64,000 bases of DNA from Bacteroidia bacterium (lineage in GTDB: Bacteria; Bacteroidota; Bacteroidia; Bacteroidales; VadinHA17), in NCBI GenBank assembly GCA_026391215.1, contig JAPLDX010000056.1, forward strand, positions 44,827 through 108,826, given 5' to 3'. The translations under genes were made by a program, and so were the position numbers. Below are positions 1 through 64,000 of the stretch, piece after piece; positions within the stretch are counted from its first letter, which is position 1; every line of letters begins with the position of its first letter. The notes beneath the pieces are model-generated. The model was not told the DNA's origin. It ran no database searches and saw only the letters and a program-made list of their open reading frames with translations.

Positions 1-1440
1 AACTCCAAGAATATACTTTTGTTCCTCTTGAGAAAGCTCCCCCGGCATGGGATTATATGAATAGACCTTCTCAAGGGGAAGATAACCTCCTATCGCAAGG
101 GGTTCTCCCTGAGGCTCGCACTGGTAATAATCGATATAAACATATGTAGATGGCGTCATGATCACATCATGTTTTTGTCGTGCTGCTGCAATGCCTCCCG
201 TGGTTCCCCTCCATGACATTACAGTTGCCTCCGGGGCCAATCCTCCCTCAAGGATTTCATCCCACCCTATTATCCTGCGTCCTTTTGAAGCAACAAACTT
301 TTCAATCCTTTGTACAAAATAGCTCTGAAGCTCACTTTCATTCTTTAATCCCTCATCCTTTATTCTTTTCTGGCAAAGAGGACATTTTTCCCAACGGGTC
401 TTTGGACATTCGTCACCTCCGATATGAATATATTCCGATGGGAAGAGTTCAATAACTTCAGTAAGAACATCCTGCAAAAAATTGAATGTCTCCTCTTTTC
501 CTGCACAGTACACATCATCAAAGACACCCCATCTGGTCTGGACTTCATAGGGCCCCTTTGTACAGCCCAGATTGGGATATGATGCAAGAGCTGCCATAGC
601 ATGCCCAGGCATTTCTATCTCAGGTATCACTGTAATGAATTTCGATGCAGCATATGCTATAATTTCCTTAACCTCATCCTGTGTATAAAATCCGCCGTAA
701 GGTTTTCCGTCATAAGTAAAAGGCTTTTTACCACCATGACCGATAAGCGTCTCCTTGCGGAAAGCTCCGGTTTCAGTGAGATTGGGGTATTTCTTTATTT
801 CGATCCTCCATCCCTGATCTTCAGTGAGATGCCAGTGAAATGTATTCATCTTGTGGAGAGCAATCATGTCGATATACCTTTTTATATATGCTACCGGGAA
901 CATATGACGCCCAACATCAAGATGCATGCCCCTGTAACCAAATCTGGGTTCATCCTTTATTGCACAGGCGGGGACAGAAAGGACCAATCCCTCAACTACT
1001 AATGGACTTTCAACCTCAACCGGCATCAGCTGCCTTATTGTCTGAACTGCATAAAACAGTCCGACAGCAGATTTTGCCCTGACCACAATCTTTTTAGGTG
1101 TCACTGTCAACTCATATCCTTCATCATTATTAATTGCAGAATCGAGGGTCATAAAAACCGAACCTTTTACGGGCTTGCTCCCTTCCTCAACTGACAGGTC
1201 AATTCCTGTTGGATTTCTAACAAAATCAGCCAGACAATCAGCAGCAAGCCTGGTCTCACTATCAAGAACCGAAAGGATGATTTTGCTTTTCCCGGAAAAA
1301 ATAAAATCTCCGTTCATCTCAGTAATGGAAACGGGCGCCGGAATAATGGCAAGAGCTTTTCCGGTAAACGGCGCATTTCCTGATTTGCATCCTCCGATCA
1401 TTAATATAAGCCCCATAATGAAATAAAGTGTCTTTTTCAT
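1..1440 (-). CDS. GH20 beta-N-acetylhexosaminidase lipoprotein; start codon in window, 3' end runs off the window
   Basis: Absent from the ORF track because no stop lies in the window. My reverse-strand translation from the ATG at 1440 gives MKKTLYFIMGLILMIGGC (signal plus lipobox), then KDEPRFGYRGMHLDVGRH, HWHLTEDQGWRIEIKKYP, IPEIEMPGHA and HIGGDECPK, which are typical GH20 catalytic-domain motifs. Confidence 0.85.
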   Translation of the reverse strand, partial: MKKTLYFIMGLILMIGGCKSGNAPFTGKALAIIPAPVSITEMNGDFIFSGKSKIILSVLDSETRLAADCLADFVRNPTGIDLSVEEGSKPVKGSVFMTLDSAINNDEGYELTVTPKKIVVRAKSAVGLFYAVQTIRQLMPVEVESPLVVEGLVLSVPACAIKDEPRFGYRGMHLDVGRHMFPVAYIKRYIDMIALHKMNTFHWHLTEDQGWRIEIKKYPNLTETGAFRKETLIGHGGKKPFTYDGKPYGGFYTQDEVKEIIAYAASKFITVIPEIEMPGHAMAALASYPNLGCTKGPYEVQTRWGVFDDVYCAGKEETFNFLQDVLTEVIELFPSEYIHIGGDECPKTRWEKCPLCQKRIKDEGLKNESELQSYFVQRIEKFVASKGRRIIGWDEILEGGLAPEATVMSWRGTTGGIAAARQKHDVIMTPSTYVYIDYYQCEPQGEPLAIGGYLPLEKVYSYNPMPGELSQEEQKYILGV

Positions 1441-1516
1441 GAATATCAGTTTTTGATGAATAAGTGTTTTAAAGTTAATAAACATTTTCATCATCTCCAT
1501 GCCGATTGCATATCAG

Positions 1517-2533
1517 CTACTTCAGCCCTGATGCAAGAAGTCCGCACGCAGCTGAAATATCAGTTCCCCTTGATCTTCTGATTGATGCTGATATTCCCGA
1601 GATTACCAGCTCATGCTTAAAAAATAGCATCCTGTCGTCTGAAGACGAAGAGTTATTATCATCATTTACAGGATGATATGGCATCAGGTTGACCCTGATA
1701 CCCGATCCTCCCAGAATTTTTCTTAATCCTTCCAGATGTCTGACCGTATCATTGATATCATTTATCATCACATATGCTACGCTGAATCGCCTTTTCTTCT
1801 TCACTGTAAAATCCTTCATTATCCTTATGATCTCATGAACAGGGTATGAGGATTCAGCCGGGACAATTCTGATCCTTTCCTCTTCAAAAGGAGAATAGAG
1901 ACTAATCGTAAGGTTGCATTCCGATCTGTTCAGAAATTCTTTGATCGCGGGAGTGATCCCTACTGATGAGACCGTAATATTGCGGGGGCTAAATGACATG
2001 CCCCATTCGGATGTCATTATCTTGCAGGCCTTAAGGACATTCTCAAGGTTATCCATCGGTTCCCCCATTCCCATAAAAACAACATGGGTTACATTGCCGG
2101 CATCAGGAATACTGAGCACCTGATTTACAATATCTCCCGAAGAGAGGTTCCCATGAAAACCATATTTTGCAGTAACACAAAAAGGGCACCCCATCCTGCA
2201 ACCTGATTGTGTTGATATACAGATAGTTCTTCTCTTAACATCAGGGATCCAGACTGATTCAAATTTCTTTCCCTCAGGAGAAATGAAAAGATATTTTATT
2301 GATTTGTCAGCAGATACTTCAGATGTTGCAGGACCGTAGAATCCTGTCACAGCAATATCATCCAGGTAAACCTTGAGGCTTTTTGGTACCCCTCCTATTT
2401 GAGAAACATCAGCAATACGTTTCTTATATATGCTCGTGGCCACTTTAACAGCCTGGTTGTAATTATATCCTTCAGCTTGTACTAGCCCGTATATCTCATC
2501 AGGAGTCAGTCCGCAAAGGTTTTCTTTAATCAT
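1517..2533 (-). CDS. rlmN: RlmN/Cfr-family radical SAM 23S rRNA A2503 methyltransferase
   Basis: 338 aa. Radical SAM motif CRMGCPFC, upstream Cys in TICISTQSGC, MGMGEP, and C-terminal RGTDISAACGLLA (compare RlmN RGDDIDAACGQLA). Confidence 0.8.
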   Translation of the reverse strand: MIKENLCGLTPDEIYGLVQAEGYNYNQAVKVATSIYKKRIADVSQIGGVPKSLKVYLDDIAVTGFYGPATSEVSADKSIKYLFISPEGKKFESVWIPDVKRRTICISTQSGCRMGCPFCVTAKYGFHGNLSSGDIVNQVLSIPDAGNVTHVVFMGMGEPMDNLENVLKACKIMTSEWGMSFSPRNITVSSVGITPAIKEFLNRSECNLTISLYSPFEEERIRIVPAESSYPVHEIIRIMKDFTVKKKRRFSVAYVMINDINDTVRHLEGLRKILGGSGIRVNLMPYHPVNDDNNSSSSDDRMLFFKHELVISGISASIRRSRGTDISAACGLLASGLK

Positions 2534-2623
2534 AATAAGTATCTGAATACAAAAATAACCCGATTATCAATATCTTAGTATCTGGTTTTATTATTTACAA
2601 GCGAAGTAATATCATCATCAGAA

Positions 2624-3703
2624 ATGCAAAGCTGGGATTCTCTTTATATATACTATCTTTCAGGAACCGGAAACACCCGCATCTCCTCACAATGGATTGC
2701 AGAGGAGGCTGGAAAGAGAGGTCTCAGGACAGTTGTACAGCAGATTGACCGGCTGGAGAATATTGTCATGCCGTCACCTGACGAAAAGCCTTTAATAGGT
2801 TTTGCATTCCCGACCCATGGATTTAATGCAGCTCCGATAATGCTTAAATTCATGGCAGGATTTCCTCCTCACCTTTGTAGTAAGATATTCCTCCTGAATA
2901 CCCGCGGGTGCCTCAAACTCTACAAAATATTCGTACCGGGATTTAGTGGATTGGCACTTATATTACCGGCTTTCATGCTCTGGATGAAGGGGTATAAGTG
3001 CATTGGGATCAGATCTATAGACATGCCATCCAACTGGATGCCCCTTCATCCCGGGCTCAGGGAAAAAGTTATTGAATCAATTATTCACAAGGCGGAGCCG
3101 ATTATCAGAATATATGCAAATAAAATACTCTCGGGGCAAAAGGTCTGGAGAGGCCTCTACAGTCTTCCTGCTGATCTCCTGATCAGCCCGATTTCTGTAG
3201 CATATTATATCGGAGGGAGATTCTTCCTCTCTAAGACATTCATTGCAAATAACAAATGCAATAATTGCATGATATGCATTAAGGAGTGCCCGACAGCTTC
3301 GATAAAATTAGTAGGGAACAGGCCTTACTGGAAGCTTACCTGTGAAAGCTGCATGAGATGTCTTAATCATTGCCCGCTGAAAGCTATTGAAGCTGCTCAC
3401 GGCATGGCAACTGCTTTTATGATAATCATGAGCGCAGTAAATACATGGCTGATATTATTTATGGTACAAGCCCTCAATATTGAGCCTGAAGCATGGTGGT
3501 GGAAAATACTCACGCAATTTATTTCAATAGCAGTAATGATATCAGTAGCAGCGGTCCTGTATCTGATAATGCACTATGCAATGGGATTCAAGCCTATAAA
3601 TTATCTTGTAAGGTTCACATCTCTTACAACACTGCCTTTCTGGAGAAGATATAAATTTCTCAAGAAGAGAAAGGAAAATACTACAGTACCATGTGAAAAA
3701 TAA
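2624..3703 (+). CDS. EFR1-type flavodoxin-like / 2x[4Fe-4S] ferredoxin protein with C-terminal TM helices
   Basis: N-terminal YYLSGTGNT flavodoxin-like motif, two ferredoxin motifs (CNNCMICIKECP and CESCMRCLNHCP), and a hydrophobic C-terminal third. Confidence 0.6.
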   Translation: MQSWDSLYIYYLSGTGNTRISSQWIAEEAGKRGLRTVVQQIDRLENIVMPSPDEKPLIGFAFPTHGFNAAPIMLKFMAGFPPHLCSKIFLLNTRGCLKLYKIFVPGFSGLALILPAFMLWMKGYKCIGIRSIDMPSNWMPLHPGLREKVIESIIHKAEPIIRIYANKILSGQKVWRGLYSLPADLLISPISVAYYIGGRFFLSKTFIANNKCNNCMICIKECPTASIKLVGNRPYWKLTCESCMRCLNHCPLKAIEAAHGMATAFMIIMSAVNTWLILFMVQALNIEPEAWWWKILTQFISIAVMISVAAVLYLIMHYAMGFKPINYLVRFTSLTTLPFWRRYKFLKKRKENTTVPCEK

Positions 3704-3720
3704 TTCAAAACTTAAATAAA

Positions 3721-4962
3721 ATGAACCGGATAACAATTTTACTAATATTTTCTCTTCTTGTGATTGCCTGCGGCAGCAGGGATAAAGGAAAAATTGATAA
3801 AAACTTAAATACCATGATAACAGACAGCACAAAGCAATACGGTTATAACAGGGATTTCCTGAAGAAACATGTAAATATTATTGAGCTGAAATCCGGCAAA
3901 TCCGCAATTGTCCTGATACCTGCCTGGCAGGGAAGAGTAATGACAAGCACAGCTGAAGGCGACCATGGCTTCAGTTTCGGATGGATCAACCGCGATCTGA
4001 TTGCATCAGGGAATATACAGCCTCACATCAATGCTTTTGGCGGAGAAGAGAGATTATGGCTTGGGCCTGAGGGGGGACAGTTTTCCCTGTTTTTTAAAAA
4101 AGGGACCCGGTTTGTCTACGATGACTGGCAAACCCCAGCTTATATGGATACAGATCCGTTTGAAATTATGAGCCAGACAGATTCTTCAGCATTGTTCGCC
4201 TGTTCTGTTGGAACAGAGAATTATGGCGGAACTCAGCTTAAATTCAGGATTGAAAGAAATGTCATTATTCTTTCAGCAGAAGAGATCATGAAACAAACAG
4301 GAATTGACATAACCGGGATTAATGGTGTTGCCTACAGGTCAGACAATAAAATAACAAATACAGGAGATAATGAGTGGATAAAGCAAACCGGCCTTATATC
4401 TGTCTGGATGCTTGGGATGTTTAATCCCTCGCCTGCTGTTGTGGTTGTTATCCCAAATAAACCCGGAAATGAAGAGATAATGGGACCTCTGGTCAATGAT
4501 GATTATTTCGGGAAGATCTCAGCAGACCGGCTTAAGGTCTCAGAAAATCATATTTATTTCAGAGCCGACGGCAAGAGCAGGGGAAAAATAGGGCTTCCTC
4601 CGCTAAGAGCAACAGGAACTATGGGCAGCTTTGATTCCGATAACAATATTCTTACCCTGCTTATCTGCAGGATGCCTGAAGGGAAAACAGAATATGTCAA
4701 TTCAGCATGGCAGATACAGGATGATCCTTATTCAGGAGATGCGCTTAACTCGTATAATGATGGCCCTCTTGAAGATGGTTCACAGATGGGACCATTCTAT
4801 GAACTGGAAACCTCCTCCCCTGCGGCAGCCCTGAAGGCAGGTGAAGAACTCACTCATGTCCAATATACTTTACATCTGACCGGCGACAGAAGAATCCTTG
4901 ACAATATATCCCAAAAGATATTAGGAGTTTCTCTGGATGAAATAGAGAATTCGTTCAATTAG
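3721..4962 (+). CDS. Conserved hypothetical lipoprotein, function unknown
   Basis: 413-aa ORF with signal peptide and lipobox (LLVIACGS). I recognise no catalytic motif. Confidence 0.55.
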   Translation: MNRITILLIFSLLVIACGSRDKGKIDKNLNTMITDSTKQYGYNRDFLKKHVNIIELKSGKSAIVLIPAWQGRVMTSTAEGDHGFSFGWINRDLIASGNIQPHINAFGGEERLWLGPEGGQFSLFFKKGTRFVYDDWQTPAYMDTDPFEIMSQTDSSALFACSVGTENYGGTQLKFRIERNVIILSAEEIMKQTGIDITGINGVAYRSDNKITNTGDNEWIKQTGLISVWMLGMFNPSPAVVVVIPNKPGNEEIMGPLVNDDYFGKISADRLKVSENHIYFRADGKSRGKIGLPPLRATGTMGSFDSDNNILTLLICRMPEGKTEYVNSAWQIQDDPYSGDALNSYNDGPLEDGSQMGPFYELETSSPAAALKAGEELTHVQYTLHLTGDRRILDNISQKILGVSLDEIENSFN

Positions 4963-7063
4963 GCATTAGTCCCTTGTTCTTGAGCAGCGGCTCAATAACT
5001 GGTTCACGCCCTCTGAAATTAACGTACATCTCTATAGGATCCATGATGCCGTTCTTCGCCAGGATATTTGTCCTGTAGGATTCTGCAGTAGTCTTATCGA
5101 AGATCCCCTTTTCCTTGAATGCCTCAAAAGCATCGTTATCAAGGACGGCAGCCCAGGTATAACTATAATAACCGGAATCATAACCATCCATGATATGAGT
5201 GAAATAAGTGCTCCTGTAACGTGAAATTATTTCAGGGATCAATCCGATTTTCGTGAGGTACTCCGTTTCAAACTTTTGAATATCAACAACAGCCGGGGCT
5301 TCAAGGGTATGATAAGCCATATCAAGCATTGAAGCAGCAAGAATCTCAACATTATCAAATCCCTGGTTAAAGTAACCGCTATTCCTTATTTTCCTGACAA
5401 GAGAAGCAGGTATCACTTCACCTGTCTGATAATGCCTTGCGTAAATGTTCAACATCTCTGGCTCGGTAGCCCAGTGTTCCATCAGCTGAGACGGAAGTTC
5501 GACAAAGTCCCATGCCACGAAAGTCTGGTTGTAGGTATTTCTGTTAAACATGGCATCCAGCGCATGACCGAATTCATGAAAGAGTGTTGAGACTTCTTCC
5601 AGGCTCAGAAGAGATGGTGCATCTCCGCTTTCAGGAGTAAAATTGAAGACTGTCGTTGCAATCGGAGTTATAGTTTTGCCATCGAGGATATGATGGGTGC
5701 GGTATGTTATGCACCAGGCTCCCTGCCGTTTGCTATCTCTCGGGAAGAAATCCATATACAGCACTCCTATATGGGAGCCGTCAGCATCCTTAACCTCAAA
5801 AGCCTGTGCATCAGGATGAGGTAATGGACAATCTGTCAAAGGATTAAAGACAATCCCGAAAAGCTTGTTGGCGCAGGTAAAAACACCTTCACGCACATTC
5901 TCAAGCTTAAAGTAAGGCCTTAACTCAGCATCATTAAGATTATATTTCTGTTTTCTTAGCTTCTCTGCATAGTACCACCAGTCTGAAGGTTCGAGCTTGA
6001 AATTGCCTCCCTCCTTGTCAATGATTCTCTGCATCTCCTTCAACTCATTTTTTGCAACAGGGACAGCTTTTTCCCAGAGGTTATTAAGAAGACTATATAC
6101 ATTCTCAGGTACTTTGGCCATTCTTGGTTCGAGTACTGTATGGGAATGCGTTTTATATCCAAGGACCTTTGCCCTCTCTGCTCTAAGCCTCACAATGTCT
6201 GAAAGCAGCTTATTGTTATCAAATTCGTTCCCGTTATTGCATCGGGTTATGTATGCGCTGTACAATTTTTGACGAAGCTCCCTTATATCTGAATAAGTCA
6301 GAAAAGGGAAAATGCTTGGCCGTTGAGTTGTGAAAACAAATAATCCTTCGCTTCCTTCTGCTTTTGCTACTTCTGCAGCTGCAGACATTACTGATTCTGG
6401 TAATCCTGAAAGACCATTACTGTCAACACGAAACCTGATGTTGTTCGTTTCATCCAGGACATTCTGACTGTATTTTACTGTAAGCACAGAGAGCTCCTGA
6501 TTAATCTTTTTCAGAGTATCCTGGTCCTGTTTGTTAAGATTTGCCCCATTCCTTACAAATCCTTTATAAAGATTTTCGAGGATGTACTTCTGTTCTGAAT
6601 CCAGGTTATATTTTGCCTGATTATCATATACATATTTTACTTTCCTGAAGAGATCAGGATTAAGTCTTATCTCATCATTGTAAGCAGATAATTTCGGAGA
6701 AATATCAACCTCAATGCTTTGCAGGGAATCACTGGTATTTGCATTAGCCTGACCATAAAATACCTGTGATACAGTTGTAAGGAGTTCACCGGTTTTATCC
6801 AGGGCTTCAATTGTATTTGAGAATGTCGGTTCTTCCTTATTGTTTATGATTTTTTCAATCTCTATTCTTCCTTCTGTCATCCCTTTTTCAAAAGCCGGTA
6901 TATAATGCCTGGCCATTATTCTTTCAAAGGGCGGAATATTATAAGGAGTATTGAACTCGCTGAAGAACGGGTTGGTTTTATCAACCTCAGGTTCATTTTT
7001 ACATGAAGATATTGCCATTACAAATAAAGCTGTGATAATGAATAATTTAACAAATTTTTTCAC
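4955..7063 (-). CDS. dcp: M3-family peptidyl-dipeptidase (Dcp-like zinc metallopeptidase), lipoprotein
   Basis: 702 aa. HEFGHALD zinc motif, M3 length and layout, N-terminal signal with Cys (AISSC). Confidence 0.85.
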   Translation of the reverse strand: MKKFVKLFIITALFVMAISSCKNEPEVDKTNPFFSEFNTPYNIPPFERIMARHYIPAFEKGMTEGRIEIEKIINNKEEPTFSNTIEALDKTGELLTTVSQVFYGQANANTSDSLQSIEVDISPKLSAYNDEIRLNPDLFRKVKYVYDNQAKYNLDSEQKYILENLYKGFVRNGANLNKQDQDTLKKINQELSVLTVKYSQNVLDETNNIRFRVDSNGLSGLPESVMSAAAEVAKAEGSEGLFVFTTQRPSIFPFLTYSDIRELRQKLYSAYITRCNNGNEFDNNKLLSDIVRLRAERAKVLGYKTHSHTVLEPRMAKVPENVYSLLNNLWEKAVPVAKNELKEMQRIIDKEGGNFKLEPSDWWYYAEKLRKQKYNLNDAELRPYFKLENVREGVFTCANKLFGIVFNPLTDCPLPHPDAQAFEVKDADGSHIGVLYMDFFPRDSKRQGAWCITYRTHHILDGKTITPIATTVFNFTPESGDAPSLLSLEEVSTLFHEFGHALDAMFNRNTYNQTFVAWDFVELPSQLMEHWATEPEMLNIYARHYQTGEVIPASLVRKIRNSGYFNQGFDNVEILAASMLDMAYHTLEAPAVVDIQKFETEYLTKIGLIPEIISRYRSTYFTHIMDGYDSGYYSYTWAAVLDNDAFEAFKEKGIFDKTTAESYRTNILAKNGIMDPIEMYVNFRGREPVIEPLLKNKGLMPN

Positions 7064-7202
7064 GGTAAATGATTTTCGTTTAGAAATGGGGAAGTTGATT
7101 TTTCTACTAAGGTAGAATTTTCTCTATAAATTTCTGTAAGCAAAAAAGAAATTTAGTATATTAGCATGTGCTACATTTTTAAAGGAATAAATATTTACTT
7201 AA

Positions 7203-7985
7203 ATGAAAAAATCGCTGCTGTTATCATTTACAGTTGTGTTATCCTTTTTATTATCACTCAGTTTTAATATTGAGGGTCAGACTGTAGTATTCTCAGAAAA
7301 TTTCTCAGGTTTCTCCAACGGTACACATGCTTCTCAATCTTCGTATGATTATTCGGGTGTTCTTGACACAAAAACCCAGCTGCCCGGATGGACAGGATAT
7401 AAGGTCTATTCAGCGGGCGGAGAGATCAAGCTGGGTACTTCAGATGTACCCGGATGGATTGAGACTCCGTCAATTGATTTGTCGGGATATGAAGGAGATG
7501 TTTTCATTGAATTTGATATTTCAAGATGGCCGGATGATGCTGCAATTGTACAGGTTTCACTTAACGGCTTTCCGCTTGGTAATACAATTGCTCCTGCCGA
7601 TGAATTCCAGACTGTAGAAATACTGCTTACTGAGGAAATCACTTCAGCAAAGATAAAATTTGAATCTCTCGCGAAAAGGTTCTTCCTTGATAATGTCCGG
7701 GTTGTTGCTCAGAATGCCACATCTGCCGGCAATAATTATAAATTTGAATCCCGGATAAAAGTGTACCCGAACCCTGCCGGTGATTTAATCAATATCGACA
7801 ATTTGAATGGAATAAGCAGGTTAGAGATTATTAACTTAAACGGAAGAGTAATGGAAGCGATTGACCTTTCAGATACAGAAAAGGTTGATCTGGCTTTGAA
7901 CGACTTTCCGCCGGGCATTTATTTAATAAGATTTTTCACCGGCAGGAGTTCTTTTACAACAAGGTTTGTAAAATATAAAAAGTAA
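7203..7985 (+). CDS. Secreted protein with T9SS C-terminal sorting domain
   Basis: Signal peptide. The C-terminal ~80 aa begin KVYPNPAGDLINI, the typical Por/T9SS type-A CTD signature. Confidence 0.75.
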   Translation: MKKSLLLSFTVVLSFLLSLSFNIEGQTVVFSENFSGFSNGTHASQSSYDYSGVLDTKTQLPGWTGYKVYSAGGEIKLGTSDVPGWIETPSIDLSGYEGDVFIEFDISRWPDDAAIVQVSLNGFPLGNTIAPADEFQTVEILLTEEITSAKIKFESLAKRFFLDNVRVVAQNATSAGNNYKFESRIKVYPNPAGDLINIDNLNGISRLEIINLNGRVMEAIDLSDTEKVDLALNDFPPGIYLIRFFTGRSSFTTRFVKYKK

Positions 7986-8098
7986 TTGGGGAGAAAACAA
8001 TCTCTTTTTTTCTGCAGACCGTAATTCTTTAAAGAAAATTGCCCAAATTTGCGCAGGTCCGTCTTCGTCCCGAGGACTCGGGGCTTCGGTGGATAAAT

Positions 8099-8187
8099 GG
8101 AGAGATGGCAGAGCGGTCGAATGCGGCGGTCTCGAAAACCGTTGTCCTGCTTACGCGGGACCGGGGGTTCGAATCCCCCTCTCTCCG
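8099..8187 (+). tRNA. tRNA-Ser (anticodon CGA)
   Basis: Hand-folded cloverleaf: acceptor GGAGAGA/TCTCTCC, anticodon loop CTCGAAA, long variable arm, T-arm GGGGG-TTCGAAT-CCCCC, discriminator G. CCA is not encoded. Confidence 0.9.
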
Positions 8188-8360
8188 CAAAACTTTAATG
8201 AACCCCGCGAACGCGGGGTTGTTTATTTGACCGAAGCCCCATTAAAAGCTTGCTTTTATAAGGGGCTGAAGGGAAAATAAATAGACTCGTAAGGGTTCAT
8301 TAAAACTTTGCTGGTATCCACCAGGGGATCACACCTGAACGGAGTGAGGGTGTAATCCCC
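8187..8360 (+). repeat. tRNA-Ser-linked GC-rich multi-hairpin element, copy A
   Basis: 19-nt arms at 8187-8205 and 8293-8311 pair at 17/19 positions and enclose hairpins at 8201-8220 and 8236-8266. A further hairpin lies at 8324-8360. The same architecture occurs at 36946-37114. Degenerate related hairpins continue to about 8480. Confidence 0.6.
8201..8228 (+). terminator. Intrinsic terminator-like hairpin after tRNA-Ser(CGA)
   Basis: AACCCCGCG-AA-CGCGGGGTT followed by GTTTATTT. Confidence 0.6.
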
Positions 8361-8599
8361 TTTTTATATTACGCCCCTTCAGGGCTAACAATCATTTATT
8401 AGCCTCCTGCCACCGGCGGTTGCCGGTGGTTATTCAAATTATGCCCTTTCAGGGCTTATTGTATTTTGGTTTTGCCAGCCTTCTCCATAGGATCGTGAGC
8501 CCCGGATGGTACCTCTTTTTTCAACATTTTATCAGAGTGGCTCCTTAGTTTAGAATAGCTTGTTATCTTCGTAAATTAATGTAATAAATAATCTAAAGC

Positions 8600-9832
8600 A
8601 TGGGACTCAGAGGCCGGCTTATCATAATGAACTTCCTCCAGTTCTTTATCTGGGGATCGTGGTTGCTAACCATCGGGGCATATTGGTTTCAGAACAAAAA
8701 CTGGTCAGGAACCGATTTCGGAGCTATCTTTTCAACAATGGGACTGGCTTCACTCTTCATGCCGGCCATTGCCGGGATCATTGCCGACAGGTGGGTCAAT
8801 GCCGAAAGGGTGTATGGCATCTTTCACATTGCAGGTGCCGTCCTGCTTACACTAATTCCGTCCATCACTAATCCTGACACCTTTTTCTGGATTCTGCTGC
8901 TTACGATGATGTTCTACATGCCCACCCTGGCTCTGGCTATCACGGTGGCATACAGCTCTATGAAAAAGAGTGGTATGGATATAATAAAGGATTACCCGCC
9001 GGTGAGGGTCTGGGGTACGATCGGCTTCATAGTGGCGCTGTGGGTGGTAAGCCTGCTGGGCTTTGAAACCTCACCCTTGCAGTTCTATGTTGCGGCTGCC
9101 GCCTCTCTCCTGCTTGGTCTCTATGCCTTTACCCTCCCAAAGTGTCCGCCACTGGGCAGGGGACACAAGAAGAAACTGGCAGAAGAGCTGGGTCTCAATG
9201 CCTTCAGACTTTTCAAAAGTTCCAAAATGGCCATCTTTTTCATCTTCGCCATGCTCCTGGGCGGTGCTCTGCAGCTGACCAACGCCTACGGCGACACTTT
9301 TCTGCACGATTTTGCAGACATACCGGAGTATAAAGACCTTCTTGCCGTAAGGTATCCAGCCATAATAATGTCAGTCTCACAGATCTCCGAAACCCTCTTC
9401 ATTCTTACCATTCCCTTTTTCCTGAAAAAATTCGGGATAAAGAAGGTGATGCTGATGAGCATGGTGGCTTGGATTCTCCGTTTCGGCCTGTTCGGATTCG
9501 GAAATCCCGCCGAAGGGCTCTGGCTGATCATCCTCTCATGCATCATTTACGGTATGGCCTTTGATTTCTTCAATATCTCGGGTTCCCTCTTCGTTGAGAC
9601 CCAGTGTACTCCTGACATACGTGCCAGCGGCCAGGGCCTGTTCATGATGATGACTAACGGCTTCGGTGCTTTCCTTGGCAGCAGGATAAGCGGGATCGTG
9701 ATTGACAAATACTTTACCCTGGGAGGCGGCGTATTCGACTGGAAGGGGATCTGGTTCACCTTTGCGGGTTATGCCCTGGTGGTGGTAATCCTCTTCGTCA
9801 TACTCTTCAGGCATAAGCATGTTCAGAAGTAA
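8600..9832 (+). CDS. MFS nucleoside:H+ symporter (NupG/XapB-like nucleoside permease)
   Basis: 410 aa with about 12 TM segments. The N-terminus NFLQFFIWGSWL is typical of the nucleoside permease family as I recall it. Confidence 0.7.
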   Translation: MGLRGRLIIMNFLQFFIWGSWLLTIGAYWFQNKNWSGTDFGAIFSTMGLASLFMPAIAGIIADRWVNAERVYGIFHIAGAVLLTLIPSITNPDTFFWILLLTMMFYMPTLALAITVAYSSMKKSGMDIIKDYPPVRVWGTIGFIVALWVVSLLGFETSPLQFYVAAAASLLLGLYAFTLPKCPPLGRGHKKKLAEELGLNAFRLFKSSKMAIFFIFAMLLGGALQLTNAYGDTFLHDFADIPEYKDLLAVRYPAIIMSVSQISETLFILTIPFFLKKFGIKKVMLMSMVAWILRFGLFGFGNPAEGLWLIILSCIIYGMAFDFFNISGSLFVETQCTPDIRASGQGLFMMMTNGFGAFLGSRISGIVIDKYFTLGGGVFDWKGIWFTFAGYALVVVILFVILFRHKHVQK

Positions 9833-10623
9833 ACAGCTACCTGCCCTTGTTCAGGGAGAGCCCTGTAGATGATCTTTGCGTCGGTGCGGGGGATCCGTAG
9901 TTTAATAAATGGCTGATAATCAGGTACCCTGAAAGTAACAACTCTTAAGAATGTATTCCCGGCATTGATCAGCCTGTACCGCAGGTTAAATATGAAAAGA
10001 CGTATCCCGTCACCAGACCGTAATTTTCCTTCCTGATAGATAAAAAGTCTCGTTCCGTTATCCATTTCCAAAATGTAGTTCACCGGTTCATAATCGGCAG
10101 TATCGGGAATAATATCAGGTTTGAATTCAGAAGTATCTTTAGGAGCCATCCTGATCATGAGCGGTTCCTTCTCAATGGAAGCTATACTCTTACTGATCGT
10201 AAATGGATTGGAAAGCATTGACAGAATGACATAATCGTTTTTTGCGCTTAACATCCTGCTGACTTTCATCTTCTTTATATCTGCTTTATGGACAACCACA
10301 CCGTTTATCTCAAGGTTTACAGTACTATCAGGCATGTCGATAGTAAGGTAAATTGAATCGGACTCAGCCATTGCAACTTTTGACTGAAGGAATGATTTCT
10401 CCTTTAATAATGACAGATATGTTGAATCAGTAAATATCCTTTCGTCGACAGGTTTCTTTTCATCCTGCCTGAACCCGTATATGTTTTTTAATTCTTTATA
10501 TTTTTTTGCCGGGGCCAGCAATGTCATGATCGAATAATAAATCAGGAAACACAGTACGATGACTATCCATACAATTATTTTGTATTTCCTGTCTGCAGAT
10601 GTATATTCTTTTTCTGTTTCCAT
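9823..10623 (-). CDS. Hypothetical membrane-anchored protein
   Basis: 266-aa ORF with one N-terminal TM helix (IIVWIVIVLCFLIYYSIMTLL). It is first in a run of co-oriented envelope genes. Confidence 0.5.
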   Translation of the reverse strand: METEKEYTSADRKYKIIVWIVIVLCFLIYYSIMTLLAPAKKYKELKNIYGFRQDEKKPVDERIFTDSTYLSLLKEKSFLQSKVAMAESDSIYLTIDMPDSTVNLEINGVVVHKADIKKMKVSRMLSAKNDYVILSMLSNPFTISKSIASIEKEPLMIRMAPKDTSEFKPDIIPDTADYEPVNYILEMDNGTRLFIYQEGKLRSGDGIRLFIFNLRYRLINAGNTFLRVVTFRVPDYQPFIKLRIPRTDAKIIYRALPEQGQVAVYF

Positions 10624-10640
10624 ATCGGTTCTTATCCGGA

Positions 10641-11453
10641 TCAGAATATGTATACTTTAGATCCTATGCTGAGGGTATTAAAAATAACCTTCAGATCTTC
10701 ATCATTAAGACGGACACAACCATGAGTTACGGGCATGCCCAGAAACCTTTTGTAAATGGTTCCGTGGATCAGGTAACCATCACCCAGGGCGAGCGCATAT
10801 TCTCCAAGCACTCCGTATTCATACCTCGAATAGTGGTCCTGAGGAGGTATTGGCAGTCCTTCCTCAACAAATGCCCAGTCAGGTTTCTTCCAGTAAGGAT
10901 TTGTAGTTTTCCCCTGTATCCAGAATCTTCCCTTTGGAGTCTTAAATGTCCAGCTTCTTCCTTCCTCTGTTTTTAGCAATTTATAACTGCCTGTGCTGCA
11001 ATGGCCTTCTCTCACAAGCTTCTTATTCCTGTAAAGACAAAAGAGGTTATCAGTTGTGTTGATCACAAGGTATGATTGACCCGATGTATAGCTGTTATAT
11101 TTTCTTGAAAGACGCTGAACATCTCTCTTTATCTGAGCTATCTGTTTCTTATAAACTGCGTCCTTCTTCAGTTCATCTGAATTTTCAATGACAATTTTTA
11201 CCACCCGGGGAATCTCTTGTATTGCCGGAATTGCATTGATAAAAAAGGCAAACAGTGAAGCTATGATTAATAAGATAAGGAGCCCCATTGATAATGGCCG
11301 CAGAACTCTTATAACCTTTTCATTATCAAGTATTCTCTGGTAAAATGAATTGCCGGTGCCTTTTATCTCTTCTGTGGCATCAGGATCATTTTCAGCCGGT
11401 GTCTTTTCTATGCCGGGAAGTAATCCGTTATCAGGTATGAATTCATCTTCCAT
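10641..11453 (-). CDS. L,D-transpeptidase (YkuD domain), membrane-anchored
   Basis: C-terminal HGTIYKRFLGMPVTHGCVRLNDEDL matches the YkuD His/Cys active-site motif. A TM helix lies near residue 60. Confidence 0.8.
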   Translation of the reverse strand: MEDEFIPDNGLLPGIEKTPAENDPDATEEIKGTGNSFYQRILDNEKVIRVLRPLSMGLLILLIIASLFAFFINAIPAIQEIPRVVKIVIENSDELKKDAVYKKQIAQIKRDVQRLSRKYNSYTSGQSYLVINTTDNLFCLYRNKKLVREGHCSTGSYKLLKTEEGRSWTFKTPKGRFWIQGKTTNPYWKKPDWAFVEEGLPIPPQDHYSRYEYGVLGEYALALGDGYLIHGTIYKRFLGMPVTHGCVRLNDEDLKVIFNTLSIGSKVYIF

Positions 11454-11463
11454 CAGTGCAGAT

Positions 11464-12523
11464 TTATCTGTTCAGGACATGCCTGAGGCTGTACATAGAT
11501 CCAACAATTGTTACAGGAGTTCCCTCCCTCACATACTTGAATATACTATCCATTTCCCTGTCTTTCAGAGCGATGCATCCCGCAGTCCAGTCTGCGCCTC
11601 TTCCGCCGTTTCCATGAATTTCTATCATATCCCCTATCCTGGCTGAGCGTGATATACTGCCGCTTTCTATGGCATGATTGAATTCCAATGTATCCTCCTC
11701 ATTCGGGTAGTTAATCAGAAGCGCCTTATAATACTTGGTACTGTCACTTTCAAATTTCCTGGATATTTTATACATGCCCTCAGGCCGCAGTGAATTCGGT
11801 AATTTTTGTTCCGTCAAGATAAACAAAAAATTTATGTGAAAATTTGTCGACGATGATCGAGTAATCATGACTTTCTCTCGATAAGGCTAAAGTGCTGTCA
11901 ATCCATATTTTCCATTGAGGATATGATCTGAAATAACTCTTCAGGTTTTCATCAGCATATTGATAAGAAGATCCCAGGAGAGACTTTGAATCTGATATCT
12001 TGCTCTCTGCCTGGAGGTAATTGCCTTCCCTATAAGCTAATTCCGCTTCCCTCATCAGCATTTTTCCCAATGATATCTTATTACGTACTTCGATTGTCAG
12101 GGGATATGTCGGGAAGATCTTATTGATCTTTGCCATAAGGTCGTTAATGTCTTTCAACTCCTGTTCCAGGCGGACCCTGAGGCTTGAAGTATTGTATACT
12201 GAGATTTCAGAAGCTTCTTTTGCTTTATTTGAGGATAATTCAGCCAGGGCGAGTATTTTGCTGTAATTTCTTTTATAGATGAACTTTGTGTTTTCGCGCC
12301 TCCAGTTGGCCATTGCAGAATCGTAACAATTCATGGTTTCTTTGAACAGTTCCTCTGAGTAGATATCAGCTTTGTTTTTGCGGGCCAGGGAAATAGCTTC
12401 ACGTGCCTCCTTCATTTCTTTTGCGGGAGGAGGAGGAACAGGATAAAAGAAAAGGAAAACCATCAGGGTTATGAAAACTGCAATTGCAGAAATTATAAGA
12501 ATATGCCACCAGGGTTTTCCCAT
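11464..12523 (-). pseudogene. L,D-transpeptidase-family gene split by a 1-nt frame change (two overlapping ORFs, 11780-12523 and 11464-11868)
   Basis: The upstream ORF ends ...FVYLDGTKITEFTAA* at 11780. The catalytic part (RPEGMYKI ... IHGNGGRGADWTAGCIAL) continues in the +1 frame. The frames overlap at 11783-11868. Confidence 0.5.
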
Positions 12524-12544
12524 TAAAAGTGATTTTAGTTACCC

Positions 12545-12572
12545 AAAAAAAACCCCGGGGATAAACCCGGGG
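12545..12572 (-). terminator. Intrinsic terminator
   Basis: On the minus strand: CCCCGGG-TTTAT-CCCCGGGG followed by T8, about 30 nt after the stop of the 12604-13200 gene. Confidence 0.65.
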
Positions 12573-12603
12573 ATATTTCTTATTTCATGAAATTGATGAC
12601 AGA

Positions 12604-13200
12604 TTAGAATCTGATCCTTGCTTTTGTTAAAGCTTCCTTGATTTCAGCGTTCAAACCGTCAGCTTTTTCTTTAGCAGCTTTGATCTTGTTAAGTGCATCC
12701 ATGAAAGCACCCTTGTCATATGCGCCCTGAGCTTCAGCAACTGCAGCGTCGACATTTGACAGGTCAGCTTTGATCTGCTCAATAACAGCAGCACCTTCTT
12801 TACCTCTCGGGAGTTTGAGAACGAGCTTGCCGTTTTCAGTAACAACATTCTTTATGTCGTTCAGAAGAGTTTCAGCTTCTTTCTTAATTTCATCTTTCTT
12901 GGCGGCTACTTTACCGGCGACCTCATTTGCCAGTGTTGTAACAGCAGCTAATTTTTCTTTTTCAGCTGCCATGCCTTTAAATAATTTTCCTTCTTTGGCT
13001 TCAATTGCAGCCATAACAGCGTTCAGTGAATCCTGTACTGCTGCGAATTCAGCAGGTAAATAAACATTAGCTTCTGCTACCTTAGCAGCCTCAATAGCAG
13101 CATTGGTTGCATCAATTTCAACTTGCGGTTTTTTTCCGCAACTGGAAAGAACAGCAACCATTGCGATAGCTGCCAGTCCCATTAAAATTTTACTTTTCAT
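12604..13200 (-). CDS. Ala/Lys/Glu-rich coiled-coil lipoprotein, function unknown
   Basis: Signal plus lipobox (VLSSCGKKP) and low-complexity helical composition. A strong terminator follows. Confidence 0.6.
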   Translation of the reverse strand: MKSKILMGLAAIAMVAVLSSCGKKPQVEIDATNAAIEAAKVAEANVYLPAEFAAVQDSLNAVMAAIEAKEGKLFKGMAAEKEKLAAVTTLANEVAGKVAAKKDEIKKEAETLLNDIKNVVTENGKLVLKLPRGKEGAAVIEQIKADLSNVDAAVAEAQGAYDKGAFMDALNKIKAAKEKADGLNAEIKEALTKARIRF

Positions 13201-13387
13201 TTCTAGATTTTTTAATACTTTGTTTATTTAAAACTTCCGATTTGTTTAAAATTAATCGTTTTAGTTTAAATTTTTACGGTGCGAAGATACTATAATTTAG
13301 TGATATAGCAATGGAAAAATGAATAATATTTTTTCATTTATCAACAGGCCTGTTCAAATAATCACATGCAATATATCTCAAGTTATA

Positions 13388-15628
13388 CTAATCAATAATA
13401 GAAAATTCCGTTTTTTTATTATCGGTAGAGTTTGTTCCGATAAAGAGTTCAAAGTCACCCGGATCATAGCTGTAACTCATATCCTGATGATAATACGACA
13501 GATCTTTCGGGTATATCGTAAAAGATATACTGGCTGTTTCCCCTTTCCTTATCAGGACCTTCATAAAACCCTTCAGCTCCTTAACAGGTCTTGTCACATC
13601 GCCGATAAGGTCCCTGATATAAAGCTGCACAATTTCTTCTCCATCCCTGTCGCCGGTATTTTTCACCTCAACAGAAGCGATAATCTGTTCAGTTCCCCCG
13701 AATGATTGCTTGTTAAGCTTTATATCCGAGTAACTGAATGTTGTATAACTCAATCCGTAGCCAAAAGGATAGAGCGGAGTATTGGGACTGTCAAGATAAT
13801 TTGATTTGAACTTCTCATAAGGATTTTCCCGATTTATAGGCCTTCCCGTATTCTTTGAATTATAGAATATTGGAATTTGCCCGACATTCAGTGGGAATGT
13901 CATGGTGATCTTCCCTGAAGGATTCACGTCTCCGAACAGGACATCAGCAATTCCGTTTCCGGCCTCAGTGCCACCAAACCATGTTTCAAGTATTGCCGGA
14001 GCCATTTTATCGAGTTTGGGAATTGCAAGAGGCCTCCCATTAAACAGGACTACGGCAACAGGTTTACCTGTCCTGATTATAGCCTCAGCCAGCTCCATCT
14101 GCACTCCTGGCAGGGAGATATCTGTACGGCTGGCAGCCTCGCCGCTCATCATGAAATTCTCTCCAAGGGCGAGGATAATGAAATCAGCTTTTTTCGCTGT
14201 CGAAACTGCCTGGTTGATCCCGCTCAGGTCGTTATCATTCACATTGCATCCTTTTGCTGTTAATAAATTAACAGTACTTCCTACCTTGTTCTTAATTCCT
14301 TCAACCAGGGTGACAGCTTTATCAAACTGCCCTGCCCCAAACCAGAACCCGAGCATATCCATCTTTGAATCTGCAAGCGGACCGATCACAGCGATGGTCC
14401 TGGCTGACTTCGGAACGGGAAGCGTATTATTATTCTTAAGAAGTACGCATGATTTTGCCACAAATTCCCTGGCAAACGAGCGGTGCTCAGGAGTCATTAT
14501 CTCCTCAGCTTCCCTCTTTTTATCACAGTATTTGTACGGATCATCGAATAATCCCAGTTTGTACTTTGCTACAAGGATCCTGCGAACCGCATTATCAAGT
14601 GTCTCTTCACTCACTTTCCCTGATTTCACCAGATCGGTAAGTTGTGTCAGAAATGCGCTTCCCTGCATATCCATATCAACTCCTGCATTCATTGCAAGCT
14701 CTGATGCTTGCGAAAGATCCGAAGCGACGCCATGAGGGATCAGCTCATTAAGCGAGCTATAGTCGGTTACGATAAAACCATCAAATTTCCAGTCATCGCG
14801 AAGCAGGTCGGTCAGCAGCCATCTGTTTGACGTTGCCGGAACTCCTGCAATTTCATTGAATGAAGTCATTACAGAACCGACACCTGCATCCACAGCTGCC
14901 TGATATGGAGGGAGATACCATTCATAGAGAGATCTCTCCGACATATCCACCACATGGTAGTCTCTTCCTCCCTGGGGCGCTCCGTAGGCTGCAAAGTGTT
15001 TCACACATGCAAGAACGGTATTATTATCTGACAATGAAGATCCCTGGAAACCTCGTACCCTGGCAGCTGATATCAGCGATCCCAGGAAGGTATCCTCACC
15101 TGCTCCTTCCATCACCCTTCCCCATCTTGGATCACGTGCAATATCTACCATAGGAGCAAATACCCAGTTGAGACCCTCAGCCGTGGCTTCAATGGCTGCG
15201 ATACGCTCTGATTTTTCGATCATTGCAGTATCCCATGATGCTGCCTGTCCAAGGTTTATCGGAAAGATTGTCCTGTGACCATGAATAACGTCATATCCAA
15301 AGATCAGAGGAATATGCAGGCGGGTTTCTTCAACGGCTATTTTCTGAAGATTCCTTACAAAATCCACAGTATAGGCATTAAAGACAGCGCCGACCTTTCC
15401 CTGCCTGATAAGATCAATATAATCATTCCTCATGGTCGGCCCGGTCAGTGACATGTCGCTTGTAAAAAGCGACACCTGTCCTATCTTTTCATCGAGAGTC
15501 ATAAGTTTGATAATGGAATCTGCCTTCTTGTTATAAAGAGATGCAACATCTCCCGGCTTTGTCTTGCAGCTACTCGCAAACATAATTGTTACAAGAAGGA
15601 GGACAATAGGTAATCGTCTGTTTTTCAT
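13388..15628 (-). CDS. bglX: GH3 beta-glucosidase (BglX-like), lipoprotein
   Basis: 746 aa. KHFAAYGAPQGGRDY, GFIVTDYSSL (nucleophile Asp region), and a C-terminal FnIII-like GH3 domain. Confidence 0.9.
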   Translation of the reverse strand: MKNRRLPIVLLLVTIMFASSCKTKPGDVASLYNKKADSIIKLMTLDEKIGQVSLFTSDMSLTGPTMRNDYIDLIRQGKVGAVFNAYTVDFVRNLQKIAVEETRLHIPLIFGYDVIHGHRTIFPINLGQAASWDTAMIEKSERIAAIEATAEGLNWVFAPMVDIARDPRWGRVMEGAGEDTFLGSLISAARVRGFQGSSLSDNNTVLACVKHFAAYGAPQGGRDYHVVDMSERSLYEWYLPPYQAAVDAGVGSVMTSFNEIAGVPATSNRWLLTDLLRDDWKFDGFIVTDYSSLNELIPHGVASDLSQASELAMNAGVDMDMQGSAFLTQLTDLVKSGKVSEETLDNAVRRILVAKYKLGLFDDPYKYCDKKREAEEIMTPEHRSFAREFVAKSCVLLKNNNTLPVPKSARTIAVIGPLADSKMDMLGFWFGAGQFDKAVTLVEGIKNKVGSTVNLLTAKGCNVNDNDLSGINQAVSTAKKADFIILALGENFMMSGEAASRTDISLPGVQMELAEAIIRTGKPVAVVLFNGRPLAIPKLDKMAPAILETWFGGTEAGNGIADVLFGDVNPSGKITMTFPLNVGQIPIFYNSKNTGRPINRENPYEKFKSNYLDSPNTPLYPFGYGLSYTTFSYSDIKLNKQSFGGTEQIIASVEVKNTGDRDGEEIVQLYIRDLIGDVTRPVKELKGFMKVLIRKGETASISFTIYPKDLSYYHQDMSYSYDPGDFELFIGTNSTDNKKTEFSIID

Positions 15629-15632
15629 GGGT

Positions 15633-17387
15633 TTATTGTTTAATTATTGAACTTCTCTCACCAATACCGTTTTCATTAATCGCCTCAATGGCAAAATAAT
15701 ATAGTTTTTCCTTATCCATAGTTTTCAGCCAGTATTCATTTGCATTGTATACCATTATACAGTTATACAGCTTGTCAGGGGTAATACCTATGTAAATATT
15801 GTATGCATAGGCATTATCAACTCTGTTCCACTTTATCCATGCGCTTCGTTTGTCTTTCTCGGTCCTCAGCACTGTAAATCCTGTAACAGATGAAGGCGCC
15901 TGGCCTGTTCCTTGGCCAAAGACTCTGAATCCGCTGATGCTGAATTTACCTGTGGGCATATGCAGATTTTCCAGTTTGAGGTATCTCGTCTGAACAGGCC
16001 TGGGCAATTCAACATAGTCATGAGGTACATCTGCCATGTTTTTGCTTTTGTCAACCAGAATATTCCACTTTTTACCGTCCTTTGATTCAAGTATCCTGTA
16101 CTGATGATATACTTCGGTTGATTTTCCGAGAAATTCAGCATCCTGGTCCGCATAGTTGATCTGGATTGCCATTACTGTTGATATTGTGCCAAGATCAGAC
16201 TGCATCCATTCGCCGGGATTACCCGTTTCAGCGCTCCAGTATGTTTTAATATCCTCATCTACTGCAAAGTTGGAATAATAACTTCCATATGTGGATGATA
16301 CCATGACAGGTTTGTTGAAATTAAGCAGCATCCAGCCGGTGAAACGGCTCTTAAGATGATCTTCTGTTCCGTCAGGCAGGTACGTCGGATAATCCCCGAA
16401 TGCCTGGTTGCAGAACATTATACCGTCTTGATCAAAACCGGCCGGCCAGATGCCAATCCTCCGCTCAAAATTATTCTTTACTGAAATTGCTATTGTTGAT
16501 ACATGCCAGTAGTTCTTCCAGTTATCCTGGAATGTCGCACCATGCCCTGCCCCTCTGGCAAATCCGCCGGGCTTATAGCTGAAAGGCATCGATTGAGGAG
16601 AAAAATATCCCAAGGGATCATCGCCAACCACAACTCCGTCGGCATACCCGCTGAATTCAGTTCCGGGAGCACCGTATTGCAGGTAATATCTGCCGTTATG
16701 TTTTGTCATCCAGGCGCCTTCAATGAATGGATCAAGAAAAGTATCATCATAGTTCTCACCGAAACGCTGCCATCCATAGCGCCATGGCTCAAGCATGTAC
16801 ATCTCTTTTCTTGTACCGGCAGGCTGTAATGTCTTCCTGTTCAGTTCAATGCCATAAACAGGGTATTTGTTGCTGCTTCCGTTGTACATGTATAATTTCC
16901 CATTATCGTCAGTGAAAAATGCAGGATCCCAACCACCGATTTCGAAAGAATCTATCAGTGGCTTCCAGATATTGTTTTTCGGATCCGTGCTCATCCAGAT
17001 TGAAAAAGTCCTGGTATAGGTTGATCCAAAGACCAGCATCGTATCGCTTATTATCCCAACAGCCGGAGCGCACAGCTCGTCATAGCTGTTGTTCCATGGC
17101 CGCAAAAATCTTCTGGAAATATATTTCCATTTAAGCAAATCGCTGCTCCACCAGTATCCCCACTGATTTGTCGAAAAGAGATAATAATCACCTTTATAAT
17201 TTACGATAACCGGATCAGCTGTAGCCCTGTGTTTGCCAGCCGCTGTGTAATCCGGAATAGGTGTATATCCATAGTCAATATTGACTGGGTTGCAATACGT
17301 AGTCTGCTTCTGGGCAAAAAGCGGACCTGACAGGCTCAAAAATATTGAAACCGACAGAATTGAATATTTTATATTTCTCATTATCAA
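15633..17387 (-). CDS. GH43-family glycoside hydrolase with discoidin (F5/8 type C)-like and FN3-like C-terminal domains
   Basis: 584 aa with signal peptide. ADPVIVNYKGDYYLFST is typical of the GH43 five-bladed propeller. Only 4 nt separate it from the GH3 gene. Confidence 0.8.
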   Translation of the reverse strand: MIMRNIKYSILSVSIFLSLSGPLFAQKQTTYCNPVNIDYGYTPIPDYTAAGKHRATADPVIVNYKGDYYLFSTNQWGYWWSSDLLKWKYISRRFLRPWNNSYDELCAPAVGIISDTMLVFGSTYTRTFSIWMSTDPKNNIWKPLIDSFEIGGWDPAFFTDDNGKLYMYNGSSNKYPVYGIELNRKTLQPAGTRKEMYMLEPWRYGWQRFGENYDDTFLDPFIEGAWMTKHNGRYYLQYGAPGTEFSGYADGVVVGDDPLGYFSPQSMPFSYKPGGFARGAGHGATFQDNWKNYWHVSTIAISVKNNFERRIGIWPAGFDQDGIMFCNQAFGDYPTYLPDGTEDHLKSRFTGWMLLNFNKPVMVSSTYGSYYSNFAVDEDIKTYWSAETGNPGEWMQSDLGTISTVMAIQINYADQDAEFLGKSTEVYHQYRILESKDGKKWNILVDKSKNMADVPHDYVELPRPVQTRYLKLENLHMPTGKFSISGFRVFGQGTGQAPSSVTGFTVLRTEKDKRSAWIKWNRVDNAYAYNIYIGITPDKLYNCIMVYNANEYWLKTMDKEKLYYFAIEAINENGIGERSSIIKQ

Positions 17388-17538
17388 AATTATAGAAGAA
17401 TTATTTTTTCGATTTTCTTAAAGGTAAAAAATAGTCAACTGATTAATGCTATTGCCTGTGAAAGCACGACTTTCAACAATGATCTATATGTTATAAGAAA
17501 AGGGCAGTGAAAGTAAGGGAGAAAGGATATTAATTATC

Positions 17539-18426
17539 TTATTTCAGGAAATACCTTAGTCCCAGACTTAAACCAATTGCCTGAACACTGGCTCCCGAGC
17601 TTCCTTCCAGAAGACTGTTCATTTCATCGGCTTTTGAGGATATCATGAAGTTTGGATCCGGACCAGAAGATAAAATATTTGAAAGCGCCCTGTTATAATG
17701 GCCGCCAATAAGAACCTGCATTTTTTTACTTAAAGAAACAAAGACACTGCCTGAAGCATTAACTGAAAGGCTGAAAGGTTTCAGCTCCAAATCACCTGTT
17801 GCAGTAGTAGGTACATTGCTTGGGAAATAAACCGGTATATCTGAAAGGGTCACATTGTATGTTGCATAATATCCGGAATAAGAAAATTTTCCGCTTCCAT
17901 CATAACTTTTAACCAGAGGTATATCAAACCCAATCCCTCCCTGCAGGCAAAAACCAATTTTACCCTCAGCAGGAAATCGTAGTGATAAGCCCACCGGAAT
18001 ATGAATGTAACCGATCTTATTGTTTTCAACGATTGAAGATCCATTGATGGTCATTACATAAGATTCGTTTTCGGAATCTTTTGTAGAATAATTATCAGAC
18101 CATGAAACAAGAGACAGTTGCGACGAGAAGCCGCTATATCCGATTCCAAAGCTTATTCCGGCTGCCCTGGAAAAGAAATAATCCAGATCCAGAGCCCCAT
18201 GCAATGATTTTCCGCCACTGGTGCTTAACTCTGATAAGCCAGCTATTTCTCCTGATGAGACTTTGGTCATCGATGGATTCAGGTAAATGGTCATACATAG
18301 CTTATTCATCTGTCCTCCCGCACGCTTTCTTGATTCGGTACCTTGCGGGAACAATGCTGTATTAAGCGCGGTCAGCAAGAAGAACAACAGGAAAAAATAC
18401 TTGCTATTTGATGCTATATTCTTCAT
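17539..18426 (-). CDS. Outer-membrane beta-barrel protein (porin-family-like)
   Basis: I place the start at the internal MKNIASNSKYFFLLFFLL... (ATG at 18426), which gives a signal peptide. The sequence has alternating beta-strand character and ends GLSLGLRYFLK. It starts 22 nt downstream of the giant gene. Confidence 0.6.
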   Translation of the reverse strand: MKNIASNSKYFFLLFFLLTALNTALFPQGTESRKRAGGQMNKLCMTIYLNPSMTKVSSGEIAGLSELSTSGGKSLHGALDLDYFFSRAAGISFGIGYSGFSSQLSLVSWSDNYSTKDSENESYVMTINGSSIVENNKIGYIHIPVGLSLRFPAEGKIGFCLQGGIGFDIPLVKSYDGSGKFSYSGYYATYNVTLSDIPVYFPSNVPTTATGDLELKPFSLSVNASGSVFVSLSKKMQVLIGGHYNRALSNILSSGPDPNFMISSKADEMNSLLEGSSGASVQAIGLSLGLRYFLK

Positions 18427-18448
18427 ATTATAATAATTGCTTAAGTAA

Positions 18449-21400
18449 CTATTTAATAACAACAATTTTTGAAGTGCTGAATAGTTCATTATTGACCAGG
18501 ACTTCAATTGTATACGTCCCGCTTTGCAGCCCGGGCAGAGCAATTTCGCTATCAAGCTTAAAGTCCAGCTTCTCGGTCTGAAGTTCAATAACTTTGACCC
18601 CGGTCGAATTGTAAAATCTTATCAATGTTCTTCCGTAATCATCGCCGCTGATGCTCAAAGTTATATTCTTACTGGCCGGATTCGGATATACATATGCCGA
18701 CTTTGTTCCTGTAATATTAATTGCAGCTGAAGGATTCTGACATCCGTTTTTATCAGTTGCCCAAACATAATAACTTCCCGGCGATTTGGCAGTCACATAA
18801 TATTGCTTTGTTGCGCCGGAAATTGCAATTCCTCCCTTAAACCACTGCCAGCTTGTCAATGAATCACCGACGTTATAGCAGATAAGCACATTGTTCCATT
18901 TTGCCTTTATTTTAGGAACAACACCTTTTTTCACTTTTGCTGAAACTTCACTGCTGTAAGAACTGGCCATACCCACTGTATTCACGGCTGTTACACGGAA
19001 ATAATAAGTGACTCCGGGTGTTAATCCTGAAATTGTTTTGGCAACACTTGAGATTGTGGACGTGGAGTCAATTTTTGTAGTTGGACTGGCGGATGTTCCT
19101 CCAAAAATAATGTACCGGAGGAAATTCGCATCTGTGATTGCTGTCCAGCTCAGAGTAACCAGGTTATTGCATGAAGAAGCTGTAAGGCCGGCCGGTGTTG
19201 CCGGCGGATTCATCAGTGTTGTAACAGTAATTGTACCCGAATTCAAGCTTGCCCCATAACTATTGGATGCGCGGACCCTGTAGTAATAAACAGTGTTCGC
19301 TGTAAGTCCGGTCACACTATAGCTGGTTACATTTCCCACATATATGTTGCTAAAGCCAGGGAGGAATGATGAAAATGTATTGCTTGTCGAAACATCCAGC
19401 TCATAACTGTTGGCATTGGGTGAGCTGTTCCAGTTTGCAGTGAAGCTTGTCTGTACAACACTGGTTGCATCAGTTGCTACCGGTGCTGCAGGAATGCCAA
19501 GGGTAATGGTTTTAATCACGTTTGAATAGACGATGCTTGTTCCTCCTGCATTATATGCACGGAGCCTGTAATAGTAGATAGAGCCGGAAGTAAGTCCCGA
19601 GACATTTGCGCTTGTAATATTACCCACATCCTTACTATTGTAGCCTGTTACAATCGTTGTGAAAGTTGAGTCGGTTGCGATATCCAGCTTGTATCCTGTT
19701 GCCCCTGTTGAGGCTGACCAGTGAGAAGTGAAGCTGGTCTCAGCAATATTGGTTGCTGCACTGGCCACAGGAGCTGCCAGAAGGTTGAACTGTCCTTCAG
19801 CAGCCCATGCACCTCCGGCATAAGCCTGGTCAATTGCCTGCACGCTCCAGTAATATTTCCCCGGAGCCAGGTTGGTGATAGTGTATCCGTTACTCCTGAG
19901 TTCCGCGTTACCTATTGCCGGAATTCTACGGAATCCTGTGCTCACTGAGGCCATCGGACCAACGATACTGCTCCCTCCCGCTGCAGTTCCAATGCGGATG
20001 TTATATGTAAGTGTATTCTGCGGCGTTTTGCTGTCTGTTGCCTTGTTCCAGGTAAAGCTGACCTTGTTCACGCTGAGTGCAGATGCAAGCAGATTTGTCG
20101 GGGCAGATGGCACTGTATTTGCAACAATACTGTTGTTTTTGTATACTTTGGATGTATAAGATCCAGCTAATAAAATGTCCAGATCGCCATCATTATCATA
20201 ATCGCCCCAGGTTACAGAACCATAGTTTATTCCGGTTAAACCTGCATTTATGTCGGTAAAGACTCCTGCATCATTCTTATAGATCTTTGAATAACCGGAA
20301 CCTGTCAACAGAATGTCCAGGTCGCCGTCATTGTCATAATCGCCCCAGGTTACAGAACCATAGTTTATTCCGGTTAGACCTGCATTTATATCGGTAAAGA
20401 TTCCTGCATCATTTTTATAGATCTTTGAATAACCACTTCCGGTCAACAGGATATCAAGGTCGCCATCATTATCATAATCGCCCCATGCGACTGAACTGTT
20501 ACTTACTCCGGCTAAACCAGCATTGATATTGGTAAAAACTCCTGTATCATTCCTGTAAATTCTTGAATCACTGTTGCCTGTTAACAGAATATCCAGGTCA
20601 CCATCATTGTCATAATCCCCCCATGCAACTGAACTGGCGTTTACTCCGGTTAAACCGGCAGTGATATCGGTAAAAACTCCTGCATCATTCCTGTAGATTT
20701 TTGAAACGGAATTTGATCCGTCATAACCTGTTAATAAGATATCCAGATCGCCATCATTATCATAATCGCCCAAGGCAACTGAACCATCATATACTCCGGC
20801 TAAACCGGCATTTTTATCTGTGAAAACTCCCGCATCATTTTGGTATATATTTGATACATAAAACCAACCAGAGTTATAATATTCACCAGTCAACAGTATA
20901 TCCAGATCGCCGTCGTTATCATAGTCGCCCCAGGCAACAGAACTTCTGTATACTCCTTTTAAGCCGGCAATGATATCCGTGAAAACTCCTGCATCGTTCC
21001 GATATATTTTTGAGATATAATTTGATCCGTCATCCCCTGTTAATAATATATCCAGATCACCATCGCTGTCATAATCACCCCAGGCTACTGAGCCTCTATA
21101 AATTCCCGTTAAATTTAACCCAGTTTGTTCAGTAAAGGCAGGAACACTTATTTTCACTTCATTGGTAGCATATTCAATCGCATTTTTTGTCGACACACAT
21201 ACCACATAGTAAGTCCCGTATGAAGAAAAACCAGGCGTATATGTTGTCCCTGTGGCCCCTGTAATTGTTTGGTCATAAGGGCCGCCGCTCACAGTTGAAT
21301 ATTTCCACTGTCTCGATGTTGGAGTGCTTGATTCGGTCACTGTCAGTACAGTACCGTTCTGATTGATCAGCAGGGATTGATCAGTAACGGGACTTATTGA

Positions 21401-24400
21401 ATTTGAATAAGAAACAATGAATGAGCCTTCGGCAGCAAAAGCTGATCCTGCAAAATTATTGTCTATCGCCTGTACGCTCCAGTAATAGGTGCCTGCCGTG
21501 AGGCTTTTTATCGTCCAGGAATTGGCTTGAGCGGCCCCTCTCTGAACTATTCTCCTGTATCCTCCAGGCAGTGCTGCCATAGGAGACTTCCTGTTCACTG
21601 AGCCTGCAATGGTTCCAATATAAACATTATATGTGAGCCCGCTCTGTGCGGTTTTTGTGTCAGTTGATTTATTCCAGCTCAATGTTACTTTGTTTGCTCC
21701 AAGGCTTGCCTGCAGGTTCGTGGGCGCTGCAGGAACAGTATTTGCGGCAGATGTGTTATTCTTGTATACTTTCGTTACACTACCTGTAGAAATTAAATAA
21801 CCTGTAAGTAATACATCAAGATCTCCGTCATTGTCATAATCACCAAGGGTAACAGAAGAGTTATATACTGTTGCCAGTGAGTATCCTGTCAAAGTATTCG
21901 TAATATCAATTGTTGTATCACCGTCATTACGGTAAAACTTAGTAATATAAGAATCTAAGTTATCGTCCCAGCCGTTCAAAATAATATCCAGGTCCCCATC
22001 ATTATCAAGGTCACCCCAGGCTGCAGTGCTCTCATAAATCCCGATCAATCCAGCATTCATATCTGTAAAGACACCTGCATTATTCCTATAGATTTTTGAT
22101 ATGCCGCCTCCGGTAAGCAGGATATCGAGGTCACCATCGCTGTCATAATCTCCCCAGACCGCAGAACAATTGGTCACACCTGTCAAACCGGCATTGATAT
22201 TGGTGAAAATGCCATTGTCATTCCGATAAACCAGTGAATTCCAGCTGCCAACTAACAGGATATCCAGGTCGCCATCATTATCATAATCACCCCAGGCTGC
22301 AACTGAACCGCCGCCTGTTCCGGCTAAACCTCCATTGATATCTGTGAAAATTCCGGCATCGTTCCTGTAGATTCTCGAAATATCAGTTGATCCGTCATAG
22401 CCTGTTAATAAAATATCCAGGTCACCGTCATTATCATAATCGCCCCAGACAGCTGAACCATCCCAGATTCCGGTTAAACCTGCAGCTATATCTGTGAAAG
22501 TGCCGGCATCGTTCCTGTAGATTCTTGAAATGCCATTTGATCCTACATAACCCGTCAATAAAATATCCAGGTCACCGTCGTTATCATAATCACCCCATGC
22601 AGCAGAGCTCCTGTATACTCCGGTTAAACCGGCACTAATATCATTATAAACGCCAAGATCATTCCTGTAGATTTTTGATATCGCTCCTGAGCCTGAGTTT
22701 CCTGTAAGTAATATATCCAGGTCTCCGTCGTTATCATAATCAGCATACGCGACCGAACCTAAATCCACCCCGGTCAAAGCGATACCTGTTTGTTCTGCAA
22801 AGGCAGGAACACTTATTTTCACCTCATTGGAAGCATATTCAATCGCATTCTTTATTGAAGCACAAACCACATAGTAGGTCCCGAATGCCGCAAAATTAGG
22901 TGTGTAGGTCGTTCCTGTGGCCCCTGAAATTGACTGATCATAAGGACCTCCGCTAACAGTCGAATATTTCCACTGCCGCGATGTCGGTGTGCTTGACTCA
23001 GTGACTGTCAGTACAGTGCCGTTCTGATTTACTCCTAAAACCTGGTCGGCTACCGGAGCAATAGAATTCGAGAAGGCAACCGTAAATGTCCCTTCAGTTG
23101 CAAAGGCTGATCCCGCAAAATTATTGTCTATTGCCTGTACGCTCCAGTAATAAGTGCCTGCGGAGAGCCTGTTAATAGTCCAGGAATTGGTTTGAGTAGC
23201 CCCGCTCCGGACAATTCTCCTGTATCCGTCAGGCAGAGCTGCCATTGGAGATTTTTTGTTTACTGTGCCTGCAGTAGTTCCTATATAAAGATTATAAGTG
23301 AGCCCGTTCTGCGCAGTTTTTGTGTCTGTTGATTTGTTCCAGGAGAGCGTAACCTTGTTCGCTCCAAGACTTGCCTGAAGATTCGTGGGTGCTGCCGGAA
23401 CGGTATTTGCCGGTGATGTGTTATTCTTGTATACCTTTGAAACACGTCCGTAAGAGCTTAAATAACCGGCCAGCAAAACATCCAGATCCCCGTCGTTGTC
23501 ATAATCGCCAAGGGCCACAGAAGAGTTGTATACTGCTGCCAGTGAGTATCCTGTTAAAGTATTTGTGATATCAATGATTGTGTCAGTGGCATTACGGTAA
23601 AACTTAGTAATATAAGAACTTAATGTATTGTTATAGCCGTTTAATATAATATCAAGGTCTCCGTCATTATCAAGGTCGCCCCAGACCGCAGTGCTCTCAC
23701 TTACCCCGGTCAGGCCAGCATTGATTTCGGTGAAAATCCCTGCATTGTTGTTATAGACTTTTGATATGCCGCTTCCGGTAATCAGGATATCGAGGTCTCC
23801 ATCGCTGTCATAATCGCCCCATGCAGCAGAACCATCCGAGATCCCGGTTAAATCGGCAGTAATATCTGTGAAAATTCCTGCATCATTCCTATAGATTTTT
23901 GAAACGGAAATTGACCCGTTATAACCTGCTAATAAGATATCCAGGTCTCCATCATTATCATAATCACCCAATGCTACCGAACTTGAGCTGACTCCGGTTA
24001 AACCGGCATTGATATCTGTAAAAGTGCCTGCATCGTTCCTGTAAATCTTTGAAATATAATAGTCACCAGAATTCCAATAGTAACCTGTCAATAATATATC
24101 CAGGTCTCCATCATTATCATAGTCACCCCATGCGGCAGAACTCTCTACAACTCCTATCAAACCTGCGTTAATATCATTATAAACGCCTAGATCATTCCTG
24201 TAAACCCTTGATAAAAAGTCCGAATTCGAGTATCCGGTCAGCAAAATATCCAGGTCACCGTCACTGTCATAATCACCCCATACTACCGAACAATCATCTA
24301 ATCCTGGTAAAGTGATCCCTGTCTGTTCTGCAAAGGCAGGAACACTTATTTTCACCTCATTGGAAGCATATTCAATCGCATTCTTTATTGAAGCACAAAC

Positions 24401-27400
24401 TACATAGTAGGTCCCGAATGCTGCAAAATTAGGCGTATAGGTTGTCGCTGTGGCCCCTGAAATTGTCTGATCATAAGGACCTCCGCTTATTGTTGAATAC
24501 TTCCACTGCCTCGATGTCGGTGTGCTTGACTCGGTGACTGTCAGTACAGTGCCGTTCTGATTTACTCCTAAAACCTGATCGGCTACCGGAGCAATGGAAT
24601 TCGAGAAGGCAACTGTAAATGAGCCTTCAGTTGCAAAGGTTGATCCCGCAAAATTGTTGTCTAGCGCCTGTACACTCCAGTAATATGTACCAGCTGTAAG
24701 CTTTTTTATTGTCCAGGAATTGGTTTGAGTACCTCTCTGAACGATTCTCCGATATCCTCCGGGCAGGGCTGCCATGGGAGATTTTTTGTTCACCGAGCCT
24801 GCAGTGGTTCCTATATATACATTATAGGTGAGAGCATTCTGCGTGGTTTTTGTATCGGTCGATTTGTTCCAGCTTAATGTTACTTTGTTTGCTCCAAGAC
24901 TTGCCTGGAGATTTGTGGGTGCTGTCGGAACGGTATTCGCCGGTGATGTGTTATTCTTGTACACCTTTGAAACACGCCCGGAAGAGCTTAGGTAACCGGC
25001 CAGTAAAACATCCAGATCCCCGTCATTGTCATAATCTCCCAGGGCCACAGAAGATGAGTACACTGCTGCGAGGGAGTATCCTGTCAGGGCATTAGTGATA
25101 TCAATAGTCGTGTCTGTGTCATTACGGTAGATTTTTGCTATATAAGAACCTAAGATGTCGTCCCAACCGTTTAAAATAATATCAAGATCACCGTCATTAT
25201 CAAGGTCACCCCAGACAGAACTGCCATTATATATCCCTGGCAAATCTGCATTGATTTCGGTGAAAACGCCTGCGTTGTTTTTATAGATTTTTGATATTCC
25301 ACCTCCGGTAATCAGGATATCTAGGTCACCATCGCTGTCATAATCTCCCCAGGCAGCAGAGCCACCTGATATTCCCTGTAAACCTGCATTAATATCAGAA
25401 AAAATGCCATTGTCATTCCTGTATATTATTGAATTCCAGCTGCCCGTTAACAGGATATCCAGGTCGCTGTCATTGTCATAATCACCCCATACAACAGAAC
25501 TGCCGCTGACTCCGGATAAACCTGCATTGATATCTGTGAAAACTCCTGCATCGTTCCTGTAGATTTTTGAAACAGAATTTGATCCGTCATAACCCGTTAA
25601 TAAAATATCCAGGTCACCATCATTATCATAATCACCCCAGGCTACTGAACCTTCATAAACTCCGGTCAAACCTGCATTAATATCTGTAAAAGTGCCTGCA
25701 TCGTTCCTGTAAATCTTCGATATATAATTCAAGCCAGAGCTATAGTATCCACCTGTCAATAATAAATCCAGGTCGCCATCATTATCGTAATCACCCCATG
25801 CAGCAGCACTCCATTCAACTCCTGTTAAACCTGCGTTAATATCATTATAAACGCCGAGATCATTCCTGTAAATCCTGGAAATATATCCCGAATTCGAGTA
25901 TCCTGTCAGTAAAATATCCAGGTCGCCATCGTAATCATAATCACCCCATACTACCGAACAATTATCTACACCTGTTAAAGCGATCCCTTTCTGTTCTGCA
26001 AAGGCAGAAACACTTATTTTCACCTCATTGGTCGCATAATCAATCGCATTTTTTGACGATACACAAACCACATAGTAGGTACCGAATGCAGAGAAATTAG
26101 GCGTATAGGTTGTTGCTGTGGCTCCTGAAATTGACTGATCATAAGGGCCTCCGCTTACTGTCGAATACTTCCACTGCCTCGATGTCGGTGTGCTTGACTC
26201 AGTAACTGTCAGTAAAGCGCCGTTCTGATTTATTCCTAAAACCTGATCTGCCTCAGGAGCAATGGAATTTGTGAAGGCAATCGTAAATGAGCCTTCAGTT
26301 GCAAAGGCTGATCCTGAAAAATTGTTGTCTATCGCCTGTACGCTCCAGTAATATGTGGCTGCTGTAAGCTTTTTTATTGCCCATGAATTGTTTTGAGTAC
26401 CTCTTTGGACTATTCTCCTGTATCCTCCGGGAAGGGCTGCCATTGGGGATTTTTTGTTCACCGAGCCTGCAGTTGTTCCTATATATACATTATAGGTGAG
26501 TCCGTCCTGTGCGGTTTTTGAGTCTGTTGATTTGGTCCAGCTTAATGTCACCTTGTTCGATCCAAGACTTGCCTGGAGATTCGATGGAACCGCTGGAACA
26601 ACATTTGCGGTCAGAGAATTATTTTTATAGATCTTCGAAATATAACCTGAAGAGCCACTACCGGTCAGTATTATGTCAAGATCGCCGTCGTTATCATAAT
26701 CGCCCCAGGCTGCTGAGCTGTTAGAAGCTCCTTCAATCGGTTCCTCAATATCAGTAAAAACACCGCTGTCATTCCGGAATATTTTGGAATAACCGGCACC
26801 TGTCAGCAGAATATCCAGGTCACCATCATTATCATAGTCGCCCCAGGTTGCAGAACCATAGTTTATTTCAGCTAAACCTGCATCTATTCCGGTGAAGACT
26901 CCTGCATTGTTGTTATAGATCTTTGATACGCCGCTTCCGGTAAGCAGGATATCGAGGTCACCATCGCTATCATAATCTCCCCAGGCAGCAGAACCACCGT
27001 ATGTTCCTTCCAACCCTGCATTAATATCGGTGAAAATGCCATTGTCGTTCCGGTATATTTTTGAATTCCAGCCGCCTACTAACAGGATATCCAGGTCACC
27101 ATCGTTATCATAATCGCCCCATGTAACAGAACCATAACTGACTCCGGTTAAACCAGCATTGATATCGGTAAAAACGCCTGCATCGTTCCTGTAAACCTTT
27201 GAAATAATATGCCATTCAGTGTCATAATATTCACCAGTTAATAATATATCCAGATCACCGTCGTTGTCATAATCGCCCCAGGCTACTGAACTGCCGTTAA
27301 CTCCGGTCAAACCTGCACTGATATCCGTGAAAACACCTGCATCGTTCCTGTATATTATTGAAACATAATTTGATCCGCTATGGCCTGATAATAAAATATC

Positions 27401-30400
27401 CAGGTCGCCATCATTATCATAGTCGCCCCATGCGACAGAACTCCTGTACACTCCTGTTAAGCCAACACTGTCATCCGTGAAAACACCTGCATCGTTCCGG
27501 TATATTTTTGAGCTGTAACCTGATCCGTTATCACCAGCCAATAAAATATCCAGATCACCGTCGCTGTCATAATCACCCCAGGCTACAGAGCCTCTATTAA
27601 TTCCCGTTAAACTTATCCCTGAGGGTTCAACAAAGGCAGGAACACTTATTTTCACTTCATTGGTCGTATATTCAATTGCACTTTTTGTAGCCACACATAC
27701 TACATAGTAATTCCCAAATACTGAAAAATTAGGCGTGTAGGTTGTCCCTGTGGCCCCTGCAATTGTCTGATTATAGGGACCGCCGCTCACAGTGGAATAT
27801 TTCCATTGTCTCGATGCAGGGGTGCTTGATTCAGTCACTGTAAGTACAGAGCCGTTTTGATTTAGCTTCAATATCTGAGCCGTATCAGGAGAAATGGAAT
27901 TCGAGAAGACAACAGTAAATGAGCCCTCAGTTGCAAAAGCCGATCCTGCAAAATTATGGTCTATTGCCTGTACACTCCAGTAATATGTTCCTGCTGCAAG
28001 CTTTTTTGGCATCCAATTATTTCCCTGGATCAATCCTCTCTGGACAATTCTCCTGTATCCACCTGGCAGGGCTGCCATGGGAGATTTTTTGTTAATTGTT
28101 CCGGCAGCAGCGCCAATATAAAGATTATACGAAAGACCATCCTGGGGTGTTTGTATATCTGTTGTTTTGCTCCACGAAAGTGTTACTCCGCTTCCTGTAA
28201 CATTTGCAGCCAGGCCTGAAGGCTTAACAGGAGCGGTATTCAGTACAGAATTATTGTTTTTGTATATTTTTGATACAGGCCCTTCACCTGAGGTACCTGT
28301 TAGTAAAATATCCAGATCACCATCGTTATCGTAATCACCCCAGGCCGATGAACCTGTCTGAACCTTTTCTAAATACGAAAAAACCTCTGTAAAGACGTTA
28401 TTGTTGTTCTGTATGATTTTAGATATTAATCCGTCGTAGGTAGTACCGGTCACTAAAAAATCCAGGTCGCCGTCGTTGTCATAATCGCCCCAGTCTACTG
28501 AACCCTGATAAAAGTTAGGTAAGGAGTAATCTATTGAAGAAAAAGCCCCGGCATTATTGTTGAATATTCTCAAATTATAAACAGTTGACCATAAAACATC
28601 GAGATCACCGTCATTATCATAATCGCCCCAGGCAACTGAAGCGGCTGGATTGTTGTAGAATCCCGGATTAATACCGGTAAAAGAACCATTATCGTTCCTG
28701 TATATTCGTGAAAATCCATTAATTGCATCATTGTAACCAGCAAGCAAGATGTCAAGGTCGCCGTCATTATCATAATCGCCCCAGTCAACTGAACTTTCCC
28801 TTGCCCCGATCAGGCCGGCATTAATATCTGTAAAAATCCCCGCATCATTCCTGTATATTTGTGAGATACATAAGTTACTGGCATTATAGCCGGTCAACAG
28901 AATATCGAGGTCGCCGTCATTATCATAATCAGCCCATGCAACTGAGCCAATGTGCACTCCAGGTAAATAAACACTGATATTCTTAGTGAATGTACTATCG
29001 CCATTATTGTCCCAGATTTCAGAAACCGGACCAGCGTCTGAATAACCAGTTAATAAAATATCCAGGTACCCGTCATTATTATAATCACCCCATGCCACTG
29101 AACTTTCATCGACCCCTGGCATTAAAGTTCCTGCCAGCTCTGTAAATTTATTGCTGCCACCGTTCTTATAGATCTTGGAAACCCTGATGCCGGAACCTGT
29201 CCTGCCCGTCAATAAAATATCCTGATCCCCATCATTATCATAATCACCCCAGGCAACAGAACTATTATAGACACCTGTTAAGCTTATCCCTGTCTGTTCA
29301 ATAAAGTTTGTAACAATTATTTTTACCTGGTTGCTGGTATATGCCGTTCCACCAAATATCGATTCACATACAATATAATAAATGCCATCGGCCGGGAAGG
29401 ATGTAATACATGTGGTTCCGGTAGCACCTGCAATCGCCTGAGTGTATGGGCCACCGCTTACGGTTGAGTATTTCCACTGGCGCGAAGTGGGAGTGCTTGA
29501 TTCCGTCACAGTTAATGTCGCGCAGTTTTGATTTTTTAATATAGCCTGTTCACCAGTCGGAATAATTGAATTTGAAAAGGGAATCGTAAAAGTGCCTTCA
29601 GCAGCAAAAGCTGAACCGGCAAAACCGTAGTCGATAGCCTGTACACTCCAGTAGTACGTGGCTGCCGGCAATTTCTTCACGAAATATGTATTGGACTGAA
29701 TATTTCCCCTCCGGACTATTTTTCTGTATCCGCCCGGTACAACTGCCATTGGTGAACATTTGTTCACTGTACCAGTAGCGGTGCCTATATAGATGTTGTA
29801 CGAGAGACCGTCCTGCGATGTTTGAGTATCAGTTGATTTGCTCCATGTAAGAGTTGCTTTGCCACCCGTTACACTTGAACCAAGCCCTGAAGGTGATGCA
29901 GGAAAGGTATTTGCAACAGCACTGTTATTTTTATAGATCTTCGAATAACCACTGCCGGTCAGTAAAATATCAAGGTCGTTATCCTTGTCATAATCCCCCC
30001 ATGCAACGGAGCTGTAAGAAACACCGGTTAATCCTGCGCTGATATCGGTAAAAGTACCTGCATTGTTGTTGTAAACCTTAGAAATATCAGCAGAACCGGA
30101 ATATCCTGTAAGCAGAATATCCAGGTCGCCGTCGTTATCATAATCACCCCAGGCAGCAGAGCTATATCGTACTCCGGTTAAACCTGCATTAATATCCGTG
30201 AATGTGCCGCTGCTGTTATTGTATATCCTTGCATTATATCCGGAATCCCAGTTATACCCTGCCAACAGAATATCGAGATCGCCATCTTCATCATAATCGC
30301 CCCATGAAGCAGAACTGTAGGTTACACCCTCTAATCCGGCATTAATATCAGTGAAAATGCCACTGTCATTACGGTATATTTTTGCAATCGGGCCATCCAT

Positions 30401-31018
30401 AAAAGAATAACCAGTCAGAAGAATATCCAGGTCACCGTCATTATCATAATCACCCCATGCTACTGAACTGTTATCAACTCCTGTTAAACCGGCCTCAATA
30501 TCAGTAAAGATACCATTGTCGTTGCGATAAACCATTGATATATAAGTACCCTGAAGGCTGCCAGTAAGCAATATATCAAGGTCCCCATCATTGTCGTAAT
30601 CTCCCCATGCAACTGAACCGTAATTGACTCCAGCTAACCCCGCATTTATATCGGCAAACGTTCCGGCATCGTTCCTGTAAATTTTCGAAGTGTTGCTTCC
30701 TGTCAGTAAAATATCCAGGTCGCCGTCATTATCATAATCACCCCATGCTGCAGAACTGAAAGAAACTCCTGTTAAGCCGGGAGCTGCTATAGCGCTGAAG
30801 GCTCCTGCTGTATTCTGGTAGATTAAAGCATTCCCGCTTCCCGTCAAAAGAATATCAGGATCCCCATCATTGTCATAATCGCCCCAGGCCACTGAGCCTC
30901 TTGAGATCCCTGTTAATATAATTGGCTGCTCGGTAAATGCCTGGCTGAAAAGATCAGGCGCCGCAAGGCAAAACAATAATAATCCCAGACAGGTGAATCG
31001 GAGTAAAGGAGTTCTCAT
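18449..31018 (-). CDS. Giant (4189 aa) T9SS-secreted FG-GAP/VCBS-repeat protein
   Basis: Signal peptide. I count 48 copies of the W-G-D-Y-D-N-D-G-D-L-D-I-L-L-T-G calcium-binding blade motif in seven modules (7,7,7,7,6,7,7). After each of the first six modules come an FN3-like domain (LSWSKSTD...YYWSVQAID) and an Ig-like domain (SRQWKYSTVSGGPY). Three further FN3 domains and a type-A CTD (YVYPNPASKNITL) close the protein. Confidence 0.9.
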   Translation of the reverse strand: MRTPLLRFTCLGLLLFCLAAPDLFSQAFTEQPIILTGISRGSVAWGDYDNDGDPDILLTGSGNALIYQNTAGAFSAIAAPGLTGVSFSSAAWGDYDNDGDLDILLTGSNTSKIYRNDAGTFADINAGLAGVNYGSVAWGDYDNDGDLDILLTGSLQGTYISMVYRNDNGIFTDIEAGLTGVDNSSVAWGDYDNDGDLDILLTGYSFMDGPIAKIYRNDSGIFTDINAGLEGVTYSSASWGDYDEDGDLDILLAGYNWDSGYNARIYNNSSGTFTDINAGLTGVRYSSAAWGDYDNDGDLDILLTGYSGSADISKVYNNNAGTFTDISAGLTGVSYSSVAWGDYDKDNDLDILLTGSGYSKIYKNNSAVANTFPASPSGLGSSVTGGKATLTWSKSTDTQTSQDGLSYNIYIGTATGTVNKCSPMAVVPGGYRKIVRRGNIQSNTYFVKKLPAATYYWSVQAIDYGFAGSAFAAEGTFTIPFSNSIIPTGEQAILKNQNCATLTVTESSTPTSRQWKYSTVSGGPYTQAIAGATGTTCITSFPADGIYYIVCESIFGGTAYTSNQVKIIVTNFIEQTGISLTGVYNSSVAWGDYDNDGDQDILLTGRTGSGIRVSKIYKNGGSNKFTELAGTLMPGVDESSVAWGDYNNDGYLDILLTGYSDAGPVSEIWDNNGDSTFTKNISVYLPGVHIGSVAWADYDNDGDLDILLTGYNASNLCISQIYRNDAGIFTDINAGLIGARESSVDWGDYDNDGDLDILLAGYNDAINGFSRIYRNDNGSFTGINPGFYNNPAASVAWGDYDNDGDLDVLWSTVYNLRIFNNNAGAFSSIDYSLPNFYQGSVDWGDYDNDGDLDFLVTGTTYDGLISKIIQNNNNVFTEVFSYLEKVQTGSSAWGDYDNDGDLDILLTGTSGEGPVSKIYKNNNSVLNTAPVKPSGLAANVTGSGVTLSWSKTTDIQTPQDGLSYNLYIGAAAGTINKKSPMAALPGGYRRIVQRGLIQGNNWMPKKLAAGTYYWSVQAIDHNFAGSAFATEGSFTVVFSNSISPDTAQILKLNQNGSVLTVTESSTPASRQWKYSTVSGGPYNQTIAGATGTTYTPNFSVFGNYYVVCVATKSAIEYTTNEVKISVPAFVEPSGISLTGINRGSVAWGDYDSDGDLDILLAGDNGSGYSSKIYRNDAGVFTDDSVGLTGVYRSSVAWGDYDNDGDLDILLSGHSGSNYVSIIYRNDAGVFTDISAGLTGVNGSSVAWGDYDNDGDLDILLTGEYYDTEWHIISKVYRNDAGVFTDINAGLTGVSYGSVTWGDYDNDGDLDILLVGGWNSKIYRNDNGIFTDINAGLEGTYGGSAAWGDYDSDGDLDILLTGSGVSKIYNNNAGVFTGIDAGLAEINYGSATWGDYDNDGDLDILLTGAGYSKIFRNDSGVFTDIEEPIEGASNSSAAWGDYDNDGDLDIILTGSGSSGYISKIYKNNSLTANVVPAVPSNLQASLGSNKVTLSWTKSTDSKTAQDGLTYNVYIGTTAGSVNKKSPMAALPGGYRRIVQRGTQNNSWAIKKLTAATYYWSVQAIDNNFSGSAFATEGSFTIAFTNSIAPEADQVLGINQNGALLTVTESSTPTSRQWKYSTVSGGPYDQSISGATATTYTPNFSAFGTYYVVCVSSKNAIDYATNEVKISVSAFAEQKGIALTGVDNCSVVWGDYDYDGDLDILLTGYSNSGYISRIYRNDLGVYNDINAGLTGVEWSAAAWGDYDNDGDLDLLLTGGYYSSGLNYISKIYRNDAGTFTDINAGLTGVYEGSVAWGDYDNDGDLDILLTGYDGSNSVSKIYRNDAGVFTDINAGLSGVSGSSVVWGDYDNDSDLDILLTGSWNSIIYRNDNGIFSDINAGLQGISGGSAAWGDYDSDGDLDILITGGGISKIYKNNAGVFTEINADLPGIYNGSSVWGDLDNDGDLDIILNGWDDILGSYIAKIYRNDTDTTIDITNALTGYSLAAVYSSSVALGDYDNDGDLDVLLAGYLSSSGRVSKVYKNNTSPANTVPTAPTNLQASLGANKVTLSWNKSTDTKTTQNALTYNVYIGTTAGSVNKKSPMAALPGGYRRIVQRGTQTNSWTIKKLTAGTYYWSVQALDNNFAGSTFATEGSFTVAFSNSIAPVADQVLGVNQNGTVLTVTESSTPTSRQWKYSTISGGPYDQTISGATATTYTPNFAAFGTYYVVCASIKNAIEYASNEVKISVPAFAEQTGITLPGLDDCSVVWGDYDSDGDLDILLTGYSNSDFLSRVYRNDLGVYNDINAGLIGVVESSAAWGDYDNDGDLDILLTGYYWNSGDYYISKIYRNDAGTFTDINAGLTGVSSSSVALGDYDNDGDLDILLAGYNGSISVSKIYRNDAGIFTDITADLTGISDGSAAWGDYDSDGDLDILITGSGISKVYNNNAGIFTEINAGLTGVSESTAVWGDLDNDGDLDIILNGYNNTLSSYITKFYRNATDTIIDITNTLTGYSLAAVYNSSVALGDYDNDGDLDVLLAGYLSSYGRVSKVYKNNTSPANTVPAAPTNLQASLGANKVTLSWNKSTDTKTAQNGLTYNLYIGTTAGTVNKKSPMAALPDGYRRIVRSGATQTNSWTINRLSAGTYYWSVQAIDNNFAGSAFATEGTFTVAFSNSIAPVADQVLGVNQNGTVLTVTESSTPTSRQWKYSTVSGGPYDQSISGATGTTYTPNFAAFGTYYVVCASIKNAIEYASNEVKISVPAFAEQTGIALTGVDLGSVAYADYDNDGDLDILLTGNSGSGAISKIYRNDLGVYNDISAGLTGVYRSSAAWGDYDNDGDLDILLTGYVGSNGISRIYRNDAGTFTDIAAGLTGIWDGSAVWGDYDNDGDLDILLTGYDGSTDISRIYRNDAGIFTDINGGLAGTGGGSVAAWGDYDNDGDLDILLVGSWNSLVYRNDNGIFTNINAGLTGVTNCSAVWGDYDSDGDLDILLTGGGISKIYRNNAGVFTDMNAGLIGIYESTAAWGDLDNDGDLDIILNGWDDNLDSYITKFYRNDGDTTIDITNTLTGYSLATVYNSSVTLGDYDNDGDLDVLLTGYLISTGSVTKVYKNNTSAANTVPAAPTNLQASLGANKVTLSWNKSTDTKTAQSGLTYNVYIGTIAGSVNRKSPMAALPGGYRRIVQRGAAQANSWTIKSLTAGTYYWSVQAIDNNFAGSAFAAEGSFIVSYSNSISPVTDQSLLINQNGTVLTVTESSTPTSRQWKYSTVSGGPYDQTITGATGTTYTPGFSSYGTYYVVCVSTKNAIEYATNEVKISVPAFTEQTGLNLTGIYRGSVAWGDYDSDGDLDILLTGDDGSNYISKIYRNDAGVFTDIIAGLKGVYRSSVAWGDYDNDGDLDILLTGEYYNSGWFYVSNIYQNDAGVFTDKNAGLAGVYDGSVALGDYDNDGDLDILLTGYDGSNSVSKIYRNDAGVFTDITAGLTGVNASSVAWGDYDNDGDLDILLTGNSDSRIYRNDTGVFTNINAGLAGVSNSSVAWGDYDNDGDLDILLTGSGYSKIYKNDAGIFTDINAGLTGINYGSVTWGDYDNDGDLDILLTGSGYSKIYKNDAGVFTDINAGLTGINYGSVTWGDYDNDGDLDILLAGSYTSKVYKNNSIVANTVPSAPTNLLASALSVNKVSFTWNKATDSKTPQNTLTYNIRIGTAAGGSSIVGPMASVSTGFRRIPAIGNAELRSNGYTITNLAPGKYYWSVQAIDQAYAGGAWAAEGQFNLLAAPVASAATNIAETSFTSHWSASTGATGYKLDIATDSTFTTIVTGYNSKDVGNITSANVSGLTSGSIYYYRLRAYNAGGTSIVYSNVIKTITLGIPAAPVATDATSVVQTSFTANWNSSPNANSYELDVSTSNTFSSFLPGFSNIYVGNVTSYSVTGLTANTVYYYRVRASNSYGASLNSGTITVTTLMNPPATPAGLTASSCNNLVTLSWTAITDANFLRYIIFGGTSASPTTKIDSTSTISSVAKTISGLTPGVTYYFRVTAVNTVGMASSYSSEVSAKVKKGVVPKIKAKWNNVLICYNVGDSLTSWQWFKGGIAISGATKQYYVTAKSPGSYYVWATDKNGCQNPSAAINITGTKSAYVYPNPASKNITLSISGDDYGRTLIRFYNSTGVKVIELQTEKLDFKLDSEIALPGLQSGTYTIEVLVNNELFSTSKIVVIK
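20100..30950. repeat. In-frame coding super-repeats (1533-1668 nt) and 135-138-nt blade repeats inside the giant gene
   Basis: The marker TGTTCTGCAA recurs at 22791, 24324 and 25992 (periods 1533 and 1668 nt). Long stretches such as 22791-23100 and 24324-24640 are nearly identical. Confidence 0.85.
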
Positions 31019-31160
31019 AACATTAGTTTTAATGTTTCAAAGAATAAGAAATCTGATGGAATTCATATTCCTGTTTTTCTTTAACAGATATATAGTTGTT
31101 TATGATTTCCGACAATTTCCAGTTACAAGAATGATTGTTACAATTCTTACAAATGATAAA

Positions 31161-33542
31161 TTACTTTAACAGATAGAAATCTGAATTCAATTGATCCCAC
31201 TCTATCGGGATCTGTGCGTTATTACTCAGTTTCTTCACCTGTACCCGGGTATTAAGGAAAACGTTATGCAGGGACTGAGGAACAACCATTTGCTTGACCA
31301 GTTCCTCGGTAAACAAACCATTGTCCCCTTTACCATCGGCTGCAGTTGCTCCTTCGGAGGTGGCAAAAGCGATTATCGTACCGCTTGTATTAGTAACCTG
31401 CCTGAAACCGGCATCCCCGGTACCTCTGGCCCAGTTGGCGTAGGGATTATTCCTGCATGCGTCCAGGATAACAATGTTGGCGTTATCCGGGTAGCGCTCG
31501 AATTCATCCACTACAAAGTTGACTGAAATGGCTTCAAATTTACAGTCGGTTGGCTTTTCCAGAAAGGCATCGGTCGGGATCAGATAGTTCTTGCCATCTA
31601 CCTGGTTCCCATGTCCTGCATAGTAAAATAACGCAACATTGTAATTTGGCAATTTTTCAGTGAATTCCCTTATTGCAGCCTCCATTTCAGCTTTTGTTGC
31701 ATTGAGCCGTTTTATGACATCAAATCCCAGCTGTTTTAACGTGCCCTCCATTAAATTGGCATCGTTCACCGGATTCTTCAGCGGAGAGCCAAGTTTATAC
31801 TGGGAATTACCGAAAACAAGGGCCAGCCGTTTCTCTGTCATGGCTGCTTCGTATTTTATCACCCGCTGCTCTGATCTCTTGGTGCCTGCAATATTTGTGG
31901 CGCTGATATAAATACTGTTATCTCCTTTTTTCAGCAGAGCCGAAGACTGCCAGGTATAAACAGAATTATCCGAACCTGATGGTTGAAAGATATTGTCTTC
32001 AGTTTGTGTCTCTCCATTAACAATAAGTTTTATAGATTTCAGATCGGTAGGAGACTTAATTGATGCTTCAATGGTAAGATTTTCAGTATTGACCTTAATG
32101 TTAGACGACTCCGGGTTTGACCAGGTAATAACCGGTGCAACAGCGAAAGGATTTGAAAAATACCGCGGATCTGATTTGGTGGCTCCTTCCGCATTGGTTG
32201 CCACAAAATAAACGTTATTTTCTCCAGGTCCAAAATTTAGATTTTTCTCTATCTGGAACGTTCCTGTTTCACCAGGTTTCTGAGTTATTTCAGCCTCCCC
32301 TTTTGAAATACCATTCAGGTACAGCAGAACCGATTTCAGCCCTGAGCCTGATTTTACAGTTGCTTTGACAGTTGCATTAAATGATTCAAGAGTTGTATTG
32401 AGACCGGATGGACTTGTCCATGTTATAACAGGTGCTACGGATGAGGCAGGCACAGCATTACCCCGGTCTCCATCCGTTTGAGGAGCAGCCTGGTTTGCTG
32501 CGACAGTTGTAGTCGGAACTGGAGCAGGAACCGTAAAATACCGTTTTTCGGATGTTGAGGAACCTCCCTGATTGGCTGCTTCCAGATGAATATTGTTCTC
32601 ACCCAGGTCAAAATTCATTGTTTTCTCAAGTATATAAACTCCTGCCTCGGAGACTGATTGTGTTACATCAGGTACATCATATAAAACTCCGTTGAGATAT
32701 AATTTCACCGACTCCAATCCGCCTGCTGAATTGATCTTCGCTTTTATAACAGTTGAATTTGTTGATTTAAGAGTGGTAGCTGCCTTCGCCGGACTGAACC
32801 ATGTGATGACAGGTGGCTGAGGTTTTACTGTCTCAGGTGCGGGATTATTCTGAGGAGCCTGAACATTCTGAGCCAGTATTGGGGCTTCTGTCTTTTTTAA
32901 TTCAGTAATTTTCAAATAATCCACTGAAATCTCTGATTCGGTTCCTACATTGAAGCCGATCTGGTTCCCTTCGGGTTTAATGGAAACGAACTGTCCAACA
33001 AGCGATTCATTCGCAAAAATAAAATATACTCCATTCACACATCTGACAGTCAGCTTATTGTAATCCCTGGTAATCAGGAAATTTCCAATTCCTGTGAATA
33101 CTTTTTCAACTTTCTTCTTTTTGGAAGGCGAATCTTTCAGGATTTCCAATGCATTATTGTCAGAAAGTTCAACACGGTAATGATCATATTTATCAGTCAT
33201 GCCAAAGATCAGTGCTCCTGTTCCCTTTACTATTTTAATTACAGTCTCAATTTCAAAGTCAGAACCGTCTGGCATGTAAACTGCTTTAAGAGGTGAAATA
33301 CCTGTTGAATACAGATAATTCTTGCACGTGATATTATAGTAGCCTGATTCTATCTTACCGCTTACCCACAGGTTATCAGTTATCCATTCATGTGAGTTGT
33401 TGTCAAAACCATCTGAAAAAAGTTCGGTTTTGGAACTGGCATCATATGCAAGATAGCTCTGCTGTGCCAACAAAGAATTAATCTGAAAAAACATAAGGCA
33501 GATCAGCAGGGAAAGACTTTTTAAAGCTATTAACTTTTTCAT
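31161..33542 (-). CDS. Secreted caspase-fold (peptidase C14) protein: N-terminal ~200-aa domain plus 3 Ig-like repeats plus C14 domain
   Basis: Signal peptide. Three repeats start VITW(F/T/S)(S/N)P. The C-terminal domain has KRLALVFGNSQY, the His motif YYAGHGNQ and the Cys motif ILDACRNNP. Confidence 0.85.
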   Translation of the reverse strand: MKKLIALKSLSLLICLMFFQINSLLAQQSYLAYDASSKTELFSDGFDNNSHEWITDNLWVSGKIESGYYNITCKNYLYSTGISPLKAVYMPDGSDFEIETVIKIVKGTGALIFGMTDKYDHYRVELSDNNALEILKDSPSKKKKVEKVFTGIGNFLITRDYNKLTVRCVNGVYFIFANESLVGQFVSIKPEGNQIGFNVGTESEISVDYLKITELKKTEAPILAQNVQAPQNNPAPETVKPQPPVITWFSPAKAATTLKSTNSTVIKAKINSAGGLESVKLYLNGVLYDVPDVTQSVSEAGVYILEKTMNFDLGENNIHLEAANQGGSSTSEKRYFTVPAPVPTTTVAANQAAPQTDGDRGNAVPASSVAPVITWTSPSGLNTTLESFNATVKATVKSGSGLKSVLLYLNGISKGEAEITQKPGETGTFQIEKNLNFGPGENNVYFVATNAEGATKSDPRYFSNPFAVAPVITWSNPESSNIKVNTENLTIEASIKSPTDLKSIKLIVNGETQTEDNIFQPSGSDNSVYTWQSSALLKKGDNSIYISATNIAGTKRSEQRVIKYEAAMTEKRLALVFGNSQYKLGSPLKNPVNDANLMEGTLKQLGFDVIKRLNATKAEMEAAIREFTEKLPNYNVALFYYAGHGNQVDGKNYLIPTDAFLEKPTDCKFEAISVNFVVDEFERYPDNANIVILDACRNNPYANWARGTGDAGFRQVTNTSGTIIAFATSEGATAADGKGDNGLFTEELVKQMVVPQSLHNVFLNTRVQVKKLSNNAQIPIEWDQLNSDFYLLK

Positions 33543-33757
33543 ATGTCAACGTATTTTAAAATCCCACTAACTAAATGAATGTTCTTTTACAGATTTAAAC
33601 TATTACTATTACACATTACTAAAACTATGAAAGATAAGTATTTTTCCGGCATTTTTAATATAAATTGTCCAGATTTTGACCAACAAAGGATTTCTGGATA
33701 TGACCTATAAGGGAGCTGACGATAAAGTCCTTTCATACAGATTGTTTTAAAGATAAA

Positions 33758-36538
33758 CTACTTCTTGAAATAGAAATGACCTACCAGCCTGTTGTCTTCA
33801 GTCGGGACCTGGGTGTTATTGCTCAGCTTCTTTACCTGCATCCGGGTATTCATGAAAACATCATTTATCGATTGCGTTATCATCAGCTGCTTGACAAGCT
33901 CCTGGGTATACAATCCGTTTGCCCCTTTTCCGTCAGCTGCCGTAGCTCCGATTGATGTTGCATACGCAACAACTGTTCCGCTTGTAAAATTCATCGCTCT
34001 GAATCCCATTTCTCCTCCTCTTGTCCAGCTGGCATACGGGTTGTCCCTGCATGCATCAAGTATGACAATATTCGTGTTGTCAGGATAGCTTTCAAACTCT
34101 TCAACGATAAAATTCACGTCTATCGCTTCATACTTGCAGTCGCTTGGTTTTTCAAGCTTTGCATCAACAGGGATAAGGTAGTTCTTGCCTTCAACCTGGT
34201 TTCCGTGACCGGCATAATAAAAGAGAGCAACATTGTAATCGGGCAGCTTTTCATTGAATTCCCTGATCGCATCCGTCATCTGGTTCTTCGTTGCATCAAG
34301 TCTTTTGATCACTTCAAATCCGAGTTCCTTTAGTGTACCCTCCATCAGGTTAGCATCATTTGCCGGATTAGGCAAAGAAGACTTTCCGCTATAGTTAGAA
34401 TTTCCAAATACAAGCGCCAGACGTTTTTCAGGTACCTCAGGTGAGAGCTTTATCGTACGCTTTTCTGATGTAGTGCTTCCGGCAGTATTTGTGGCAACCA
34501 GGAAGATGCTGTTGTCGCCCTCTTTGAGAATGACAGTTCCCTGCCATATGAAATTACAGTCATTACCGGTCGAGGATGCTTGAAAGGCTTTTCCTTCACT
34601 TAAAATACTCCCGTTTACCAGAAGCTTTACTGAACTAAGTTCAGAAGGAGAATTAATGCATGCGCTTATGTCAAAGCTCTCAGTATTTACCTGTGTATTC
34701 GTTGAAGCCGGATTTGACCATGCTATTACAGGAACCACAGCAGACGGATTTGTGAAATAACGTATTTCAGATTTTGTTGCACCCTGGCTGTTGGCGGCCA
34801 CCAGGTATATCTGATTCTCACCCGGACCAAAGTTCATATTCTTCTGAACCACAAAAGTTGAAGGATCATCAGGAGAAGGTTTGATGTCCGCTTCTCCCTT
34901 TGATACACCATTGAGGTATAAAAGCACGGAGGTCAGACCTTCACTGGATTTAATGCTTGCCTTTACATTGGCATTGTATGCATCGAGAGTGGTATGAGAA
35001 CCTGATGGGCTGGTCCAGGTAATTAATGGTGCAGCAGGCTGTGATACAGCTGGTTGAGGAACTGCCTTTTCCTGAACAACCGGTGGTACGTTTACCGGAG
35101 CTGCAGTCGTTGTTTTTGGTGCTGTCTGGACTGCAGACTGGCTTAGCACGAGGCTTGAAGGCGGACAAATAAAACTCCTTATTTCCGATCTGGCTGTGCC
35201 TCCCGAATTCTTAGCCTCTATGTAAATATTATTCTCAACCTGCCTGAAATTAACTGTTTTTTCAATTGCGTAGCTGCCAGGTTCATTTTGAACAGGTTTT
35301 ATTTCAGATGCTTCCAGTGCAACGCCATTGAGATACAGCACTACTGAAGCAAGATCAGAAGACGATTTAATTGTCGCCTTGATATTTGCTGAAGGTGTCC
35401 TGAGAGTCGTACTCTTAACTGTCGGAACAGCCCATGAAATTGAAGCTAAAGGGAATAAACTCGTTATCGTGGCATTATATTCTTCCAGTGAAGCTTCTAC
35501 AGTAAAATATCTTTTTTCTGAAGTTGTTGATCCAAGATTGTTAGTGGCAACCAGATAAATATTGTTCTCTCCCGGCTCAAAATTCATGGTCTTACTAACA
35601 TCGAAAGTTCCGACTTCTGTCTCTGAAGGATTCATTTCAGGTTCGCCGTACTGCACATCATTTAGAAATAATAATACAGAGTTTATTCCTGAGGCAGATT
35701 TAACTTTAGCACTTATATTGGTCTTTGTCGATTTAATCGTTGAATTCAGTGACGATGGAGCAGCCCAACTGATAACCGGTGCACCTGTCATTGAGAGGAC
35801 AGCTGCATTTACAGTTCTATCATAACTCTCAACAGTGAAATATCTCTTTTCCGACACTGTAGTGCCATCTTTATTCGTGGCTATCAGGTGTATGTTATTT
35901 TCCCCTGATTCAAAACTCACAGTTTTACTGATGTTAAATGTTAATGGCTCAGTATAGGAAGGCGACATTTCGGGTTCTCCGTATAGAATATCGTTCAGAT
36001 ACAGCACCACTGAACTGAGACCGGAACCGGACCTTATTTTTGCTTCGATATTTGCTTTAGGGGAGCTGAGAGTTGTCCTGATCTTCAGAGGATCGGTCCA
36101 CTGTATCAATATTCCGTCTGGCAGAAATACAGCTGTTGAATCGCCGGGTTTAAAAGTGATTGATACTGTGAAATATCGTTTTTCGGAAATTGTCGTTCCA
36201 TCGTTGTTCGCTGCCACAAAATAGACAGTGTTATCCCCTGGTTCAAAATTTACGGATTTGCTCAGGATAAAAGTTCCCGGTTCTGTTTCCGATGGTTGCA
36301 TTTCGGGCTCTCCGTAGGGAACATCATTGATGTATAATACAGCAGAGTTTATCCCTGAAGAGGTTTTAACAGATGCCCGTATATTGGTTTTTGCTGTTTT
36401 GAGAATGTTGTACTCTTTAGCCGGACTTATCCATGTTATTTTTGGTGGATCAGCTGCAAAAACATTTCCTGAAGAGATCAGAAAATAAGTCATAACTGAC
36501 AGCAGGAAAATATTCTTATTAAAAATGTTTCTATTCAT
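33758..36538 (-). CDS. Secreted caspase-fold (peptidase C14) protein: 6 Ig-like repeats plus C14 domain; tandem paralog of 31161-33542
   Basis: Signal peptide (GNVFAADPP). Six ~105-115-aa repeats begin ITWISP, IQWTDP, ISWAAP, ISWAVP, ITWTSP and IAWSNP. C14 motifs are YYAGHGNQ and ILDACRDNP. Confidence 0.85.
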   Translation of the reverse strand: MNRNIFNKNIFLLSVMTYFLISSGNVFAADPPKITWISPAKEYNILKTAKTNIRASVKTSSGINSAVLYINDVPYGEPEMQPSETEPGTFILSKSVNFEPGDNTVYFVAANNDGTTISEKRYFTVSITFKPGDSTAVFLPDGILIQWTDPLKIRTTLSSPKANIEAKIRSGSGLSSVVLYLNDILYGEPEMSPSYTEPLTFNISKTVSFESGENNIHLIATNKDGTTVSEKRYFTVESYDRTVNAAVLSMTGAPVISWAAPSSLNSTIKSTKTNISAKVKSASGINSVLLFLNDVQYGEPEMNPSETEVGTFDVSKTMNFEPGENNIYLVATNNLGSTTSEKRYFTVEASLEEYNATITSLFPLASISWAVPTVKSTTLRTPSANIKATIKSSSDLASVVLYLNGVALEASEIKPVQNEPGSYAIEKTVNFRQVENNIYIEAKNSGGTARSEIRSFICPPSSLVLSQSAVQTAPKTTTAAPVNVPPVVQEKAVPQPAVSQPAAPLITWTSPSGSHTTLDAYNANVKASIKSSEGLTSVLLYLNGVSKGEADIKPSPDDPSTFVVQKNMNFGPGENQIYLVAANSQGATKSEIRYFTNPSAVVPVIAWSNPASTNTQVNTESFDISACINSPSELSSVKLLVNGSILSEGKAFQASSTGNDCNFIWQGTVILKEGDNSIFLVATNTAGSTTSEKRTIKLSPEVPEKRLALVFGNSNYSGKSSLPNPANDANLMEGTLKELGFEVIKRLDATKNQMTDAIREFNEKLPDYNVALFYYAGHGNQVEGKNYLIPVDAKLEKPSDCKYEAIDVNFIVEEFESYPDNTNIVILDACRDNPYASWTRGGEMGFRAMNFTSGTVVAYATSIGATAADGKGANGLYTQELVKQLMITQSINDVFMNTRMQVKKLSNNTQVPTEDNRLVGHFYFKK

Positions 36539-36660
36539 TTTTGATTTAATAACATCATAATCAGTAAAGTTATGTAAAAATTCCCGGTTTTTTTATATCA
36601 TTTTCCAAATTTTGACAAACAGGCATTTTAAGGATATAATGAATTACTATCAGGAGACAA

Positions 36661-37200
<540 letters not shown>

Positions 37201-37268
37201 AATATTCCTATTATGCTGAGAGCGACAAAAATAGATAATCGCGTATTAAGTGCAAAATAAATATCAAC

Positions 37269-39551
37269 TTATTTCAGCCCTTTGAACGTATCAATGACCT
37301 GTCTGAAATTCTCCAGTGTCTCCTCATCAAAATCAGTTAACTTGATCACTCCCGATTTGACTTCCGCCAGGAATTTTGAGAACATGAAATTACGCGGCAT
37401 ATCCTTTTCAGATACGTACTCAGAGTTGGCAATTGTTATCCCTTGCCTGTTCTTTAAAATAAAATTCTTGAAATCAAGAGTCGATAAAAGATCCTCCGCA
37501 TTATAAAATGTTCCAGGTATGCTTATTATCATGTTGCGTCCGCTGTTGTCAGTTTTAAATACTGTCTCCTTTAAAACTTCTCTCATTTTATTCTCCTGCT
37601 CATTTTCAAAAAGAAGGACAGCAAAATCGAGTCCCCATCCCATGAGGATATTGCATAACAGCGGTATGGAAGAGACATTTGTGGAAGGAATTACACTGAT
37701 CTTCCCCCTGAATCCGGTAAGAATGATAATTGCGTTCAGTATATAAAATGATCCGGTATCGTTAACGATCAGATTGAATTTCTTTGATGAGAATCCTTCA
37801 CTGGCTGCCGGATTGCCGAGTATGCTCTGCAATGGAGAAAGAGTATCAGGGGAGGCTGCGGAAAGCTGAAAAGGATCAAGTATACGGGTAGCGCTCCTGA
37901 GACTGTCAAGGTCATCCCTCTGTGCAGCCAGCACCCGGTGAAGCTTATTGATCTCTACAAGATGAGGAGAATGAGTAGTATAGATAACCTGGATCGTGTC
38001 CTTTATATCCTCGAATACCTTTAGTACATCCTCCTGTGCCCTGGCATGGAGACTCACGCCCGGTTCATCCACAAGCAGCACCATCTGCTTGTTTATATTT
38101 GCCGCTGCCTTAAGCTCCATATAGAACGATAAAAACCATCGTACTCCACGGCTCCTCTGCTTTGGATAGAGCCTCTCCCCTTCATCCTTGATCCAGAATT
38201 CGAGATATGGTTTGCCCGCTTTGTCCCCGTAAGCAGCGCTGTAATGATCCAGCTCAAACTGAATGTGTATCTTGTTATTGCGTCCTATTGATTGCTGCCA
38301 GAAGTCCTGGAAATTGCGGGTAAGCGTATTATTCAAATTCTCAATTTTCTGTTTCAGGATACGGCTGGAAGGCTGCTGGAAAAAGGAATAGTCAAGCTGT
38401 GCTATGGAGAGAAAATTACGGGCAGCTTTATAACCTTCAACCTGGTCATTGCCTGTGATTATATCCTCCATATCGATCCTGTTGGGCAAAAGGCTTCCGA
38501 AATCTTCAAACAATTCGAAAACCGGACAATACTCAAAATATTTTCTGCCAAGTATCTCGCTGTTATACTGCGATTTATAAGACTGTATTATTTCATTGAC
38601 CTTTTTTTCCGCTTCTTCCTCTGTGCTCCCTGCCATAATATAACCTGACAAAGCTATGTGTCTGTCGAGCTCAGCTTTTTTAAGATCCCTTTCACTCCTT
38701 GTTTTCCTGTAATCATTAAGGGTGCTTCTCCATTCCTGGTCGTCCTCATCATCAACAGGTCTCATTAGCAGTGTCATCTTCTGATGCCTCTCCTCAAGCT
38801 TGACTGATAATTCTGCCAGATGGTTATCAAGCATTATGAATTTGTCAAATAATTTATGCCAGGTTTCGCCGGCTTTTTTCATGGATTGTTTTCCAAGGAG
38901 ATCAGCAGATATTTGCTCCTTCTTTCTTCTTATCTCTGCCAGTTGATTCTTTAAATCCGCAGTCAGACCGTCCGTCACAGAATCTGATTCAGCTGTTTTC
39001 TTCCCAAACCACAAGAAGCCTTTCGACTTGCTTTCATGAGGCTGTATCTTTGATTTTATTTCTGATTCCTGAGCTGCAAGTCCGGTAAGTTTCTTTTCGT
39101 TTTCGCTGATAATGCTTAACTCCTGTTCAAGCTTGACAGTGACATCTCCAAGATAGATCCTCCATGCATCCTCAAGGGAATCAAGATACTGGCTTATCTC
39201 CCCGCTGACAATGATGACCGAGGACAGATCGGCGATCCATACCCTGGTAAGCTCAATATGGGTAAGCCCCGAGAGAAGCTCCTTAAGCTCTGTCCCTGGA
39301 TTATCAGTAACCTTCAGAAGCCACCCCTCAGGAATGCTGAACCGGCAGCTGACTTCCGGGAGCGAGAGGTCGCTGCGCAGAATATCCTCAGAAATTATCC
39401 CGGTATAAAACACTTTCATTGCTTCAAGAACGGATGTTTTTCCCGATTCATTCTGCCCAATAAGACAGGTAATATTATCGGGTGACAGCGATTGCCATCC
39501 AGTATCGACTATTGAACGGAAATTCCTGATCCTGAAAGCTGTAAGCTTCAT
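37269..39551 (-). CDS. ABC/SMC-like (OLD/AAA_15-type) ATPase with coiled-coil insert and a C-terminal Toprim-like region
   Basis: 760 aa. Walker A GQNESGKTS (aa 32-40), signature-like QRSRGVRWFLSFY, Walker B LLVDEPGVSLH, H-loop YTTHSP. The region from about aa 130 to 330 is charged and helical. The C-terminal segment is NLIVNDTGSFYIL...ISVIPSTNVSSIPLLCNILMGWGLDFAVLLFENEQ. Confidence 0.8.
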   Translation of the reverse strand: MKLTAFRIRNFRSIVDTGWQSLSPDNITCLIGQNESGKTSVLEAMKVFYTGIISEDILRSDLSLPEVSCRFSIPEGWLLKVTDNPGTELKELLSGLTHIELTRVWIADLSSVIIVSGEISQYLDSLEDAWRIYLGDVTVKLEQELSIISENEKKLTGLAAQESEIKSKIQPHESKSKGFLWFGKKTAESDSVTDGLTADLKNQLAEIRRKKEQISADLLGKQSMKKAGETWHKLFDKFIMLDNHLAELSVKLEERHQKMTLLMRPVDDEDDQEWRSTLNDYRKTRSERDLKKAELDRHIALSGYIMAGSTEEEAEKKVNEIIQSYKSQYNSEILGRKYFEYCPVFELFEDFGSLLPNRIDMEDIITGNDQVEGYKAARNFLSIAQLDYSFFQQPSSRILKQKIENLNNTLTRNFQDFWQQSIGRNNKIHIQFELDHYSAAYGDKAGKPYLEFWIKDEGERLYPKQRSRGVRWFLSFYMELKAAANINKQMVLLVDEPGVSLHARAQEDVLKVFEDIKDTIQVIYTTHSPHLVEINKLHRVLAAQRDDLDSLRSATRILDPFQLSAASPDTLSPLQSILGNPAASEGFSSKKFNLIVNDTGSFYILNAIIILTGFRGKISVIPSTNVSSIPLLCNILMGWGLDFAVLLFENEQENKMREVLKETVFKTDNSGRNMIISIPGTFYNAEDLLSTLDFKNFILKNRQGITIANSEYVSEKDMPRNFMFSKFLAEVKSGVIKLTDFDEETLENFRQVIDTFKGLK

Positions 39552-39565
39552 AGTTACTAAAACAG

Positions 39566-40393
39566 TTATATTTGAAAGCCAAAAATCAGAACGTCATCAA
39601 TCTGCTGGGTGTTTCCCTTCCAATCATTAAATGTGCTCCTTAGGATATCTCTCTGCTGCGCCATAGAATGTCCTGCCATTGATATTATCACCCTTTTTAA
39701 ATGCTTGTGTTTGAATTTCTTATCGGTAATTTCGCCGAACTGGTCCGCAAATCCGTCAGAGAAGAGGTAAAATGAATCTCCATGTTCAGTGTCTATAATC
39801 ACATTTGTAAAGGGTTGTTCTGCCAGCGGTGCCAGGCCGATTGTCATTTTGTCGGCTTTAAATTCATCCAGTTCGCCGTTCCTCATTCTTATAAGTGGCC
39901 TGTTTGCGCCAGAATACTGGAATTTACCGGTCCTGTAGTCAATAATGCATAATCCGATATCAATGCTGTCCTTAGTTACTGCCCTCTCTCCTGTCTGATG
40001 CAGGGCTTTCATCACCTTTTCCCTCATCAGGTTCAGAATCCTGTTCGCTTTGGGATCGCTCTTTGACTGGACTATCTCGTTAAGGAAGCTGATCCCAAGG
40101 ATGCTGAGAAGGGCACCAGGCACCCCATGACCTGTGCAATCCCCGGCAGCGACAAACAAATGCTGACGATTACTGAATGTATAATAGAAATCTCCACTGA
40201 CAATATCACGCGGCAGAAAAAGAACAAAATAATCTTTAAAGAGCCCCTTAAGTGATTCGGGATCAGGCATTAAAGCTTTTTGAATAATTCCTGCATACCG
40301 GAGGCTTGCCATATGATCATCCATCCCCTGGTTTTGAATCAGGGAAATAATATCTGAATTATGCTGAGCCTTGACAGTCATCACATTACCCAA
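39566..40393 (-). CDS. Stand-alone PP2C/SpoIIE-family Ser/Thr phosphatase
   Basis: 275 aa. SGDFYY, GDCTGHGVPGALLS, LFSDGFADQFG and a C-terminal IDDVLIFGF, the typical SpoIIE/PP2C metal-binding motifs. Confidence 0.8.
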   Translation of the reverse strand: MGNVMTVKAQHNSDIISLIQNQGMDDHMASLRYAGIIQKALMPDPESLKGLFKDYFVLFLPRDIVSGDFYYTFSNRQHLFVAAGDCTGHGVPGALLSILGISFLNEIVQSKSDPKANRILNLMREKVMKALHQTGERAVTKDSIDIGLCIIDYRTGKFQYSGANRPLIRMRNGELDEFKADKMTIGLAPLAEQPFTNVIIDTEHGDSFYLFSDGFADQFGEITDKKFKHKHLKRVIISMAGHSMAQQRDILRSTFNDWKGNTQQIDDVLIFGFQI

Positions 40394-40405
40394 TAAGGCA
40401 AGAAT

Positions 40406-41866
40406 TTAAAGATACATTAATTTATTTTGCCCCGCAACAGGATGAAGGCCATTTACCTTTTCCTTGTTTCCCAGGAGGACTATATTTTCGACATGATGAG
40501 TCTGGGGAAACATATCCACCGGCTGTACACGGTTGACATTGAATTTTTCAGAAAGCAGCAATATGTCACGCGCCTGGGTCGATGGATTACAACTTATATA
40601 AACGATTTTCTGAGGCGCTGCTGTAAGGATTTTTTTCACCACATCCTCATGCATTCCGACCCTCGGCGGATCAGTTATTATTACATCCGGATACCCGCAT
40701 TTCTCCATGAACTCTTCAGACAGGATATCTTTTATATCCCCTGCATAGAATTCCGTATTTCTGATATTGTTCATGGATGAATTTGCCATCGCGTCCCTGA
40801 CCACCTCTTCAATATATTCAATACCAATCACTTTACCAGCTTTTGATGCTATGAAATTTGCAATTGTGCCTGTCCCCGTATAAAGGTCATATACAATCTC
40901 CTTCCCGGTCAATCCTGCCATTTCTGATGCAACACTGTATAATTTAAGCGCTTGTCTGGTGTTAGTCTGATAAAACGACTTTGGACCTATTCTGAACTTC
41001 AATCCGTTCATCTCCTCAACAAGATGGTCTTCACCTTTATACAGTACCGGATTCTGATCAGCAAGAGAATCATTCTTCTTTGAATTGATCACATAAAAGA
41101 GAGATCTTATCTGAGGAAATTCTGTCGCCAGGTGATCAAGAAGAGCCTCTCTCCTCTCAGGTTCATCATGGAAAAAAACTACAATGACCATTACCTTACC
41201 GTCCATCGAATTGCGTATGACCAGGTTCCTGAGAAAACCTGACTGCTGGCGGAGATTAAAAAAGCGGTAACAGTTTTTATGAGCAAACTTCCTTACTGCA
41301 TCACGTATAGCGTTTGATGGCTCAGGTTGAAGATGACACTCCCTGATATCCAGCACTTTATCAAATAATCCCGGAATATGAAATCCCAGTGCATCCTCTT
41401 TTTCATAATCATGATCCGAGCTTACCTCCTCCTTTGTCAGCCATCGCTTGTCGGAAAAAGTGTATTCCAGCTTATTCCTGTAATTATACTCTTCCGAAGA
41501 TCCGATAATCGGACTAATTTCCGGCAATTCCACTTTGCCGATACGCGTAAGGTTATCCACAACCTGTTTTTCCTTATAATGCAGCTGAAGATGATACGGG
41601 AGGTGCTGCCATTTGCATCCTCCGCAGACTCCGAAATGTCTGCAGAGTGGTTTTATCCTGTCAGCAGAATAATTATGGAACCGGACAACTCTTCCTTCCA
41701 GGTATTTCTTTCTTTTCCTGACGACTTTGATATCAACAACATCTCCCGGGACCAGCATCGGTACGAACACCACCTGGTTATTTACCCTGGCCAGCGAATT
41801 TCCTTCCGATCCAATATCGGTTATTGTGACTTTCTCAAGCAGGGGCAGCTCTTTCTTCCTTCCCAT
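40406..41866 (-). CDS. rlmD: 23S rRNA (uracil-C5)-methyltransferase RlmD/RumA
   Basis: N-terminal TRAM-like domain, Fe-S Cys cluster CRHFGVCGGCKWQH, SAM motif DLYTGTGTIANF, and catalytic-Cys motif YISCNPSTQARD. Confidence 0.85.
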   Translation of the reverse strand: MGRKKELPLLEKVTITDIGSEGNSLARVNNQVVFVPMLVPGDVVDIKVVRKRKKYLEGRVVRFHNYSADRIKPLCRHFGVCGGCKWQHLPYHLQLHYKEKQVVDNLTRIGKVELPEISPIIGSSEEYNYRNKLEYTFSDKRWLTKEEVSSDHDYEKEDALGFHIPGLFDKVLDIRECHLQPEPSNAIRDAVRKFAHKNCYRFFNLRQQSGFLRNLVIRNSMDGKVMVIVVFFHDEPERREALLDHLATEFPQIRSLFYVINSKKNDSLADQNPVLYKGEDHLVEEMNGLKFRIGPKSFYQTNTRQALKLYSVASEMAGLTGKEIVYDLYTGTGTIANFIASKAGKVIGIEYIEEVVRDAMANSSMNNIRNTEFYAGDIKDILSEEFMEKCGYPDVIITDPPRVGMHEDVVKKILTAAPQKIVYISCNPSTQARDILLLSEKFNVNRVQPVDMFPQTHHVENIVLLGNKEKVNGLHPVAGQNKLMYL

Positions 41867-41896
41867 TTTCGTTTTATTAATCAGATCAGGGAGGAA

Positions 41897-43129
41897 TTAC
41901 TGATCTCTGAGGTTAATAATAAACATAAGCCCCTTAATCATGCATGGTAAGGTTGCATCACCGTGATCCAGTCCTGGAAATGTGACTTTTGTGCACATAT
42001 CCGAAGATGTACCTGCACTGATCATAGCATCATACATTGAGTGCGTTGCAGTCACATTGACGTCAGCATCATCTTCTCCATGAACAAATAATATCGGCTT
42101 ATCCGAATTCCATGCAGCCACACTGTTGCTTATAAGAGATTCACGTACAGATGAGTACGCTGGAGAGGAAGCGAATCCGGAAATAAAATCTGCTTTGAAT
42201 AATTCGGGTATTGATGTTGAAAGCTGGCTATTGATCTGACCTCCGGTAAGTGACCCGGTGTATAAAGTACTCAGCCTGGAAGCATAAGGTTCATTCAGAA
42301 TATCTGAAACAGCATTTGTGAACTGGTCATAGTGAGAATAAGCATTGATTATATAACCCAGATAATATGGCACAGGGTAATATGTTGTATCTGTAAGTCC
42401 CTGAAGCAGTTTATAAATGTCGTAAGGACCTGCACCGCATACGCTGCCACGAAGATCAAAATCATCATTATAATCCAGCTCCAGTGCTTTATGAATAGCC
42501 AATGTAGCCCATCCTCCCTGCGAGTATCCCAGAAGGTAATATTCATTTCTGGTCGTGATTCCCGTATACTCAAGTTCACAGCTTTCATCAAGAGCATAAA
42601 GCATATCAACTACAGACCTGATCGTTGGCTCAGCAATAAGGTAAGGATGAGGTATTTGCTTTGATCTGCCGAATCCGGGATAATCAGGGATGACAACTAT
42701 AAATCCCATGGAAGCTATATACTCAATCAGCTGGTAAGATGGATTAACAACATATTCGCTCGGAGCATACGCATTGAATGTATTTGTCCCGTTTTGGAAG
42801 CTCACCACAGGGTATTCACCCGGGGTTACAGGAACGCAAACCAGGCCCGAGGCTTCAATTTCCTCACCGAAAACTTCCGTTCTGTAGACCATTTTATAGA
42901 CATTTACATCGCTTTCAATGAATTGTTTCATATCCTCCAGCTCCGGATATGCCTGAACACCGCTATTCAGCATATTATTTATCGATGTTGTTGTGTATGT
43001 TACTGCAAGCTCCTTTGAGATAAAATAATCATAATCAGGTCCATCGTCACTCTTCCTGCAGGAGTTAACAATTACTAAAAATGCAGAAGAAAATAGTAAA
43101 AGCTTTAAAATATGCTTATTGGTTTTCAT
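41897..43129 (-). CDS. Alpha/beta-hydrolase (lipase/esterase-like) lipoprotein
   Basis: I place the start at MKTNKHILKLLLFSSAFLVIVNSC (ATG at 43129). Nucleophile elbow GYSQGG. A C-terminal HGEDD...LDHG fits the Asp/His of a catalytic triad. Confidence 0.65.
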   Translation of the reverse strand: MKTNKHILKLLLFSSAFLVIVNSCRKSDDGPDYDYFISKELAVTYTTTSINNMLNSGVQAYPELEDMKQFIESDVNVYKMVYRTEVFGEEIEASGLVCVPVTPGEYPVVSFQNGTNTFNAYAPSEYVVNPSYQLIEYIASMGFIVVIPDYPGFGRSKQIPHPYLIAEPTIRSVVDMLYALDESCELEYTGITTRNEYYLLGYSQGGWATLAIHKALELDYNDDFDLRGSVCGAGPYDIYKLLQGLTDTTYYPVPYYLGYIINAYSHYDQFTNAVSDILNEPYASRLSTLYTGSLTGGQINSQLSTSIPELFKADFISGFASSPAYSSVRESLISNSVAAWNSDKPILFVHGEDDADVNVTATHSMYDAMISAGTSSDMCTKVTFPGLDHGDATLPCMIKGLMFIINLRDQ

Positions 43130-43228
43130 TTTTATATTATTCATCCGGCAGCAAAGATAATTCTTCCCGGTGAACCTTCTGTTCAAAGGGTGGTATACTT
43201 TTTCTATATTTGCGTCAGTTTTAATAAT

Positions 43229-45172
43229 ATGGTTTCGGTTCAGAATCTCACGGTATCATTTGGAAGCTTTGATCTGCTGACTAATATTTCATTCCTTATC
43301 AATGATCAGGATCGAATAGGGCTTGCCGGCAAGAACGGATCAGGAAAATCAACACTCCTCAACGTGATAGCCGGACATCAGAGTCCGACATCTGGAATGG
43401 TTGATATGTCAAAGGATGTGACTATCGGATATCTGCCGCAGCAGATGAAGGTGGATGACACCACTACAGTGATGAATGAGGTTCTTACTTCATTCGCCGA
43501 GATCAGAGGACTTTCCGGAGAGATTGAACAGTGCACCGCCGAAATATCATCAAGGGACGACTACGAATCTGTGGAATACCTTAATCTTTGTGATCATCTT
43601 ACAGTCATTGATGAAAGATTCAGAATGCTGGGGGGGAACAATTACCTGGCCGAGGCAGAAAAGACTCTTGCAGGATTGGGATTTGAGCGCAGTGACTTTG
43701 ACAGGCCTACCCTGGAGATGAGCGGAGGCTGGAGGATGAGGATTGAGCTTGCAAAAGTTCTTCTCAGAAAACCATCCCTGTTTCTGCTTGATGAGCCTAC
43801 AAATCATCTTGATATTGAATCAATTCAATGGCTTGAAACATTTCTTGCAGGTTACCCTGGGGCAGTGGTTCTTGTATCACACGACAGGGCATTCCTGGAC
43901 AATGTCACCGCACGGACGATTGAGATATCCCTTGGCAATATATATGATTACAAAGCATCCTGGTCTAAGTATATTGAGCTAAGAAAAGAAAGAAGGGAAC
44001 AACAGCTGGCTGCATACAGGAATCAGAAAAAGATGATTGAGGATACCGAGAAATTCATTGAGCGTTTCCGTTATAAGGCAACAAAAGCTGTTCAGGTTCA
44101 ATCAAAGATCAAACAGCTGAACAAGGTGGACCGTCTAGAGGTCGATGATGAAGACAACAGTGCAATGAACCTGAGGTTCCCGCCATCTCCCCGTTCGGGG
44201 ACCACAGTGGTCGAAGCAGAAGTCCTTTCCAAAAGCTTCGGCTCTCTTAATGTTCTGAAGAAAATCGATTTCAAGATTCACAGGGGAGAGAAGGTCGCCT
44301 TTGTAGGCAGAAATGGCGAAGGCAAAACGACATTTTCAAAAATAATAATCGGAGAACATGATTATGAAGGCTCCCTGAAGATAGGTCATAATGTCAGCAT
44401 AGGATATTTTGCCCAGAACCAGGACGAGCTGCTTGACGGATCCAGAACAGTTCTCCAGACCATAGATGATGTTGCCAAGGGAGAGATAAGGACAAAGATC
44501 CGTGATATGCTCGGAGCTTTTTTATTCCGTGGTGATGATATTGATAAGAAGGTCAGGGTGCTGTCAGGTGGGGAGAGGTCAAGACTTGCCCTTGTCAGGC
44601 TTCTGCTCGAGCCTCACAATCTCCTTGTGCTTGATGAGCCGACAAATCATCTCGATATGCGGTCAAAAGATATCCTTAAACAAGCACTGATAAAATACGA
44701 TGGCACACTAATTGTGGTTTCGCATGACAGGGATTTTCTGAACGGAATCACAAGCAAAGTTTTCGAGTTCAGAAATAATAAGATAAAGGAAAATACAGGA
44801 AGCATTTATGATTTTCTGCGTAAAAAGAAGATTGACAACCTGAGGGAAATTGAAAGAAAAGATGCCAGGAAGAGTGAGTCCCGGAATGAAGCGACATCAG
44901 TCAATAAACAAAAATACCTGGACAAGAAGGAATATGACCGAAACCTCAGAAAATTGAGAAGAAGACTTGAAGAATCAGAAAAAGAGATTGAAAGGATTGA
45001 AGGTGATATTTCTGAACTCGACAAGATAATGGGCTTGCCTGATAAACCCGCCTCAGAAATGCAGGAATTTTACAGCAGGTACCAGGAGCTTAAGGAGGAG
45101 CATAATGAAGAAATGAACAGGTGGGCACAATATACGCATGAGGTTGAAGTTTTCTTACAAAACAATGGTTGA
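43229..45172 (+). CDS. ABC-F family ATPase (two ABC domains plus C-terminal coiled coil)
   Basis: I place the start at MVSVQNLTVSF (ATG 43229). Walker A motifs GKNGSGKST and GRNGEGKTT, signatures MSGGWRMR and LSGGERSR. No TM domain. Confidence 0.85.
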   Translation: MVSVQNLTVSFGSFDLLTNISFLINDQDRIGLAGKNGSGKSTLLNVIAGHQSPTSGMVDMSKDVTIGYLPQQMKVDDTTTVMNEVLTSFAEIRGLSGEIEQCTAEISSRDDYESVEYLNLCDHLTVIDERFRMLGGNNYLAEAEKTLAGLGFERSDFDRPTLEMSGGWRMRIELAKVLLRKPSLFLLDEPTNHLDIESIQWLETFLAGYPGAVVLVSHDRAFLDNVTARTIEISLGNIYDYKASWSKYIELRKERREQQLAAYRNQKKMIEDTEKFIERFRYKATKAVQVQSKIKQLNKVDRLEVDDEDNSAMNLRFPPSPRSGTTVVEAEVLSKSFGSLNVLKKIDFKIHRGEKVAFVGRNGEGKTTFSKIIIGEHDYEGSLKIGHNVSIGYFAQNQDELLDGSRTVLQTIDDVAKGEIRTKIRDMLGAFLFRGDDIDKKVRVLSGGERSRLALVRLLLEPHNLLVLDEPTNHLDMRSKDILKQALIKYDGTLIVVSHDRDFLNGITSKVFEFRNNKIKENTGSIYDFLRKKKIDNLREIERKDARKSESRNEATSVNKQKYLDKKEYDRNLRKLRRRLEESEKEIERIEGDISELDKIMGLPDKPASEMQEFYSRYQELKEEHNEEMNRWAQYTHEVEVFLQNNG

Positions 45173-45174
45173 AA

Positions 45175-45954
45175 ATGGAACTGCAGCAGCTGGAAAAAGA
45201 ATATGGCGTGCACGTATATGAAACAGGACCGGACGGAAGGGCAAGTCTGTGGTCACTGTTCAATTATATGCAGGATAGTGCTTCAGAGCATGCAGTAAAA
45301 CTGGGATTTGGAAGAGATGATCTCATGAAAAAGAACCATTTCTGGGTCCTTTCAAGGATGTTCGCGGTTTTTCACGAACTGCCTTTCTGGAACGATACCA
45401 TTATTGTAAAAACATGGCCGTGCGGTACCGACAAGTTTTTCGCAATGAGAAATTATGAGATTAAATTCCCTGGTGGCAGGGATATTGCTTACGGTTCATC
45501 ATCATGGCTCATAATCGACCGCACAACTAAGAAAATTCAGAGACCTGACGATACGCTTACACGATATAATTCAGAATATCAATTAATTAAGCCACCTTTA
45601 AGAAGCGCAGTAAAACTTGCTGGAGCATCTAAAAATGGTAGCGTGACAGTAGCCTCAAAAGTAAAGATCAGCGATCTCGATATAAACCTTCATACGAATA
45701 ATGCAAATTATTTCAAATGGGTTACAGACAGCTATGACCTGAATTTCATTCTGACCCATTCACCGCAATCGGCAGAAATAAATTATCTTGCCGAGTCAAT
45801 GCATGATGAAGATTTCATTATCAGAACATCAAAAGATGAAGATGACAAAAATATTTTCAACCATTCGGTCTTCAGGATCAGTGACAACAGGGAACTGTGC
45901 AGGTTAAGGATTGAATGGATGGAAGAGAGCAAGAAAAATGAAAATCTGATATGA
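45175..45954 (+). CDS. Acyl-ACP thioesterase-family (hotdog fold) protein
   Basis: About 259 aa from the ATG at 45175 (the track start at 45169 is a TTG). The N-terminus HVYETGPDGRASLWSLFNYMQDSASEHA and the double-hotdog length match acyl-ACP thioesterases as I recall them. Confidence 0.7.
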   Translation: MELQQLEKEYGVHVYETGPDGRASLWSLFNYMQDSASEHAVKLGFGRDDLMKKNHFWVLSRMFAVFHELPFWNDTIIVKTWPCGTDKFFAMRNYEIKFPGGRDIAYGSSSWLIIDRTTKKIQRPDDTLTRYNSEYQLIKPPLRSAVKLAGASKNGSVTVASKVKISDLDINLHTNNANYFKWVTDSYDLNFILTHSPQSAEINYLAESMHDEDFIIRTSKDEDDKNIFNHSVFRISDNRELCRLRIEWMEESKKNENLI

Positions 45955-47297
45955 ACCCTGACAGAGTATATTTCCGGAGGATCATGCGTCTGATACCGGC
46001 ACTTTTCATGCTGCCTGCAATATTTATATCATGCTCAACCGTAAGACAGGCCGCCGTTGATTCCAAGGATCTTTCTTACCTGTATAATCCTACAAAAAGT
46101 TCACTGAATCCGCGTTACAGTGTAACAAATGAATCCGAAAATGAAACCAGGCTGGCTGTAAAGTTCTTTGGTCACGAGCTCTATTTTTCAGAAGCAAATC
46201 CTCAAGGTGTTCCGATGGCTTCATTGCTTATTACAGTGAAGCTTTTCAGAACTACCCCGCAAAGGATGCTTGCTGACACTGCTGTTTATAATCTGAGCAT
46301 TCTCAAGGAGGAGAACAGGCAGGAATATACTTACAGGATCCCCCTTAAAGTACAGCAGGGAGAAGAATACCTGGCCGAGGTGAAAATCCTTGACAAGGTC
46401 AGGCTACAGGTGATCCAGTCATTTATCAATTTCAATACTCTGTCAATTTTCAACAGGTACAATTTCAGGGAACGGGGACATTTCGGGAAAAATGAAATAT
46501 TCAATCCTGTCCTCAGGGTTAATGAGTATGTCAACCTGGTTTACCTCAGGGGATACATTGATTCATTGTATATTTCCTATTATAAACCATATAGTGACAT
46601 CCCGTATCCCCCATCGATGCTGCTTCCTGAAAAAACAATTGATTACGGACCTGATACCACAATAGCTATCCCTTACTCAGATACGATTCCAATGATGTTC
46701 CCGCGGCAAGGCATTTATCTGATTAGCACCGGAAGGGACATAAATGAAGGATTTACCTTCCTGAACCTGGGATCAACTTTCCCTTCAATGACCACACCGG
46801 ATGTGATGATGGGACCCCTTGCTTATCTTATCAGCGAAAATGAGCTTAATGCCTTACGGGATGCACCCCGGCCTAAAGTTGCTTTAGATGAATTCTGGAT
46901 CAAATGCGGCGGTAATGTTGATAAAGCGCGCGAACTTATACGTATCTATTACACACGGGTTCTTTATTCCAATCAGTATTTCACATCGTATACGGAGGGG
47001 TGGCGCACCGACAGGGGCATGATTTATATTATTTATGGACCACCTGATAAGGTTTATAAATCCACAGAAGGTGAAAGCTGGGGTTACCGTAAGCCGGTAA
47101 TAAAATCCTCCTGGGGGACCAGGTACAGGGTTAAGGATGAGTATCTCTTTTTCAATTTCAAGAAGAAGCAAAATATTTTTACTGATAACGAATACTATTT
47201 AAGCAGGAGTGAAACTCTTGTCACTTTATGGGAACAGGCCATAGCCAGCTGGAAGAAAGGTATTGTTTTCCGTCTTGATAATCCTGAGGAATTTTAA
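45951..47297 (+). CDS. GWxTD domain-containing protein
   Basis: C-terminal GWRTDRGMIYIIYGPPD is the GWxTD motif. Signal and lipobox-like FISCS. ATGA overlap with the upstream gene. Confidence 0.8.
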   Translation: MNPDRVYFRRIMRLIPALFMLPAIFISCSTVRQAAVDSKDLSYLYNPTKSSLNPRYSVTNESENETRLAVKFFGHELYFSEANPQGVPMASLLITVKLFRTTPQRMLADTAVYNLSILKEENRQEYTYRIPLKVQQGEEYLAEVKILDKVRLQVIQSFINFNTLSIFNRYNFRERGHFGKNEIFNPVLRVNEYVNLVYLRGYIDSLYISYYKPYSDIPYPPSMLLPEKTIDYGPDTTIAIPYSDTIPMMFPRQGIYLISTGRDINEGFTFLNLGSTFPSMTTPDVMMGPLAYLISENELNALRDAPRPKVALDEFWIKCGGNVDKARELIRIYYTRVLYSNQYFTSYTEGWRTDRGMIYIIYGPPDKVYKSTEGESWGYRKPVIKSSWGTRYRVKDEYLFFNFKKKQNIFTDNEYYLSRSETLVTLWEQAIASWKKGIVFRLDNPEEF

Positions 47298-47300
47298 AAC

Positions 47301-48041
47301 ATGCTGAAAGAATCAGATTGTATTTTTGGTTTAAGACCTGTCATTGAAGCGATTAAGGCGGGGAAGCAGATCGATCGCCTTCTTATCAGGCAGGGTCTCC
47401 AGGGCTCCCTCTACCATGAGCTGATGACAGAGGTTAAAAAATTTGATATCAACTATCAGATCGTACCGCTCGAAAGAATTGAGCTGGTGACCAGGAAGAA
47501 TCACCAGGGTGTTCTGGCCTGGCTCTCGGTTATTGAATACCAGCATATTGCCAATCTCCTTCCAATGATCTTTGAAAAGGGTGAAGATCCGCTGATAATT
47601 GCTCTCGATGGCGTTTCTGACGTAAGAAATTTCGGAGCGATAGTACGGACGGCAGAATGCCTGGGAGCGCATGCAATAGTCATCCCGGAAAAGGGATCGG
47701 CAAGGATTACAGCTGATGCGGTAAAGACATCTGCAGGAGCTCTTCATACTTTTCCTGTTTGCAGGGAAAGATCCATTGTCAGATCAATAAGTTTCCTTAA
47801 AGACTCAGGACTTAAGATAATATGCGGCGCGGAGAAATCAGGGGAAACGGCTTCAGAAACAGATCTGAAAGGACCAATGGTGCTGATAATGGGCTCCGAG
47901 GATAAAGGAATAAGCCGTGAGCTGACTGCCCTGGCAGATCAGACAATAAAAATTCCGATGAAAGGGACCATTAGTTCACTTAATGTTTCAGTTGCTGCCG
48001 GTATCCTTCTTTATGAGATACTAAGGCAACGAAATACCTGA
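47301..48041 (+). CDS. rlmB: SpoU/TrmH-family 23S rRNA 2'-O-ribose methyltransferase (RlmB-like)
   Basis: 246 aa. N-terminal substrate-binding region, LIMGSEDKGIS and SLNVSVAAGILLYE SPOUT motifs. Confidence 0.8.
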   Translation: MLKESDCIFGLRPVIEAIKAGKQIDRLLIRQGLQGSLYHELMTEVKKFDINYQIVPLERIELVTRKNHQGVLAWLSVIEYQHIANLLPMIFEKGEDPLIIALDGVSDVRNFGAIVRTAECLGAHAIVIPEKGSARITADAVKTSAGALHTFPVCRERSIVRSISFLKDSGLKIICGAEKSGETASETDLKGPMVLIMGSEDKGISRELTALADQTIKIPMKGTISSLNVSVAAGILLYEILRQRNT

Positions 48042-48042
48042 A

Positions 48043-49260
48043 TCAGGAAATAATACCCATTATCCTTTCATCAAGCATCTTCTGATCTGAAGTGAAAGAT
48101 GCAAGTCCTGCAAGAGTCAGTAAGGTATCAGGTGCAACCCTGTCTTCCTTAATCATTTTTTCCCATCTCGAATATTTAGGGATCTTGCCATCTGAGGCAA
48201 GAAATGACTTTTCCTCCTTGTTCAATAACGGGAACATATCTTCGCAACCCTCCTCATGTGCAATCCGGATCAGTTCAGGTCCGGTTGCCGGTACCTTTGA
48301 GGCAAGCCTTTCTGCAAGGTTCAGAACTTTGTCATCAACAATCCAGAATTTGTCCAGATGTGCTCCCTTTCCGGAAACCGACATATCAATTTTATAATTC
48401 TTATGCATTCGTGAGGCGAATTTACCTGTCAGTGATTTATGACCTGCTGATGCCACTTTTGGCGGCATGGTGAAAACATCCGTTCCTGCGAGCATATCAA
48501 GCTGGTTGTAGTTCCGCAAACTGGCAGCAATCAGCTTTGTTTGCCATGGATTTTTTGCCGAAAGTCCGGTAACCCAATTCTGTGAGGCAATAACCGCCAT
48601 TTCTCCTGCTCCTGAACCATCACCAAGCTTGTTATCGCTGATAAATGCACCGATTCTCCCCAGAAAAACATTAACATAATCGGGACGGGCAACTCTGGTA
48701 ACAAGAACATCTTGTCTTGCGCTGAAATCAAGTGTGAAGTTAATCCTGACGCCGGCATCCTTCAGCCGTCGCGCACCAATCAGGCCTTCAGCTGTATAGG
48801 GGACCTTTACAATGAATTGTTCCGGACAGATCTCATGAAGTCTCTTCCCGTAGTATTCAATTGCCTTGATATCATGTGCAGTATCAGTATGCAGTTCCAC
48901 GCTTACCATCCCTCCAAATCTTGAGGCGAGCCTTAGTCCATGGCGGGCATTCAGAATGAATGCAATCTCTTTTACTTTTTCTTCAACAGGCAGCTCCCTT
49001 ACCAGACTTTTTGCTTCGAAGATAAAAACATCATAGATCCCTTTTTGTATCTCATTGTTAAGCAGACTGTTATTTGTTGTCAGGGCACTCATTTCAGCTG
49101 TCCAGTTTGCCTCAGCCTCCTCCATATCGCCGGTGTCAAGCCAGAGTTCTGTTCCAGCATTTCTGAGTGATTCCCAGAACCTGTCAGGTTTGCCTGTAAC
49201 ATGTTTTTCGTTCAGATTTTTCCAGAGGAAATCGCTTATTCTTGTATTGAGATCTGCCAT
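48043..49260 (-). CDS. Transaldolase-family protein (long form)
   Basis: ELWLDTGD and FIVKVPYTAEG...NFTLDFSARQ resemble the transaldolase Lys-containing active-site strands. At 405 aa it is longer than classic Tal. Confidence 0.65.
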   Translation of the reverse strand: MADLNTRISDFLWKNLNEKHVTGKPDRFWESLRNAGTELWLDTGDMEEAEANWTAEMSALTTNNSLLNNEIQKGIYDVFIFEAKSLVRELPVEEKVKEIAFILNARHGLRLASRFGGMVSVELHTDTAHDIKAIEYYGKRLHEICPEQFIVKVPYTAEGLIGARRLKDAGVRINFTLDFSARQDVLVTRVARPDYVNVFLGRIGAFISDNKLGDGSGAGEMAVIASQNWVTGLSAKNPWQTKLIAASLRNYNQLDMLAGTDVFTMPPKVASAGHKSLTGKFASRMHKNYKIDMSVSGKGAHLDKFWIVDDKVLNLAERLASKVPATGPELIRIAHEEGCEDMFPLLNKEEKSFLASDGKIPKYSRWEKMIKEDRVAPDTLLTLAGLASFTSDQKMLDERIMGIIS

Positions 49261-49314
49261 ATATTATGTTTTAATTAGTATCATTTATCGTGCAAAATAA
49301 ATTCAAAATCGCTT

Positions 49315-49402
49315 GAAAATCAATTTATTTACCCCAGCCCCAAGGGGCGTAAATTGATTTTCTTCGCTCCCCTATGGGGTCGGGGTCAACGAAGAAAATC
49401 AA
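49315..49402. promoter_or_regulatory. Two mutually exclusive perfect 13-bp hairpins in a divergent intergenic region
   Basis: 49315-49327 pairs with 49350-49362, and 49354-49366 pairs with 49390-49402. The 9 nt at 49354-49362 are shared. Each loop contains its own small GC hairpin. Confidence 0.4.
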
Positions 49403-49529
49403 AGAAGCTATATTATCTTTCCTGATCATTTTTTTGTTTTAAAACAATTTGTCGCAAAAGTATACAAATTATTGATCCGTTCATTGATAAATGTTAGCTT
49501 TACACTTCTGAAACCTAAATCCTTCTGCC

Positions 49530-50807
49530 ATGAGAACTTTCATTGTTTTGTTTTTTTCTTTGTTATCAGCCTTGCTGATAGGACAACAGATAAACTTTAA
49601 CGATTATTTTACAGATAAAGTCCTGCGCTTTGACTTCATGCTGGCAGGCAATAGTGAAAAAACGGCTGTATATCCCGTCGGGATGAAGGAAGAACCCTTC
49701 TTCGGAGGATCAAAGACGCAGCTGAGAGATCCATTTGGCTACGGGAACTTCAAATATGAGCTTTATGATGCAGAAAAAAATATTGTCATTTATTCCCGTG
49801 GTTTTTGCTCACTTTACCAGGAGTGGCAGACAACCGCTGAAGCAAAGAGAATGGAAAGAAGCTTTTACGAGGTGGCAACAATGCCCTTCCCAAAAGGCAA
49901 ATCAGTTTTTGTCCTCAGCATCCGGCAGCGAAACGGGACCTTTTCGAAGCTGTACGAAACAGAAATTGATCCTTCAGATTATTTCATAAGGAAGGAAAAA
50001 CCTGTAAATGCCGCATTTACAGAGATATATACAGGAGGAGATCCGGCCACCTCTGTTGACCTGGCATTTATAGCTGAAGGTTACAAAGCAGAAGAAATGG
50101 CTAAATTCAGGAATGACGTAAAAAAGATGGCCGACTCTCTCTTTACTGAACCTGCCTTCAGTAAATACAGGGATAAGTTCAATATATGGGCTGTGGAGGC
50201 TGTATCGGATGATTCCGGGACTGATATACCGGGAGAGAAAAGTTATGTAAGCACTGCGCTTAATTCAAGTTTTTATACATTTGATATCGATCGCTATCTA
50301 ACAACGCAGGACATCAAATCAGTTAACGATTATGCTGCTGTTGTGCCTCATGACAACATTATTGTGCTTATTAACAGTTCAAAATACGGAGGCGGCGGTG
50401 TTTATAACTACTACAGCGGCACCACAGTTGACCATCCGTTGTCGCCTGTTGTCTTTGTTCATGAATTTGGTCACGGATTCGCGGGACTGGCAGATGAATA
50501 TTATTCATCAGAGGTGGCTTACGAAGAGTTTTATCCTCTTAATGTCGAACCATGGGAACCCAATATTACGACAATGGTTGATTTTGAAGCTAAATGGAAA
50601 AAGATGATTCCCAAAGATATACCAACCCCTACTCCTCCTGAGGACAAATTCAGCAATGTCACCGGGTTGTTTGAAGGAGGCGGCTATTCAGCTAAAGGCA
50701 TTTATCGCCCTGAGATGGATTGCAGGATGAAAAGTAACTCTCCTAAAGGATACTGTTCAGTTTGCCGCGAAGCGACAAAAGAAATGATTGAATTCTATAT
50801 CAAATAA
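49530..50807 (+). CDS. M64-family (IgA-peptidase-like) zinc metallopeptidase
   Basis: 425 aa with signal peptide. HEFGHGFAGLADEY zinc motif at the position expected for peptidase M64. Confidence 0.8.
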   Translation: MRTFIVLFFSLLSALLIGQQINFNDYFTDKVLRFDFMLAGNSEKTAVYPVGMKEEPFFGGSKTQLRDPFGYGNFKYELYDAEKNIVIYSRGFCSLYQEWQTTAEAKRMERSFYEVATMPFPKGKSVFVLSIRQRNGTFSKLYETEIDPSDYFIRKEKPVNAAFTEIYTGGDPATSVDLAFIAEGYKAEEMAKFRNDVKKMADSLFTEPAFSKYRDKFNIWAVEAVSDDSGTDIPGEKSYVSTALNSSFYTFDIDRYLTTQDIKSVNDYAAVVPHDNIIVLINSSKYGGGGVYNYYSGTTVDHPLSPVVFVHEFGHGFAGLADEYYSSEVAYEEFYPLNVEPWEPNITTMVDFEAKWKKMIPKDIPTPTPPEDKFSNVTGLFEGGGYSAKGIYRPEMDCRMKSNSPKGYCSVCREATKEMIEFYIK

Positions 50808-52043
50808 TCAGACAAGAAATTCCCTGGGAACATTTCTCAATCTTGAAACATCTTCAATTCTTTCTTTTATATTGAATCCGGCTGTGCATTTTACACTGCA
50901 GTTCAGGCAGTTACTGCATGAATCAGCGGGGAGACCTGCTTCCATAAGAGTATGCTGTGCATGTTTAAAATTCCTGTAACCATATGCATACATATAGCTC
51001 CGCATTACGGTTGGAATTTCCAGATTATAAGGGCATTGCGGAATGCATTGACGGCATTGGTGACAATATAAACCATTTTCAGAATCCAGGCTGGCAAGAC
51101 TGAGATCTTTCAGCTCCTGATCTGTCATCTTAAGATTTTTGATCATCGCAAGATTCTTCTGCAATTCTTCCATTGAGGACATGCCTGATACAATTGAGGA
51201 TATGTTTTCGTTCTGAAGCACCCATTTAAGGGCAGTATCAGAATTCAGCGGATTTACCTGGTTTTTATTGCGGAACGCTCCTGCTGTAGTTTTCATTGCC
51301 ACTATGCCCACTCCTGCTTTTGCTGCATAGGCAAGAGCTTCGTTCATCGATTCTTTATTCTCGGTCTTGTAATTATAACCAATCATCGCCACATCATAAA
51401 CTTTACTATCGGCAGCTGCGTGGAGAGCTTCTTCAATGCCTCCATGAGATGCAATACCCAGGAATTTTGTTTTACCCTGTTTCTTAAGGTCCTGTAAAGC
51501 TTTCAGGAGGGATTCATTCAACATTACATCCCTCTTCCCGGCATACGGGAGCAAAAATATATCAACATAGTCAAGTCCGAAACGACCCAGGCTGGCTGTA
51601 GCCTTCCTTACATATGCCTCTGCATTAAACTGTGCCGGCAGATTACCTGTTCGTGTATCCATCTCATCGGGAGGTGCAGCTGTTCCAATAAAGAATGAAT
51701 CTCTTGGCAAACCTTTCAATCCTTCGCCAACAAGTATTTCATTATTCCCCTCTCCATAATAAGTAGCAGAGAAGAAAAGCTTCAGACCAGCATAATATGC
51801 CGACTTCACAAAAGCAGGAGTGTTTGCTGATCCCGTTCCCATGCTGATAAGGGGAGTTTTTATCCCTGTTCTCCCTAGCACACGGACAGGAAGTTCCGGA
51901 ATCTTATCCTGTTCTTCATTTCCACGTACTGAAGCTTTAAGAGATCCGGGGATCAGTGCCATACCTGATAAACCAAGCATGCTCTTTTTTAGGAATTCAC
52001 GACGCTGACTATTTTTCATTGGTTTTGATTTATTGATATTCAA
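50808..52043 (-). CDS. Tat-exported aldo/keto reductase with C-terminal 4Fe-4S ferredoxin domain
   Basis: Twin-arginine signal QRREFLKKSMLGLSG, an AKR body, and C-terminal CHQCRQCIPQCP plus CSNCLNCSVKC. Confidence 0.75.
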   Translation of the reverse strand: MNINKSKPMKNSQRREFLKKSMLGLSGMALIPGSLKASVRGNEEQDKIPELPVRVLGRTGIKTPLISMGTGSANTPAFVKSAYYAGLKLFFSATYYGEGNNEILVGEGLKGLPRDSFFIGTAAPPDEMDTRTGNLPAQFNAEAYVRKATASLGRFGLDYVDIFLLPYAGKRDVMLNESLLKALQDLKKQGKTKFLGIASHGGIEEALHAAADSKVYDVAMIGYNYKTENKESMNEALAYAAKAGVGIVAMKTTAGAFRNKNQVNPLNSDTALKWVLQNENISSIVSGMSSMEELQKNLAMIKNLKMTDQELKDLSLASLDSENGLYCHQCRQCIPQCPYNLEIPTVMRSYMYAYGYRNFKHAQHTLMEAGLPADSCSNCLNCSVKCTAGFNIKERIEDVSRLRNVPREFLV

Positions 52044-52074
52044 TACTTATTATATGACAAAAATACATTCTATT

Positions 52075-53799
52075 TTATTCCAGCCTCTCAAAAAGCTGTT
52101 TAGCTGTTTCAACAGGGATCTCTTTTTTACCGAGCCATGCTCCAACTTTTGCATCATTGTAACCGTTTCTTATTAAAAGATCGGCATACTCTTCGGCACT
52201 TTCAAAGGTGATGAAAGTACCCATCAGGTAGATCATAGTATTATCAGGGAGTGTTACAATTTCAAGGCCCCTTGTTCCTGCCAGCTTGTTTATGCCTTCA
52301 AGGACATCATCTTTCAAGGGTTTTAAGGATCTTACCACTTCTACCCTGAATGTCAGTGTCGGCGGAAGAGTGTCAGCAGAAGCAATCCCGGCTTCCTTTA
52401 TCCGGATCAATGTTTTCTTCCCCCACTCCTTTTCAAGAGCTGCAGCTTTTTCTGCTGATACTGTTTTGCCTCCATAGAGCGCCGCAACAAAAGCATCCTT
52501 GAATCCTTTTTTCCTGACTGTTACCAGTGCCTTATTTGCATCAGCCAGTTTCCTGAACATTCCTGCATAATATACTTTCAGATCTTTACCTGCTACTTTA
52601 AATCCATAAACCGGGGAGATGCCTTTAAAATATGAAGAGATCACAGGATTACGGAATACTGCCACCTGTATCCGGTATATAAGTCCGGGAGGCACTTCAG
52701 GATCCATTGAAATCTTTTCATCAGAGACGCCGGCTTTAACTTCAAAAACTGAATAAACCTCAACTGGCCTGGGCCCGGCGGGAGTTTTAGCAATAGTCTT
52801 AGCAACTGAGTCTGCAAGAGGCTGAATCTCAGTTGGTTTGATAATGACTTCCTGGTTAATAGTGTCCCTGGTGATTATTAAAGTATCCTTTACTGTATCA
52901 GCCTTTTTATCAACTATCAGAGTATCAGAGAGCTTACCTTTATTGGTTGTTGAATCTGTTGCTGCAGGGACAGTTATAAGTCCTGCAGTGAAAGGTTTTT
53001 TGTTCATTGCTGCCTGTGCTTCACTGTATTTACTGTCAGCCTGTTCCTGGAAAGAAGCTGCAAGACTTTCAGTTTCAGTAATTGCTGTCTTCACTTTTGT
53101 ACGTTCTGCATAACTTCCTTTTTCCAGTCCTTTTTTCTGATCTTCAGCAATTTTGTAGAGTGAATCGGCTTTATACTGCAGTTCAAGAGCATCAGACAAC
53201 AACTTCTCATAATCTATTGAGACAGTATCACTTACAAGGGGCGCCTTCACACGATCTTCATCAGTAGGAATGATCTTCTTTTCCGCCTGCTGTGCTACCT
53301 GCACTGCCAGGCGGCCTTCTTTTCTTTCACATTGCTGGATGAATTCAGGAATACCCAGATCTCTGGAAGCCTTTTTACCATTGAGGTCACTAAAGGAACT
53401 ATAAGATATTATCGCTTCGTTATACTTACCTGACAAGTGCTGTGCCCTCCCCAGCCAGAACATTGCATCTGCAGGGATTGTCCTGACAACGGCAGAACCC
53501 TGTTGTGCCTGTTTAAGGAGTGTCACAGCTTTTTCCGGTTCACGGTTCAGCTTAATAAGGCATACACCTGAGTAATACTTATAAATAGGATCTTTCGGGT
53601 ATGCTATCAGAAGCTCACTGAAATCGCTGGAGGCCTTTTCATAATCACCATTTGAAAATGCCTCGAGAGAAGATTGTCTCGAAGGCTTACCTGCTTCCTG
53701 TGAAAGGATATCTGCTGATGAAAATAGAAAAGCCAGAGTCATCAGTAAACAGATGATATGACATCGTGCAATAAGGCCGGATATTATACGTGAATCCAC
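52075..53799 (-). CDS. TPR-repeat / SPOR-domain envelope protein
   Basis: 574 aa. N-terminal hydrophobic anchor, TPR-like helices, and SPOR-like C-terminal domains (YRIQVAVFRNP..., FRVEVVRS...). Confidence 0.6.
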   Translation of the reverse strand: MDSRIISGLIARCHIICLLMTLAFLFSSADILSQEAGKPSRQSSLEAFSNGDYEKASSDFSELLIAYPKDPIYKYYSGVCLIKLNREPEKAVTLLKQAQQGSAVVRTIPADAMFWLGRAQHLSGKYNEAIISYSSFSDLNGKKASRDLGIPEFIQQCERKEGRLAVQVAQQAEKKIIPTDEDRVKAPLVSDTVSIDYEKLLSDALELQYKADSLYKIAEDQKKGLEKGSYAERTKVKTAITETESLAASFQEQADSKYSEAQAAMNKKPFTAGLITVPAATDSTTNKGKLSDTLIVDKKADTVKDTLIITRDTINQEVIIKPTEIQPLADSVAKTIAKTPAGPRPVEVYSVFEVKAGVSDEKISMDPEVPPGLIYRIQVAVFRNPVISSYFKGISPVYGFKVAGKDLKVYYAGMFRKLADANKALVTVRKKGFKDAFVAALYGGKTVSAEKAAALEKEWGKKTLIRIKEAGIASADTLPPTLTFRVEVVRSLKPLKDDVLEGINKLAGTRGLEIVTLPDNTMIYLMGTFITFESAEEYADLLIRNGYNDAKVGAWLGKKEIPVETAKQLFERLE

Positions 53800-53946
53800 A
53801 AATAGTTAATTTTCAGATTATTATGAGATAGCTTAAAATATTGTTACAACTGTTTTTGTTAATAATTAAAAATCTGTTTTTATTCTGAAAACAATTCAAA
53901 CTTCGTAAATTTATTTATAATCTAAAAGAGGAAAAACCTTATCTTT

Positions 53947-55035
53947 TTAATTTATCAGAACACTATTCACCATTTTACTGTGGCATTTCAATACCCGACT
54001 TTTTTCAATATCTCTAAGGCATATGCCATTGCCTAAGCAATATTTATAATTTTTACAGCTTGCGCATTGATTTGTTTTTGTCCAGTCTCTATTTCTAAAC
54101 GGCTGATATTTAGTAGTCCACACGTCTATCAAACTCTCTTGAAGTATGTTTCCTTGAATCAATTTTCTATTGATATTTGGACAAGCAGAGATAGAACCGT
54201 CATGTAATATTGATGCAATATTTATTCCTGCCCTGCAAAAATAGAATTCATCTCTCACCACTCCTTCATAGTTCTCTAAAAATCCGTCACAACCATAGTT
54301 TATGTTTATTCCCTTTCGTTTTTTCGCATTCTTAATAAACTCTAATGTTTGGATTAATTCTTTTCCATTAATATTCAATTCTTTATGTTTGCTTGCTCTC
54401 CCAATCGGGTCAATTGTAAATAACCTCCAATTCTTCACATTTAAGCCAATAAGCAAGTCATAAATTTTATCGAGTTCACCAATATTTCTTAATGTAACGC
54501 AGGTTGCAACATCAAATGTAATATTCTCATATTTTGAAACTAAACTTATCGCCTTAACGGTTCTATCGAAACTCAGCGCATTATTTCTAAGCCAATTGTG
54601 ACTATCCTTTAGTCCGTCTAAGCTAATTGTTAGTGAAGTTAATCCACTTTCGATTAAATTAGTTAATCGTTCATTATCCAAAAGAAAACCATTTGTTACT
54701 AATCCCCACTTATAGCCTAATTTCGAAATTTCTGAGCCGAAAATCTCAATGTCTTTGCGAATCAATGGTTCTCCACCTGTAATTACAACATGAGGTAGTT
54801 TATTACCAACCAGCTTTTTAATTCTAGCTAATTCAATTACTATTAGCTGATAAGGTAAATCATTTGAGTTTTCAATACCGCAATTACTTCCACAATGCAA
54901 ACAACTGAAATTACATTTCAGGGTGCACTCCCAGAACAAATATTTTAAATCATGTAGTTGAGTTTGAGATTTTCTAAATGACTGGAATAGCCTTAAACTC
55001 AGCTTTTTTTGCAAATTCATTTTATTTTGCACCAT
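53947..55035 (-). CDS. Radical SAM / SPASM-domain enzyme
   Basis: CNFSCLHC (CxxxCxxC) near aa 41-48, ITGGEP, and a C-terminal Cys-rich SPASM region (CRAGINIASILHDGSISACPN ... CASCKNYKYCLGNGIC). Confidence 0.85.
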   Translation of the reverse strand: MVQNKMNLQKKLSLRLFQSFRKSQTQLHDLKYLFWECTLKCNFSCLHCGSNCGIENSNDLPYQLIVIELARIKKLVGNKLPHVVITGGEPLIRKDIEIFGSEISKLGYKWGLVTNGFLLDNERLTNLIESGLTSLTISLDGLKDSHNWLRNNALSFDRTVKAISLVSKYENITFDVATCVTLRNIGELDKIYDLLIGLNVKNWRLFTIDPIGRASKHKELNINGKELIQTLEFIKNAKKRKGININYGCDGFLENYEGVVRDEFYFCRAGINIASILHDGSISACPNINRKLIQGNILQESLIDVWTTKYQPFRNRDWTKTNQCASCKNYKYCLGNGICLRDIEKSRVLKCHSKMVNSVLIN

Positions 55036-55433
55036 TACTTCGGATTTAAGACAAAATCGCAGTTCTCTAACTCGTTCGGAAGTAATTCCACTGTTTTAGT
55101 CGAATTCTGAAATTCACCATTATCAGCACCGTCAATATCTTTTGCTTCAACTGTGTATTGTTGTGGTTCTAAGTACTCAACAACATAGTTACCAGTATTA
55201 TCTGTTTTAATGGTTCTTGAATTTTCTTTTATTGAAATTTCGATATCCTTAATTGCCTCGCCCGAACCTGAAGATGTTACTTTACCTTTTATAGTTCCTG
55301 TAATATCTGCAATATCACCATATTTGCAACACATGGTCAATAAAGAAATGCTACCAAATCCAAATGCAAAACCTGCATTTTTTAAAATTTTCCGCAGCAG
55401 ATAGTCTTTTACTCTAATTTTTTGGTTCTTCAT
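55035..55433 (-). CDS. Radical-SAM-associated putative lipoprotein (transthyretin/CarboxypepD_reg-like beta-sandwich)
   Basis: 132 aa. Long basic N-region, then SISLLTMCC (lipobox followed by a second Cys), then GTIKGKVTSSGSGEAIKDIEISI...TDNTGNYVV. Its stop overlaps the rSAM start (TAATG). Confidence 0.6.
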   Translation of the reverse strand: MKNQKIRVKDYLLRKILKNAGFAFGFGSISLLTMCCKYGDIADITGTIKGKVTSSGSGEAIKDIEISIKENSRTIKTDNTGNYVVEYLEPQQYTVEAKDIDGADNGEFQNSTKTVELLPNELENCDFVLNPK

Positions 55434-55536
55434 AAATCATTCAATTTTTAATGATACACAAGGTACTTGTATACATAATTTGGGGGTAAAGAGTTACTTT
55501 CTTGCATCAATATTTGTTCGAATATAATCATACTTT

Positions 55537-56655
55537 CTAATCTATCTTTTTAATTGTATAGAACTCAGAAAAGTTAATGCTATATCCTAAATCCCTTTGA
55601 GGAAAGAATATCAATCCCATATGCAAAGATTCAATCAAATCTGATTTACTCCAACTTTCTCCACCATCTTTAGTTTCATAGCAAATGCTGCCTTTAAATG
55701 TTGGAAAATCACCGCCCTCATAAACCGCAACATTTTCAATATTAAATCCTTCATTTTCATCATAAAAATGCAATGTTCCAAAATTTGTAAATGGAAAATC
55801 AGTTTTAATCCAGTTTAAACCACCGTCAACCGTTTTGTACACAGCCGTTATGCCATCAATAAATCCAATATTCTCGCTGTAGAAGTATATGTGATTAACA
55901 TCATGGTATGCTTCAATGGGTGTGCTTATTGTTTCCCAATTATAACCATAATCTAAACTTTTAAATATTTTTTGGTTTTCGCCGGCAATAAAAATTATAT
56001 TATCGACATAAAATAATTTATCATCGGAAGGTCTGATTGGTAAATAAATCAAATTCCAGTGTATTCCCCCATCTGAAGTAAGCGCGATATGTTCATTCTT
56101 TGAATACGGATAATTTGGAGTTTTAATAAGTGCAACACCATTTAAAGTATTAAAGAATTTTAATGATAATATTCGTGAATAATCAGGGAAAAATGTCTTT
56201 GTCCAAGTTTCTCCGCCATCGGTAGTTTTCAATAATACAGAGCCTTTGTCACAATCTGCATCCAAACAACCCCCCATTGCCTGACTTGATGCAAATCCGA
56301 CATTTTCATCAAGAAAAAATACGGAATGCAAGTGTAATGTAGTTCCAGAATTCAGTTCATGCCATGTTTTCCCTGAGTCTACTGTTTTAAGTATATCTCC
56401 ATTATATCCAACGACAAAACCAACACTTGAATTTAAGAAAAATATGTCCCGTGGATTTATGTCAAAACCGTAAATCGATTTTGAAATCACCAAATCATTT
56501 ACAATAATGGTATCCCCATTAATAGAAACATAAACAGACTTGTCTTCATGGTTAATAGGTTCTTTAGTACAATCGAATAATATTGTTGCAGATAAAAGAA
56601 TCGCAATGTTTAATTTAAGAATAGTAAATACTATATCAAAAGTTGGTCGATGCAT
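55537..56655 (-). CDS. BNR/Asp-box beta-propeller lipoprotein (Ycf48/sortilin-like)
   Basis: Lipobox ILFDC. Six Asp-box-like motifs: VDSGKTW, TDGGETW, SDGGIHW, LDYGYNW, VDGGLNW, KDGGESW. Confidence 0.7.
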   Translation of the reverse strand: MHRPTFDIVFTILKLNIAILLSATILFDCTKEPINHEDKSVYVSINGDTIIVNDLVISKSIYGFDINPRDIFFLNSSVGFVVGYNGDILKTVDSGKTWHELNSGTTLHLHSVFFLDENVGFASSQAMGGCLDADCDKGSVLLKTTDGGETWTKTFFPDYSRILSLKFFNTLNGVALIKTPNYPYSKNEHIALTSDGGIHWNLIYLPIRPSDDKLFYVDNIIFIAGENQKIFKSLDYGYNWETISTPIEAYHDVNHIYFYSENIGFIDGITAVYKTVDGGLNWIKTDFPFTNFGTLHFYDENEGFNIENVAVYEGGDFPTFKGSICYETKDGGESWSKSDLIESLHMGLIFFPQRDLGYSINFSEFYTIKKID

Positions 56656-56671
56656 TTTTTTGTATTTTCAT

Positions 56672-57124
56672 TTATTTCATTTGTTTTCCAAGATAAGTTC
56701 CATCTGGCTGCTTTACTTTTATGGTGAAGTTTTCGGGTAAAGAATCTCTATTACATAGAATTTTACGATTCAGATACACCATAATATCTGGACAAATAGT
56801 GGCATTGACCTGAACATTTTTCCACGCTTCAATGATTACATCCCGATTTTGTCTGGAAATATTAAAGCGACTGAAACTTGAGCATCCATTGGAACTGATT
56901 GTTCCCCAAAAATTAATCTCGAACAATCCATTATATAGTAGTGTTTCGGGTGTTTCAGGGTAGCTAATTGTAAGACTATCAACTTTTATCAGGTATTCTT
57001 TATAGATTGATTCTTTGATTGATTCTTTTGTACAGGATGTAAAGGATGTAATTAGTCCTGAGACAAATAATAGCTTAGCAGTAAATAGAAAATTATACTT
57101 ACAAAAATTACATTTTGGTTTCAT
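56672..57124 (-). CDS. Small lipoprotein, unknown function
   Basis: 150 aa, signal plus lipobox (ITSFTSC-TKES). Lies 16 nt upstream of the propeller gene. Confidence 0.5.
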   Translation of the reverse strand: MKPKCNFCKYNFLFTAKLLFVSGLITSFTSCTKESIKESIYKEYLIKVDSLTISYPETPETLLYNGLFEINFWGTISSNGCSSFSRFNISRQNRDVIIEAWKNVQVNATICPDIMVYLNRKILCNRDSLPENFTIKVKQPDGTYLGKQMK

Positions 57125-57249
57125 ATTCTTTTGATTGTAGCTGATGTTTATTTACTTATCATATTTACATTTTCGAGGAACTTTTTGTTTTTTGCATTGA
57201 ATCCTTTGCCAAAACATAATCAATAATCAGGAGTATGATAATAGATTAA

Positions 57250-57630
57250 TTAATATTTCAATTTGCCACTACTTAGAGAAACTACTAAAGTGTCGTTGTC
57301 TTTATAAGCCATAACTTTAGTGTTTACTTCAAATTCTCCGCTTGGGACAGAGGTTACCCTAAAAGAAATTACTAAATCTTTATTAAAATTCTTTTTTGAA
57401 TCCAATTCAACATTTGCATCAAACATCACACCGTCTCCATAAGTTCTGACAGTCACTTTATTGCCATTTGTAGAACCCTCTAATTTCAGGTTTACCATTC
57501 CTCCAGCATTACCTAATCTAGTGAGATACCATTGAGAATTTGTAATGTTAAGTGTAGCAGGACTATTATTTTCTTTTTCAGAACAAGAAGCAAATACAAT
57601 AATTGCCAAAAGAAATACTATATTTTTCAA
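57250..57630 (-). CDS. Small lipoprotein, unknown function
   Basis: 126 aa, signal plus lipobox (IVFASC-SEKEN), beta-rich sequence. Confidence 0.55.
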   Translation of the reverse strand: MKNIVFLLAIIVFASCSEKENNSPATLNITNSQWYLTRLGNAGGMVNLKLEGSTNGNKVTVRTYGDGVMFDANVELDSKKNFNKDLVISFRVTSVPSGEFEVNTKVMAYKDNDTLVVSLSSGKLKY

Positions 57631-57700
57631 AATTTATGTATTATTTAATAATACAATTATCATAATCGAGAATCCAATTTTTTTCATTGTATTACCAACG

Positions 57701-58768
57701 TTATCTTTTCTTTAATGTATATATCTTATAATTACTTATACAGTAAGCAAAATCATTTGTTACAAAATTAATTGTACCAAATCCAAATCTTTTTAATAAA
57801 TCAGACTTTGTCCAGTTTCTCCCGCCATCTGCTGTAGTATAAACGTATGTTCCAATAAAAGAAGGGAAATCGCCACCTATATATGCGGAAGTATCAACAA
57901 TCCAAATTCCGTATTTATAATTACAAAAATGGAAATCCTCAAAAGGCTGTGATGGAGTTGAAAAGAACTTGAATGGAAATTTAATTTCTTGCCATGTATT
58001 TCCACCGTCAGTAGTTTTGAACTTTTTATCTACACAATCCACAAAACCAGTTTTTTCATCAATAAAATAGAATCCACGAATGAAATTTGCTGGTGTTTTT
58101 GGTATATTTATTGTACTCCAAGAAAAACCCTTATAAGTACTTTTATAAATTCTTTGATTCGTTCCTGTTGCATAACTTAATCCCCCCAAATAAAACAACC
58201 CTTTAAATGATTGGTTTAACTCCAGGTTATTATCAGCCCACCAACTTTCTCCACCATCGGAAGTTCTCATAAGATGTGCACCTGAATTATCATAATTTAT
58301 TGCAGTGGCATATAGAGAATCAAAAAATTTCATCGAATACAATCTATATGCAGTAGTGTAATGTCGTTTTGTCCAATGCTTACCACCATCAACTGTTTTA
58401 TACAAAGTGCCATAGTAATCGCCATTAAGGACATTCCCAATTCCATATATAAATCCAGTAGAATCATTTATAAATGATAAGGTAGTTGTCGTTACTCCTA
58501 ATGAATCTTTTTCAATATCTGATTGTTCCCATGACCTTGCATAATCTGTAGTTTTTAGCAGATAACCATTTGAGCCAATAATATATCCGGTTTTTGAATC
58601 AATAAAATCAACATCTTCAGGATATAACCATCTATAATTAAAATCAATTGAGTCTAATTGCCATCCTTTAATTATATCATTGGGAAAATCGTATTCATCC
58701 TTTATACAATTTGAAAGAGTAGTAGTTATGAAAGTAATAATTAACAAGAAATAGATTCTGTATTTCAT
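57701..58768 (-). CDS. BNR/Asp-box beta-propeller lipoprotein, paralog of 55537-56655
   Basis: I place the start at MKYRIYFLLIITFITTTLSNC (ATG 58768), which overlaps the upstream stop as TAATG. Motifs: TDYARSW, VDGGKHW, SDGGESW, TDGGNTW, ADGGRNW. Confidence 0.7.
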   Translation of the reverse strand: MKYRIYFLLIITFITTTLSNCIKDEYDFPNDIIKGWQLDSIDFNYRWLYPEDVDFIDSKTGYIIGSNGYLLKTTDYARSWEQSDIEKDSLGVTTTTLSFINDSTGFIYGIGNVLNGDYYGTLYKTVDGGKHWTKRHYTTAYRLYSMKFFDSLYATAINYDNSGAHLMRTSDGGESWWADNNLELNQSFKGLFYLGGLSYATGTNQRIYKSTYKGFSWSTINIPKTPANFIRGFYFIDEKTGFVDCVDKKFKTTDGGNTWQEIKFPFKFFSTPSQPFEDFHFCNYKYGIWIVDTSAYIGGDFPSFIGTYVYTTADGGRNWTKSDLLKRFGFGTINFVTNDFAYCISNYKIYTLKKR

Positions 58769-59187
58769 TATTTGATTTTCCTGAATGTAAGGCATGATTT
58801 TTTAGTATCAATGTATTTGCAGAACTTGCCAATATTAATTGTCAAATTTGGTTCGTCAAACTTGAAATGGTAAGTTCCTCCTTCCCTTGAACTCGATAAC
58901 CCACTTATTACCGAAATACTATCTTCAGTAATTTTGTACCAATAAGCATCACTACCTATCTTTGGTAGCCAATAGCCATTGGTCATCGCAAAACCTCTGG
59001 ATAGACAAAAGTAGCCTGATATACTGTCTGAATGAAAACTAATTGTATCAGTTTTAGTACTTGTTTCGACCCATGTGCCCGTTAGTCCCTTCGGAAGTGT
59101 GCCTGGGTCTGGGAAATCATCTTTCTTTTCACAGTTTGTTAGAAAGCAGACGAAGATAAGGAGAACAATGAATTTTACGTGTTCCAT
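58768..59187 (-). CDS. Small lipoprotein, unknown function
   Basis: I place the start at MEHVKFIVLLIFVCFLTNC-EKKDD (ATG 59187), giving 139 aa. Confidence 0.5.
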   Translation of the reverse strand: MEHVKFIVLLIFVCFLTNCEKKDDFPDPGTLPKGLTGTWVETSTKTDTISFHSDSISGYFCLSRGFAMTNGYWLPKIGSDAYWYKITEDSISVISGLSSSREGGTYHFKFDEPNLTINIGKFCKYIDTKKSCLTFRKIK

Positions 59188-59218
59188 TTGTTTGCTGCTT
59201 AAGGTGTAATAAAACTTA

Positions 59219-60055
59219 TTATTGGTAATATTCATATCTGCAACAATACCATTCTCCATACTTGGTCGGATGATATCCTATGTATTCAATAACATTCCCA
59301 TCTTTATACGTTGTTTTATCGGAAATAAAATCTCCATACGGACCGTCATAGTATGATTCAACAATTACTTTATCATCTGATTCAGAATAAGTAAACGTTA
59401 TTTCAACTAAAATTGACCAATTTCGGTCATATTCAATAGTCGTTATAATGTTTGAACCTTCATAAGTATAAATTGTATAAATACCTTCAGGATTTTCAAT
59501 CTTTTTTATTTTGTTTTTATTTGAATCATATTCATAAATAATGCTCCACTCTGTACTATTTTCGAAACTATAATCATATTCAGACATTAAAAGATTATTC
59601 GCAAAAGAATATATAATACTATCTGTCAATTCATTTTTGATATATCTTTTTTCGACTATTTTATTCCCCACATAACTATATTTATATATATAGATTAAAC
59701 TAAAATCAGATTCAGTCTGGTCAGAATAATTTTGCCCTTCCATTGCATAAAATTTCTTATTTAATAAAACTCCTTTATCAGAGTATTCATATGTATATGA
59801 AGCATAAACAGGATTAGGATAGTTCGAAAGTAATTTCCTCTTTAAATTCCAGTCTTCATCATATGAATAAGAAATAAAACTATATGGTATAGTATCAGAA
59901 GAAGATGAATAATTGTACTGGGTCTTTATTTTACCAATACTGTGTACATTATATTCGTCCTCCGGAATAATGTTGTTGTTCTCAGGAAGAAGGTTGTCTT
60001 TCTCACAGGAATAAAAAATAAGAGAAAAGATAAATATCAATGCTATCTTTCTCAC
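59219..60055 (-). CDS. Tyr/Glu/Ser-rich repeat lipoprotein (YD-like beta-hairpin repeats)
   Basis: 278 aa. Lipobox LIFYSC-EKDN. Recurrent Y-x-Y-(D/E)-x-x-x-N/K short repeats (YSYDEDWNL, YTYEYSDKG, YEYDSNKNK). Confidence 0.55.
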   Translation of the reverse strand: MRKIALIFIFSLIFYSCEKDNLLPENNNIIPEDEYNVHSIGKIKTQYNYSSSSDTIPYSFISYSYDEDWNLKRKLLSNYPNPVYASYTYEYSDKGVLLNKKFYAMEGQNYSDQTESDFSLIYIYKYSYVGNKIVEKRYIKNELTDSIIYSFANNLLMSEYDYSFENSTEWSIIYEYDSNKNKIKKIENPEGIYTIYTYEGSNIITTIEYDRNWSILVEITFTYSESDDKVIVESYYDGPYGDFISDKTTYKDGNVIEYIGYHPTKYGEWYCCRYEYYQ

Positions 60056-60718
60056 GATATTAGCTTTAGGTCATAAATATCACTGCAAAAATTAAGCCAG
60101 TTTTTACTTCTAAAATTCGAACATTATAGCCTGAAAGTCAATAAATACCGCTTTCTCTTTTCTTAATTTGATATTTGAAGACATCCAAATAAGAAATGAA
60201 CCATTATTTGTATTTTCTTATTAATAGTTTTACCTTAACGCGTCTGAAAATACAAAACCAATGCTGTTTATAACATGATGATTTTTAATAAATTTAATTT
60301 TATAACAATTAGAGTTTGTCATTATACTTGAAAGTACATATGAATATACCCGCTTACTGCTTGGTTTTATTTCCAATTGGCGCATATACTGACTAATATA
60401 ATAATCAATGTTGAAAGTGCTGCTAATTAGTCTGCTGAAAACACCGCATCACGTGGTATATTATAACTTTCACCCTTACCCGTATTAGTTACATAGTAGC
60501 GTAAATAAGTTTTCTTATCTTTGCCAGGAGCAACGAATTTTAAAGTAAATTTCTTAATTTTCATAACGATAATATTACGATGTTTTTATATACAGATTCA
60601 GAAAACAGTAAAAAATCATATAACATTAATTATTAACAACATAACAAACATGCAAGATTAATTTCAAGTAGCAAAAGAACTTCGCAAATTTACCTATAAT
60701 AACAAAATTAGAAACCCA

Positions 60719-61183
60719 ATGGCACAATTAAAGGAAGGCATGACTGCACCTCCTTTTGAGGGTATGGATCAGAATGGAATAGTGGTGAAATCAAGTGATT
60801 TTAGAGGAAAGAAGATTGTGCTTTACTTCTATCCCAAGGACAGTACGCCAGGCTGTACGGCCGAAGCTTGCAATCTCCGCGACAATTACAATTCTCTACT
60901 GAAGAAGGGATTTGCAGTGATCGGAATAAGTATGGATAGTGAAAAGTCACATAAGAATTTTGCTGCGAAATATTCCCTTCCCTTTCCACTGATTGCAGAT
61001 ACAACAAAAAAGATCCTCAATGATTATGGTGTCTGGAAGGAGAAAAGCATGTACGGAAAAACTTTTTTAGGTATAGCCAGGACAACTTTCATAATCGATG
61101 AGAAAGGTATCATTGAGAAAGTAATCTCAAAAGTAGAGACTAAAACCCATTCAGAACAGATATTCGGATTATATCAAAAATAA
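60719..61183 (+). CDS. bcp: Thiol peroxidase / peroxiredoxin Bcp
   Basis: 154 aa. [15 protein letters not shown] peroxidatic-Cys motif. Confidence 0.85.
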
Positions 61184-61193
61184 AACCTACTAT

Positions 61194-62201
61194 ATGAGCA
61201 AAGAAAGAAAAGAGATCAATAAAGAGAAGCTTAAAGCGCTCGAAGTCACCCTGGGTAAAATTGAAAAGGATTTTGGGAAGGGTACAATAATGAAGCTTGG
61301 CGATCATGCCATTGAGAATATACAGGTTATCTCCACCGGTTCTATCGGGCTTGATGCAGCCCTTGGCATCGGAGGTTTTCCGCGCGGACGTGTTATTGAG
61401 ATCTACGGACCTGAGGCTTCAGGAAAGACGACACTCGCTATTCATGCAATAGCCGAAGCTCAGAAGAACGGCGGTATTGCGGCAATAATCGATGCTGAAC
61501 ATACTTTCGACCGTAATTATGCTGAAAAGCTTGGCGTTGACGTGGAGAACCTTCTCATCTCCCAGCCCGATAACGGGGAACAAGCCCTTGAGATAACTGA
61601 TAACCTCATCAGATCAGGAGCTCTCGATATTGTGGTTATCGATTCTGTGGCAGCCCTCACACCCAAGGCTGAAATTGAAGGTGAAATGGGTGATTCAAAA
61701 ATGGGGCTGCAGGCAAGGCTGATGTCTCAGGCTCTCAGGAAGCTCACTGCAAACATCAGCAAAACAAATACTTCCTGCGTATTCATAAATCAGCTCAGGG
61801 AAAAGATTGGAATAGTGTTTGGAAACCCTGAAACCACTACCGGAGGAAATGCGCTTAAATTTTATGCATCTGTGAGGGTGGATATTCGGCGTACAAGCCA
61901 GTTAAAAGAGGGCGAAGAGATCATTGGTAACCGCACGAGAGTCAAAATTGTGAAGAACAAGCTTGCCCCTCCTTTCAGAAAAGCTGATTTTGACATCCTC
62001 TATGGAGAAGGGATTTCACAGCTCGGTGAAATTGTTGACCTCGGCACTGACTTAAATATTATTAAAAAGAGCGGCTCCTGGTTCAGCTATGGTGAAACAA
62101 GGATTGGACAGGGACGCGACGCAGTCAAACAGATACTGAAAGATAATCCTGAATTATATGATGAGCTTAAGGCCAAAGTACAGGAAGCTCTTAAGAAATA
62201 A
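61194..62201 (+). CDS. recA: Recombinase RecA
   Basis: 335 aa. [11 protein letters not shown] Walker [33 protein letters not shown]. Confidence 0.95.
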
Positions 62202-62226
62202 TAATTTAATCTAAATAGTGTCACCT

Positions 62227-64000
62227 ATGAAAAGATATCAGGTTACGATAAGTCTTCTGTTAATGCTATTTTCGGTATCATGCAAACAGAAGGAAACTGT
62301 CACGGTGGAATCCGCACCACAATTTAATAATCAACTAACTGCTGAAGAAAAAGCCGGTGGTGTGATAACACCTGAAATAATGTGGAAATTCGGCAGACTT
62401 GGCAACATAGCCCTCTCTCCTGACGGATCAACTGTCCTTTATACAGTTACTGAAAGAGATTTAATGACAGAAGCCAGCAGAACAAACATATTCAGCATCC
62501 CCATTACGGGAGGAGACCCGGTACAGCTTACAACCGATGGAGGAAGCTCCCCCCGGTGGTTCGGTGACGGTAAGTCATTTGCCTACGTGAACAACGACGG
62601 GAAACTGGTGATAACAGACCCAAAAGGTTCTGTTAAACAGACTGTTGAAGGCCTTGACAATTTCGAGATATTCAGCATATCACCGGCCGGAGACAATATT
62701 TACTTCACGAAAAGGGTAAAGCTCGATCTGACCGCTAACGAGAAATACAATTTGCCAAAGGCCAAAGTAAGAATAATAGACAATCTGATGTACCGTCACT
62801 GGAATTCATGGAGCGATTATTCATACAGCCATATTTTTGTCGCGTCCTTCAACGGGAAAAGCGTTTCAGGTGAAAAAGACATAATGGACGGTCAGAAATT
62901 CGAGTCACCTCTTTCTCCATATTTTGATGAGGGTGAAATCTCATGGAGTCCCGACGGTAAATACATTGCCTATACAACAAAGAGACTTCGTGGTAAAGAG
63001 GATGCCCGGAGTACTAATTCAGACATCATACTTTATGAAGTCTCTTCAGGAAAAGAAATAAATATCTCTGAAGGGAACAGAGGTTATGACAGGTCTCCTG
63101 TCTTTTCACCCGATGGAGCAAAAATTGCTTATCAAAGCATGGAAAGAGACGGGTATGAGGCTGATCTTGACAGGCTTATGGTCTATGATATTAATACTAA
63201 AAACCGTACCTGGGTAACGAAAGGCTGGGAATTTGATGTACAAAATATCAACTGGGCAGATGAACAGAATATTTATTTTATCTGTGAATATCTGGGAACT
63301 TCACAGGTTTTTAAAACAAACCTCAGCATTAAAGGTGTTGACCGTGTTACAGAAGGCAATCATGGACTCGGTTCTTTGCAAATGGAATCAGGGAAAATTG
63401 CAGCATCAATGATGTCATTTTCGCTGGCGATGGAAGTTGCTGCTATTGATATGAATACCGGTGAAGTAAAACAGATCAGTGGAATAAACAAAGCCATCTA
63501 TGAATCCATAAAGATGGGGAAAGCGGAAGAGAAATATGTCAAGACCTCGGATGGCAAGGATCTCCAGATGTGGATTATCTTTCCTCCTGATTTCGATCCT
63601 GCAAAAAAATACCCGGCTCTTCTTTTCTGCAATGGAGGACCCCAGAGCTCACTAAGTCCTTTTTGGTCATATCGCTGGAATATGCAGATGATGGCTGCAA
63701 AAGGATATATTGTATATGCTCCAAACCGAAGAGGCGTTGTCGGATTCGGTCAGGCCTGGAAAGAACAGATCTCACAAGATTATGGCGGAAAAAATATGCA
63801 GGATTATCTTGATGCCACAGATGCTATGGCAAAGGAACCATATGTTGATTCTCAGCGTATGGGAGCTGTTGGAGCAAGCTATGGCGGATATTCTGTTTTC
63901 TATCTGGCCGGGATCCACGGAGGAAGATTCAAGGTATTCATCTCACATTGCGGCGTTTTCAATTTTATCAGTGAATATGGTTCCACTGAAGAACTGTGGT
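62227..64000 (+). CDS. S9-family serine peptidase (beta-propeller plus prolyl-oligopeptidase-type hydrolase), lipoprotein; 3' end runs off the window
   Basis: Absent from the ORF track because no stop lies in the window. My translation from the ATG at 62227 gives MKRYQVTISLLLMLFSVSC..., a TolB-like propeller region, then the in-frame nucleophile elbow GASYGGYS at about 63871-63894. Confidence 0.8.
   Translation, partial: MKRYQVTISLLLMLFSVSCKQKETVTVESAPQFNNQLTAEEKAGGVITPEIMWKFGRLGNIALSPDGSTVLYTVTERDLMTEASRTNIFSIPITGGDPVQLTTDGGSSPRWFGDGKSFAYVNNDGKLVITDPKGSVKQTVEGLDNFEIFSISPAGDNIYFTKRVKLDLTANEKYNLPKAKVRIIDNLMYRHWNSWSDYSYSHIFVASFNGKSVSGEKDIMDGQKFESPLSPYFDEGEISWSPDGKYIAYTTKRLRGKEDARSTNSDIILYEVSSGKEINISEGNRGYDRSPVFSPDGAKIAYQSMERDGYEADLDRLMVYDINTKNRTWVTKGWEFDVQNINWADEQNIYFICEYLGTSQVFKTNLSIKGVDRVTEGNHGLGSLQMESGKIAASMMSFSLAMEVAAIDMNTGEVKQISGINKAIYESIKMGKAEEKYVKTSDGKDLQMWIIFPPDFDPAKKYPALLFCNGGPQSSLSPFWSYRWNMQMMAAKGYIVYAPNRRGVVGFGQAWKEQISQDYGGKNMQDYLDATDAMAKEPYVDSQRMGAVGASYGGYSVFYLAGIHGGRFKVFISHCGVFNFISEYGSTEELW

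Follow-up and report, generated by a model that had tools for sequence, protein, structure and literature searches.

Both tRNA-Ser genes of the window, as the whole 64,000-nt stretch of DNA analysed is called here, are followed directly on their 3′ side by the same multi-hairpin element of about 175 nt (Table 1). One copy (A) follows tRNA-Ser(CGA), and another (B) follows tRNA-Ser(GCT) on the opposite strand. CCA is not encoded in tRNA-Ser(CGA), and the last ~30 nt of the two tRNA genes are identical in the alignment. According to a Pfam scan, the genes neighbouring the copies encode a nucleoside symporter, an AAA_15 ATPase, caspase-domain proteins, a pfkB kinase and a GH95 protein; a gene for a T9SS cargo protein is also among those flanking the copies.

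A preliminary description of this DNA had reported five features after both tRNA-Ser genes, namely a long arm, a G+C-rich, terminator-like hairpin, a second hairpin (GCCCC..AAAGC-TT-GCTTT..GGGGC), the complementary arm and a last, clamped hairpin, and all five were recovered in place. The present analysis adds a third copy (C), a helix between the T-run and the A-run, the near-duplication, in inverted form, of the tRNA 3′ end with its trailer and terminator, and the location of the last hairpin on a repeat of the T-arm 3′ half.

In the folded element, the T-run and the A-run form an additional helix. Thus, the part that extends from arm to arm is a four-way junction. The two arms pair at 17 of 19 positions in copy A and at 19 of 19 in copy B, where all 51 model pairs are Watson-Crick. 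In the window copies, the right arm is separated from the distal hairpin by a pyrimidine-rich linker of 12 nt, and the 3′ arm of this hairpin in copy A is the T-arm 3′ half of the tRNA. The identity between the two copies is only ~75–80%.

The third copy, C, lies 135 nt past copy B and consists of an older right half only. Its 5′ boundary is exactly the centre of the palindrome (GCTTGCTTT), and it continues with the A-run, the small hairpin, the right arm, the linker, the hairpin and a degenerate repeat of the tRNA 3′ end. The spacer between copies B and C has no sequence kinship to the element.

Table 1. Positions of the tRNA-Ser genes and of the element copies in the window
Feature	Positions	Strand	Evidence or sequence
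tRNA-Ser(CGA)	8099-8188	+	ARAGORN, Rfam, alignment
Copy A, palindromic four-way junction	8187-8311	+	covariance-model score 120.8 bits
Copy A, left arm	8187-8205	+	
Copy A, terminator-like hairpin	8201-8220	+	
Copy A, T-run	8219-8228	+	
Copy A, core hairpin	8229-8273	+	apex CTTG at 8249-8252
Copy A, A-run	8274-8283	+	
Copy A, small hairpin	8286-8295	+	
Copy A, right arm	8293-8311	+	
Copy A, distal block	8312-8370	+	
Copy A, pyrimidine-rich linker of distal block	8312-8323	+	
Copy A, distal hairpin	8324-8360	+	GGGGATC-(23 nt)-AATCCCC
Copy A, distal T-run	8361-8370	+	
Copy C, older right half only	36670-36793	-	
Copy C, degenerate repeat of tRNA 3′ end	36685-36670	-	AACCCCCTCTCACCTG
Copy C, hairpin	36715-36680	-	
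Copy C, right arm	36746-36728	-	
Spacer between copies B and C	36794-36945	-	G/C-rich motifs including CCCTCTACTTCGTAAGGAGGGGG
Copy B, linker and hairpin	36946-36986	-	GGGGATC-GCGAGCGACGCGAGCA-CTCCCC
Copy B, palindromic four-way junction	36987-37114	-	covariance-model score 143.8 bits
Copy B, arms	37114-37096 and 37005-36987	-	
Copy B, terminator-like hairpin	37100-37080	-	
tRNA-Ser(GCT)	37113-37200	-	ARAGORN, Rfam

Occurrence beside tRNA-Ser genes and repeats of the tRNA end

An internal motif of 20 specified bases occurs three times in the window, against 0.00 occurrences expected, and nowhere away from the three copies. A search for this motif in 185,579 species, each represented by a single genome, and in the JGI metagenomes yielded three genome loci and four metagenome loci, all from uncultured Bacteroidia. 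Two of these loci (L005 and L007) match over the compared stretch, which leaves six distinct loci among the seven. The preliminary description had suggested looking for the element behind tRNA-Ser in related genomes, and this is where the full copies found by the motif lie: at all six distinct loci, the full element starts at the discriminator base of a tRNA-Ser gene. The anticodon is GCT at L001, L002, L003 and L005/L007, CGA at L006 and GGA at L004. The association with tRNA-Ser was not built into the search, as the motif is located ~60 nt past the tRNA.

Orthologous loci were also located through homologues of the two upstream genes and their contigs. Among these there are further full copies (L014–L016, L019 and L022–L024) and variants with a different core (L010, L011 and L017). 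The element is reduced in L009 and a short hybrid in L020; L018 has only a simple terminator, and the site in L021 is wholly empty. The element is found in more than 10 other genomes and at three tRNA-Ser isoacceptors, with about 12 independent copies in all, each of them from metagenome-assembled genomes (MAGs) or metagenome contigs. Its architecture is kept down to a neighbour-protein identity of 59% (T9SS protein, L022) or 76% (AAA15 protein, L019). This retention, together with an apex CTTG that is conserved over differing stems, hints at a function.

In reverse-complement alignments of copies A, B and L005, the right half nearly repeats, in inverted form, the segment that runs from the T-arm 3′ half to the T-run. 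The 7–8-nt acceptor strand and the interior of the terminator hairpin are exceptions. The outer stem begins exactly at the discriminator base, and the acceptor strand is left unpaired. In addition, direct repeats of the tRNA end follow several copies. For instance, a perfect direct repeat of 31 nt, which covers the tRNA 3′ end and trailer (AATCCCCCTCTCTCCGCCAAAGACAAAATAA), comes after the element at L005/L007 and is succeeded by a second, simple terminator hairpin with its T-run, and at L006 there is a perfect 14-nt direct repeat of the tRNA end (CCCCCTCTCTCCGC). Window copy C, L003 and L009 end in a degenerate repeat, CCCC(C)TCTCACCTG, and AATCCCC is the only remnant of the direct repeat after copy A. 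In L005, L006 and copy C, the direct repeat begins at the AAT of the T-loop, a canonical T-loop/T-stem sublocation.

The distal block is conserved across the 16 instances tabulated, and consists of the right arm, a pyrimidine-rich linker of 12–16 nt, GGGATC, 9–32 variable nt and AATCCC(C). The T-arm 3′ half of the repeat forms the 3′ arm of this last hairpin. This junction hairpin has 9–32 extra nt where a T-loop of 7 nt is expected, so that it is not a simple attR hybrid. Seen as a whole, the layout thus presents the tRNA-Ser 3′ segment three times: in direct orientation before the core hairpin, inverted after it, and once more in direct orientation beyond the junction hairpin. This direct-inverted-direct order is present in L005 and decayed in copies A and B, and the acceptor segment is not inverted.

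Gain, loss and relatives of the element

The element differs in presence and form among close relatives. At the CGA locus of L021 there is no element, and tRNA-Ser(CGA) directly joins a sequence that is found at ~8515 in the window. The T9SS-protein identity at this locus is 81%, and the JGI sample from which it comes (3300047182) also contains L008, a contig with 97% AAA15 identity. At the CGA locus of L020, a left arm like that of type 2 is joined to a right arm of type 1. The GCT locus of L009, from the sister sample 3300047193 (AAA15 identity 97%), corresponds to the B-to-C region of the window minus everything between two GTTTATTTT repeats, a deletion flanked by 9-nt direct repeats. Finally, only a simple terminator follows the tRNA at the GCT locus of L018. 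As it is absent or truncated in these closest relatives, the element is dispensable.

Older right halves lie distal to a full copy in the window (copy C), L001, L003 and L010, and the newest copy is always proximal to the tRNA. Copies group by type and not by tRNA locus or host relatedness. Window copy A, at a CGA locus, is closest to the copies at the GCT loci L001 (85%) and L002 (81%) and is 74% identical to L006, the other CGA-locus copy. The latter is 88% identical to window copy B and to L003. When element identity to copy B is set beside neighbour-protein identity, the values are 92% and 90% for L003, 73% and 86% for L014, 77% and 78% for L001, 52% and 76% for L019, and 80% and 68% for L005/L007. 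From these sequence comparisons, the L005/L007 copy, which bears the perfect repeat, looks like a recent acquisition.

Known families and a possible parent were searched for in several collections. At the gathering score, Rfam 15 recognised only tRNA, and at E<=10 the remaining matches were far under the gathering scores and mostly on the tRNA or the adjoining terminator hairpin. In a BLASTN comparison of copies B and C with 50,697 phage and 72,556 plasmid records, only the ~33-nt tRNA-Ser 3′ end was matched. Viral contigs were scanned three times, for the core motif, for that of the distal hairpin and for the tRNA end together with the trailer, and no copy of the element was found; two of the scans gave 0 matches, and the remaining one matched a jumbo-phage tRNA array without the element. 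No larger autonomous relative was found in the viral-contig, phage and plasmid collections searched. A Pfam scan of the neighbouring genes found no integrase or transposase adjoining the copies, but ordinary chromosomal genes only. Inside the units, of 170–430 nt, there is no credible ORF, only short frames that overlap the tRNA or the hairpins.

Other readings of the locus were also considered. The absence in L002 of the ~21 kb between copy C and bglX suggested an island at tRNA-Ser(GCT), which was rejected because the caspase and giant FG-GAP genes also follow the tRNA in L010–L016. An inversion of the intervening 28.7 kb mediated by copies A and B found no support, the gene order on both sides being as in relatives. 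The inner 66-nt palindrome was considered by itself as a MITE within a terminator, and motif scans never found this palindrome without the outer arms or off tRNA-Ser.

Folding and covariation

The copies fold far more stably than chance predicts, with z-scores as RNA of -7.3 for copy A and -12.4 for copy B, and of -5.3 to -11.6 as DNA on either strand. Folded as DNA, both strands are about equal in stability. The tRNA-sense strand is more stable than the antisense strand in 11 of 12 copies, an excess for which A·G mismatches and loops are probably responsible. The CTTG apex, read on the tRNA strand, is a CUUG tetraloop, which is kept over three closing stems (AAAG/CTTT, CAGG/CCTG and AGAA/TTCT), and the GTAA loop of the small hairpin is of the GNRA type on that strand only. 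The terminator-like hairpin and the T-run after it (GTTTATTTGA in copy A and GTTTATTTTA in copy B) agree with the terminator consensus. They lie between the two arms, inside the four-way structure, and account for only ~30 nt of the element.

For covariation, a covariance model was built from 12 copies, and 11 full copies from 10 genomes were realigned to it, since the MAFFT alignment of such divergent copies was poor. Realignment to the model biases counts toward the structure, and controls with slid partners and shuffles offset this bias only in part; with this qualification, 93.5% of the cells are paired in the 11 copies, against 78.8% in shuffles and 41–56% with slid partners. Changes on both sides occur in 29 of the 51 pairs, and none of 500 shuffles reached any of the observed covariation measures. 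Covariation is strong in all helices. The outer arms come in at least six versions, each complementary within itself but incompatible with the others, such as CTTTAATGA, CCAAAATAA, CAATACAAA, CACCAAATTACT, CCAAAGCAAT and CCGTATCACT. The preliminary description had noted five differing positions in the long arms of the two window copies, four of them compensated, as well as two covarying pairs in the inner stem of the second hairpin. Both observations are correct, and the covariance model, a check that it had proposed, extends the covariation beyond these two copies.

Over 549 cells, there are 512 Watson-Crick pairs (93%), 7 G·U and 6 A·C. As G·U is no commoner than A·C, the signature of a strand-specific RNA, in which G·U is tolerated and A·C avoided, is not observed. 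Many double changes are transversion swaps (A-T to T-A, C-G to G-C), which are impossible through a wobble intermediate. This Watson-Crick-only covariation is the pattern of a DNA palindrome or of mutually copied arms, and not that of selection on one strand of RNA. Template switching is known to renew pairing in one step, stems being created and repaired in single events (PMC8794818, PMC7202029). Since the arms are inverted copies of each other, compensatory change alone is no proof here of selection for structure. Thus, of the earlier claim that pairing kept while sequence changes reveals a selected structure, the first part stands, and compensation does not prove the second. The co-transcribed structured RNA that had also been proposed lacks its usual signature, given these G·U and A·C counts, the internal terminator and the lack of an Rfam match.

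Explanations and comparison with known systems

Among the three explanations offered earlier, the palindromic element at tRNA-Ser 3′ flanks and the attachment-site-like origin are favoured over the RNA by the tRNA-end direct repeats, the empty or reduced sites in close relatives, the tandem partial copies and a similarity that is independent of locus and host. With middling confidence, the element is best explained as a non-autonomous, non-coding palindromic cassette that recombines at the DNA level into tRNA-Ser 3′ ends, and not as a stand-alone RNA gene. The explanation builds on directly observed features: how the element is built, its restriction to tRNA-Ser, the tRNA-end repeats in direct and inverted orientation, its presence in some relatives and absence from others, the remnants stacked behind full copies, and covariation of the Watson-Crick type only. 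Gain and loss, stacking and incongruence suggest that the cassette moves as a whole unit. Such a unit would start with a replacement tRNA 3′ end, from the 3′ side of the T-loop, with its trailer, terminator hairpin and T-run. Next would come the conserved core hairpin, and after it the T-run, hairpin, trailer and T-arm half a second time, as an inverted near-copy. The unit would close with the first part of another direct copy of the tRNA 3′ end, which would be the displaced original.

Because it is bracketed by direct copies of a sequence common to all tRNA-Ser isoacceptors, the unit could enter any tRNA-Ser gene. Entry might depend on a tRNA-Ser-specific integrase acting in trans, or on plain homology and template switching, which would suffice as all tRNA-Ser isoacceptors share the last ~30 nt. 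Fresh insertions would adjoin the tRNA, and older copies would be pushed distally and then decay. The palindrome would bring the direct repeats together so that the cassette is removed, which would explain the frequent clean losses. Finally, hairpin-dependent recombination or template-switch homogenisation may act on the DNA to keep the arms complementary. Several observations count against the cassette. There is no integrase, transposase or plausible ORF in or beside any copy and no larger autonomous relative in the collections searched, the distal hairpin is not a clean attR, and the persistence of the architecture and the CTTG apex hint at a function. The inverted copy also skips the acceptor strand, a detail that would be relevant only in a transcript.

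A bolder and rather improbable version of the cassette would make it the smallest kind of integrative element, of ~170–190 nt and almost fully self-complementary. It might take the form of a single-stranded dumbbell, whose ends would be the core hairpin and the T-arm-like hairpin. Its insertion into tRNA-Ser genes, on the side of the T-loop, would be the work of a recombinase that recognises hairpins, by the logic of integron attC and CTXphi, or else it would home without a dedicated enzyme by means of the tRNA-end repeats. The tRNA 3′ end and terminator would be replaced at each landing, and in both cases the element would represent a new class of tRNA-targeted selfish DNA.

The CUUG tetraloop that persists over three different closing stems, the GTAA loop that is GNRA on the tRNA strand only and the greater stability of the sense strand would be expected of a functional structured 3′-trailer RNA. 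In such an RNA, the tRNA-Ser transcript would read through the first hairpin and the trailer would fold into the four-way junction and the distal hairpin, with a role in tRNA-Ser 3′ processing, stability or termination, or as the source of a trailer-derived small RNA. The strong covariation throughout the helices would then mirror selection on the RNA fold. An outer stem that starts from the discriminator base with the acceptor strand unpaired, and an architecture retained at 59–76% neighbour-protein identity, also agree with it. Nevertheless, this explanation is unlikely. G·U does not exceed A·C where 93% of the pairs are Watson-Crick, a canonical terminator-like hairpin with its T-run stands between the arms, and Rfam gives no match even at E<=10. 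Besides, the element is missing or truncated in the closest relatives (L021, L020, L009 and L018), and an RNA gene leaves the tRNA-end repeats and the tandem stacking unexplained.

Some of these features can be accounted for without any mobile unit, if template switching at the palindromic T-arm and terminator produced a small, local direct-inverted-direct duplication, of the tandem-inversion-duplication type, that covers the tRNA 3′ end with its trailer and terminator. The product would be inherited vertically and remodelled by deletions, with occasional ectopic gene conversion between tRNA-Ser paralogues, and further switches would keep the pairing. The layout of L005, decayed in the window, has this form, and both the core apex and the T-arm-like hairpin, where its junctions fall, are palindromic. 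The break of copy C coincides exactly with the centre of the palindrome, and L009 is a deletion between 9-nt direct repeats. Likewise, Watson-Crick-only covariation with many transversion double changes is what template switching gives (PMC8794818; PMC7202029), and no recombinase was found. By contrast, three tRNA-Ser loci that are not orthologous have the same core hairpin sequence, as do hosts whose neighbour proteins are 68% identical. Separate local events would not give rise to this core again, so that some transfer of the whole unit is required. Local switching also fits poorly with a newest copy that is always tRNA-proximal and with an acceptor segment that is replaced, and not copied, in the inverted copy, and it too is judged to have only a small chance of being correct. 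Chance resemblance or plain segmental duplication of one tRNA-Ser locus might be thought of because the window copies are only ~75–80% identical and tRNA-Ser 3′ ends are alike anyway. It is extremely improbable in view of the three motif occurrences against 0.00 expected, the presence in more than 10 other genomes at three isoacceptors and the covariation statistics, all of which refute it. Moreover, the upstream tRNA bodies differ, as those of different isoacceptors should.

If the cassette does move as a unit, the logic of tRNA-site integration (regenerate, displace, stack) would work on a non-coding element of <200 nt, and such elements could rewrite both the 3′ end and the terminator in all the isoacceptors that serve one amino acid. 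A warning applies as well. Compensatory covariation as strong as this commonly passes for proof of a functional RNA, but here it arises in a palindrome of DNA, the two arms being inverted copies of each other. Counts of G·U versus A·C and presence or absence in relatives are therefore needed before a new RNA motif is named. For annotation, the cassette would account for the unusually long, repeat-filled spacers after tRNA-Ser in these uncultured Bacteroidia.

REP/BIME sequences are palindromes of 20–40 nt with tens to hundreds of intergenic copies and an associated RAYT transposase. Like them and like MITEs, the cassette is small, non-coding, rich in inverted repeats and strain-polymorphic, and has subfamilies with co-varying arms. 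Unlike them, it is not dispersed, every copy found being at a tRNA-Ser 3′ end. It also lacks the short target-site duplications of fixed length of a MITE, as the flanking repeat is 14–31 nt of tRNA sequence. Its left arm is the tRNA trailer itself, and no link to a transposase or RAYT is evident.

Folded single-strand att sites, which are imperfect palindromes, were reportedly linked to site-specific insertion in 2005 by Bouvier and by Val. With the integron attC and the CTXphi attP, the cassette shares a conserved structure without conserved sequence, Watson-Crick-only covariation and an imperfect palindrome of ~60–140 nt, a likeness drawn from sequence only. It differs from them in its target, a tRNA gene, and in having neither a GTTRRRY-type core nor an integron integrase: on inspection of the copies, the outer stem has no GTTRRRY box at its base, the neighbours scanned against Pfam include no integrase, and there is no evident dif-like site.

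For tandem inversion duplications, there is a model from Salmonella (TID). These and quasipalindromes resemble the cassette in their direct-inverted-direct order, palindromic junctions, later asymmetric deletions and arms homogenised in single events (PMC8794818, PMC7202029). In contrast, the scale here is ~60 nt and not kilobases, and the same junction sequence recurs at three paralogous loci and in divergent hosts. Intrinsic (bidirectional) terminators after tRNA genes are similar in that the first hairpin and T-run fit their consensus, the A-rich trailer pairs with the T-rich tail, and the L009 and L018 loci have just a long or simple terminator. However, the window copies carry ~75 extra nt (core hairpin, A-run and second hairpin), a conserved linker and a T-arm-like hairpin, none of which any terminator needs.

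Among islands at tRNA genes, CIMEs, which are cis-mobilisable elements of streptococcal ICEs, have no recombinase on board. The accepted mark of integration at tRNA sites is a regenerated tRNA with a displaced 3′ fragment, and the T-loop/T-stem is the commonest attP class (PMC4383910); crossover in the T-loop has also been described (PMC1762012). As in Islander-type islands and CIMEs, sequence borne by the cassette regenerates an intact tRNA and a displaced direct 3′ fragment lies at the far end. The block of identity starts from the T-loop/T-stem, accretion is in tandem with the newest copy beside the tRNA, and no recombinase is on board, the integrase gene of Islander-type islands being absent from the element. 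Differences are that the distal hairpin is not a clean attR, that neither a parent nor an integrase was found in the collections searched, and that the cassette unit, of ~170–190 nt, falls short of known islands and CIMEs in size by one to two orders of magnitude and is almost wholly self-complementary. What differs from known tRNA-site integration is thus the scale, <200 nt without a gene, and the near-complete self-complementarity.

Copies A and B and the interval between them

Together with the adjoining tRNA 3′ ends, copies A and B, which follow tRNA-Ser(CGA) and tRNA-Ser(GCT), respectively, form an inverted repeat (8160-8281 versus 37019-37141) that flanks 28.7 kb. No inversion of this 28.7-kb interval is evident, as gene order on both sides agrees with that of relatives. 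A 4189-aa ORF lies within the interval and contains dozens of internal repeats of ~138-159 nt and ~1.6 kb; its homologues possess FG-GAP-type repeats as well as a T9SS sorting tail. This ORF is kept 3′ of tRNA-Ser(GCT) in relatives but is missing from the related locus L002, where a BglX homologue directly follows the element.

A tRNA-Ser(GCT) is also found among the 13 tRNAs of an array on a viral contig of jumbo-phage size (L025). Its 3′ end plus CAAAG matches host-type sequence, and the element is not present at this 3′ end.

Features in the window and in compared loci
Feature	Location	Strand	Context
Hairpin TCCnCCTTCGCnAAGGCTnnGGnGGA	window 8054-8096		5′ leader of tRNA-Ser
GCCCyTTCAGGGC hairpin, two copies	window 8372-8386, 8443-8457		
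4189-aa ORF	window 18449-31018	-	
CACCCCCCAGCCCCCTCC ... CCCTCTACTTCGTAAGGAGGGGG, G/C-rich	window ~36835-36930	-	B-C spacer
Tandem 69-nt units	L005 12069-12208; L007 6850-6990		upstream of tRNA-Ser(GCT)
Seven tandem ~96-nt units	L019 ~4860-5480		upstream of tRNA-Ser(GCT)
tRNA-Ser(GCT)	L025, region 2423-2610		IMGVR_UViG_3300028888_000045, 335 kb

Repeats beyond the copies

Both small GCCCyTTCAGGGC hairpins fall within the ~240 nt that separate copy A from the symporter gene, and the empty CGA site (L021) lacks the entire 8188-~8515 stretch of the window, these hairpins included. The spacer between copy B and the older right half, copy C, is filled by the G/C-rich motif, which is found again past the distal hairpin of the element in L003, L004, and L014 and may represent one more small repeat family.

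Sequences 5′ of tRNA-Ser

The 5′ leaders of tRNA-Ser genes carry a second small hairpin family, TCCnCCTTCGCnAAGGCTnnGGnGGA, whose stems covary and which also lies immediately 5′ of tRNA-Ser in L010, L011, L014, L017, L020, L021, and L022. This leader hairpin is also an insertion polymorphism, since it is present in L014 and absent from L015 and L016, even though the AAA_15 proteins encoded in these loci are identical.

Tandem units occur in other related loci. In L005 and L007, each unit begins with the first 14 nt of the tRNA (GGAGAGATGGGTGA), followed by the CCCTCCTTCGCCAAGGCTACGGAGGGCGAAGG motif. In L019, each unit copies tRNA nt 1-48 in disrupted form, with the hairpin TCCCGCTTTTTAAGGAAAAAAGCGGGAC in place of the anticodon loop, and the array looks like a 5′-side counterpart of the element's 3′ stacking.

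Follow-up and report, generated by a model that had tools for sequence, protein, structure and literature searches.

A horizontally acquired 6.8-kb low-GC islet bounded by hybrid 23-nt direct repeats in a Bacteroidia metagenome-assembled genome

A 6,756-nt stretch of AT-rich DNA (53922..60677, minus strand) separates bcp-recA from a gene encoding a TPR protein in a 64-kb window, the whole stretch of Bacteroidia DNA analyzed here, and is missing from eight relatives. Its boundaries, its foreign composition and the hybrid direct repeats at its ends identify it as a real horizontally acquired insertion. An earlier note, made from the sequence alone, had proposed a horizontally acquired cassette with a duplicated target, a proposal borne out by empty sites, a nested lineage and deviating composition. 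We consider it probable that a low-GC element of ∼6.8 kb was integrated by one att-type reciprocal crossover, that the recombinase was supplied in trans or later lost, and that the element captured a host promoter.

Sliding GC and tetranucleotide calculations agree with the sharp GC drop first placed at ∼53.8-60.7 kb: GC falls from ∼0.42 to 0.31 between the two 23-mers, being 0.309 at 53922-60677 versus 0.424 across the remaining window. In 500-nt windows, values range from 0.27 to 0.35 within the block and from 0.40 to 0.47 in both flanks, with transitions at ∼53.6-53.9 kb and ∼60.6-61.2 kb, and no 1-kb bin outside the block has a GC below 0.36. Taking the distribution of all windows outside the block as reference, 3-kb windows within it reach z-scores of −8 to −10 for GC and of 7.5-8.7 for tetranucleotide distance. 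GC3 is 0.21-0.35 for the enclosed genes versus 0.36-0.44 for the SPOR, bcp and recA genes and the next gene. Both composition breaks fall on the repeat copies.

On one side the islet is flanked by bcp (60719-61183, plus strand) and recA (61194-62201, plus strand), and on the other by the TPR (SPOR-like) gene, referred to as SPOR (52075..53799, minus strand; 574 aa). The SPOR/TPR label given earlier to the latter protein was upheld for the TPR repeats, which were detected by Pfam, and not for the SPOR domain, of which no match was found at E <= 0.01. Orthologues of this protein (41-61% identity) were used to locate empty sites. In eight relatives (L004, L005, L013, L014, L015, L017, L018 and L019), recA-bcp, or recA with a bcp remnant, directly adjoins the TPR/SPOR gene, the islet is absent and exactly one 23-mer copy is present; this is the outcome of the check at the SPOR/bcp junction that the earlier note had suggested. 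The intergenic region between recA-bcp and SPOR is strongly conserved among the relatives, at ∼140 nt. Excision had been predicted to leave a divergent intergenic gap of ∼140 nt, and removing the block plus one repeat indeed leaves 140 nt, the gap in L005 being 138 nt. Moreover, BLASTN against each of L004, L005, L013, L014 and L019 aligned both window junctions to a single ancestral 23-mer, on which they overlap by exactly 23 nt. The left part of the ancestral site reads ATTATGGG in most relatives, ATTATTGG in L019, ATTAGGGG in L017/L018 and ATTATGCG in L005. In a tree of the SPOR protein, the window lineage is nested among empty-site lineages; on grounds of parsimony, a gain of the islet is therefore strongly preferred over repeated loss. 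Searches revealed no same-species empty allele, no circular junction and no other instance of the element's ends.

The two repeat copies are located at 53899..53921 (SPOR-proximal; AACTTCGTAAATTTATTTATAAT, minus strand ATTATAAATAAATTTACGAAGTT) and 60678..60700 (bcp-proximal; AACTTCGCAAATTTACCTATAAT, minus strand ATTATAGGTAAATTTGCGAAGTT), in the same orientation and with 20/23 identity, just as had been read from the letters. They are the only two matches to the 23-mer with <=3 mismatches on either strand of the window (0 in 100 shuffles), and the best 23-mer match between the junction regions remained below 20 in all 300 shuffles (maximum 19). By contrast, the weaker similarity claimed for ∼17 nt past the repeat was not recovered: outside the 23-mer the sequences flanking the two copies agree at 8/30 and 11/30, approximately the level of unrelated flanks (9/30 and 10/30 versus L013/L014).

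Both copies are hybrids. When compared with L013/L014, the SPOR-side copy matches at 29/30 positions in its SPOR-side (host) flank versus 9/30 in its bcp-side (islet) flank, while the bcp-side copy matches at 25/30 positions in its bcp-side (host) flank versus 10/30 in its SPOR-side (islet) flank. The SPOR-side copy is composed of an element-derived half, ATTATAAA, towards the islet and an ancestral half, ACGAAGTT, running into host DNA. The bcp-side copy has its ancestral half towards bcp and an element-derived half, GCGAAGTT, which gives way to islet DNA (CTTTTGC...). The three positions at which the copies differ lie on both sides of a central TAAATTT: on the minus strand, the ancestral state of the two left of it is found in the bcp-side copy and that of the one right of it in the SPOR-side copy. 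The longest exact run common to both copies is 7 nt. Hybrid repeats with differences on either side of TAAATTT are what would be expected of attL and attR once a circular element has entered by a single reciprocal crossover, although the chance probability of three differences partitioning as predicted is only 1/8 and the G of the right (bcp-side) copy could alternatively be a later point mutation. The two 8-nt arms of the 23-bp site are not mutual inverted repeats. On these structural grounds we refer to the copies as att-like.

In the reading that we favor, a low-GC element of ∼6.8 kb would have entered the conserved ∼140-nt gap between bcp-recA and the TPR/SPOR gene through a single reciprocal crossover, in which a 23-bp site of the circularized element recombined with a near-identical chromosomal site. 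On the minus strand, the putative element site would read ATTATAAA-TAAATTT-GCGAAGTT and the putative chromosomal site, rebuilt from the ancestral halves of the window copies, ATTATAGG-TAAATTT-ACGAAGTT. Exchange within or beside the common TAAATTT would produce the two hybrid copies flanking the islet, equivalent to attL and attR, and the predicted circle junction would be ...rSAM 3' end-ATTATAAATAAATTTGCGAAGTT-CTTTTGCTAC... The geometry would be that of a tyrosine recombinase (att-type), with the enzyme supplied in trans or lost afterwards. We infer the circular intermediate, the recombinase type, promoter use and cargo function.

Consistent with the earlier remark that the block contains neither integrase nor transposase, domain searches of the eight enclosed genes were negative, and no recombinase was found among ten other window ORFs scanned. 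As no recombinase is encoded by the islet and the enzyme would have acted in trans or been lost, the islet would be equivalent to a CIME, a class of elements discussed below. The stop codon of the radical SAM (rSAM) gene, the final gene of the array, lies 25 nt from the repeat; this leaves no space for arm-type sites there, a layout that, like the lack of inverted symmetry between the 8-nt arms, is atypical of an attP of the lambda or IntDOT type. Viral, plasmid, genome and metagenome searches did not turn up a parent element. Inspection by eye for flanking 28-bp dif-like sites, as used by Xer-dependent elements (IMEX), revealed no convincing XerC-arm/6-bp/XerD-arm structure, and the insertion, in a conserved divergent promoter region, coincides with a local minimum of cumulative GC skew instead of a maximum. 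An IS or transposon was rejected, there being no transposase, no terminal inverted repeats (the inner ends have no inverted match above shuffles) and a duplication of 23 nt rather than a short one.

The hybrid-repeat geometry would be the same if circular or concatemeric foreign DNA carrying a chance promoter-like match of ∼23 nt had been recombined by host functions, in a short-homology (Campbell-type) event involving no dedicated site-specific recombinase. Such an event would fit the absence of a recombinase gene from the islet and the ten other ORFs, as well as the nature of the common segment, which is conserved, looks regulatory and contains TAnnTTTG-like boxes of a class present in many Bacteroidota operons. 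However, RecA-dependent exchange usually needs homology far above 23 nt at 20/23, a requirement that an exact run of at most 7 nt falls far short of, and no promoter-like end sequence is shared by the other copies of the cassette; we therefore regard this route as unlikely, if still worth weighing. Even less weight is given to the insertion of linear foreign DNA by an illegitimate, microhomology-mediated or unknown transposition-like event, with a 23-bp target duplication whose copies then diverged by point mutation. While the target is directly duplicated and the islet lacks a recombinase gene, known transposases, to our knowledge, make target duplications much shorter than 23 bp. Likewise at odds with this scenario, there is no transposase, terminal inverted repeats do not exceed chance, and all three differences are placed as a crossover of two non-identical sites would predict, instead of at random.

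All eight enclosed genes are on the minus strand and encode a single radical SAM/SPASM enzyme together with seven proteins that carry signal peptides of the lipoprotein type, in keeping with the earlier description of co-oriented genes for exported proteins or a maturase. The AT-rich upstream end of the islet (60056..60677, minus strand; ∼620 nt) has stops in all six frames and no long ORF; its sole ORF, of 45 aa (60427-60564), is called in Logan contigs and is a possible ninth gene. No Rfam match and no homologue at any related locus was found for this stretch. After it, the large genes of the array begin with that of a predicted lipoprotein of 278 aa (59219..60055; 65% homologue in L026), followed by genes for a predicted lipoprotein of 163 aa (58768..59259; 69% homologue in L006) and a Ycf48/BNR-like beta-propeller lipoprotein (57701..58795). 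The likely true start of the latter gives 355 aa, as in public records, and P0121 is 100% identical to it. Next come predicted lipoproteins of 126 aa (57250..57630; signal peptide end ...VFASC), with no credible family match, and of 150 aa (lp150; 56672..57124; signal peptide end ...SFTSC), with no family match, and another Ycf48/BNR-like beta-propeller and predicted lipoprotein of 372 aa (55537..56655; PSII_BNR, Sortilin-Vps10 and BNR; signal peptide end ...LFDC), to which the 355-aa propeller is 34% identical. The last two genes encode a TIGR04134 'radical SAM-associated putative lipoprotein' of 132 aa with a CarboxypepD_reg fold (55035..55433; 45.1 bits versus a cut-off of 39.8) and a TIGR04133 enzyme of 362 aa with Radical_SAM and SPASM domains according to Pfam (53947..55035; 456.9 bits versus a cut-off of 425), the stop codon of the former overlapping the start codon of the latter. 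Nine homologues of the TIGR04134 protein all have the TMC(A/C)KYG motif around Cys35, as well as Cys125 and the C-terminal PK. This lipoprotein is presumably the substrate of the rSAM enzyme, and the six further lipoproteins are probably surface-exposed.

The cassette has a scattered distribution. At the DNA level, the rSAM gene and its lipoprotein partner share 84.5% identity with L006-L008 across 1,510 nt, and the rSAM protein is 86% identical to that of L006, 79% to L009, 78% to L020 and 75% to L010, all in unrelated genomic contexts. Within the clade of L006, L009, L020 and L010, GC of the pair is 0.29-0.36 versus 0.33-0.44 for the host flanks; counted per kb, the flanks in L006 and L009 rise to 0.41-0.49. 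In L021 and L023, whose copies are more distant (70%), the GC of the pair is similar to that of the host. The pair is adjacent and overlapping at every homologous locus examined. In L006, the homologue of the 163-aa lipoprotein is located downstream of rSAM, in a different gene order, and in L026 the homologue of the 278-aa lipoprotein is close to an 82% propeller homologue. No shared promoter-like end sequence was found at the other cassette copies.

It is very improbable, and largely refuted by the above, that the islet is an old resident locus of intrinsically low GC whose eight ancestral genes the relatives lost when the DNA between the repeats was deleted. Such a deletion would leave one repeat copy, accessory lipoprotein genes are frequently AT-rich, and several genomes carry the cassette at low GC; yet nesting among empty-site lineages demands at least 3-4 independent precise losses, the nearest cassette relatives occupy unrelated loci of other genomes, and each repeat copy combines an ancestral with a non-ancestral half. 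Furthermore, the host-like GC of the rSAM pair in the ECF-sigma/TonB-receptor loci of L021 and L023 indicates that low GC is not intrinsic to these genes. A chimeric assembly, with a low-GC fragment of another organism joined at the short repeat, is hardly credible: the source is a metagenome-assembled genome and the left junction is known from one assembly, that of the window, but the right junction (bcp, repeat and islet up to lp150) is identical in three independently assembled Logan samples, a 7-nt exact run is too short to mislead a k-mer assembler, and the composition breaks coincide with the repeat copies.

Among known systems, the islet resembles a CIME in layout, and integration through att-like sites would account for it. 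CIMEs, described beside ICEs and IMEs of streptococci, are decayed integrative elements that have kept attL and attR and have lost integration and transfer genes (PMC5704250); they arise from an ICE or IME and can be mobilized in cis by an element integrating alongside. Like these, the islet is a discrete insert between direct att-like repeats that trace back to one chromosomal site and consists of cargo only, integrase, relaxase and transfer genes being absent. Unlike these, it bears no sign of descent from a larger ICE or IME (no mobility-gene remnant was detected in it), has no tandem partner element, is inserted in an intergenic promoter region and not in a gene or tRNA 3' end, and resides in a Bacteroidia MAG. 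With a classical genomic island it shares deviant composition, flanking direct repeats, absence at the syntenic site and accessory surface-related cargo. Deviant composition, a syntenic empty site and target-derived direct repeats, features by which genomic islets are recognized, are thus all present, whereas an integrase or mobility gene and/or a tRNA target was not found at the islet. In contrast to tRNA-associated, integrase-bearing islands, it has no integrase, measures only 6.8 kb and has no tRNA target, the nearest tRNA genes being at 8.1 and 37.1 kb.

The attDOT/attB consensus of CTnDOT, TTTGCNNNNN, is cleaved between T and G, with a 7-bp overlap composed of GC and a 5-bp coupling sequence (PMC2034462, PMC2817482); its B-type and D-type arms match at 8/10 bp. 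The islet is similar in that GGTAAATTTGC-GAAGT is present in its bcp-side copy, the match with the ancestral site stops one base past the TTTGCNNNNN motif, and the B-type and D-type arms of the site are similar, not identical. However, the SPOR-side copy and the ancestral sites of all eight relatives have TTTAC instead of TTTGC, at a position where IntDOT requires identity. With TTTGC-GAAGT in the bcp-side copy only and no IntDOT-family integrase, arm-type sites or CTn genes, a CTnDOT/IntDOT att site was rejected; a classical identical 7-bp overlap, TAAATTT, fits the data at least as well. As to the cargo, both proteins of the rSAM pair score above the curated cut-offs of the TIGR04133/TIGR04134 'rSAM/lipoprotein system' (NCBIfam hypothetical-equivalog families), and their genes are adjacent and overlapping as in that system. 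The islet pair differs in being accompanied by six more lipoproteins on inserted DNA; elsewhere the pair lies within ECF-sigma/FecR/TonB-dependent receptor/DUF4249 loci (L021, L023-L025). Similar to an integron cassette, the islet is a co-oriented, apparently promoterless array just downstream of a resident promoter-like box, from which it would probably be expressed, but it forms one multi-gene block rather than single-gene cassettes. An integron cassette was rejected, as no IntI integrase, attI or attC and no structured inverted-repeat site at the islet ends were found.

The −7 promoter consensus of Bacteroidetes is TAnnTTTG, and just two boxes of this kind occur upstream of the array: a perfect match, TAATTTTG (60703..60710, minus strand), which lies in host DNA beside the right repeat and is conserved in most relatives, and TAAATTTG (60685-60692, minus strand), inside the bcp-side repeat. 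Judged by this consensus, and with a non-canonical −33 spacing, TAATTTTG is the probable former SPOR promoter, now directed into the islet. No terminator-like site was found in the interval from the rSAM stop codon to the start of SPOR. As the islet was inserted just downstream of the conserved TAATTTTG and its genes run in the same direction as SPOR, transcription of the array probably begins at the captured host promoter and continues into SPOR. The islet is a clean but fairly ordinary instance of horizontal gene acquisition.

The block at 53922-60677 has a GC content of 0.309 versus 0.424 in the remaining window. In 500-nt windows, GC drops from 0.41-0.44 in the flank to 0.27-0.35 at approximately 53.6-60.9 kb and then returns to 0.40-0.49; outside the islet, every 1-kb bin of the 64-kb window has a GC content of at least 0.36. 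Relative to all outside windows, 3-kb windows within the islet deviate in both GC content (z = -8 to -10) and strand-symmetric tetranucleotide distance (z = 7.5-8.7), bearing out the low-GC block claimed in an earlier note. The enclosed genes have a third-position GC of 0.21-0.35, compared with 0.36-0.44 for their neighbours. The islet comprises 6,756 nt plus one repeat copy, and its deletion in silico gives back a bcp-SPOR intergenic region of 140 nt, the approximate length anticipated in that note; the counterpart in the related locus L005 measures 138 nt.

The islet holds eight genes, all co-oriented on the minus strand. One (53947-55035) encodes a radical SAM/SPASM enzyme of family TIGR04133 (rSAM; 456.9 bits, cut-off 425), the start of which is overlapped by the stop of a gene (55035-55433) for a TIGR04134 'radical SAM-associated putative lipoprotein' with a CarboxypepD_reg fold (45.1 bits, cut-off 39.8). 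Domain matches identify two Ycf48/BNR-type beta-propellers (55537-56655 and 57701-58795), the second 34% identical to the first, while four products, of 150 aa (56672-57124), 126 aa (57250-57630), 163 aa (lp163; 58768-59259) and 278 aa (lp278; 59219-60055), have no family match. All seven non-enzyme products carry, as read from the sequence, an N-terminal hydrophobic signal that ends in a Cys, in many cases with K/E/D-rich residues next, and from general knowledge of Bacteroidota lipoproteins we presume them to be surface-exported.

The enzyme and its partner belong to TIGR04133/TIGR04134, a named system without characterised function. A literature search on these families returned nothing relevant to the system; the literature use of the TIGR number concerns the T9SS C-terminal domain and is irrelevant to the islet pair. 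Alignment of the partner lipoprotein with eight homologues revealed an unusually long conserved N-terminal stretch preceding the lipobox. Two motifs are invariant in this alignment, TMC(A/C)KYG (around Cys35) and DID..NGE, as are Cys125 and the PK at the C-terminus; these features are candidate sites for modification by rSAM.

As previously noted for the block, no integrase or transposase domain is found among its eight genes. The ten other window ORFs scanned contain no integrase either, including a 410-aa ORF beside tRNA-Ser, which is a nucleoside symporter. The leader of approximately 620 nt (60056-60677) has stops in all six frames, a sole ORF of 45 aa and no recognisable integrase remnant in any of these frames. 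An Rfam search (E ≤ 1) of 53.0-61.5 kb gave only two chance-level matches and none in the leader. A tRNA search found none near the islet, the nearest tRNA genes, at 8.1 and 37.1 kb in the window, being tens of kilobases off, and terminal inverted repeats at the inner ends of the islet are at shuffle level.

The imperfect 23-nt direct repeat that the earlier note placed around the block was reproduced in coordinates, orientation and identity (SPOR-side copy, 53899-53921; bcp-side copy, 60678-60700; 20/23). These are the only two matches at up to three mismatches on both strands of the window (0 in 100 shuffles), and no 23-mer pairing as good as 20/23 arose when the two junction regions were shuffled 300 times. 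A looser 12-mer core has 4 matches in the window versus 1.35 expected and is not meaningfully over-represented. The weaker similarity reported to continue for about 17 nt was not substantiated: beyond the core, the copies match at only 8/30 and 11/30 positions, therefore about as unrelated flanks do. The exact string GTANNTTTGC was not found in a literature search. The 15-nt core alone matches in at least 120 viral contigs, by a rough estimate at or below chance for 14 specified AT-rich bases in so large a collection and thus uninformative.

Relatives were retrieved using the flanking TPR/SPOR protein (52075..53799, minus strand) as a probe, which returned two genome loci and seven metagenome loci. 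At eight of these (L004, L005, L013, L014, L015, L017, L018 and L019), recA-bcp lies directly upstream of SPOR in divergent orientation; L016 is uninformative, its upstream sequence being too short and its context different. The islet genes are absent from all eight, providing the empty site with a single 23-mer that the earlier note had proposed to look for. The bcp-SPOR intergenic region is strikingly conserved, with one ...ATTTTGTTATTATGGGTAAATTTACGAAGTTTGAATTG... in most relatives, and the uninserted site would read ...GTTATTATAGGTAAATTTACGAAGTTTGAATTG....

In BLASTN comparisons of the window with these relatives, 60759-60678 and 53921-53853 align to adjacent stretches, and on L004, L005, L013, L014 and L019 the two junction alignments have exactly 23 nt in common. 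Compared with L013/L014, the bcp-side copy is identical at 25/30 positions on its bcp side, 21/23 in the core and 10/30 on its SPOR side, versus 9/30, 20/23 and 29/30, respectively, for the SPOR-side copy. As judged by alignment, these flank identities settle the boundaries of the islet.

Read on the minus strand, in SPOR sense, the ancestral site (majority of relatives) is ATTATGGG-TAAATTT-ACGAAGTT. The bcp-side copy reads ATTATAGG-TAAATTT-GCGAAGTT, followed by islet DNA (CTTTTGC...), and the SPOR-side copy ATTATAAA-TAAATTT-ACGAAGTT, followed by ancestral DNA (TGAATTG...). The three differences between the copies fall either side of the common TAAATTT: at the two to its left (GG vs AA) the bcp-side copy has the ancestral state, and at the one to its right (G vs A) the SPOR-side copy does. 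Reciprocal exchange in or beside TAAATTT would predict this partition; as chance would also produce it with a probability of 1/8 from just three informative positions, the partition is supportive, not conclusive.

The islet probably arose by att-type integration of a circular element, through a recombinase absent from the islet that acted in trans or was later lost, a reading we hold with moderate confidence. The partners would have been the chromosomal site and a similar, non-identical site, ATTATAAA-TAAATTT-GCGAAGTT, on the circular element. Exchange in or beside TAAATTT would yield attL/attR geometry, and the predicted circle junction would read, from the rSAM 3' end, ...CTCTTTTAGATTATAAATAAATTTGCGAAGTTCTTTTGCTACTTG.... 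Several points speak against an attP of the classical lambda or IntDOT type: the rSAM stop lies just 25 nt from the core, the two repeat arms are not mutual inverted repeats, and neither the islet genes nor the ten other ORFs scanned include a recombinase. Campbell-type integration by host functions, using short homology, would be an unlikely route to the same structure, and an illegitimate insertion whose long target duplication was later mutated a slightly less likely one.

In a neighbour-joining tree of SPOR proteins, the window is sister to (L004,(L013,L014)), with L015, L016, L005 and (L017,L018) branching outside, and every informative member has the empty site, a distribution explained by a single gain on the branch leading to the window. 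An ancestral locus lost in the relatives is very improbable, as it would require several independent, precise losses. A chimeric assembly is scarcely credible: the islet is also present in contigs of the same species assembled separately from three samples, with 100% identity across the right junction, and the repeat copies have no exact run in common longer than 7 nt. An exact-sequence look-up of the rSAM and SPOR proteins gave no record; therefore, the window assembly is the sole source for the left junction.

Additional features of this locus were observed. In the sister clade, all that is left of bcp is a stretch of about 30 codons, with recA on one side and the conserved intergenic region on the other (L004:9600-9750; L013:3683-3831; L014:2356-2503); full bcp is kept in L005, L015, L017, L018, L019 and the window. 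A block of approximately 40 nt in the bcp-SPOR intergenic region (window 60678-60718 and 53799-53921; columns 45-85 of the intergenic alignment) is nearly invariant, though the SPOR proteins of the relatives are only 41-61% identical. This block, which could be an operator or a common divergent promoter for bcp-recA and SPOR, contains a perfect 10-bp palindrome (GTAAATTTAC) that is broken in both window copies (GTAAATTTGC, ATAAATTTAC). Cumulative GC skew falls over most of the window, is lowest at about 60.5 kb, where bcp and SPOR diverge, and then rises, the pattern expected near a replication origin, which may only reflect gene orientation. Elsewhere in the window, a single 4,189-aa ORF spans 12.6 kb (18449-31018, minus strand).

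The motif TAnnTTTG, which we take to be the Bacteroidetes -7 box, has only two matches on the minus strand upstream of the array. The first, TAATTTTG (60703-60710), lies in host DNA and is kept in most relatives; the second, TAAATTTG (60685-60692), lies inside the repeat and is made by the G that sets the bcp-side copy apart. The SPOR-side copy is without the upstream box. The 147 nt that separate the rSAM stop from the SPOR start contain no terminator-like hairpin, and a sigma-70 promoter and terminator scan, a method ill-suited to Bacteroidota, performed at chance level. The islet would have separated the SPOR coding region from its promoter, and its array would be transcribed from that promoter, reading through into SPOR. 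As a hypothesis, expression from a captured SPOR promoter would be the simplest reading, with a -33 spacing that is not canonical.

Homologues of rSAM number in the thousands, the named ones mostly from Bacteroidota, and those at least 75% identical all occupy unrelated genomic neighbourhoods. Their identity to rSAM is 86% in L006-L008 (84.5% DNA identity over 1,510 nt), 79% in L009, 78% in L020 and 75% in L010-L012. In these groups the TIGR04134 gene lies directly upstream of rSAM, the surrounding small hypothetical genes differ per group, and the GC content of the pair is low irrespective of the host: 0.326 against 0.377 for the rest of the locus in L006-L008 (flanks 0.41-0.45 per kb), 0.360 against 0.436 in L009, 0.303 against 0.334 in L020 and 0.290 against 0.343 in L010-L012. 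The more distant pairs in L021 (71%) and L023 (70%) are host-like (0.425 against 0.401 and 0.392 against 0.405, respectively), so that a low GC content is no inherent property of the genes. It marks a cassette lineage that has been entering higher-GC hosts, the source plausibly being low-GC Bacteroidota similar to those that carry L010 and L020.

The islet is, to judge from its homologues, a mosaic. A homologue of lp163 (69%) is found downstream of rSAM in L006, in a gene order that differs from that of the islet, and outside the species the second propeller has its best homologue (82%) in L026, where it sits with a 65% lp278 homologue in another context. No other copy of the islet ends or the 620-nt leader was found in related loci, viral contigs or plasmids; likewise, viral contigs contain neither an rSAM relative nor the predicted islet-end junction, and plasmids no DNA match to the islet. 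The cassette in L009 shows no flanking direct repeats, and many genes on this contig (ENA ERZ25039477 contig_27863) are split into adjacent fragments (GH3 in four, COesterase, amino-acid permease, rhomboid), a pattern suggestive of indel errors in a long-read assembly that makes the analysis of repeats at fine scale unreliable there. The L006 cassette runs off its contig end.

In L010, rSAM forms a block with two genes for lipoproteins and two others, and a 107-nt direct repeat (9069-9175 and 12349-12455; 93% identical) brackets this block. The repeat includes a hairpin with a T-run after it (AAGCCTT...AAGGCTTTTTTT) and looks like a repeated terminator or intergenic element instead of an att site. 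In L027 (4775-6673 and 12074-13006), a homologue with 67% identity to the second propeller lies among small hypothetical genes in a patch of low GC, near an apparent diversity-generating retroelement (bAvd, reverse transcriptase, Lcl_C-domain targets) and an IS110 transposase. In L021 (7866-14718) and L023 (7016-15346), and also in L024 and L025, the TIGR04134/TIGR04133 pair lies inside a cluster of ECF sigma factor, FecR anti-sigma factor, lipoprotein-rSAM pair, TonB-dependent receptor (STN, CarboxypepD_reg, Plug) and DUF4249; the L023-L025 clusters have an additional rSAM paralogue, 48% identical. This suggests that the system is linked to TonB-dependent trans-envelope signalling.

Horizontal acquisition with a duplicated target-like site, as first proposed in the earlier note, is supported by three hallmarks of islands, namely deviant composition, an empty site and target-derived direct repeats; an integrase and a tRNA target are lacking. 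At the CTnDOT consensus TTTGCNNNNN, cleavage occurs between T and G with a 7-bp overlap (PMC2034462; PMC2817482). The bcp-side copy resembles it in reading TTTGC-GAAGT, with homology stopping one base later, but the ancestral sites and the SPOR-side copy read TTTAC, and IntDOT requires identity at that base. Membership in this site family therefore fails, and the likeness is kept as a lead only. The islet is not assignable to CTnDOT-type, IS/transposon or integron elements; a Xer/dif-type site is unconvincing by eye, and a place among Xer-dependent elements appears doubtful. With its recombinase encoded outside the islet or lost, it would be equivalent to a cis-mobilizable element (CIME; defined in PMC5704250), and it would work like such an element or an integron-style promoter-captured cassette.

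The islet is a genuine, sharply bounded horizontal insertion. Islets of this kind are common, and current understanding is not overturned; the value lies in a well-controlled example and a few testable leads. The insertion is precisely delimited in an uncultured Bacteroidia lineage, and eight relatives allow the site as it was before insertion to be reconstructed to the base. Its att-like hybrid repeats without a recombinase would mean either that trans-acting recombinases mobilise small cargo-only modules in this phylum or that such modules persist as lasting remnants of decayed elements. It is a long shot, resting on one well-resolved case, that the islet represents an unrecognised class of integrase-less, promoterless lipoprotein/radical-SAM cassettes in Bacteroidia, moved by a trans-acting tyrosine recombinase whose core overlaps the -7 box TAnnTTTG (compare the CTnDOT TTTGC core). 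If so, every insertion would capture a host promoter automatically, and the cassettes would be, for surface-protein repertoires, functional counterparts of integron cassettes or CIMEs. The TIGR04133/TIGR04134 pair is exchanged horizontally with variable lipoprotein sets and elsewhere resides in ECF-sigma/TonB-receptor loci, which points to an accessory, cell-surface role for this system.

Follow-up and report, generated by a model that had tools for sequence, protein, structure and literature searches.

Spliceases, reportedly described by Morinaka in 2018 and Scott in 2022, are encoded, as SPASM enzymes, next to their substrate genes; Scott et al. 2022 (Chem 8:2659) are said to have predicted 939 systems and confirmed 27. 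In predicted structures with PlpX, PcpX and RhaX, the target segment reportedly lies beside the SAM cluster. Published radical SAM spliceases target an XYG motif (PMC11414181, PMC10533398, PMC9811515), at which they excise tyramine to give products that are protease inhibitors (PMC11414181, PMC10533398, PMC11626197, PMC9811515). The systems include PlpX/PlpY/PlpA, PcpX, RhaX/RhaA, RcsX and RasX (PMC11414181, PMC11626197). Known spliceases fall into several phylogenetic types (PMC11414181), and binary splicease systems need no RRE/Y protein (PMC11414181, PMC10533398, PMC11626197, PMC9811515).

Radical SAM/SPASM enzymes are also paired with lipoproteins in the NCBIfam families TIGR04133 ('radical SAM enzyme, rSAM/lipoprotein system') and TIGR04134 ('radical SAM-associated putative lipoprotein'), hypothetical equivalogs whose definition specifies no reaction and no site. 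As to exported proteins, anSME matures sulfatases and QhpD an exported subunit, both acting in the cytoplasm before export. Literature searches, whose scope did not extend to the 2022 splicease survey, turned up nothing relevant on TIGR04133/TIGR04134 or on lipoproteins tied to a splicease or a ketoamide. The one mention of TIGR04134 in the papers searched is a misprint, the T9SS type-B CTD model being meant.

Here, a gene pair of this kind is analyzed in a 64,000-nucleotide stretch of DNA from a Bacteroidia bacterium, the whole of which is hereafter called the window (Table 1). The families already bear names in NCBIfam, as does the lipoprotein in NCBI; what sequence comparison adds is a candidate XYG site and a splicease reading, which may be new, provided that the 2022 survey does not contain it.

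Table 1. Features of the gene pair, with positions in the window
Feature	Position	Strand	Basis or remarks
Radical SAM/SPASM enzyme gene	53947..55035	-	ORF, 362 aa, TIGR04133 member
SPASM auxiliary-cluster region	53983..54291	-	C249, C267, C285, C324, C327, C333, C/H339, C351
CX3CX2C radical SAM motif (C41 N F S C45 L H C48), then G49	54892..54915	-	read from sequence
TIGR04133-specific N-terminal helix, residues 8-27, before the catalytic core	54955..55014	-	AF2 model
TAATG stop/start overlap of both genes	55033..55037	-	read from sequence
Partner pre-lipoprotein gene	55035..55433	-	ORF, 132 aa, TIGR04134 member
Transthyretin-like/CarboxypepD_reg beta-sandwich, residues 46-129	55047..55298	-	Pfam PF13620, AF2
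K37-Y38-G39, X-Y-G motif, proposed modification site	55317..55325	-	conservation
Putative signal peptide with long basic n-region, lipobox L32-T33-M34-C35	55329..55433	-	read from sequence; possible recognition leader

The gene pair and its products

The enzyme scored 456.9 bits against TIGR04133 (cutoff 425), residues 8-355 covering positions 1-348 of the 350-position profile. The partner passed the TIGR04134 cutoff of 39.8 by a narrow margin, with 45.1 bits over residues 35-122, and reached 88.7 bits against an iterated family profile built here; the identical protein is held at NCBI as 'radical SAM-associated putative lipoprotein [Bacteroidia bacterium]'. The pair is adjacent, on one strand and overlapping, and is an ordinary member of the family with no difference in kind. 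In the TAATG overlap, the TAA of the upstream lipoprotein gene and the ATG of the downstream enzyme gene have one base in common. Overlaps of 1 or 4 nt recurred in about 30 related loci, and in most related loci the genes either overlap by that much or are separated by at most 17 nt. The preliminary description, drawn from the DNA letters, had reported both open reading frames, the CNFSCLHC motif, the SPASM domain, the TAATG coupling and the beta-sandwich, and had named the TIGR04133/TIGR04134 pairing; all of these features are present and the named pairing agrees with the family scores.

The co-occurrence across genomes that it had proposed to examine is borne out. In 76 of 80 species loci the enzyme gene had as its neighbour an ORF on its own strand that encodes a signal peptide and a YG, and the remaining four were truncated by contig ends, so that adjacency held in 76 of 76 testable loci. 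The same loose combination of strand, signal peptide and YG occurred in 7.5% of the other genes in those loci, and the enzyme-partner pairing is far above chance. Adjacent pairs were found in Bacteroidota, Fibrobacterota, Neomarinimicrobiota, Hydrogenedentes, Chitinivibrionales and one Treponema, with one to five tandem copies of the partner gene per locus. Cultured carriers include Parabacteroides distasonis (NZ_OY725757), Phocaeicola massiliensis DSM 17679 and Maribellus maritimus. No third conserved gene, be it a protease, an exporter or an RRE protein, was found beside the pair across related loci. Pairs of close relatives sit in unrelated neighbourhoods and are not accompanied by the BNR/Ycf48-like genes that lie upstream of the pair in the window. 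In its lack of a Y/RRE protein the window pair resembles the binary type II splicease systems, and it differs from peptide-type systems in having neither a leader peptidase nor an exporter gene. A scan for sigma-70 promoters was uninformative (14 sites versus 11.0 ± 3.1 expected) and a terminator scan found none. A 441-aa protein (P0100) considered as a candidate natural fusion was rejected, being an internal duplication.

Pfam matched the enzyme to Radical_SAM (residues 37-195, 76.9 bits) and SPASM (267-328, 40.1 bits). C41, C45 and C48 are invariant among homologues; so are cysteines 249, 267, 285, 324, 327, 333 and 351 in 28 homologues, while Cys or His occupies position 339 throughout the family. 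The AF2 model (pLDDT 87.9, pTM 0.89) was matched by Foldseek to SkfB, SuiB, PqqE, anSME, CteB and ChlB, and also to EpeE; the closest structural relatives of the enzyme are peptide and protein maturases. Among the best matches was anSME (4k39; TM 0.70/0.70), and anSME/ChuR enzymes (TIGR03942) are likewise radical SAM/SPASM proteins of about 360-370 aa devoid of an RRE domain. Their substrate is a full-length protein that bears an export signal, and they act on it while it is still in the cytoplasm, as proposed here for the window enzyme, which differs in having the gene of its candidate substrate adjacent. Given the anSME and QhpD precedents, calling such maturation of a pre-lipoprotein an unusual route was an overstatement. 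The enzyme itself is not an anaerobic sulfatase maturase, a possibility that had been named as fatal to the earlier proposal: TIGR03942 lies outside its top 25 families, and the partner has no C/S-x-P/A-x-R motif.

The N-terminus of the partner (MKNQKIRVKDYLLRKILKN...LLTMCC) reads, as had been described, like the signal peptide of a lipoprotein, its basic n-region being long. By pattern, residues 1-19 are rich in Lys and Arg, 20-34 are hydrophobic, and L-T-M precedes C35, Met being atypical at -1; signal peptides of the TIGR04134 family show the canonical LLGF[AS]xC. In the AF2 model, helices at 3-23 and 29-37 have low confidence. The signal-peptide Cys falls at about residue 25-29 in the family versus about 19-20 in control lipoproteins, and the subclade of the window has an unusually long signal peptide, with Cys at residue 35. 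Conservation of the signal peptide was 21.9 bits in the family versus 16.2 bits in control lipoproteins, which is no proof of a leader role, because the partners are homologous to each other; the signal peptide might nonetheless serve as a recognition leader. Residues 46-129 form a sandwich modelled at a pLDDT of about 88-90. A CarboxypepD_reg match (PF13620, residues 47-129, 40.4 bits) agrees with this model and with Foldseek, whose best PDB matches were transthyretin-like domains of carboxypeptidase D/N (1qmu, rmsd 1.3; 2nsm, 3mn8 and 5aq0).

Conservation of the X-Y-G motif

K37, Y38 and G39 of the partner are invariant in 25 close homologues. Of the 79 full-length partners in the sample of 80 species, 78 had YG and 71 had YG.P; at position +3 of YG sites, Pro was found in 111 of 165 cases. 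YG occurred 0.94 times per 100 aa in partners; other genes had 0.26, and composition alone would predict 0.35. No residues other than X-Y-G(-x-P), which directly follows the signal peptide, are conserved in every partner architecture. Short partners of 63-105 aa lack the sandwich and keep YGxP; other partners have a signal-peptidase-I type signal and no Cys (VIAQ-YGAPP in L005, L019 and L023); and in some the motif is repeated two or three times, as in KYGPPP...TKYGAP...TKYGAP (L042). In many members X is the lipobox Cys itself (..QAC-YG-TP, ..TSC-YG-MP). The subclade of the window departs from the majority in lacking Pro after YG (KYGDIAD) and in a Cys-to-YG spacing of 3 residues versus the typical 7-13, and one TIGR04134 copy has NYSVP in place of YG. 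In the AF2 model the YG of the partner lies within an unstructured linker (38-45), where the enzyme could reach it. Part of the YG conservation may reflect the start of the sandwich fold.

These features recall spliceotide precursors. Splicease substrates have X-Y-G followed by an aliphatic residue and Pro, as is seen across TIGR04134 partners, and in both cases sites are sometimes repeated and several substrate genes may accompany one enzyme. The splice tags PIRPLYGLPI and AVAAGYGVVFPG show a Y-G-aliphatic-(x)-Pro context like that of the partners (PMC11414181, PMC10533398, PMC11626197, PMC9811515). Substrates of known spliceases are peptides with a Nif11/NHLP or GG leader, whereas the proposed substrate in the window is a protein with a Sec/lipoprotein-type signal and a folded transthyretin-like domain. 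The earlier statement that the partner is not a short RiPP precursor stands for the window member, but the family grades into the short, sandwich-free partners, and its nearest enzyme relatives adjoin GG-leader RiPP precursors.

Kinship of the enzyme

Among the nearest relatives outside the family is an enzyme of Agathobacter rectalis, 31.8% identical to that of the window, whose best NCBIfam match is TIGR04103 (235 bits), with TIGR04133 third (185 bits). It is encoded beside an unannotated ORF ending in GPVMYGTGVRM, and its clostridial homologues beside GG-leader precursors with 4-5 XYG repeats and C39-ABC exporters. In these GG-leader peptides PLYGI is repeated up to five times; LYS/LYA stands in place of LYG in one clostridial precursor. 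TIGR03913 ('GDL motif peptide-associated radical SAM/SPASM maturase') forms a sister clade, grouping with the clostridial enzymes at 96% bootstrap. Its members lie beside DUF1842/DUF1843 partners, with M-Y-G (as in DUF1842 proteins) or P-Y-G directly before the GDL motif. Some of these are proteins of 196-212 aa and not peptides, and they look cytoplasmic, lacking a signal peptide such as the one predicted for the window partner. The window enzyme scored 98 bits against TIGR03913, far from its cutoff of 592.

In a neighbour-joining tree with six other SPASM families as out-groups, AhbD/NirJ, anSME and PqqE not among them, TIGR04133 joined the XYG-linked enzymes as their sister with moderate support (81% bootstrap), a possible likeness to splicease systems. 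Two signature residues, G49 and W203, are common to TIGR04133 and these relatives; G49 was confined to them (12 of 12 and 10 of 10 versus 0 of 6 out-groups). None of the XYG-linked relatives examined is demonstrated as a splicease in the splicease papers cited here. TIGR04133 members have 34-40 residues ahead of CX3CX2C versus 14-17 in the clostridial XYG-linked enzymes, which lack helix 8-27. L14, H28, L30 and Y32 are invariant among homologues, and the helix may have a role in substrate docking or activation.

The comparison with spliceases was made through NCBIfam models and through relatives from plasmids and the protein database. The PlpX entry is IPR026482; TIGR04103 is, going by its name, presumably the PlpX-type family model. 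The window enzyme is not filed under TIGR04103 because it scored 109.2 bits against a cutoff of 725, and TIGR04103, AhbD, NirJ2 and TIGR04053 were unseparated in their scores for it (98-118 bits). Since known spliceases span several phylogenetic types, failing this one model is compatible with splicease activity.

Candidate chemistry and product

We consider the chances about even that the pair is an enzyme-substrate cassette of the TIGR04133/TIGR04134 type, complete in itself, in which K37-Y38-G39 undergoes a splicease-type modification in the cytoplasm before Sec/lipoprotein export. The pre-lipoprotein would be synthesised in the cytoplasm, where the co-translated enzyme would engage its N-terminal part, i.e. 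the signal-peptide helix and the unstructured linker before the sandwich, and act at K37-Y38-G39. The likeliest chemistry would be that of published spliceases, in which a 5'-deoxyadenosyl radical sets off a reaction that cuts the equivalent of tyramine (C8H9NO, -135.07 Da) out of Tyr. Sec would then export the modified, still unfolded protein, C35 would receive its lipid and signal peptidase II would make its cut, so that general secretion machinery would take over what a leader peptidase and an exporter of their own do in peptide-type systems. What results would be a transthyretin-like domain held by a lipid anchor, with an electrophilic ketoamide placed two residues away from that anchor. 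Since spliceotide ketoamides inhibit Ser/Cys proteases, it would most likely act as a protease inhibitor on a tether or as a reactive handle; with Lys as X in the window partner, Ser/Cys proteases specific for Lys would be the suggested targets. The earlier judgement that the chemistry of the pair is uncharacterised is probably outdated, XYG being the published splicease target (PMC11414181, PMC10533398, PMC9811515).

The enzyme could instead modify its partner at or next to YG by other radical chemistry, such as hydroxylation, epimerisation at C-alpha, a Tyr-centred C-C or C-O crosslink of the cyclophane type, or a thioether that joins the lipobox Cys to a C-alpha close by. We hold this to be unlikely, though the pairing and the YG-site evidence apply to it equally, the structural neighbours SuiB, PqqE, SkfB, CteB and EpeE of the enzyme include crosslinking and epimerising SPASM/twitch enzymes, and the enzyme falls under the TIGR04103 cutoff. 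Against particular candidates, a three-residue cyclophane needs a beta-carbon at +2, yet some partners have Gly there (YGGP in L005 and L070), and a Cys-dependent link is excluded for the Cys-free partners. Against the alternative as a whole, Y-G with a variable X and then an aliphatic residue or Pro is exactly the published grammar of splice sites (PMC11414181, PMC10533398), and the nearest relatives have repeated XYG cores like those of spliceotides.

That the genes are co-expressed and yet not enzyme and substrate, the enzyme acting on a small molecule or cofactor and the lipoprotein binding or delivering something outside the cytoplasm, seems improbable. The partner is indeed a folded domain and not a peptide, and the top matches of the enzyme outside its family are AhbD (118 bits) and NirJ2 (117 bits); however, both scores are far below cutoffs of 500, by which membership of the heme pathway was rejected, and no heme or cofactor genes are linked to the pair, of which the two genes alone are conserved. 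Tandem partners, repeated motifs and a freely replaceable C-terminal part beside a short motif that stays invariant are what marks a substrate, and the kinship of the enzyme with peptide and protein maturases points the same way. The enzyme-substrate logic of the preliminary description is supported.

Its leaning towards a crosslink, for instance a thioether, at or near the Cys-Cys behind the lipobox is very hard to sustain: SPASM enzymes do include sactipeptide and ranthipeptide synthases, CteB and SkfB are among the Foldseek matches and the window partner has C35-C36, but C36 is not conserved (Ala in 21, Cys in 3 and deleted in 1 of 25 close homologues), residues after the lipobox Cys vary across the family, some partners are Cys-free, and sactipeptide/ranthipeptide maturases need a conserved donor Cys, of which the partners have none near the motif besides that of the lipobox. 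Attention is thereby moved from Cys-Cys to K37-Y38-G39, a precise and cheaply testable site.

The splicease reading can be taken further, to a cassette in which the general lipoprotein pathway stands in for the leader of a RiPP, its peptidase and its exporter. Recognition would come from the signal peptide or from the N-terminal helix of the enzyme, tyramine would be excised in the cytoplasm, and after export a transthyretin-like domain on a lipid anchor would present a ketoamide warhead. This fuller version is doubtful. If it were true, the ketoamide would sit directly at the lipid anchor in the many members where X is the lipidated Cys, and lipoproteins that contain a beta-amino acid and are covalently reactive would be widespread at the surface or in the periplasm of gut and environmental Bacteroidota and their relatives. 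Were splicease chemistry confirmed, backbone-spliced ketoamide lipoproteins would be a common envelope component in Bacteroidota and related phyla and could plausibly be tethered protease inhibitors, and general secretion would be seen to handle both leader removal and export for a modification system of the RiPP-like kind. Compact, accessory-free enzymes of this sort would also be potentially useful in protein engineering, a declared aim for binary spliceases (PMC11414181). The family is abundant, with more than 5,700 protein clusters at E ≤ 1e-30, a number that may include related radical SAM/SPASM families, and it occurs in the human-gut genera Bacteroides, Phocaeicola, Parabacteroides, Prevotella and Alistipes under an annotation that names no reaction.

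The gene pair and its family

The stop codon of the partner gene, encoding a predicted pre-lipoprotein, and the ATG of the gene for the radical SAM/SPASM enzyme have one base in common (TAATG, 55033–55037). Comparison with NCBIfam placed the enzyme in TIGR04133 (456.9 bits, cutoff 425; the second-best family, AhbD, gave 118 bits against a cutoff of 500) and the partner in the paired lipoprotein family TIGR04134 (45.1 bits, cutoff 39.8), so that the pairing named in the preliminary description proved correct. NCBI lists an identical partner sequence under the name 'radical SAM-associated putative lipoprotein [Bacteroidia bacterium]', and many homologues of the enzyme are labelled 'TIGR04133 family radical SAM/SPASM protein' or 'radical SAM enzyme (rSAM/lipoprotein system)'. 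At the annotation level the pair is already known, and the locus is a further member of a known, curated family. The family name was absent from the open-access literature searched, in which the sole match to TIGR04134 was a typographical error for the T9SS type-B CTD model. The window pair is marked by a long signal peptide, a three-residue spacing from Cys to Tyr, the lack of Pro after YG and a second Cys that is not conserved.

The enzyme carries the radical SAM motif C41-x3-C45-x2-C48 (CNFSCLHC) and Pfam matches to Radical_SAM (residues 37–195) and SPASM (267–328); seven C-terminal cysteines (C249, C267, C285, C324, C327, C333 and C351) were invariant in 28 homologues. Extra conserved cysteines flank the radical SAM motif (C37-x3-C41-x3-C45-x2-C48-x3-C52; residues 37–52, window 54880–54927), C52 being invariant and C37 at least 90% conserved in the same homologues, and C179 is invariant and specific to TIGR04133. 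The partner has the N-terminus MKNQKIRVKDYLLRKILKNAGFAFGFGSISLLTMCC and matches CarboxypepD_reg of Pfam at residues 47–129. An AlphaFold2 model of the partner, based on a 25-sequence alignment (mean pLDDT 76), showed helices at 3–23 and 29–37 (low confidence), an unstructured linker (38–45) in which Y38-G39 falls, and a confident beta-sandwich (46–129) whose best matches in the PDB were transthyretin-like domains, of carboxypeptidases D and N (1qmu, rmsd 1.3 Å; 2nsm; 3mn8; 5aq0). The NTE domain of a SusC-like transporter also resembles the sandwich (9hfj, rank 26 among the structure matches).

One genome per species was scanned with the enzyme alignment, giving a sample of 80 loci from Bacteroidota, Fibrobacterota, Neomarinimicrobiota, Hydrogenedentes and Chitinivibrionales, among others. 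An iterated partner profile recognized same-strand ORFs adjoining the enzyme gene in 65 of them, most lying directly upstream with an overlap of 1 or 4 nt or a gap no wider than 17 nt; the remaining 15 contain, in the equivalent position, a short ORF (63–105 aa) with an N-terminus of like kind and an acidic tail replacing the sandwich. By a looser criterion, namely a signal-like hydrophobic stretch with YG no more than 45 residues after it, at least one adjoining same-strand ORF qualified in 76 of the 80 loci, against 7.5% of the other genes in the same loci, and the four exceptions are all truncated by contig ends. Conservation of the two genes as neighbours, a point raised in the preliminary description, thus holds across these species. 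Tandem partner genes number from 1 to 5 per locus, and a true pair is present in the spirochaete Treponema saccharophilum (TIGR04133, 451 bits; TIGR04134, 43.7 bits).

Coordinates of features in the window and in related loci
Feature	Sequence	Coordinates	Strand	Remarks
Partner ORF, 132 aa	window	55035–55433	minus	upstream of enzyme ORF
Enzyme ORF, 362 aa	window	53947–55035	minus	downstream of partner ORF
Low-GC island, ca. 6.9 kb	window	53800–60700	minus (all genes)	
BNR/Ycf48-like beta-propeller proteins, two paralogues	window	55537–56655; 57701–58795	minus	in island
Small lipoprotein-like ORFs, two	window	56672–57124; 57250–57630	minus	between beta-propeller genes
ORFs without Pfam match, two	window	58768–59259; 59219–60055	minus	in island
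4189-aa ORF	window	18449–31018	minus	ca. 30 FG-GAP repeats, fn3 domains, C-terminal T9SS sorting domain (Por_Secre_tail)
Aldo/keto reductase fused to C-terminal 4Fe-4S dicluster domain	window	50808–52043	minus	
Unannotated short ORF	L081, Agathobacter rectalis plasmid NZ_CP143948.1	3213–3419		directly upstream of radical SAM/SPASM gene
Clostridial GG-leader precursor	L085	2060–2317		beside rSAM-SPASM(-TPR) enzyme
Clostridial GG-leader precursor	L086	2003–2245		beside rSAM-SPASM(-TPR) enzyme
Clostridial GG-leader precursor	L084	2222–2416		beside rSAM-SPASM(-TPR) enzyme
TIGR03913-type locus	L093, Burkholderia pseudomallei plasmid	72–1353		
TIGR03913-type locus	L082, Aureibacter	2653–3366		
Pair with neighbouring genes in a close relative	L089	5264–12116		

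The X-Y-G motif and the proposed reaction

Residues M34, C35, K37, Y38 and G39 were invariant in 25 close homologues of the partner. Family-wide, the lipobox Cys is followed by a segment of variable sequence and length and then by a near-invariant X-Y-G-x-P, with YG in 78 and YG.P in 71 of 79 full-length partners. In partner sites X was Glu (55), Met (25), Cys (14), Lys (13), Ala (10) or another residue, and position +2 of the motif was mostly Thr, Val, Ser or Pro; of 165 sites, 111 had Pro at position +3. In partners YG occurred at 0.94 per 100 residues, versus 0.26 in other genes. The motif is kept in short partners without the sandwich and is repeated in several proteins (KYGPPP..TKYGAP..TKYGAP at locus L042; CAYGTPVEYGTP at L012). 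A sizeable share of partners have the lipobox Cys itself as X (QAC-YG-TP; TSC-YG-MP in Treponema), and the partners at three loci have a signal of the signal-peptidase-I type and lack Cys altogether (VIAQ-YGAPP). Taken together, the brief invariant motif and its repeats, the exchangeable C-terminal part and the multiplied genes form the signature of substrate recognition or modification, and by this sequence pattern YG would be the site concerned.

PlpX and its relatives, the spliceases, belong to the radical SAM/SPASM enzymes and cut tyramine out of XYG sites (PMC11414181, PMC10533398, PMC9811515), and their known splice tags, for example PIRPLYGLPI and AVAAGYGVVFPG, have a Y-G-aliphatic-(x)-Pro context in common. 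Hundreds of 'binary' splicease systems do without an accessory Y/RRE protein, an alpha-helix of the substrate leader binding the enzyme (PMC11414181); whole proteins bearing a tag can be spliced (PMC11414181, PMC10533398), and spliceotide products inhibit Ser and Cys proteases (PMC11626197). The present analysis moves the likely modification site to X-Y-G and adds a link to splicease chemistry, which may or may not be contained already in a 2022 survey that, as cited in PMC10533398, looked for YG-rich ORFs beside all rSAM-SPASM proteins and yielded 189 genera, 27 confirmed pairs and 939 predicted ones.

Modification of the partner by the enzyme at or near YG is probable, and the chances that the reaction is specifically tyramine excision are about even. 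Some other radical chemistry at the same site is a distinctly weaker candidate. The enzyme is not a member of TIGR04103 (109 bits, cutoff 725), the Nif11-class model that we take, from its name, to be the PlpX family; PlpX is assigned in the literature to IPR026482. HMM scores of the window enzyme did not separate TIGR04103, AhbD, NirJ2 and TIGR04053, the PDB contains no splicease structure, and the enzyme model (pLDDT 87.9) matched peptide and protein maturases, namely SkfB, SuiB, PqqE, anSME (TM 0.70), CteB and ChlB. It is improbable that the two proteins are not enzyme and substrate. Least credible is the Cys-Cys crosslink (C35-C36) suggested in the preliminary description, which conservation contradicts: of the 25 close homologues, 21 have Ala at position 36, 3 have Cys and 1 lacks the residue.

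In the proposed splicing reaction, the enzyme would meet the pre-lipoprotein in the cytoplasm, while this is nascent or unfolded, and act at K37-Y38-G39, where tyramine excision would turn Lys37 into a ketoamide residue; export through Sec, attachment of lipid to C35 and cleavage by signal peptidase II would come after. This would explain a cassette without leader peptidase or exporter, as both jobs would fall to the general lipoprotein pathway, and since X keeps its amino group and its side chain upon splicing, C-Y-G members could still be lipidated and cleaved. Such a route was called unusual in the preliminary description, which was overstated, anSME and QhpD being cytoplasmic radical SAM enzymes that act on proteins before export. 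That description, whose sequence features were all present and correctly placed, is borne out as an observation and finds partial support in its interpretation. The substrate might be recognized via the helix of its signal peptide: signal peptides of the family are longer (Cys at about residue 25–29 versus 19–20 in controls) and somewhat more conserved, which is only suggestive of such a role. Alternatively, recognition could come from the enzyme's own N-terminal helix (residues 8–27), which is missing from clostridial relatives. By extension from spliceotide pharmacology, the product might inhibit proteases while tethered to the membrane, or offer a reactive carbonyl as a handle.

Relatives of the enzyme beside XYG-bearing partners

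When plasmids were searched by tblastn with the enzyme, that of A. rectalis ranked first (31.8% identity, 152 bits), followed by enzymes from Aureibacter and Ralstonia and a Burkholderia TIGR03913 enzyme. The A. rectalis enzyme scored 235 bits for TIGR04103, 225 for TIGR03913 and 185 for TIGR04133, and its 99%-identity cluster (P0148) comprises 2132 member sequences. The short ORF upstream of its gene ends in ...KTSKNLFGPVMYGTGVRM / ...MFNLEELSLEFVKISELKTSKNLFGPVMYGTGVRM, with an MFS transporter after, and would be a candidate precursor of spliceotide type in a Firmicute that is common in the human gut. Clostridial homologues adjoin classical GG-leader precursors with repeated XYG cores, and C39-ABC exporters; the precursor of Pseudobacteroides cellulosolvens contains PLYGI five times and that of Clostridium aceticum four XYGI (LKYGI, PLYGI, PKYGI and PMYGI). 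The C. pasteurianum precursor has LYS and LYA in place of LYG, a variant site grammar. DUF1842 partners of Burkholderia TIGR03913 carry AMYGV and PMYGV before the GDL motif. Partners of TIGR03913 'GDL motif' maturases have a Tyr-Gly/Ala site just upstream of that motif (DUF1842, ..AMYGVAIQSAAASGDL and ..PMYGVGLQEARASGDL; DUF1843, MIIQPYGAGIREA and MYQVLYAAGIREA), which suggests that 'GDL' systems may be XYG-directed too.

In a neighbour-joining tree built from 28 sequences and 351 columns with 100 bootstraps (AhbD/NirJ, anSME and PqqE left out), TIGR04133 was monophyletic (bootstrap 100), clostridial and TIGR03913 enzymes formed one clade (96), and both together split from MftC, TIGR04053, TIGR04347 and three other SPASM enzymes (81). 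G49, right after the third cluster Cys, and W203 were common to TIGR04133 and the XYG-linked clade only. The tree and these two residues give moderate support, though not proof, that the enzyme is related to XYG-linked enzymes.

Apparent mobility of the pair and other features of the window

No third conserved gene family adjoined the pair across related loci, the three closest relatives of the window pair lie in three unrelated neighbourhoods, and the window pair occupies the end of a low-GC island of 6.9 kb (GC 0.26–0.35 versus 0.40–0.47 in the flanks). Combined, these results indicate that the pair behaves as a mobile, self-sufficient two-gene cassette. The island was possibly acquired horizontally, and its remaining genes were not found accompanying the pair in close relatives. 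In one of these relatives (L089) an ECF sigma factor/FecR anti-sigma pair lies on one side of the inserted lipoprotein and enzyme genes, and on the other a TonB-dependent transducer that has an N-terminal CarboxypepD_reg domain. In T. saccharophilum (L083), an Mpi-family DNA invertase gene lies between the arms of a perfect 12-nt inverted repeat (1743–1754 / 2601–2612; CTGAAACTGAAA / TTTCAGTTTCAG). The end of the right arm is 10 nt away from the start codon of the lipoprotein gene downstream, so that the repeat is a possible phase-variable switch, though a marginal case with a chance expectation of about 0.04 for the stretch. Elsewhere in the window, the 4189-aa ORF shows the host to be one of the Bacteroidota that have a T9SS, and the N-terminus of the aldo/keto reductase fusion resembles a twin-arginine signal (SQRREFLKKSMLGLSG).

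Follow-up and report, generated by a model that had tools for sequence, protein, structure and literature searches.

The question raised by this locus is whether six consecutive lipoprotein genes lying next to a radical SAM gene pair form a dedicated surface machine built from a duplicated module, as the original prediction proposed, or have come together in some other way. The window analysed, a 64,000-nucleotide stretch of an uncultured Bacteroidia genome, carries these genes (g1 to g6) at 55537-60055, all on the minus strand and each opening with a lipoprotein-type signal peptide; the predicted order and sizes (278, 139, 355, 126, 150 and 372 aa) were confirmed from the open reading frames. 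Together with the radical SAM pair (g7 and g8) they occupy an island of 6-7 kb, foreign-looking in base composition for its genome, that holds seven lipoprotein genes and one radical SAM/SPASM gene:

59996..60099, minus strand: leader and signal-peptide cassette of g1, common to related-locus genes with a different mature protein
59219..60055, minus strand: g1, a 278-aa lipoprotein whose mature part consists of about eight divergent YD/RHS-like hairpin repeats
58768..59187, minus strand: g2, a 139-aa lipoprotein counted from Met25 (the reading frame extends to 59259)
57701..58768, minus strand: g3, a 355-aa BNR/Asp-box propeller lipoprotein counted from Met10 (the reading frame extends to 58795)
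57634..57687, minus strand: a 17-codon gene stump (MKKIGFSIMIIVLLNNT, then a stop) between g3 and g4
57250..57630, minus strand: g4, a 126-aa lipoprotein, beta-rich, without an assigned family
56672..57124, minus strand: g5, a 150-aa lipoprotein whose mature part forms an eight-strand beta-sandwich carrying conserved Cys residues
55537..56655, minus strand: g6, a 372-aa lipoprotein with a degenerate lipobox and a seven-bladed Ycf48-like BNR propeller
55035..55433, minus strand: g7, a 132-aa TIGR04134 'radical SAM-associated putative lipoprotein' with a CarboxypepD_reg beta-sandwich
53947..55035, minus strand: g8, a 362-aa TIGR04133 radical SAM/SPASM protein
53800..60700, no strand: the low-GC island with all eight genes, delimited by GC steps and flanking housekeeping genes

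GC content is 31.3% over 53947-60055 compared with 42.2% in the remaining window, and sharp steps at about 53.8 and 60.7 kb mark the island borders. Housekeeping genes flank it (a TPR protein on one side, bcp/recA on the other), DNA similarity between the window and related loci ends at 53940 and 60101, and the island shows neither a mobility gene nor a clear attachment site. The claimed TAATG at 58770-58766, where the g3 start overlaps the g2 stop, is read directly from the sequence, and a second TAATG at 55035 joins the g7 stop to the g8 start.

The N-termini of g1 to g6 are basic at the start and then hydrophobic up to a Cys, which falls at position 16-31; the residues that follow it (EKDN, EKKDD, IKDEYD, SEKEN, TKESIKE and TKEPINHED) are exactly those first quoted. 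This Cys is invariant in family alignments of g6 and g2, and 90% or more of the g5 family keeps it. On these N-terminal features and the family-conserved Cys all six are plausible lipoproteins, and the run of six is borne out. A canonical lipobox, as scored by our own PROSITE-like rule, occurs only in g1 (signal peptide MRKIALIFIFSLIFYSC), g4 (FASC) and g5 (FTSC); the other three are atypical (LTNC in g2, LSNC in g3, LFDC in g6), with Asn in g2 and g3 and Asp in g6 at position -1, a place taken by Gly or Ser in orthologues. Elsewhere in the window, about 8-10 of the 35 remaining genes score as lipoproteins too; at this background rate, and with genes treated as independent, a run of six would have a probability of about 2e-4 at each start, which makes it more than a chance run. 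Runs of four to eight lipoprotein genes also recur in related loci.

The six N-termini were further said to resemble surface-export signals. The signal tested in Bacteroidota is C-X-K-(D/E)2, in which Lys and acidic residues come after the lipobox Cys (Lauber et al. 2016, PMC5080379). Here the claim stands for g3, an exact fit, and is weakened for the other five, which miss this minimal motif. A relaxed, net-acidic rule is passed by g1, g2 and g4 and failed by g5 and g6, each with one acidic residue and no net negative charge in positions +2 to +6; since 28% of predicted lipoproteins pass it both inside and outside such arrays, the relaxed rule is not distinctive. The pre-proteins would leave the cytoplasm through Sec, receive a lipid at the Cys and be directed to the outer membrane, with g3 probably reaching the surface and the other five uncertain.

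The claim that the two large proteins are clear paralogs holds: g3 and g6 share 34% identity over 334 aa (E 2e-53), both peptides quoted in its support are present, and the pair are paralogous seven-bladed Ycf48-like BNR propellers of a common Bacteroidota family annotated 'YCF48-related'. In Pfam, the propellers match PSII_BNR above threshold (49.7 bits in g3, 57.9 bits in g6), and g3 also matches Sortilin-Vps10 (47.8 bits). Orthologues of g3 occur in two related loci, L133 and L140, at about 70% DNA identity; g6 has 773 homologues, the best 120 of which, at 50-73% identity, are named 'YCF48-related'.

The closest known relative by both fold and sequence profile is Ycf48/HCF136, a photosystem II assembly lipoprotein (PDB 2XBG, 5OJP, 8AM5) with the same seven-bladed propeller and N-terminal lipid anchor. 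The g6 model (pLDDT 90) has Ycf48 as its best PDB match (5OJP/2XBG, E 1e-11, TM 0.62/0.75), and the propeller profile finds Ycf48 among PDB sequences at E 3e-14. That said, the window propellers are only 15-17% identical to Ycf48, score 56-67 bits against an equivalog cut-off of 326, and belong to a non-photosynthetic host. The six-Arg patch by which Ycf48 binds D1 (PMC10403576) has no counterpart in them; across the g6 family just a single Arg reaches 90% conservation. Another comparison is with the BtuG/XusB-type beta-propellers of Bacteroides, surface lipoproteins that supply TonB-dependent transporters (PMC6143338, PMC13142918). These too are Bacteroidota propeller lipoproteins, and the window proteins are likewise probably binders rather than enzymes, but no TonB-dependent transporter lies beside the window genes or recurrently beside their orthologues, and BtuG/XusB-type proteins are absent from the 50 best PDB fold matches of g6.

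Only the propellers are related. By BLASTP and hhalign, the sequences of g1, g2, g4 and g5 indicate four mutually unrelated proteins, the family profiles of g2, g4 and g5 matching one another in the signal peptide only, in agreement with the remark that the small lipoproteins are 'not obviously alike'. No three-gene module has therefore been duplicated, and the stump of another gene lies between g3 and g4. The apparent two-module pattern is a mosaic juxtaposition, and the proposed duplication of a small-lipoprotein and propeller module is abandoned.

Among the small proteins, g1 and g5 belong to narrow families. That of g1 counts only 39 cluster representatives in a set of 1.8e9 proteins; its more remote matches are RHS_repeat proteins, and g1 shows a repeated Y-x-Y-D/N hairpin pattern like that of RHS/YD-repeat proteins (PF05593) and DUF4595 porin-like lipoproteins. 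Unlike the RHS proteins, g1 matches no Pfam family and lacks a toxin domain, and at only 278 aa it is too short for an RHS shell. For g2 there is no Pfam or PDB relative; homologues with 66-73% identity adjoin g6 orthologues in three loci (L007, L101, L129) and the radical SAM pair in L090. The only g4 homologue in the fetched loci (L007 12292-12660, 57% identity) lies inside a g6-orthologue array. The AlphaFold model of g5 has a mean pLDDT of 85, with block means of 94-97 over residues 71-150, and a fold search against the PDB gave no match better than E 0.86. The g5 family, of 51 clusters, immediately precedes g6 orthologues in L096, L098 and L100 and occurs without a propeller in L144 and L145.

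In a single lineage of uncultured Bacteroidales, the radical SAM pair, the propeller and a common pool of small-lipoprotein families are repeatedly found together, in shuffled order (L090, L137, L096, L100, L007). L007 has seven small lipoprotein genes around its g6 orthologue, g2- and g4-like genes included; L096 and L100 run ...F4, g5, g6; L090 has the radical SAM pair between three and four small lipoprotein genes, one of them g2-like; and in L137 the pair is followed by a 228-aa lipoprotein and then remnants of g5 and g6. More widely, a small lipoprotein gene lies adjacent on the same strand at 26 of 43 g6-orthologue loci, and 13 loci carry at least three. All window families but g3 have homologues beside g6 orthologues in other contigs, in varying orders, g1 through weak homology only (g1-like genes flank g6 orthologues in L097 and L102). 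A comparison with other genomes, proposed as a check on gene order, found a different order in every relative.

Two putative recombination scars can be read in the island. The leader and signal-peptide cassette of g1 appears to be borrowed: it is 88% identical in DNA to L100 1339-1443, where it heads a 120-aa Cys-rich lipoprotein of another family, and the similarity stops directly after the C-E-K-D codons. In L133 and L140 a lipoprotein gene of 176-184 aa lies downstream of the g3 orthologue; the 17-codon stump after g3 in the window aligns with the start of that gene, and by this alignment is a remnant of the gene that follows g3 orthologues elsewhere.

The reading we favour, by a little better than an even chance, is that g1 to g6 are a patchwork, in which recombination has brought unrelated families together in a foreign-looking island, rather than a machine that arose by duplication and is tied to the radical SAM enzyme. 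The array would have been remodelled by recombination within conserved 5' signal-peptide coding regions. Most likely the products are independent cell-envelope binding proteins, the propellers perhaps non-catalytic binding platforms and the small proteins single-domain binders, acting alone or in loose association rather than as a fixed machine. The 50-73% identity of the g6 family across orders argues for a conserved role that this patchwork explanation does not name.

A doubtful alternative is a diversifying array, in which the small lipoproteins, exchanged as cassettes, either confer immunity to envelope-acting toxins or serve as variable receptors or decoys at the surface, attacked by phages and toxins. 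Narrow, fast-turnover families (the 39 and 51 clusters above), singleton families in L142, mature domains swapped behind a conserved leader and signal peptide, gene stumps, low GC and Cys-rich small beta domains would all fit, but strong conservation of the propeller is unlike an arms-race protein. Nor is there a toxin, T6SS, recombinase or invertible-promoter feature nearby, a Pfam immunity family, an orthologue found on viral contigs, or a match to PADLOC defence models beyond generic radical SAM similarity.

It is unlikely that the two supposed surface modules are matured by, or work with, the downstream radical SAM/SPASM enzyme. The pair itself can be assigned, and the propellers fall into a large annotated family, contrary to the claim that no described system accommodates this arrangement. 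By profile scores it is the catalogued but uncharacterised TIGR04133/TIGR04134 pair (NCBIfam 'rSAM_w_lipo'/'lipo_with_rSAM'; JGI 'rSAM/lipoprotein system'), on which a literature search found no paper. Both proteins exceed the curated cut-offs (g8, 456.9 bits against 425, with Radical_SAM and SPASM domains; g7, 45.1 against 39.8, with Pfam CarboxypepD_reg at E 4e-10), and the genes adjoin with a stop/start overlap as in 80 other genomes; the catalogued system, however, comprises only these two genes and not the six upstream lipoproteins.

A wider tie is suggested by the layout of the island, whose eight genes are co-oriented with short gaps or overlaps and a common GC content of 31-33%, radical SAM pair included. 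In the close radical SAM clade (70-87% identity) runs of small lipoprotein genes accompany the pair (three plus four in L090, six downstream in L142), L137 joins it to the g5 and g6 remnants, and L096 starts with the gene that follows the radical SAM gene in L090 and L137. At least three independent close-lineage loci (the window, L090-92 and L137) thus join the pair to the same lipoprotein families, and a real functional tie within the lineage is possible. The claimed linkage survives only to this extent. Homologues of g1 to g5 lie within 10 kb of the pair in none of the 80 TIGR04133 genomes, with one weak g6 match, and lipoprotein density near the radical SAM gene in the wider family is only 14% versus 7%. 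TIGR04133 is found at none of the 43 g6-orthologue propeller loci, weak evidence where metagenome contigs are, as many are, only 2-5 kb long. Outside one close lineage the pair was never found beside g1-g6 relatives in the loci examined. The unrelated small proteins of the two 'modules', the changing gene order and the g5 genes without a propeller also speak against a dedicated system, and no common motif was seen in the proteins as a possible recognition site. The radical SAM pair may be a neighbour because all these genes reside in one lineage-specific variable island, rather than through an obligate link of enzyme to substrate.

Quite improbable is a glycan-utilisation accessory cluster, with the propellers as GH74- or sialidase-like glycoside hydrolases or glycan binders and the small lipoproteins as SusE/F-like surface glycan binders. 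GH74 enzymes need two propellers to form their cleft, and only one is available here. Weak NCBIfam matches to the F510_1955 glycosylhydrolase family (23-28 bits, with the cut-off at 175) and fold matches, at E 5e-8 to 1e-6, to GH74 xyloglucanases and to 3B7F, a 'putative glycosyl hydrolase with BNR repeats', point that way, but the best fold match is the non-enzymatic Ycf48, and the island and the recurrent surroundings of the orthologues lack a SusC/SusD, TonB-dependent transporter, regulator or CAZyme gene. Least credible, and largely refuted, is that the lipoprotein-like N-termini are coincidences in AT-rich reading frames, some of them not genes: three lipoboxes are non-canonical and such sequence is rich in Lys, Ile, Phe and Asn codons, but all six reading frames have homologues elsewhere with the Cys conserved, two of the six (g5 and g6) yield confident structure models, and the g5-g6-g7 sequence is identical in independent assemblies of three sequencing runs.

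The eight co-oriented open reading frames at 53947-60055, all on the minus strand, are spaced by -1 nt to 125 nt. The -1 nt spacing occurs twice, at g2/g3 (58770-58766, where an overlap had originally been read) and at the adjacent g7/g8, whose stop and start codons overlap; both junctions are TAATG overlaps. The genes and one short ORF between them, the stump, are as follows:

g1, minus strand: small predicted lipoprotein, 278 aa
g2, minus strand: small predicted lipoprotein, 139 aa, counted from the second plausible start
g3, minus strand: predicted lipoprotein with an Asp-box propeller, 355 aa
stump, 57634-57687, minus strand: 17-codon ORF MKKIGFSIMIIVLLNNT*, between g3 and g4
g4, minus strand: small predicted lipoprotein, 126 aa
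g5, minus strand: small predicted lipoprotein, 150 aa
g6, 55537-56655, minus strand: predicted lipoprotein with an Asp-box propeller, 372 aa
g7, 55035-55433, minus strand: TIGR04134 putative lipoprotein, 132 aa
g8, minus strand: TIGR04133 radical SAM/SPASM protein, 362 aa

The original prediction described g1 through g6 as six consecutive lipoprotein genes with two paralogous propellers, and that observation is confirmed. All six N-termini carry a basic n-region, a hydrophobic h-region and a Cys at position 16-31, inside the expected range of about 15-35. The residues that follow the Cys are those first quoted, the two propellers g3 and g6 share 34% identity across 334 residues (E 2e-53), and the four small proteins are mutually dissimilar in sequence comparison. 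Under a PROSITE-like rule, with the canonical lipobox taken as [LVI][ASTVI][GAS]-C, g1 (YSC), g4 (ASC) and g5 (TSC) fit, and g2 (TNC), g3 (SNC) and g6 (FDC) fall outside, their -1 residues being Asn, Asn and Asp; orthologues of these three genes have Gly or Ser at that position. By the same rule, some 8-10 of the window's 35 other genes also encode predicted lipoproteins, and a run of six has a probability of roughly 2e-4 per start, assuming independence, in a genome where lipoproteins are common. More tellingly for the assignment of g1-g6 as putative lipoproteins, the lipobox Cys is invariant across 73 g6-family sequences and five g2-family sequences, and it is kept in at least 90% of 40 g5-family sequences.

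The suggestion that all six carry a surface-export signal stands only in part. The experimentally defined Capnocytophaga signal is C-X-K-(D/E)2 (Lys at +3, acidic residues at +4/+5) with a net negative charge, and the Bacteroides and Flavobacterium signals are S-D-D-like variants (PMC5080379). Among g1-g6, g3 alone (C-I-K-D-E) fits the strict motif. A relaxed rule, requiring at least two acidic residues and a net negative charge in +2 to +6, is passed by g1, g2 and g4 and failed by g5 and g6. Since 28% of 270 distinct predicted lipoproteins from the fetched loci also pass, equally inside lipoprotein arrays and elsewhere, Lys and acidic residues downstream of the Cys are typical of the phylum and no special mark of these six proteins.

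Linkage of the lipoprotein genes to the rSAM pair (g7 and g8) was surveyed with a profile of TIGR04133 homologues, which yielded 80 loci from the genomes of 80 species, taken with 10-kb flanks. Homologues of g1-g5 were found within 10 kb of the pair at none of the 80 loci, and g6 gave one weak match; TIGR04133 was found in none of 43 loci with g6 orthologues, many of them on short contigs. Lipoproteins make up 14% of the genes at most four positions from the rSAM gene versus 7% further out, and 64 of the 80 loci have no more than one within four genes. With no more than a twofold enrichment and so many sparse loci, lipoprotein arrays were rejected as a general feature of TIGR04133. The part of the proposed linkage that does hold is confined to a close clade of rSAM proteins, 70-87% identical to g8 (the next relatives fall to about 52%), in which the pair often sits within runs of small lipoprotein genes. 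The idea that the gene order is conserved elsewhere fails, as content and order vary from genome to genome among the fetched loci. Six of these illustrate the variation (F4, F7, F16, F21 and 228L are neighbouring small-lipoprotein families):

L090: three small lipoprotein genes upstream and four downstream of the rSAM pair
L142: six small lipoprotein genes downstream of the rSAM pair
L137: leader-cassette lipoprotein gene, rSAM pair, 228-aa lipoprotein gene, truncated g5 and g6
L007: F16, F21, propeller, F7, g2-like and g4-like genes
L096: 228L, F4, g5, propeller
L100: F7, F7, META, F4, g5, propeller

L137 is the contig closest to the window's rSAM pair (85% DNA identity); at 3070-3644 it has g5 and g6 homologues in the form of truncated fragments only, and an unrelated gene, for a dehydrogenase, comes next. 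At 26 of the 43 loci with g6 orthologues, a small lipoprotein gene on the same strand is the propeller gene's immediate neighbour; 13 of the 43 have at least three small lipoprotein genes. The families in the close-clade rSAM runs overlap those around g6 orthologues, g5 homologues occur in arrays that have neither propeller nor rSAM pair (L144, L145), and the propeller is solitary in Flavobacterium sp. P21 and other genomes. Together these observations point to a shared, shuffled pool of genes with no fixed operon; g5 and g6 were likewise rejected as an obligate pair on the strength of L144 and L145. Because content and order shift in this way, we consider it somewhat the better bet that each of the g1-g6 products works on its own or in a loose association, with adjacency to the rSAM pair being lineage-specific co-residence. 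The six products would leave the cytoplasm through Sec, receive a lipid anchor and end up in the outer membrane, that of g3 probably at the cell surface. Some small-lipoprotein arrays end in an outer-membrane beta-barrel or OmpA-type gene (L007 12821-13531; L090 13354-14925; a 171-aa family in L108-L113), and the window's array has no gene of that kind.

The small proteins, which would be single-domain binders, belong to sparse families. That of g1 comprises 39 cluster representatives among 1.8 billion proteins and that of g5 comprises 51 clusters. The most distant phmmer matches of g1 (E 6e-5 to 3e-4) are RHS_repeat-rich proteins, in keeping with the Y-x-Y-D hairpin repeats visible in its sequence; g1 and four members of its family have no Pfam match, the RHS_repeat gathering score being unmet. 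The g5 model is a confident eight-strand beta-sandwich (block pLDDT means 94-97 over residues 71-150) whose best match to PDB folds is no better than E 0.86. No Pfam or PDB relatives were found for g2 or g4, and searching PDB sequences with profiles for g1, g2 and g5 gave nothing below E 0.07. A Pfam scan of 18 representatives of the neighbouring families returned META, DUF4943 and DUF6970 only, none of which Pfam detects in the window's own small proteins. Such an assortment might be read as a diversifying immunity or receptor array, which we regard as rather improbable: in a PADLOC scan of g1-g8, g1-g7 matched no defence model, and g8 showed a generic rSAM similarity to viperins (67 bits vs 457 bits for TIGR04133). 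Searches of viral contigs found distant, generic BNR propellers only and no relatives of g5.

As for the rSAM pair, the original prediction could assign the arrangement to no described system, a statement that is too broad for these two genes. The g8 product scores 456.9 bits against TIGR04133 (cut-off 425) and the g7 product, with a CarboxypepD_reg beta-sandwich, 45.1 bits against TIGR04134 (cut-off 39.8); because both curated cut-offs are passed, the two constitute an already-defined pair of uncharacterised role, for which a literature search turned up no paper. The N-terminal region of the g7 family is unusually conserved (…FGFGSISLLTMC(A/C)KYGD…, where the putative lipobox has Met at -1), and C-x(0-2)-YG directly follows the Cys in 29 of 82 distinct homologues. 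Judged by this pattern of residues, the conservation could reflect more than a signal peptide role, for example a candidate rSAM recognition site. Two loci each have two tandem pairs of TIGR04134-like lipoprotein and rSAM genes (L010 2760-5755, L011 8944-11938), and two others have two TIGR04134-like genes ahead of one rSAM gene (L141 8967-10864, L142 9212-11092). A true rSAM-coupled system, with the pair acting together with the neighbouring lipoproteins, is unlikely given the lack of g1-g5 homologues at all 80 loci, and co-residence is the reading that we retain.

The two blocks were also described as a duplicated module of small lipoproteins followed by a propeller. That pattern is one of gene sizes and not of homology, in that the g2, g4 and g5 families, when compared profile to profile, align in their signal peptides only. 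The stump aligns with the start of a 176-184-aa lipoprotein gene that lies downstream of g3 orthologues (L133, L140). It is the truncated start of that gene, which implies that a deletion or recombination event brought the g3 block up against the g4-g5-g6 block.

Further signs of mosaicism are found at the head and borders of the array. The leader, signal peptide and C-E-K-D codons of g1, 104 nt in all, are 88% identical to L100 1339-1443, which heads a Cys-rich protein (120 aa) from a different family, and the likeness ends right past the Cys region. The window's DNA resembles that of related loci from 53940 to 60101, GC content is 31.3% over g1-g8 vs 42.2% elsewhere in the window, changing abruptly near 53.8 and 60.7 kb, and related arrays lie 3-10 GC points under their flanks in five of the six loci checked. 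Taken together, these features suggest that g1-g8 are an island that was acquired or turns over fast, with its content rearranged at conserved 5' ends of lipoprotein genes. The island is flanked by housekeeping genes (a TPR protein, an aldo-keto reductase, bcp and recA), and no integrase, tRNA or direct repeat was found at its ends. A perfect 14-nt inverted repeat, TTGTTAATAATTAA, lies at 53856-53869 and 60626-60639, one copy in each of the intergenic regions bordering the island. It occurs just twice in the window (0.08 expected), extends no further than 14 nt and has no copy in any of the 167 fetched loci; among resampled or random control pairs, 0.5-0.9% produced a repeat of this length, and this one may be chance or an insertion scar. 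The gap of about 660 nt between g1 and bcp (60056-60718, 26-30% GC) is without a credible gene, its small ORFs including one of 45 aa (60427-60564, minus strand), and its conservation in relatives is limited to the last 45 nt or so ahead of g1. An Rfam scan of 53-61.5 kb gave nothing credible, and neither scanning for sigma-70 promoters and terminators nor looking for TAnnTTTG, the Bacteroidetes -7 motif, was informative.

Pfam PSII_BNR scores above threshold in both propellers. The database holds 773 relatives of g6; the top 120 share 50-73% identity with it and carry the names "YCF48-related" or "photosystem II stability/assembly factor-like". They occur in Flavobacterium, Chryseosolibacter and many MAGs. 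The AlphaFold model of g6 (pLDDT 90) is a seven-bladed propeller of 29 strands, the fold it shares with Ycf48/HCF136, and its best PDB matches are cyanobacterial Ycf48 chains (E 1e-11, TM 0.62/0.75), followed by sortilin Vps10 domains, GH74 xyloglucanases and a Streptomyces dispase autolysis-inducing protein. It is not a true Ycf48, however: g3 and g6 score 66.6 and 56.3 bits against an equivalog cut-off of 326 bits (NF010237). Whereas Ycf48 contacts D1 via six conserved Arg (PMC10403576), R69 is the sole Arg at least 90% conserved in the g6 family (n=73); the Ycf48 sequence alignments miss the Arg-patch region. A literature search for Ycf48-like proteins in Bacteroidota turned up no paper. 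The window's g6 departs from its orthologues in having Asp for Gly/Ser at lipobox -1, an 8-residue insertion following the lipobox, and no Trp in the W55 column, conserved in at least 90% of the family; these departures may indicate early decay or relaxed constraint.

BNR propellers are also found in enzymes of the GH74 or sialidase type, and an accessory cluster for glycan utilisation is an improbable reading of the locus. No SusC/SusD or CAZyme genes were found in the island or its flanks, each protein has one seven-bladed propeller and not the two-propeller GH74 or six-bladed sialidase architecture, and the GH74 matches rank below Ycf48. An artefact is very improbable. With a single seven-bladed unit, nearest relatives in Ycf48 and a protease-binding protein, and no CAZyme or transporter context, the propellers of g3 and g6 would be non-enzymatic binding platforms.

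As it stands, the locus is an accessory island of families mostly catalogued yet uncharacterised: each gene falls in a family that is catalogued or, failing that, recurrent, and the rSAM pair had already been defined. A more ambitious possibility, which we regard as rather improbable, is that in one uncultured Bacteroidales lineage the TIGR04133/04134 pair, the Ycf48-like propeller and some 20 small-lipoprotein families form a single recombining "lipoprotein cassette island", in which mature domains are swapped behind conserved leader and signal-peptide cassettes and the rSAM enzyme may modify several neighbours beyond its TIGR04134 partner; it would then be a diversity-generating locus for envelope or surface proteins. 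Literature searches found no description of the shuffled, recurrent association of Ycf48-like propellers with a small-lipoprotein pool, or of the lineage-specific union of that pool with TIGR04133/04134. Bacteroidota have very many lipoproteins of unassigned role, and TIGR04133/04134 is without known substrate or function. The finding that propeller and rSAM pair are not generally coupled spares effort on a false "system", and a lineage-specific, recombining pool of small lipoproteins that share leader and signal-peptide cassettes offers a place to study diversification of the envelope repertoire and to test rSAM action on lipoproteins. Elsewhere in the window, a single ORF of 4,189 aa, its largest, occupies 18449-31018 on the minus strand.
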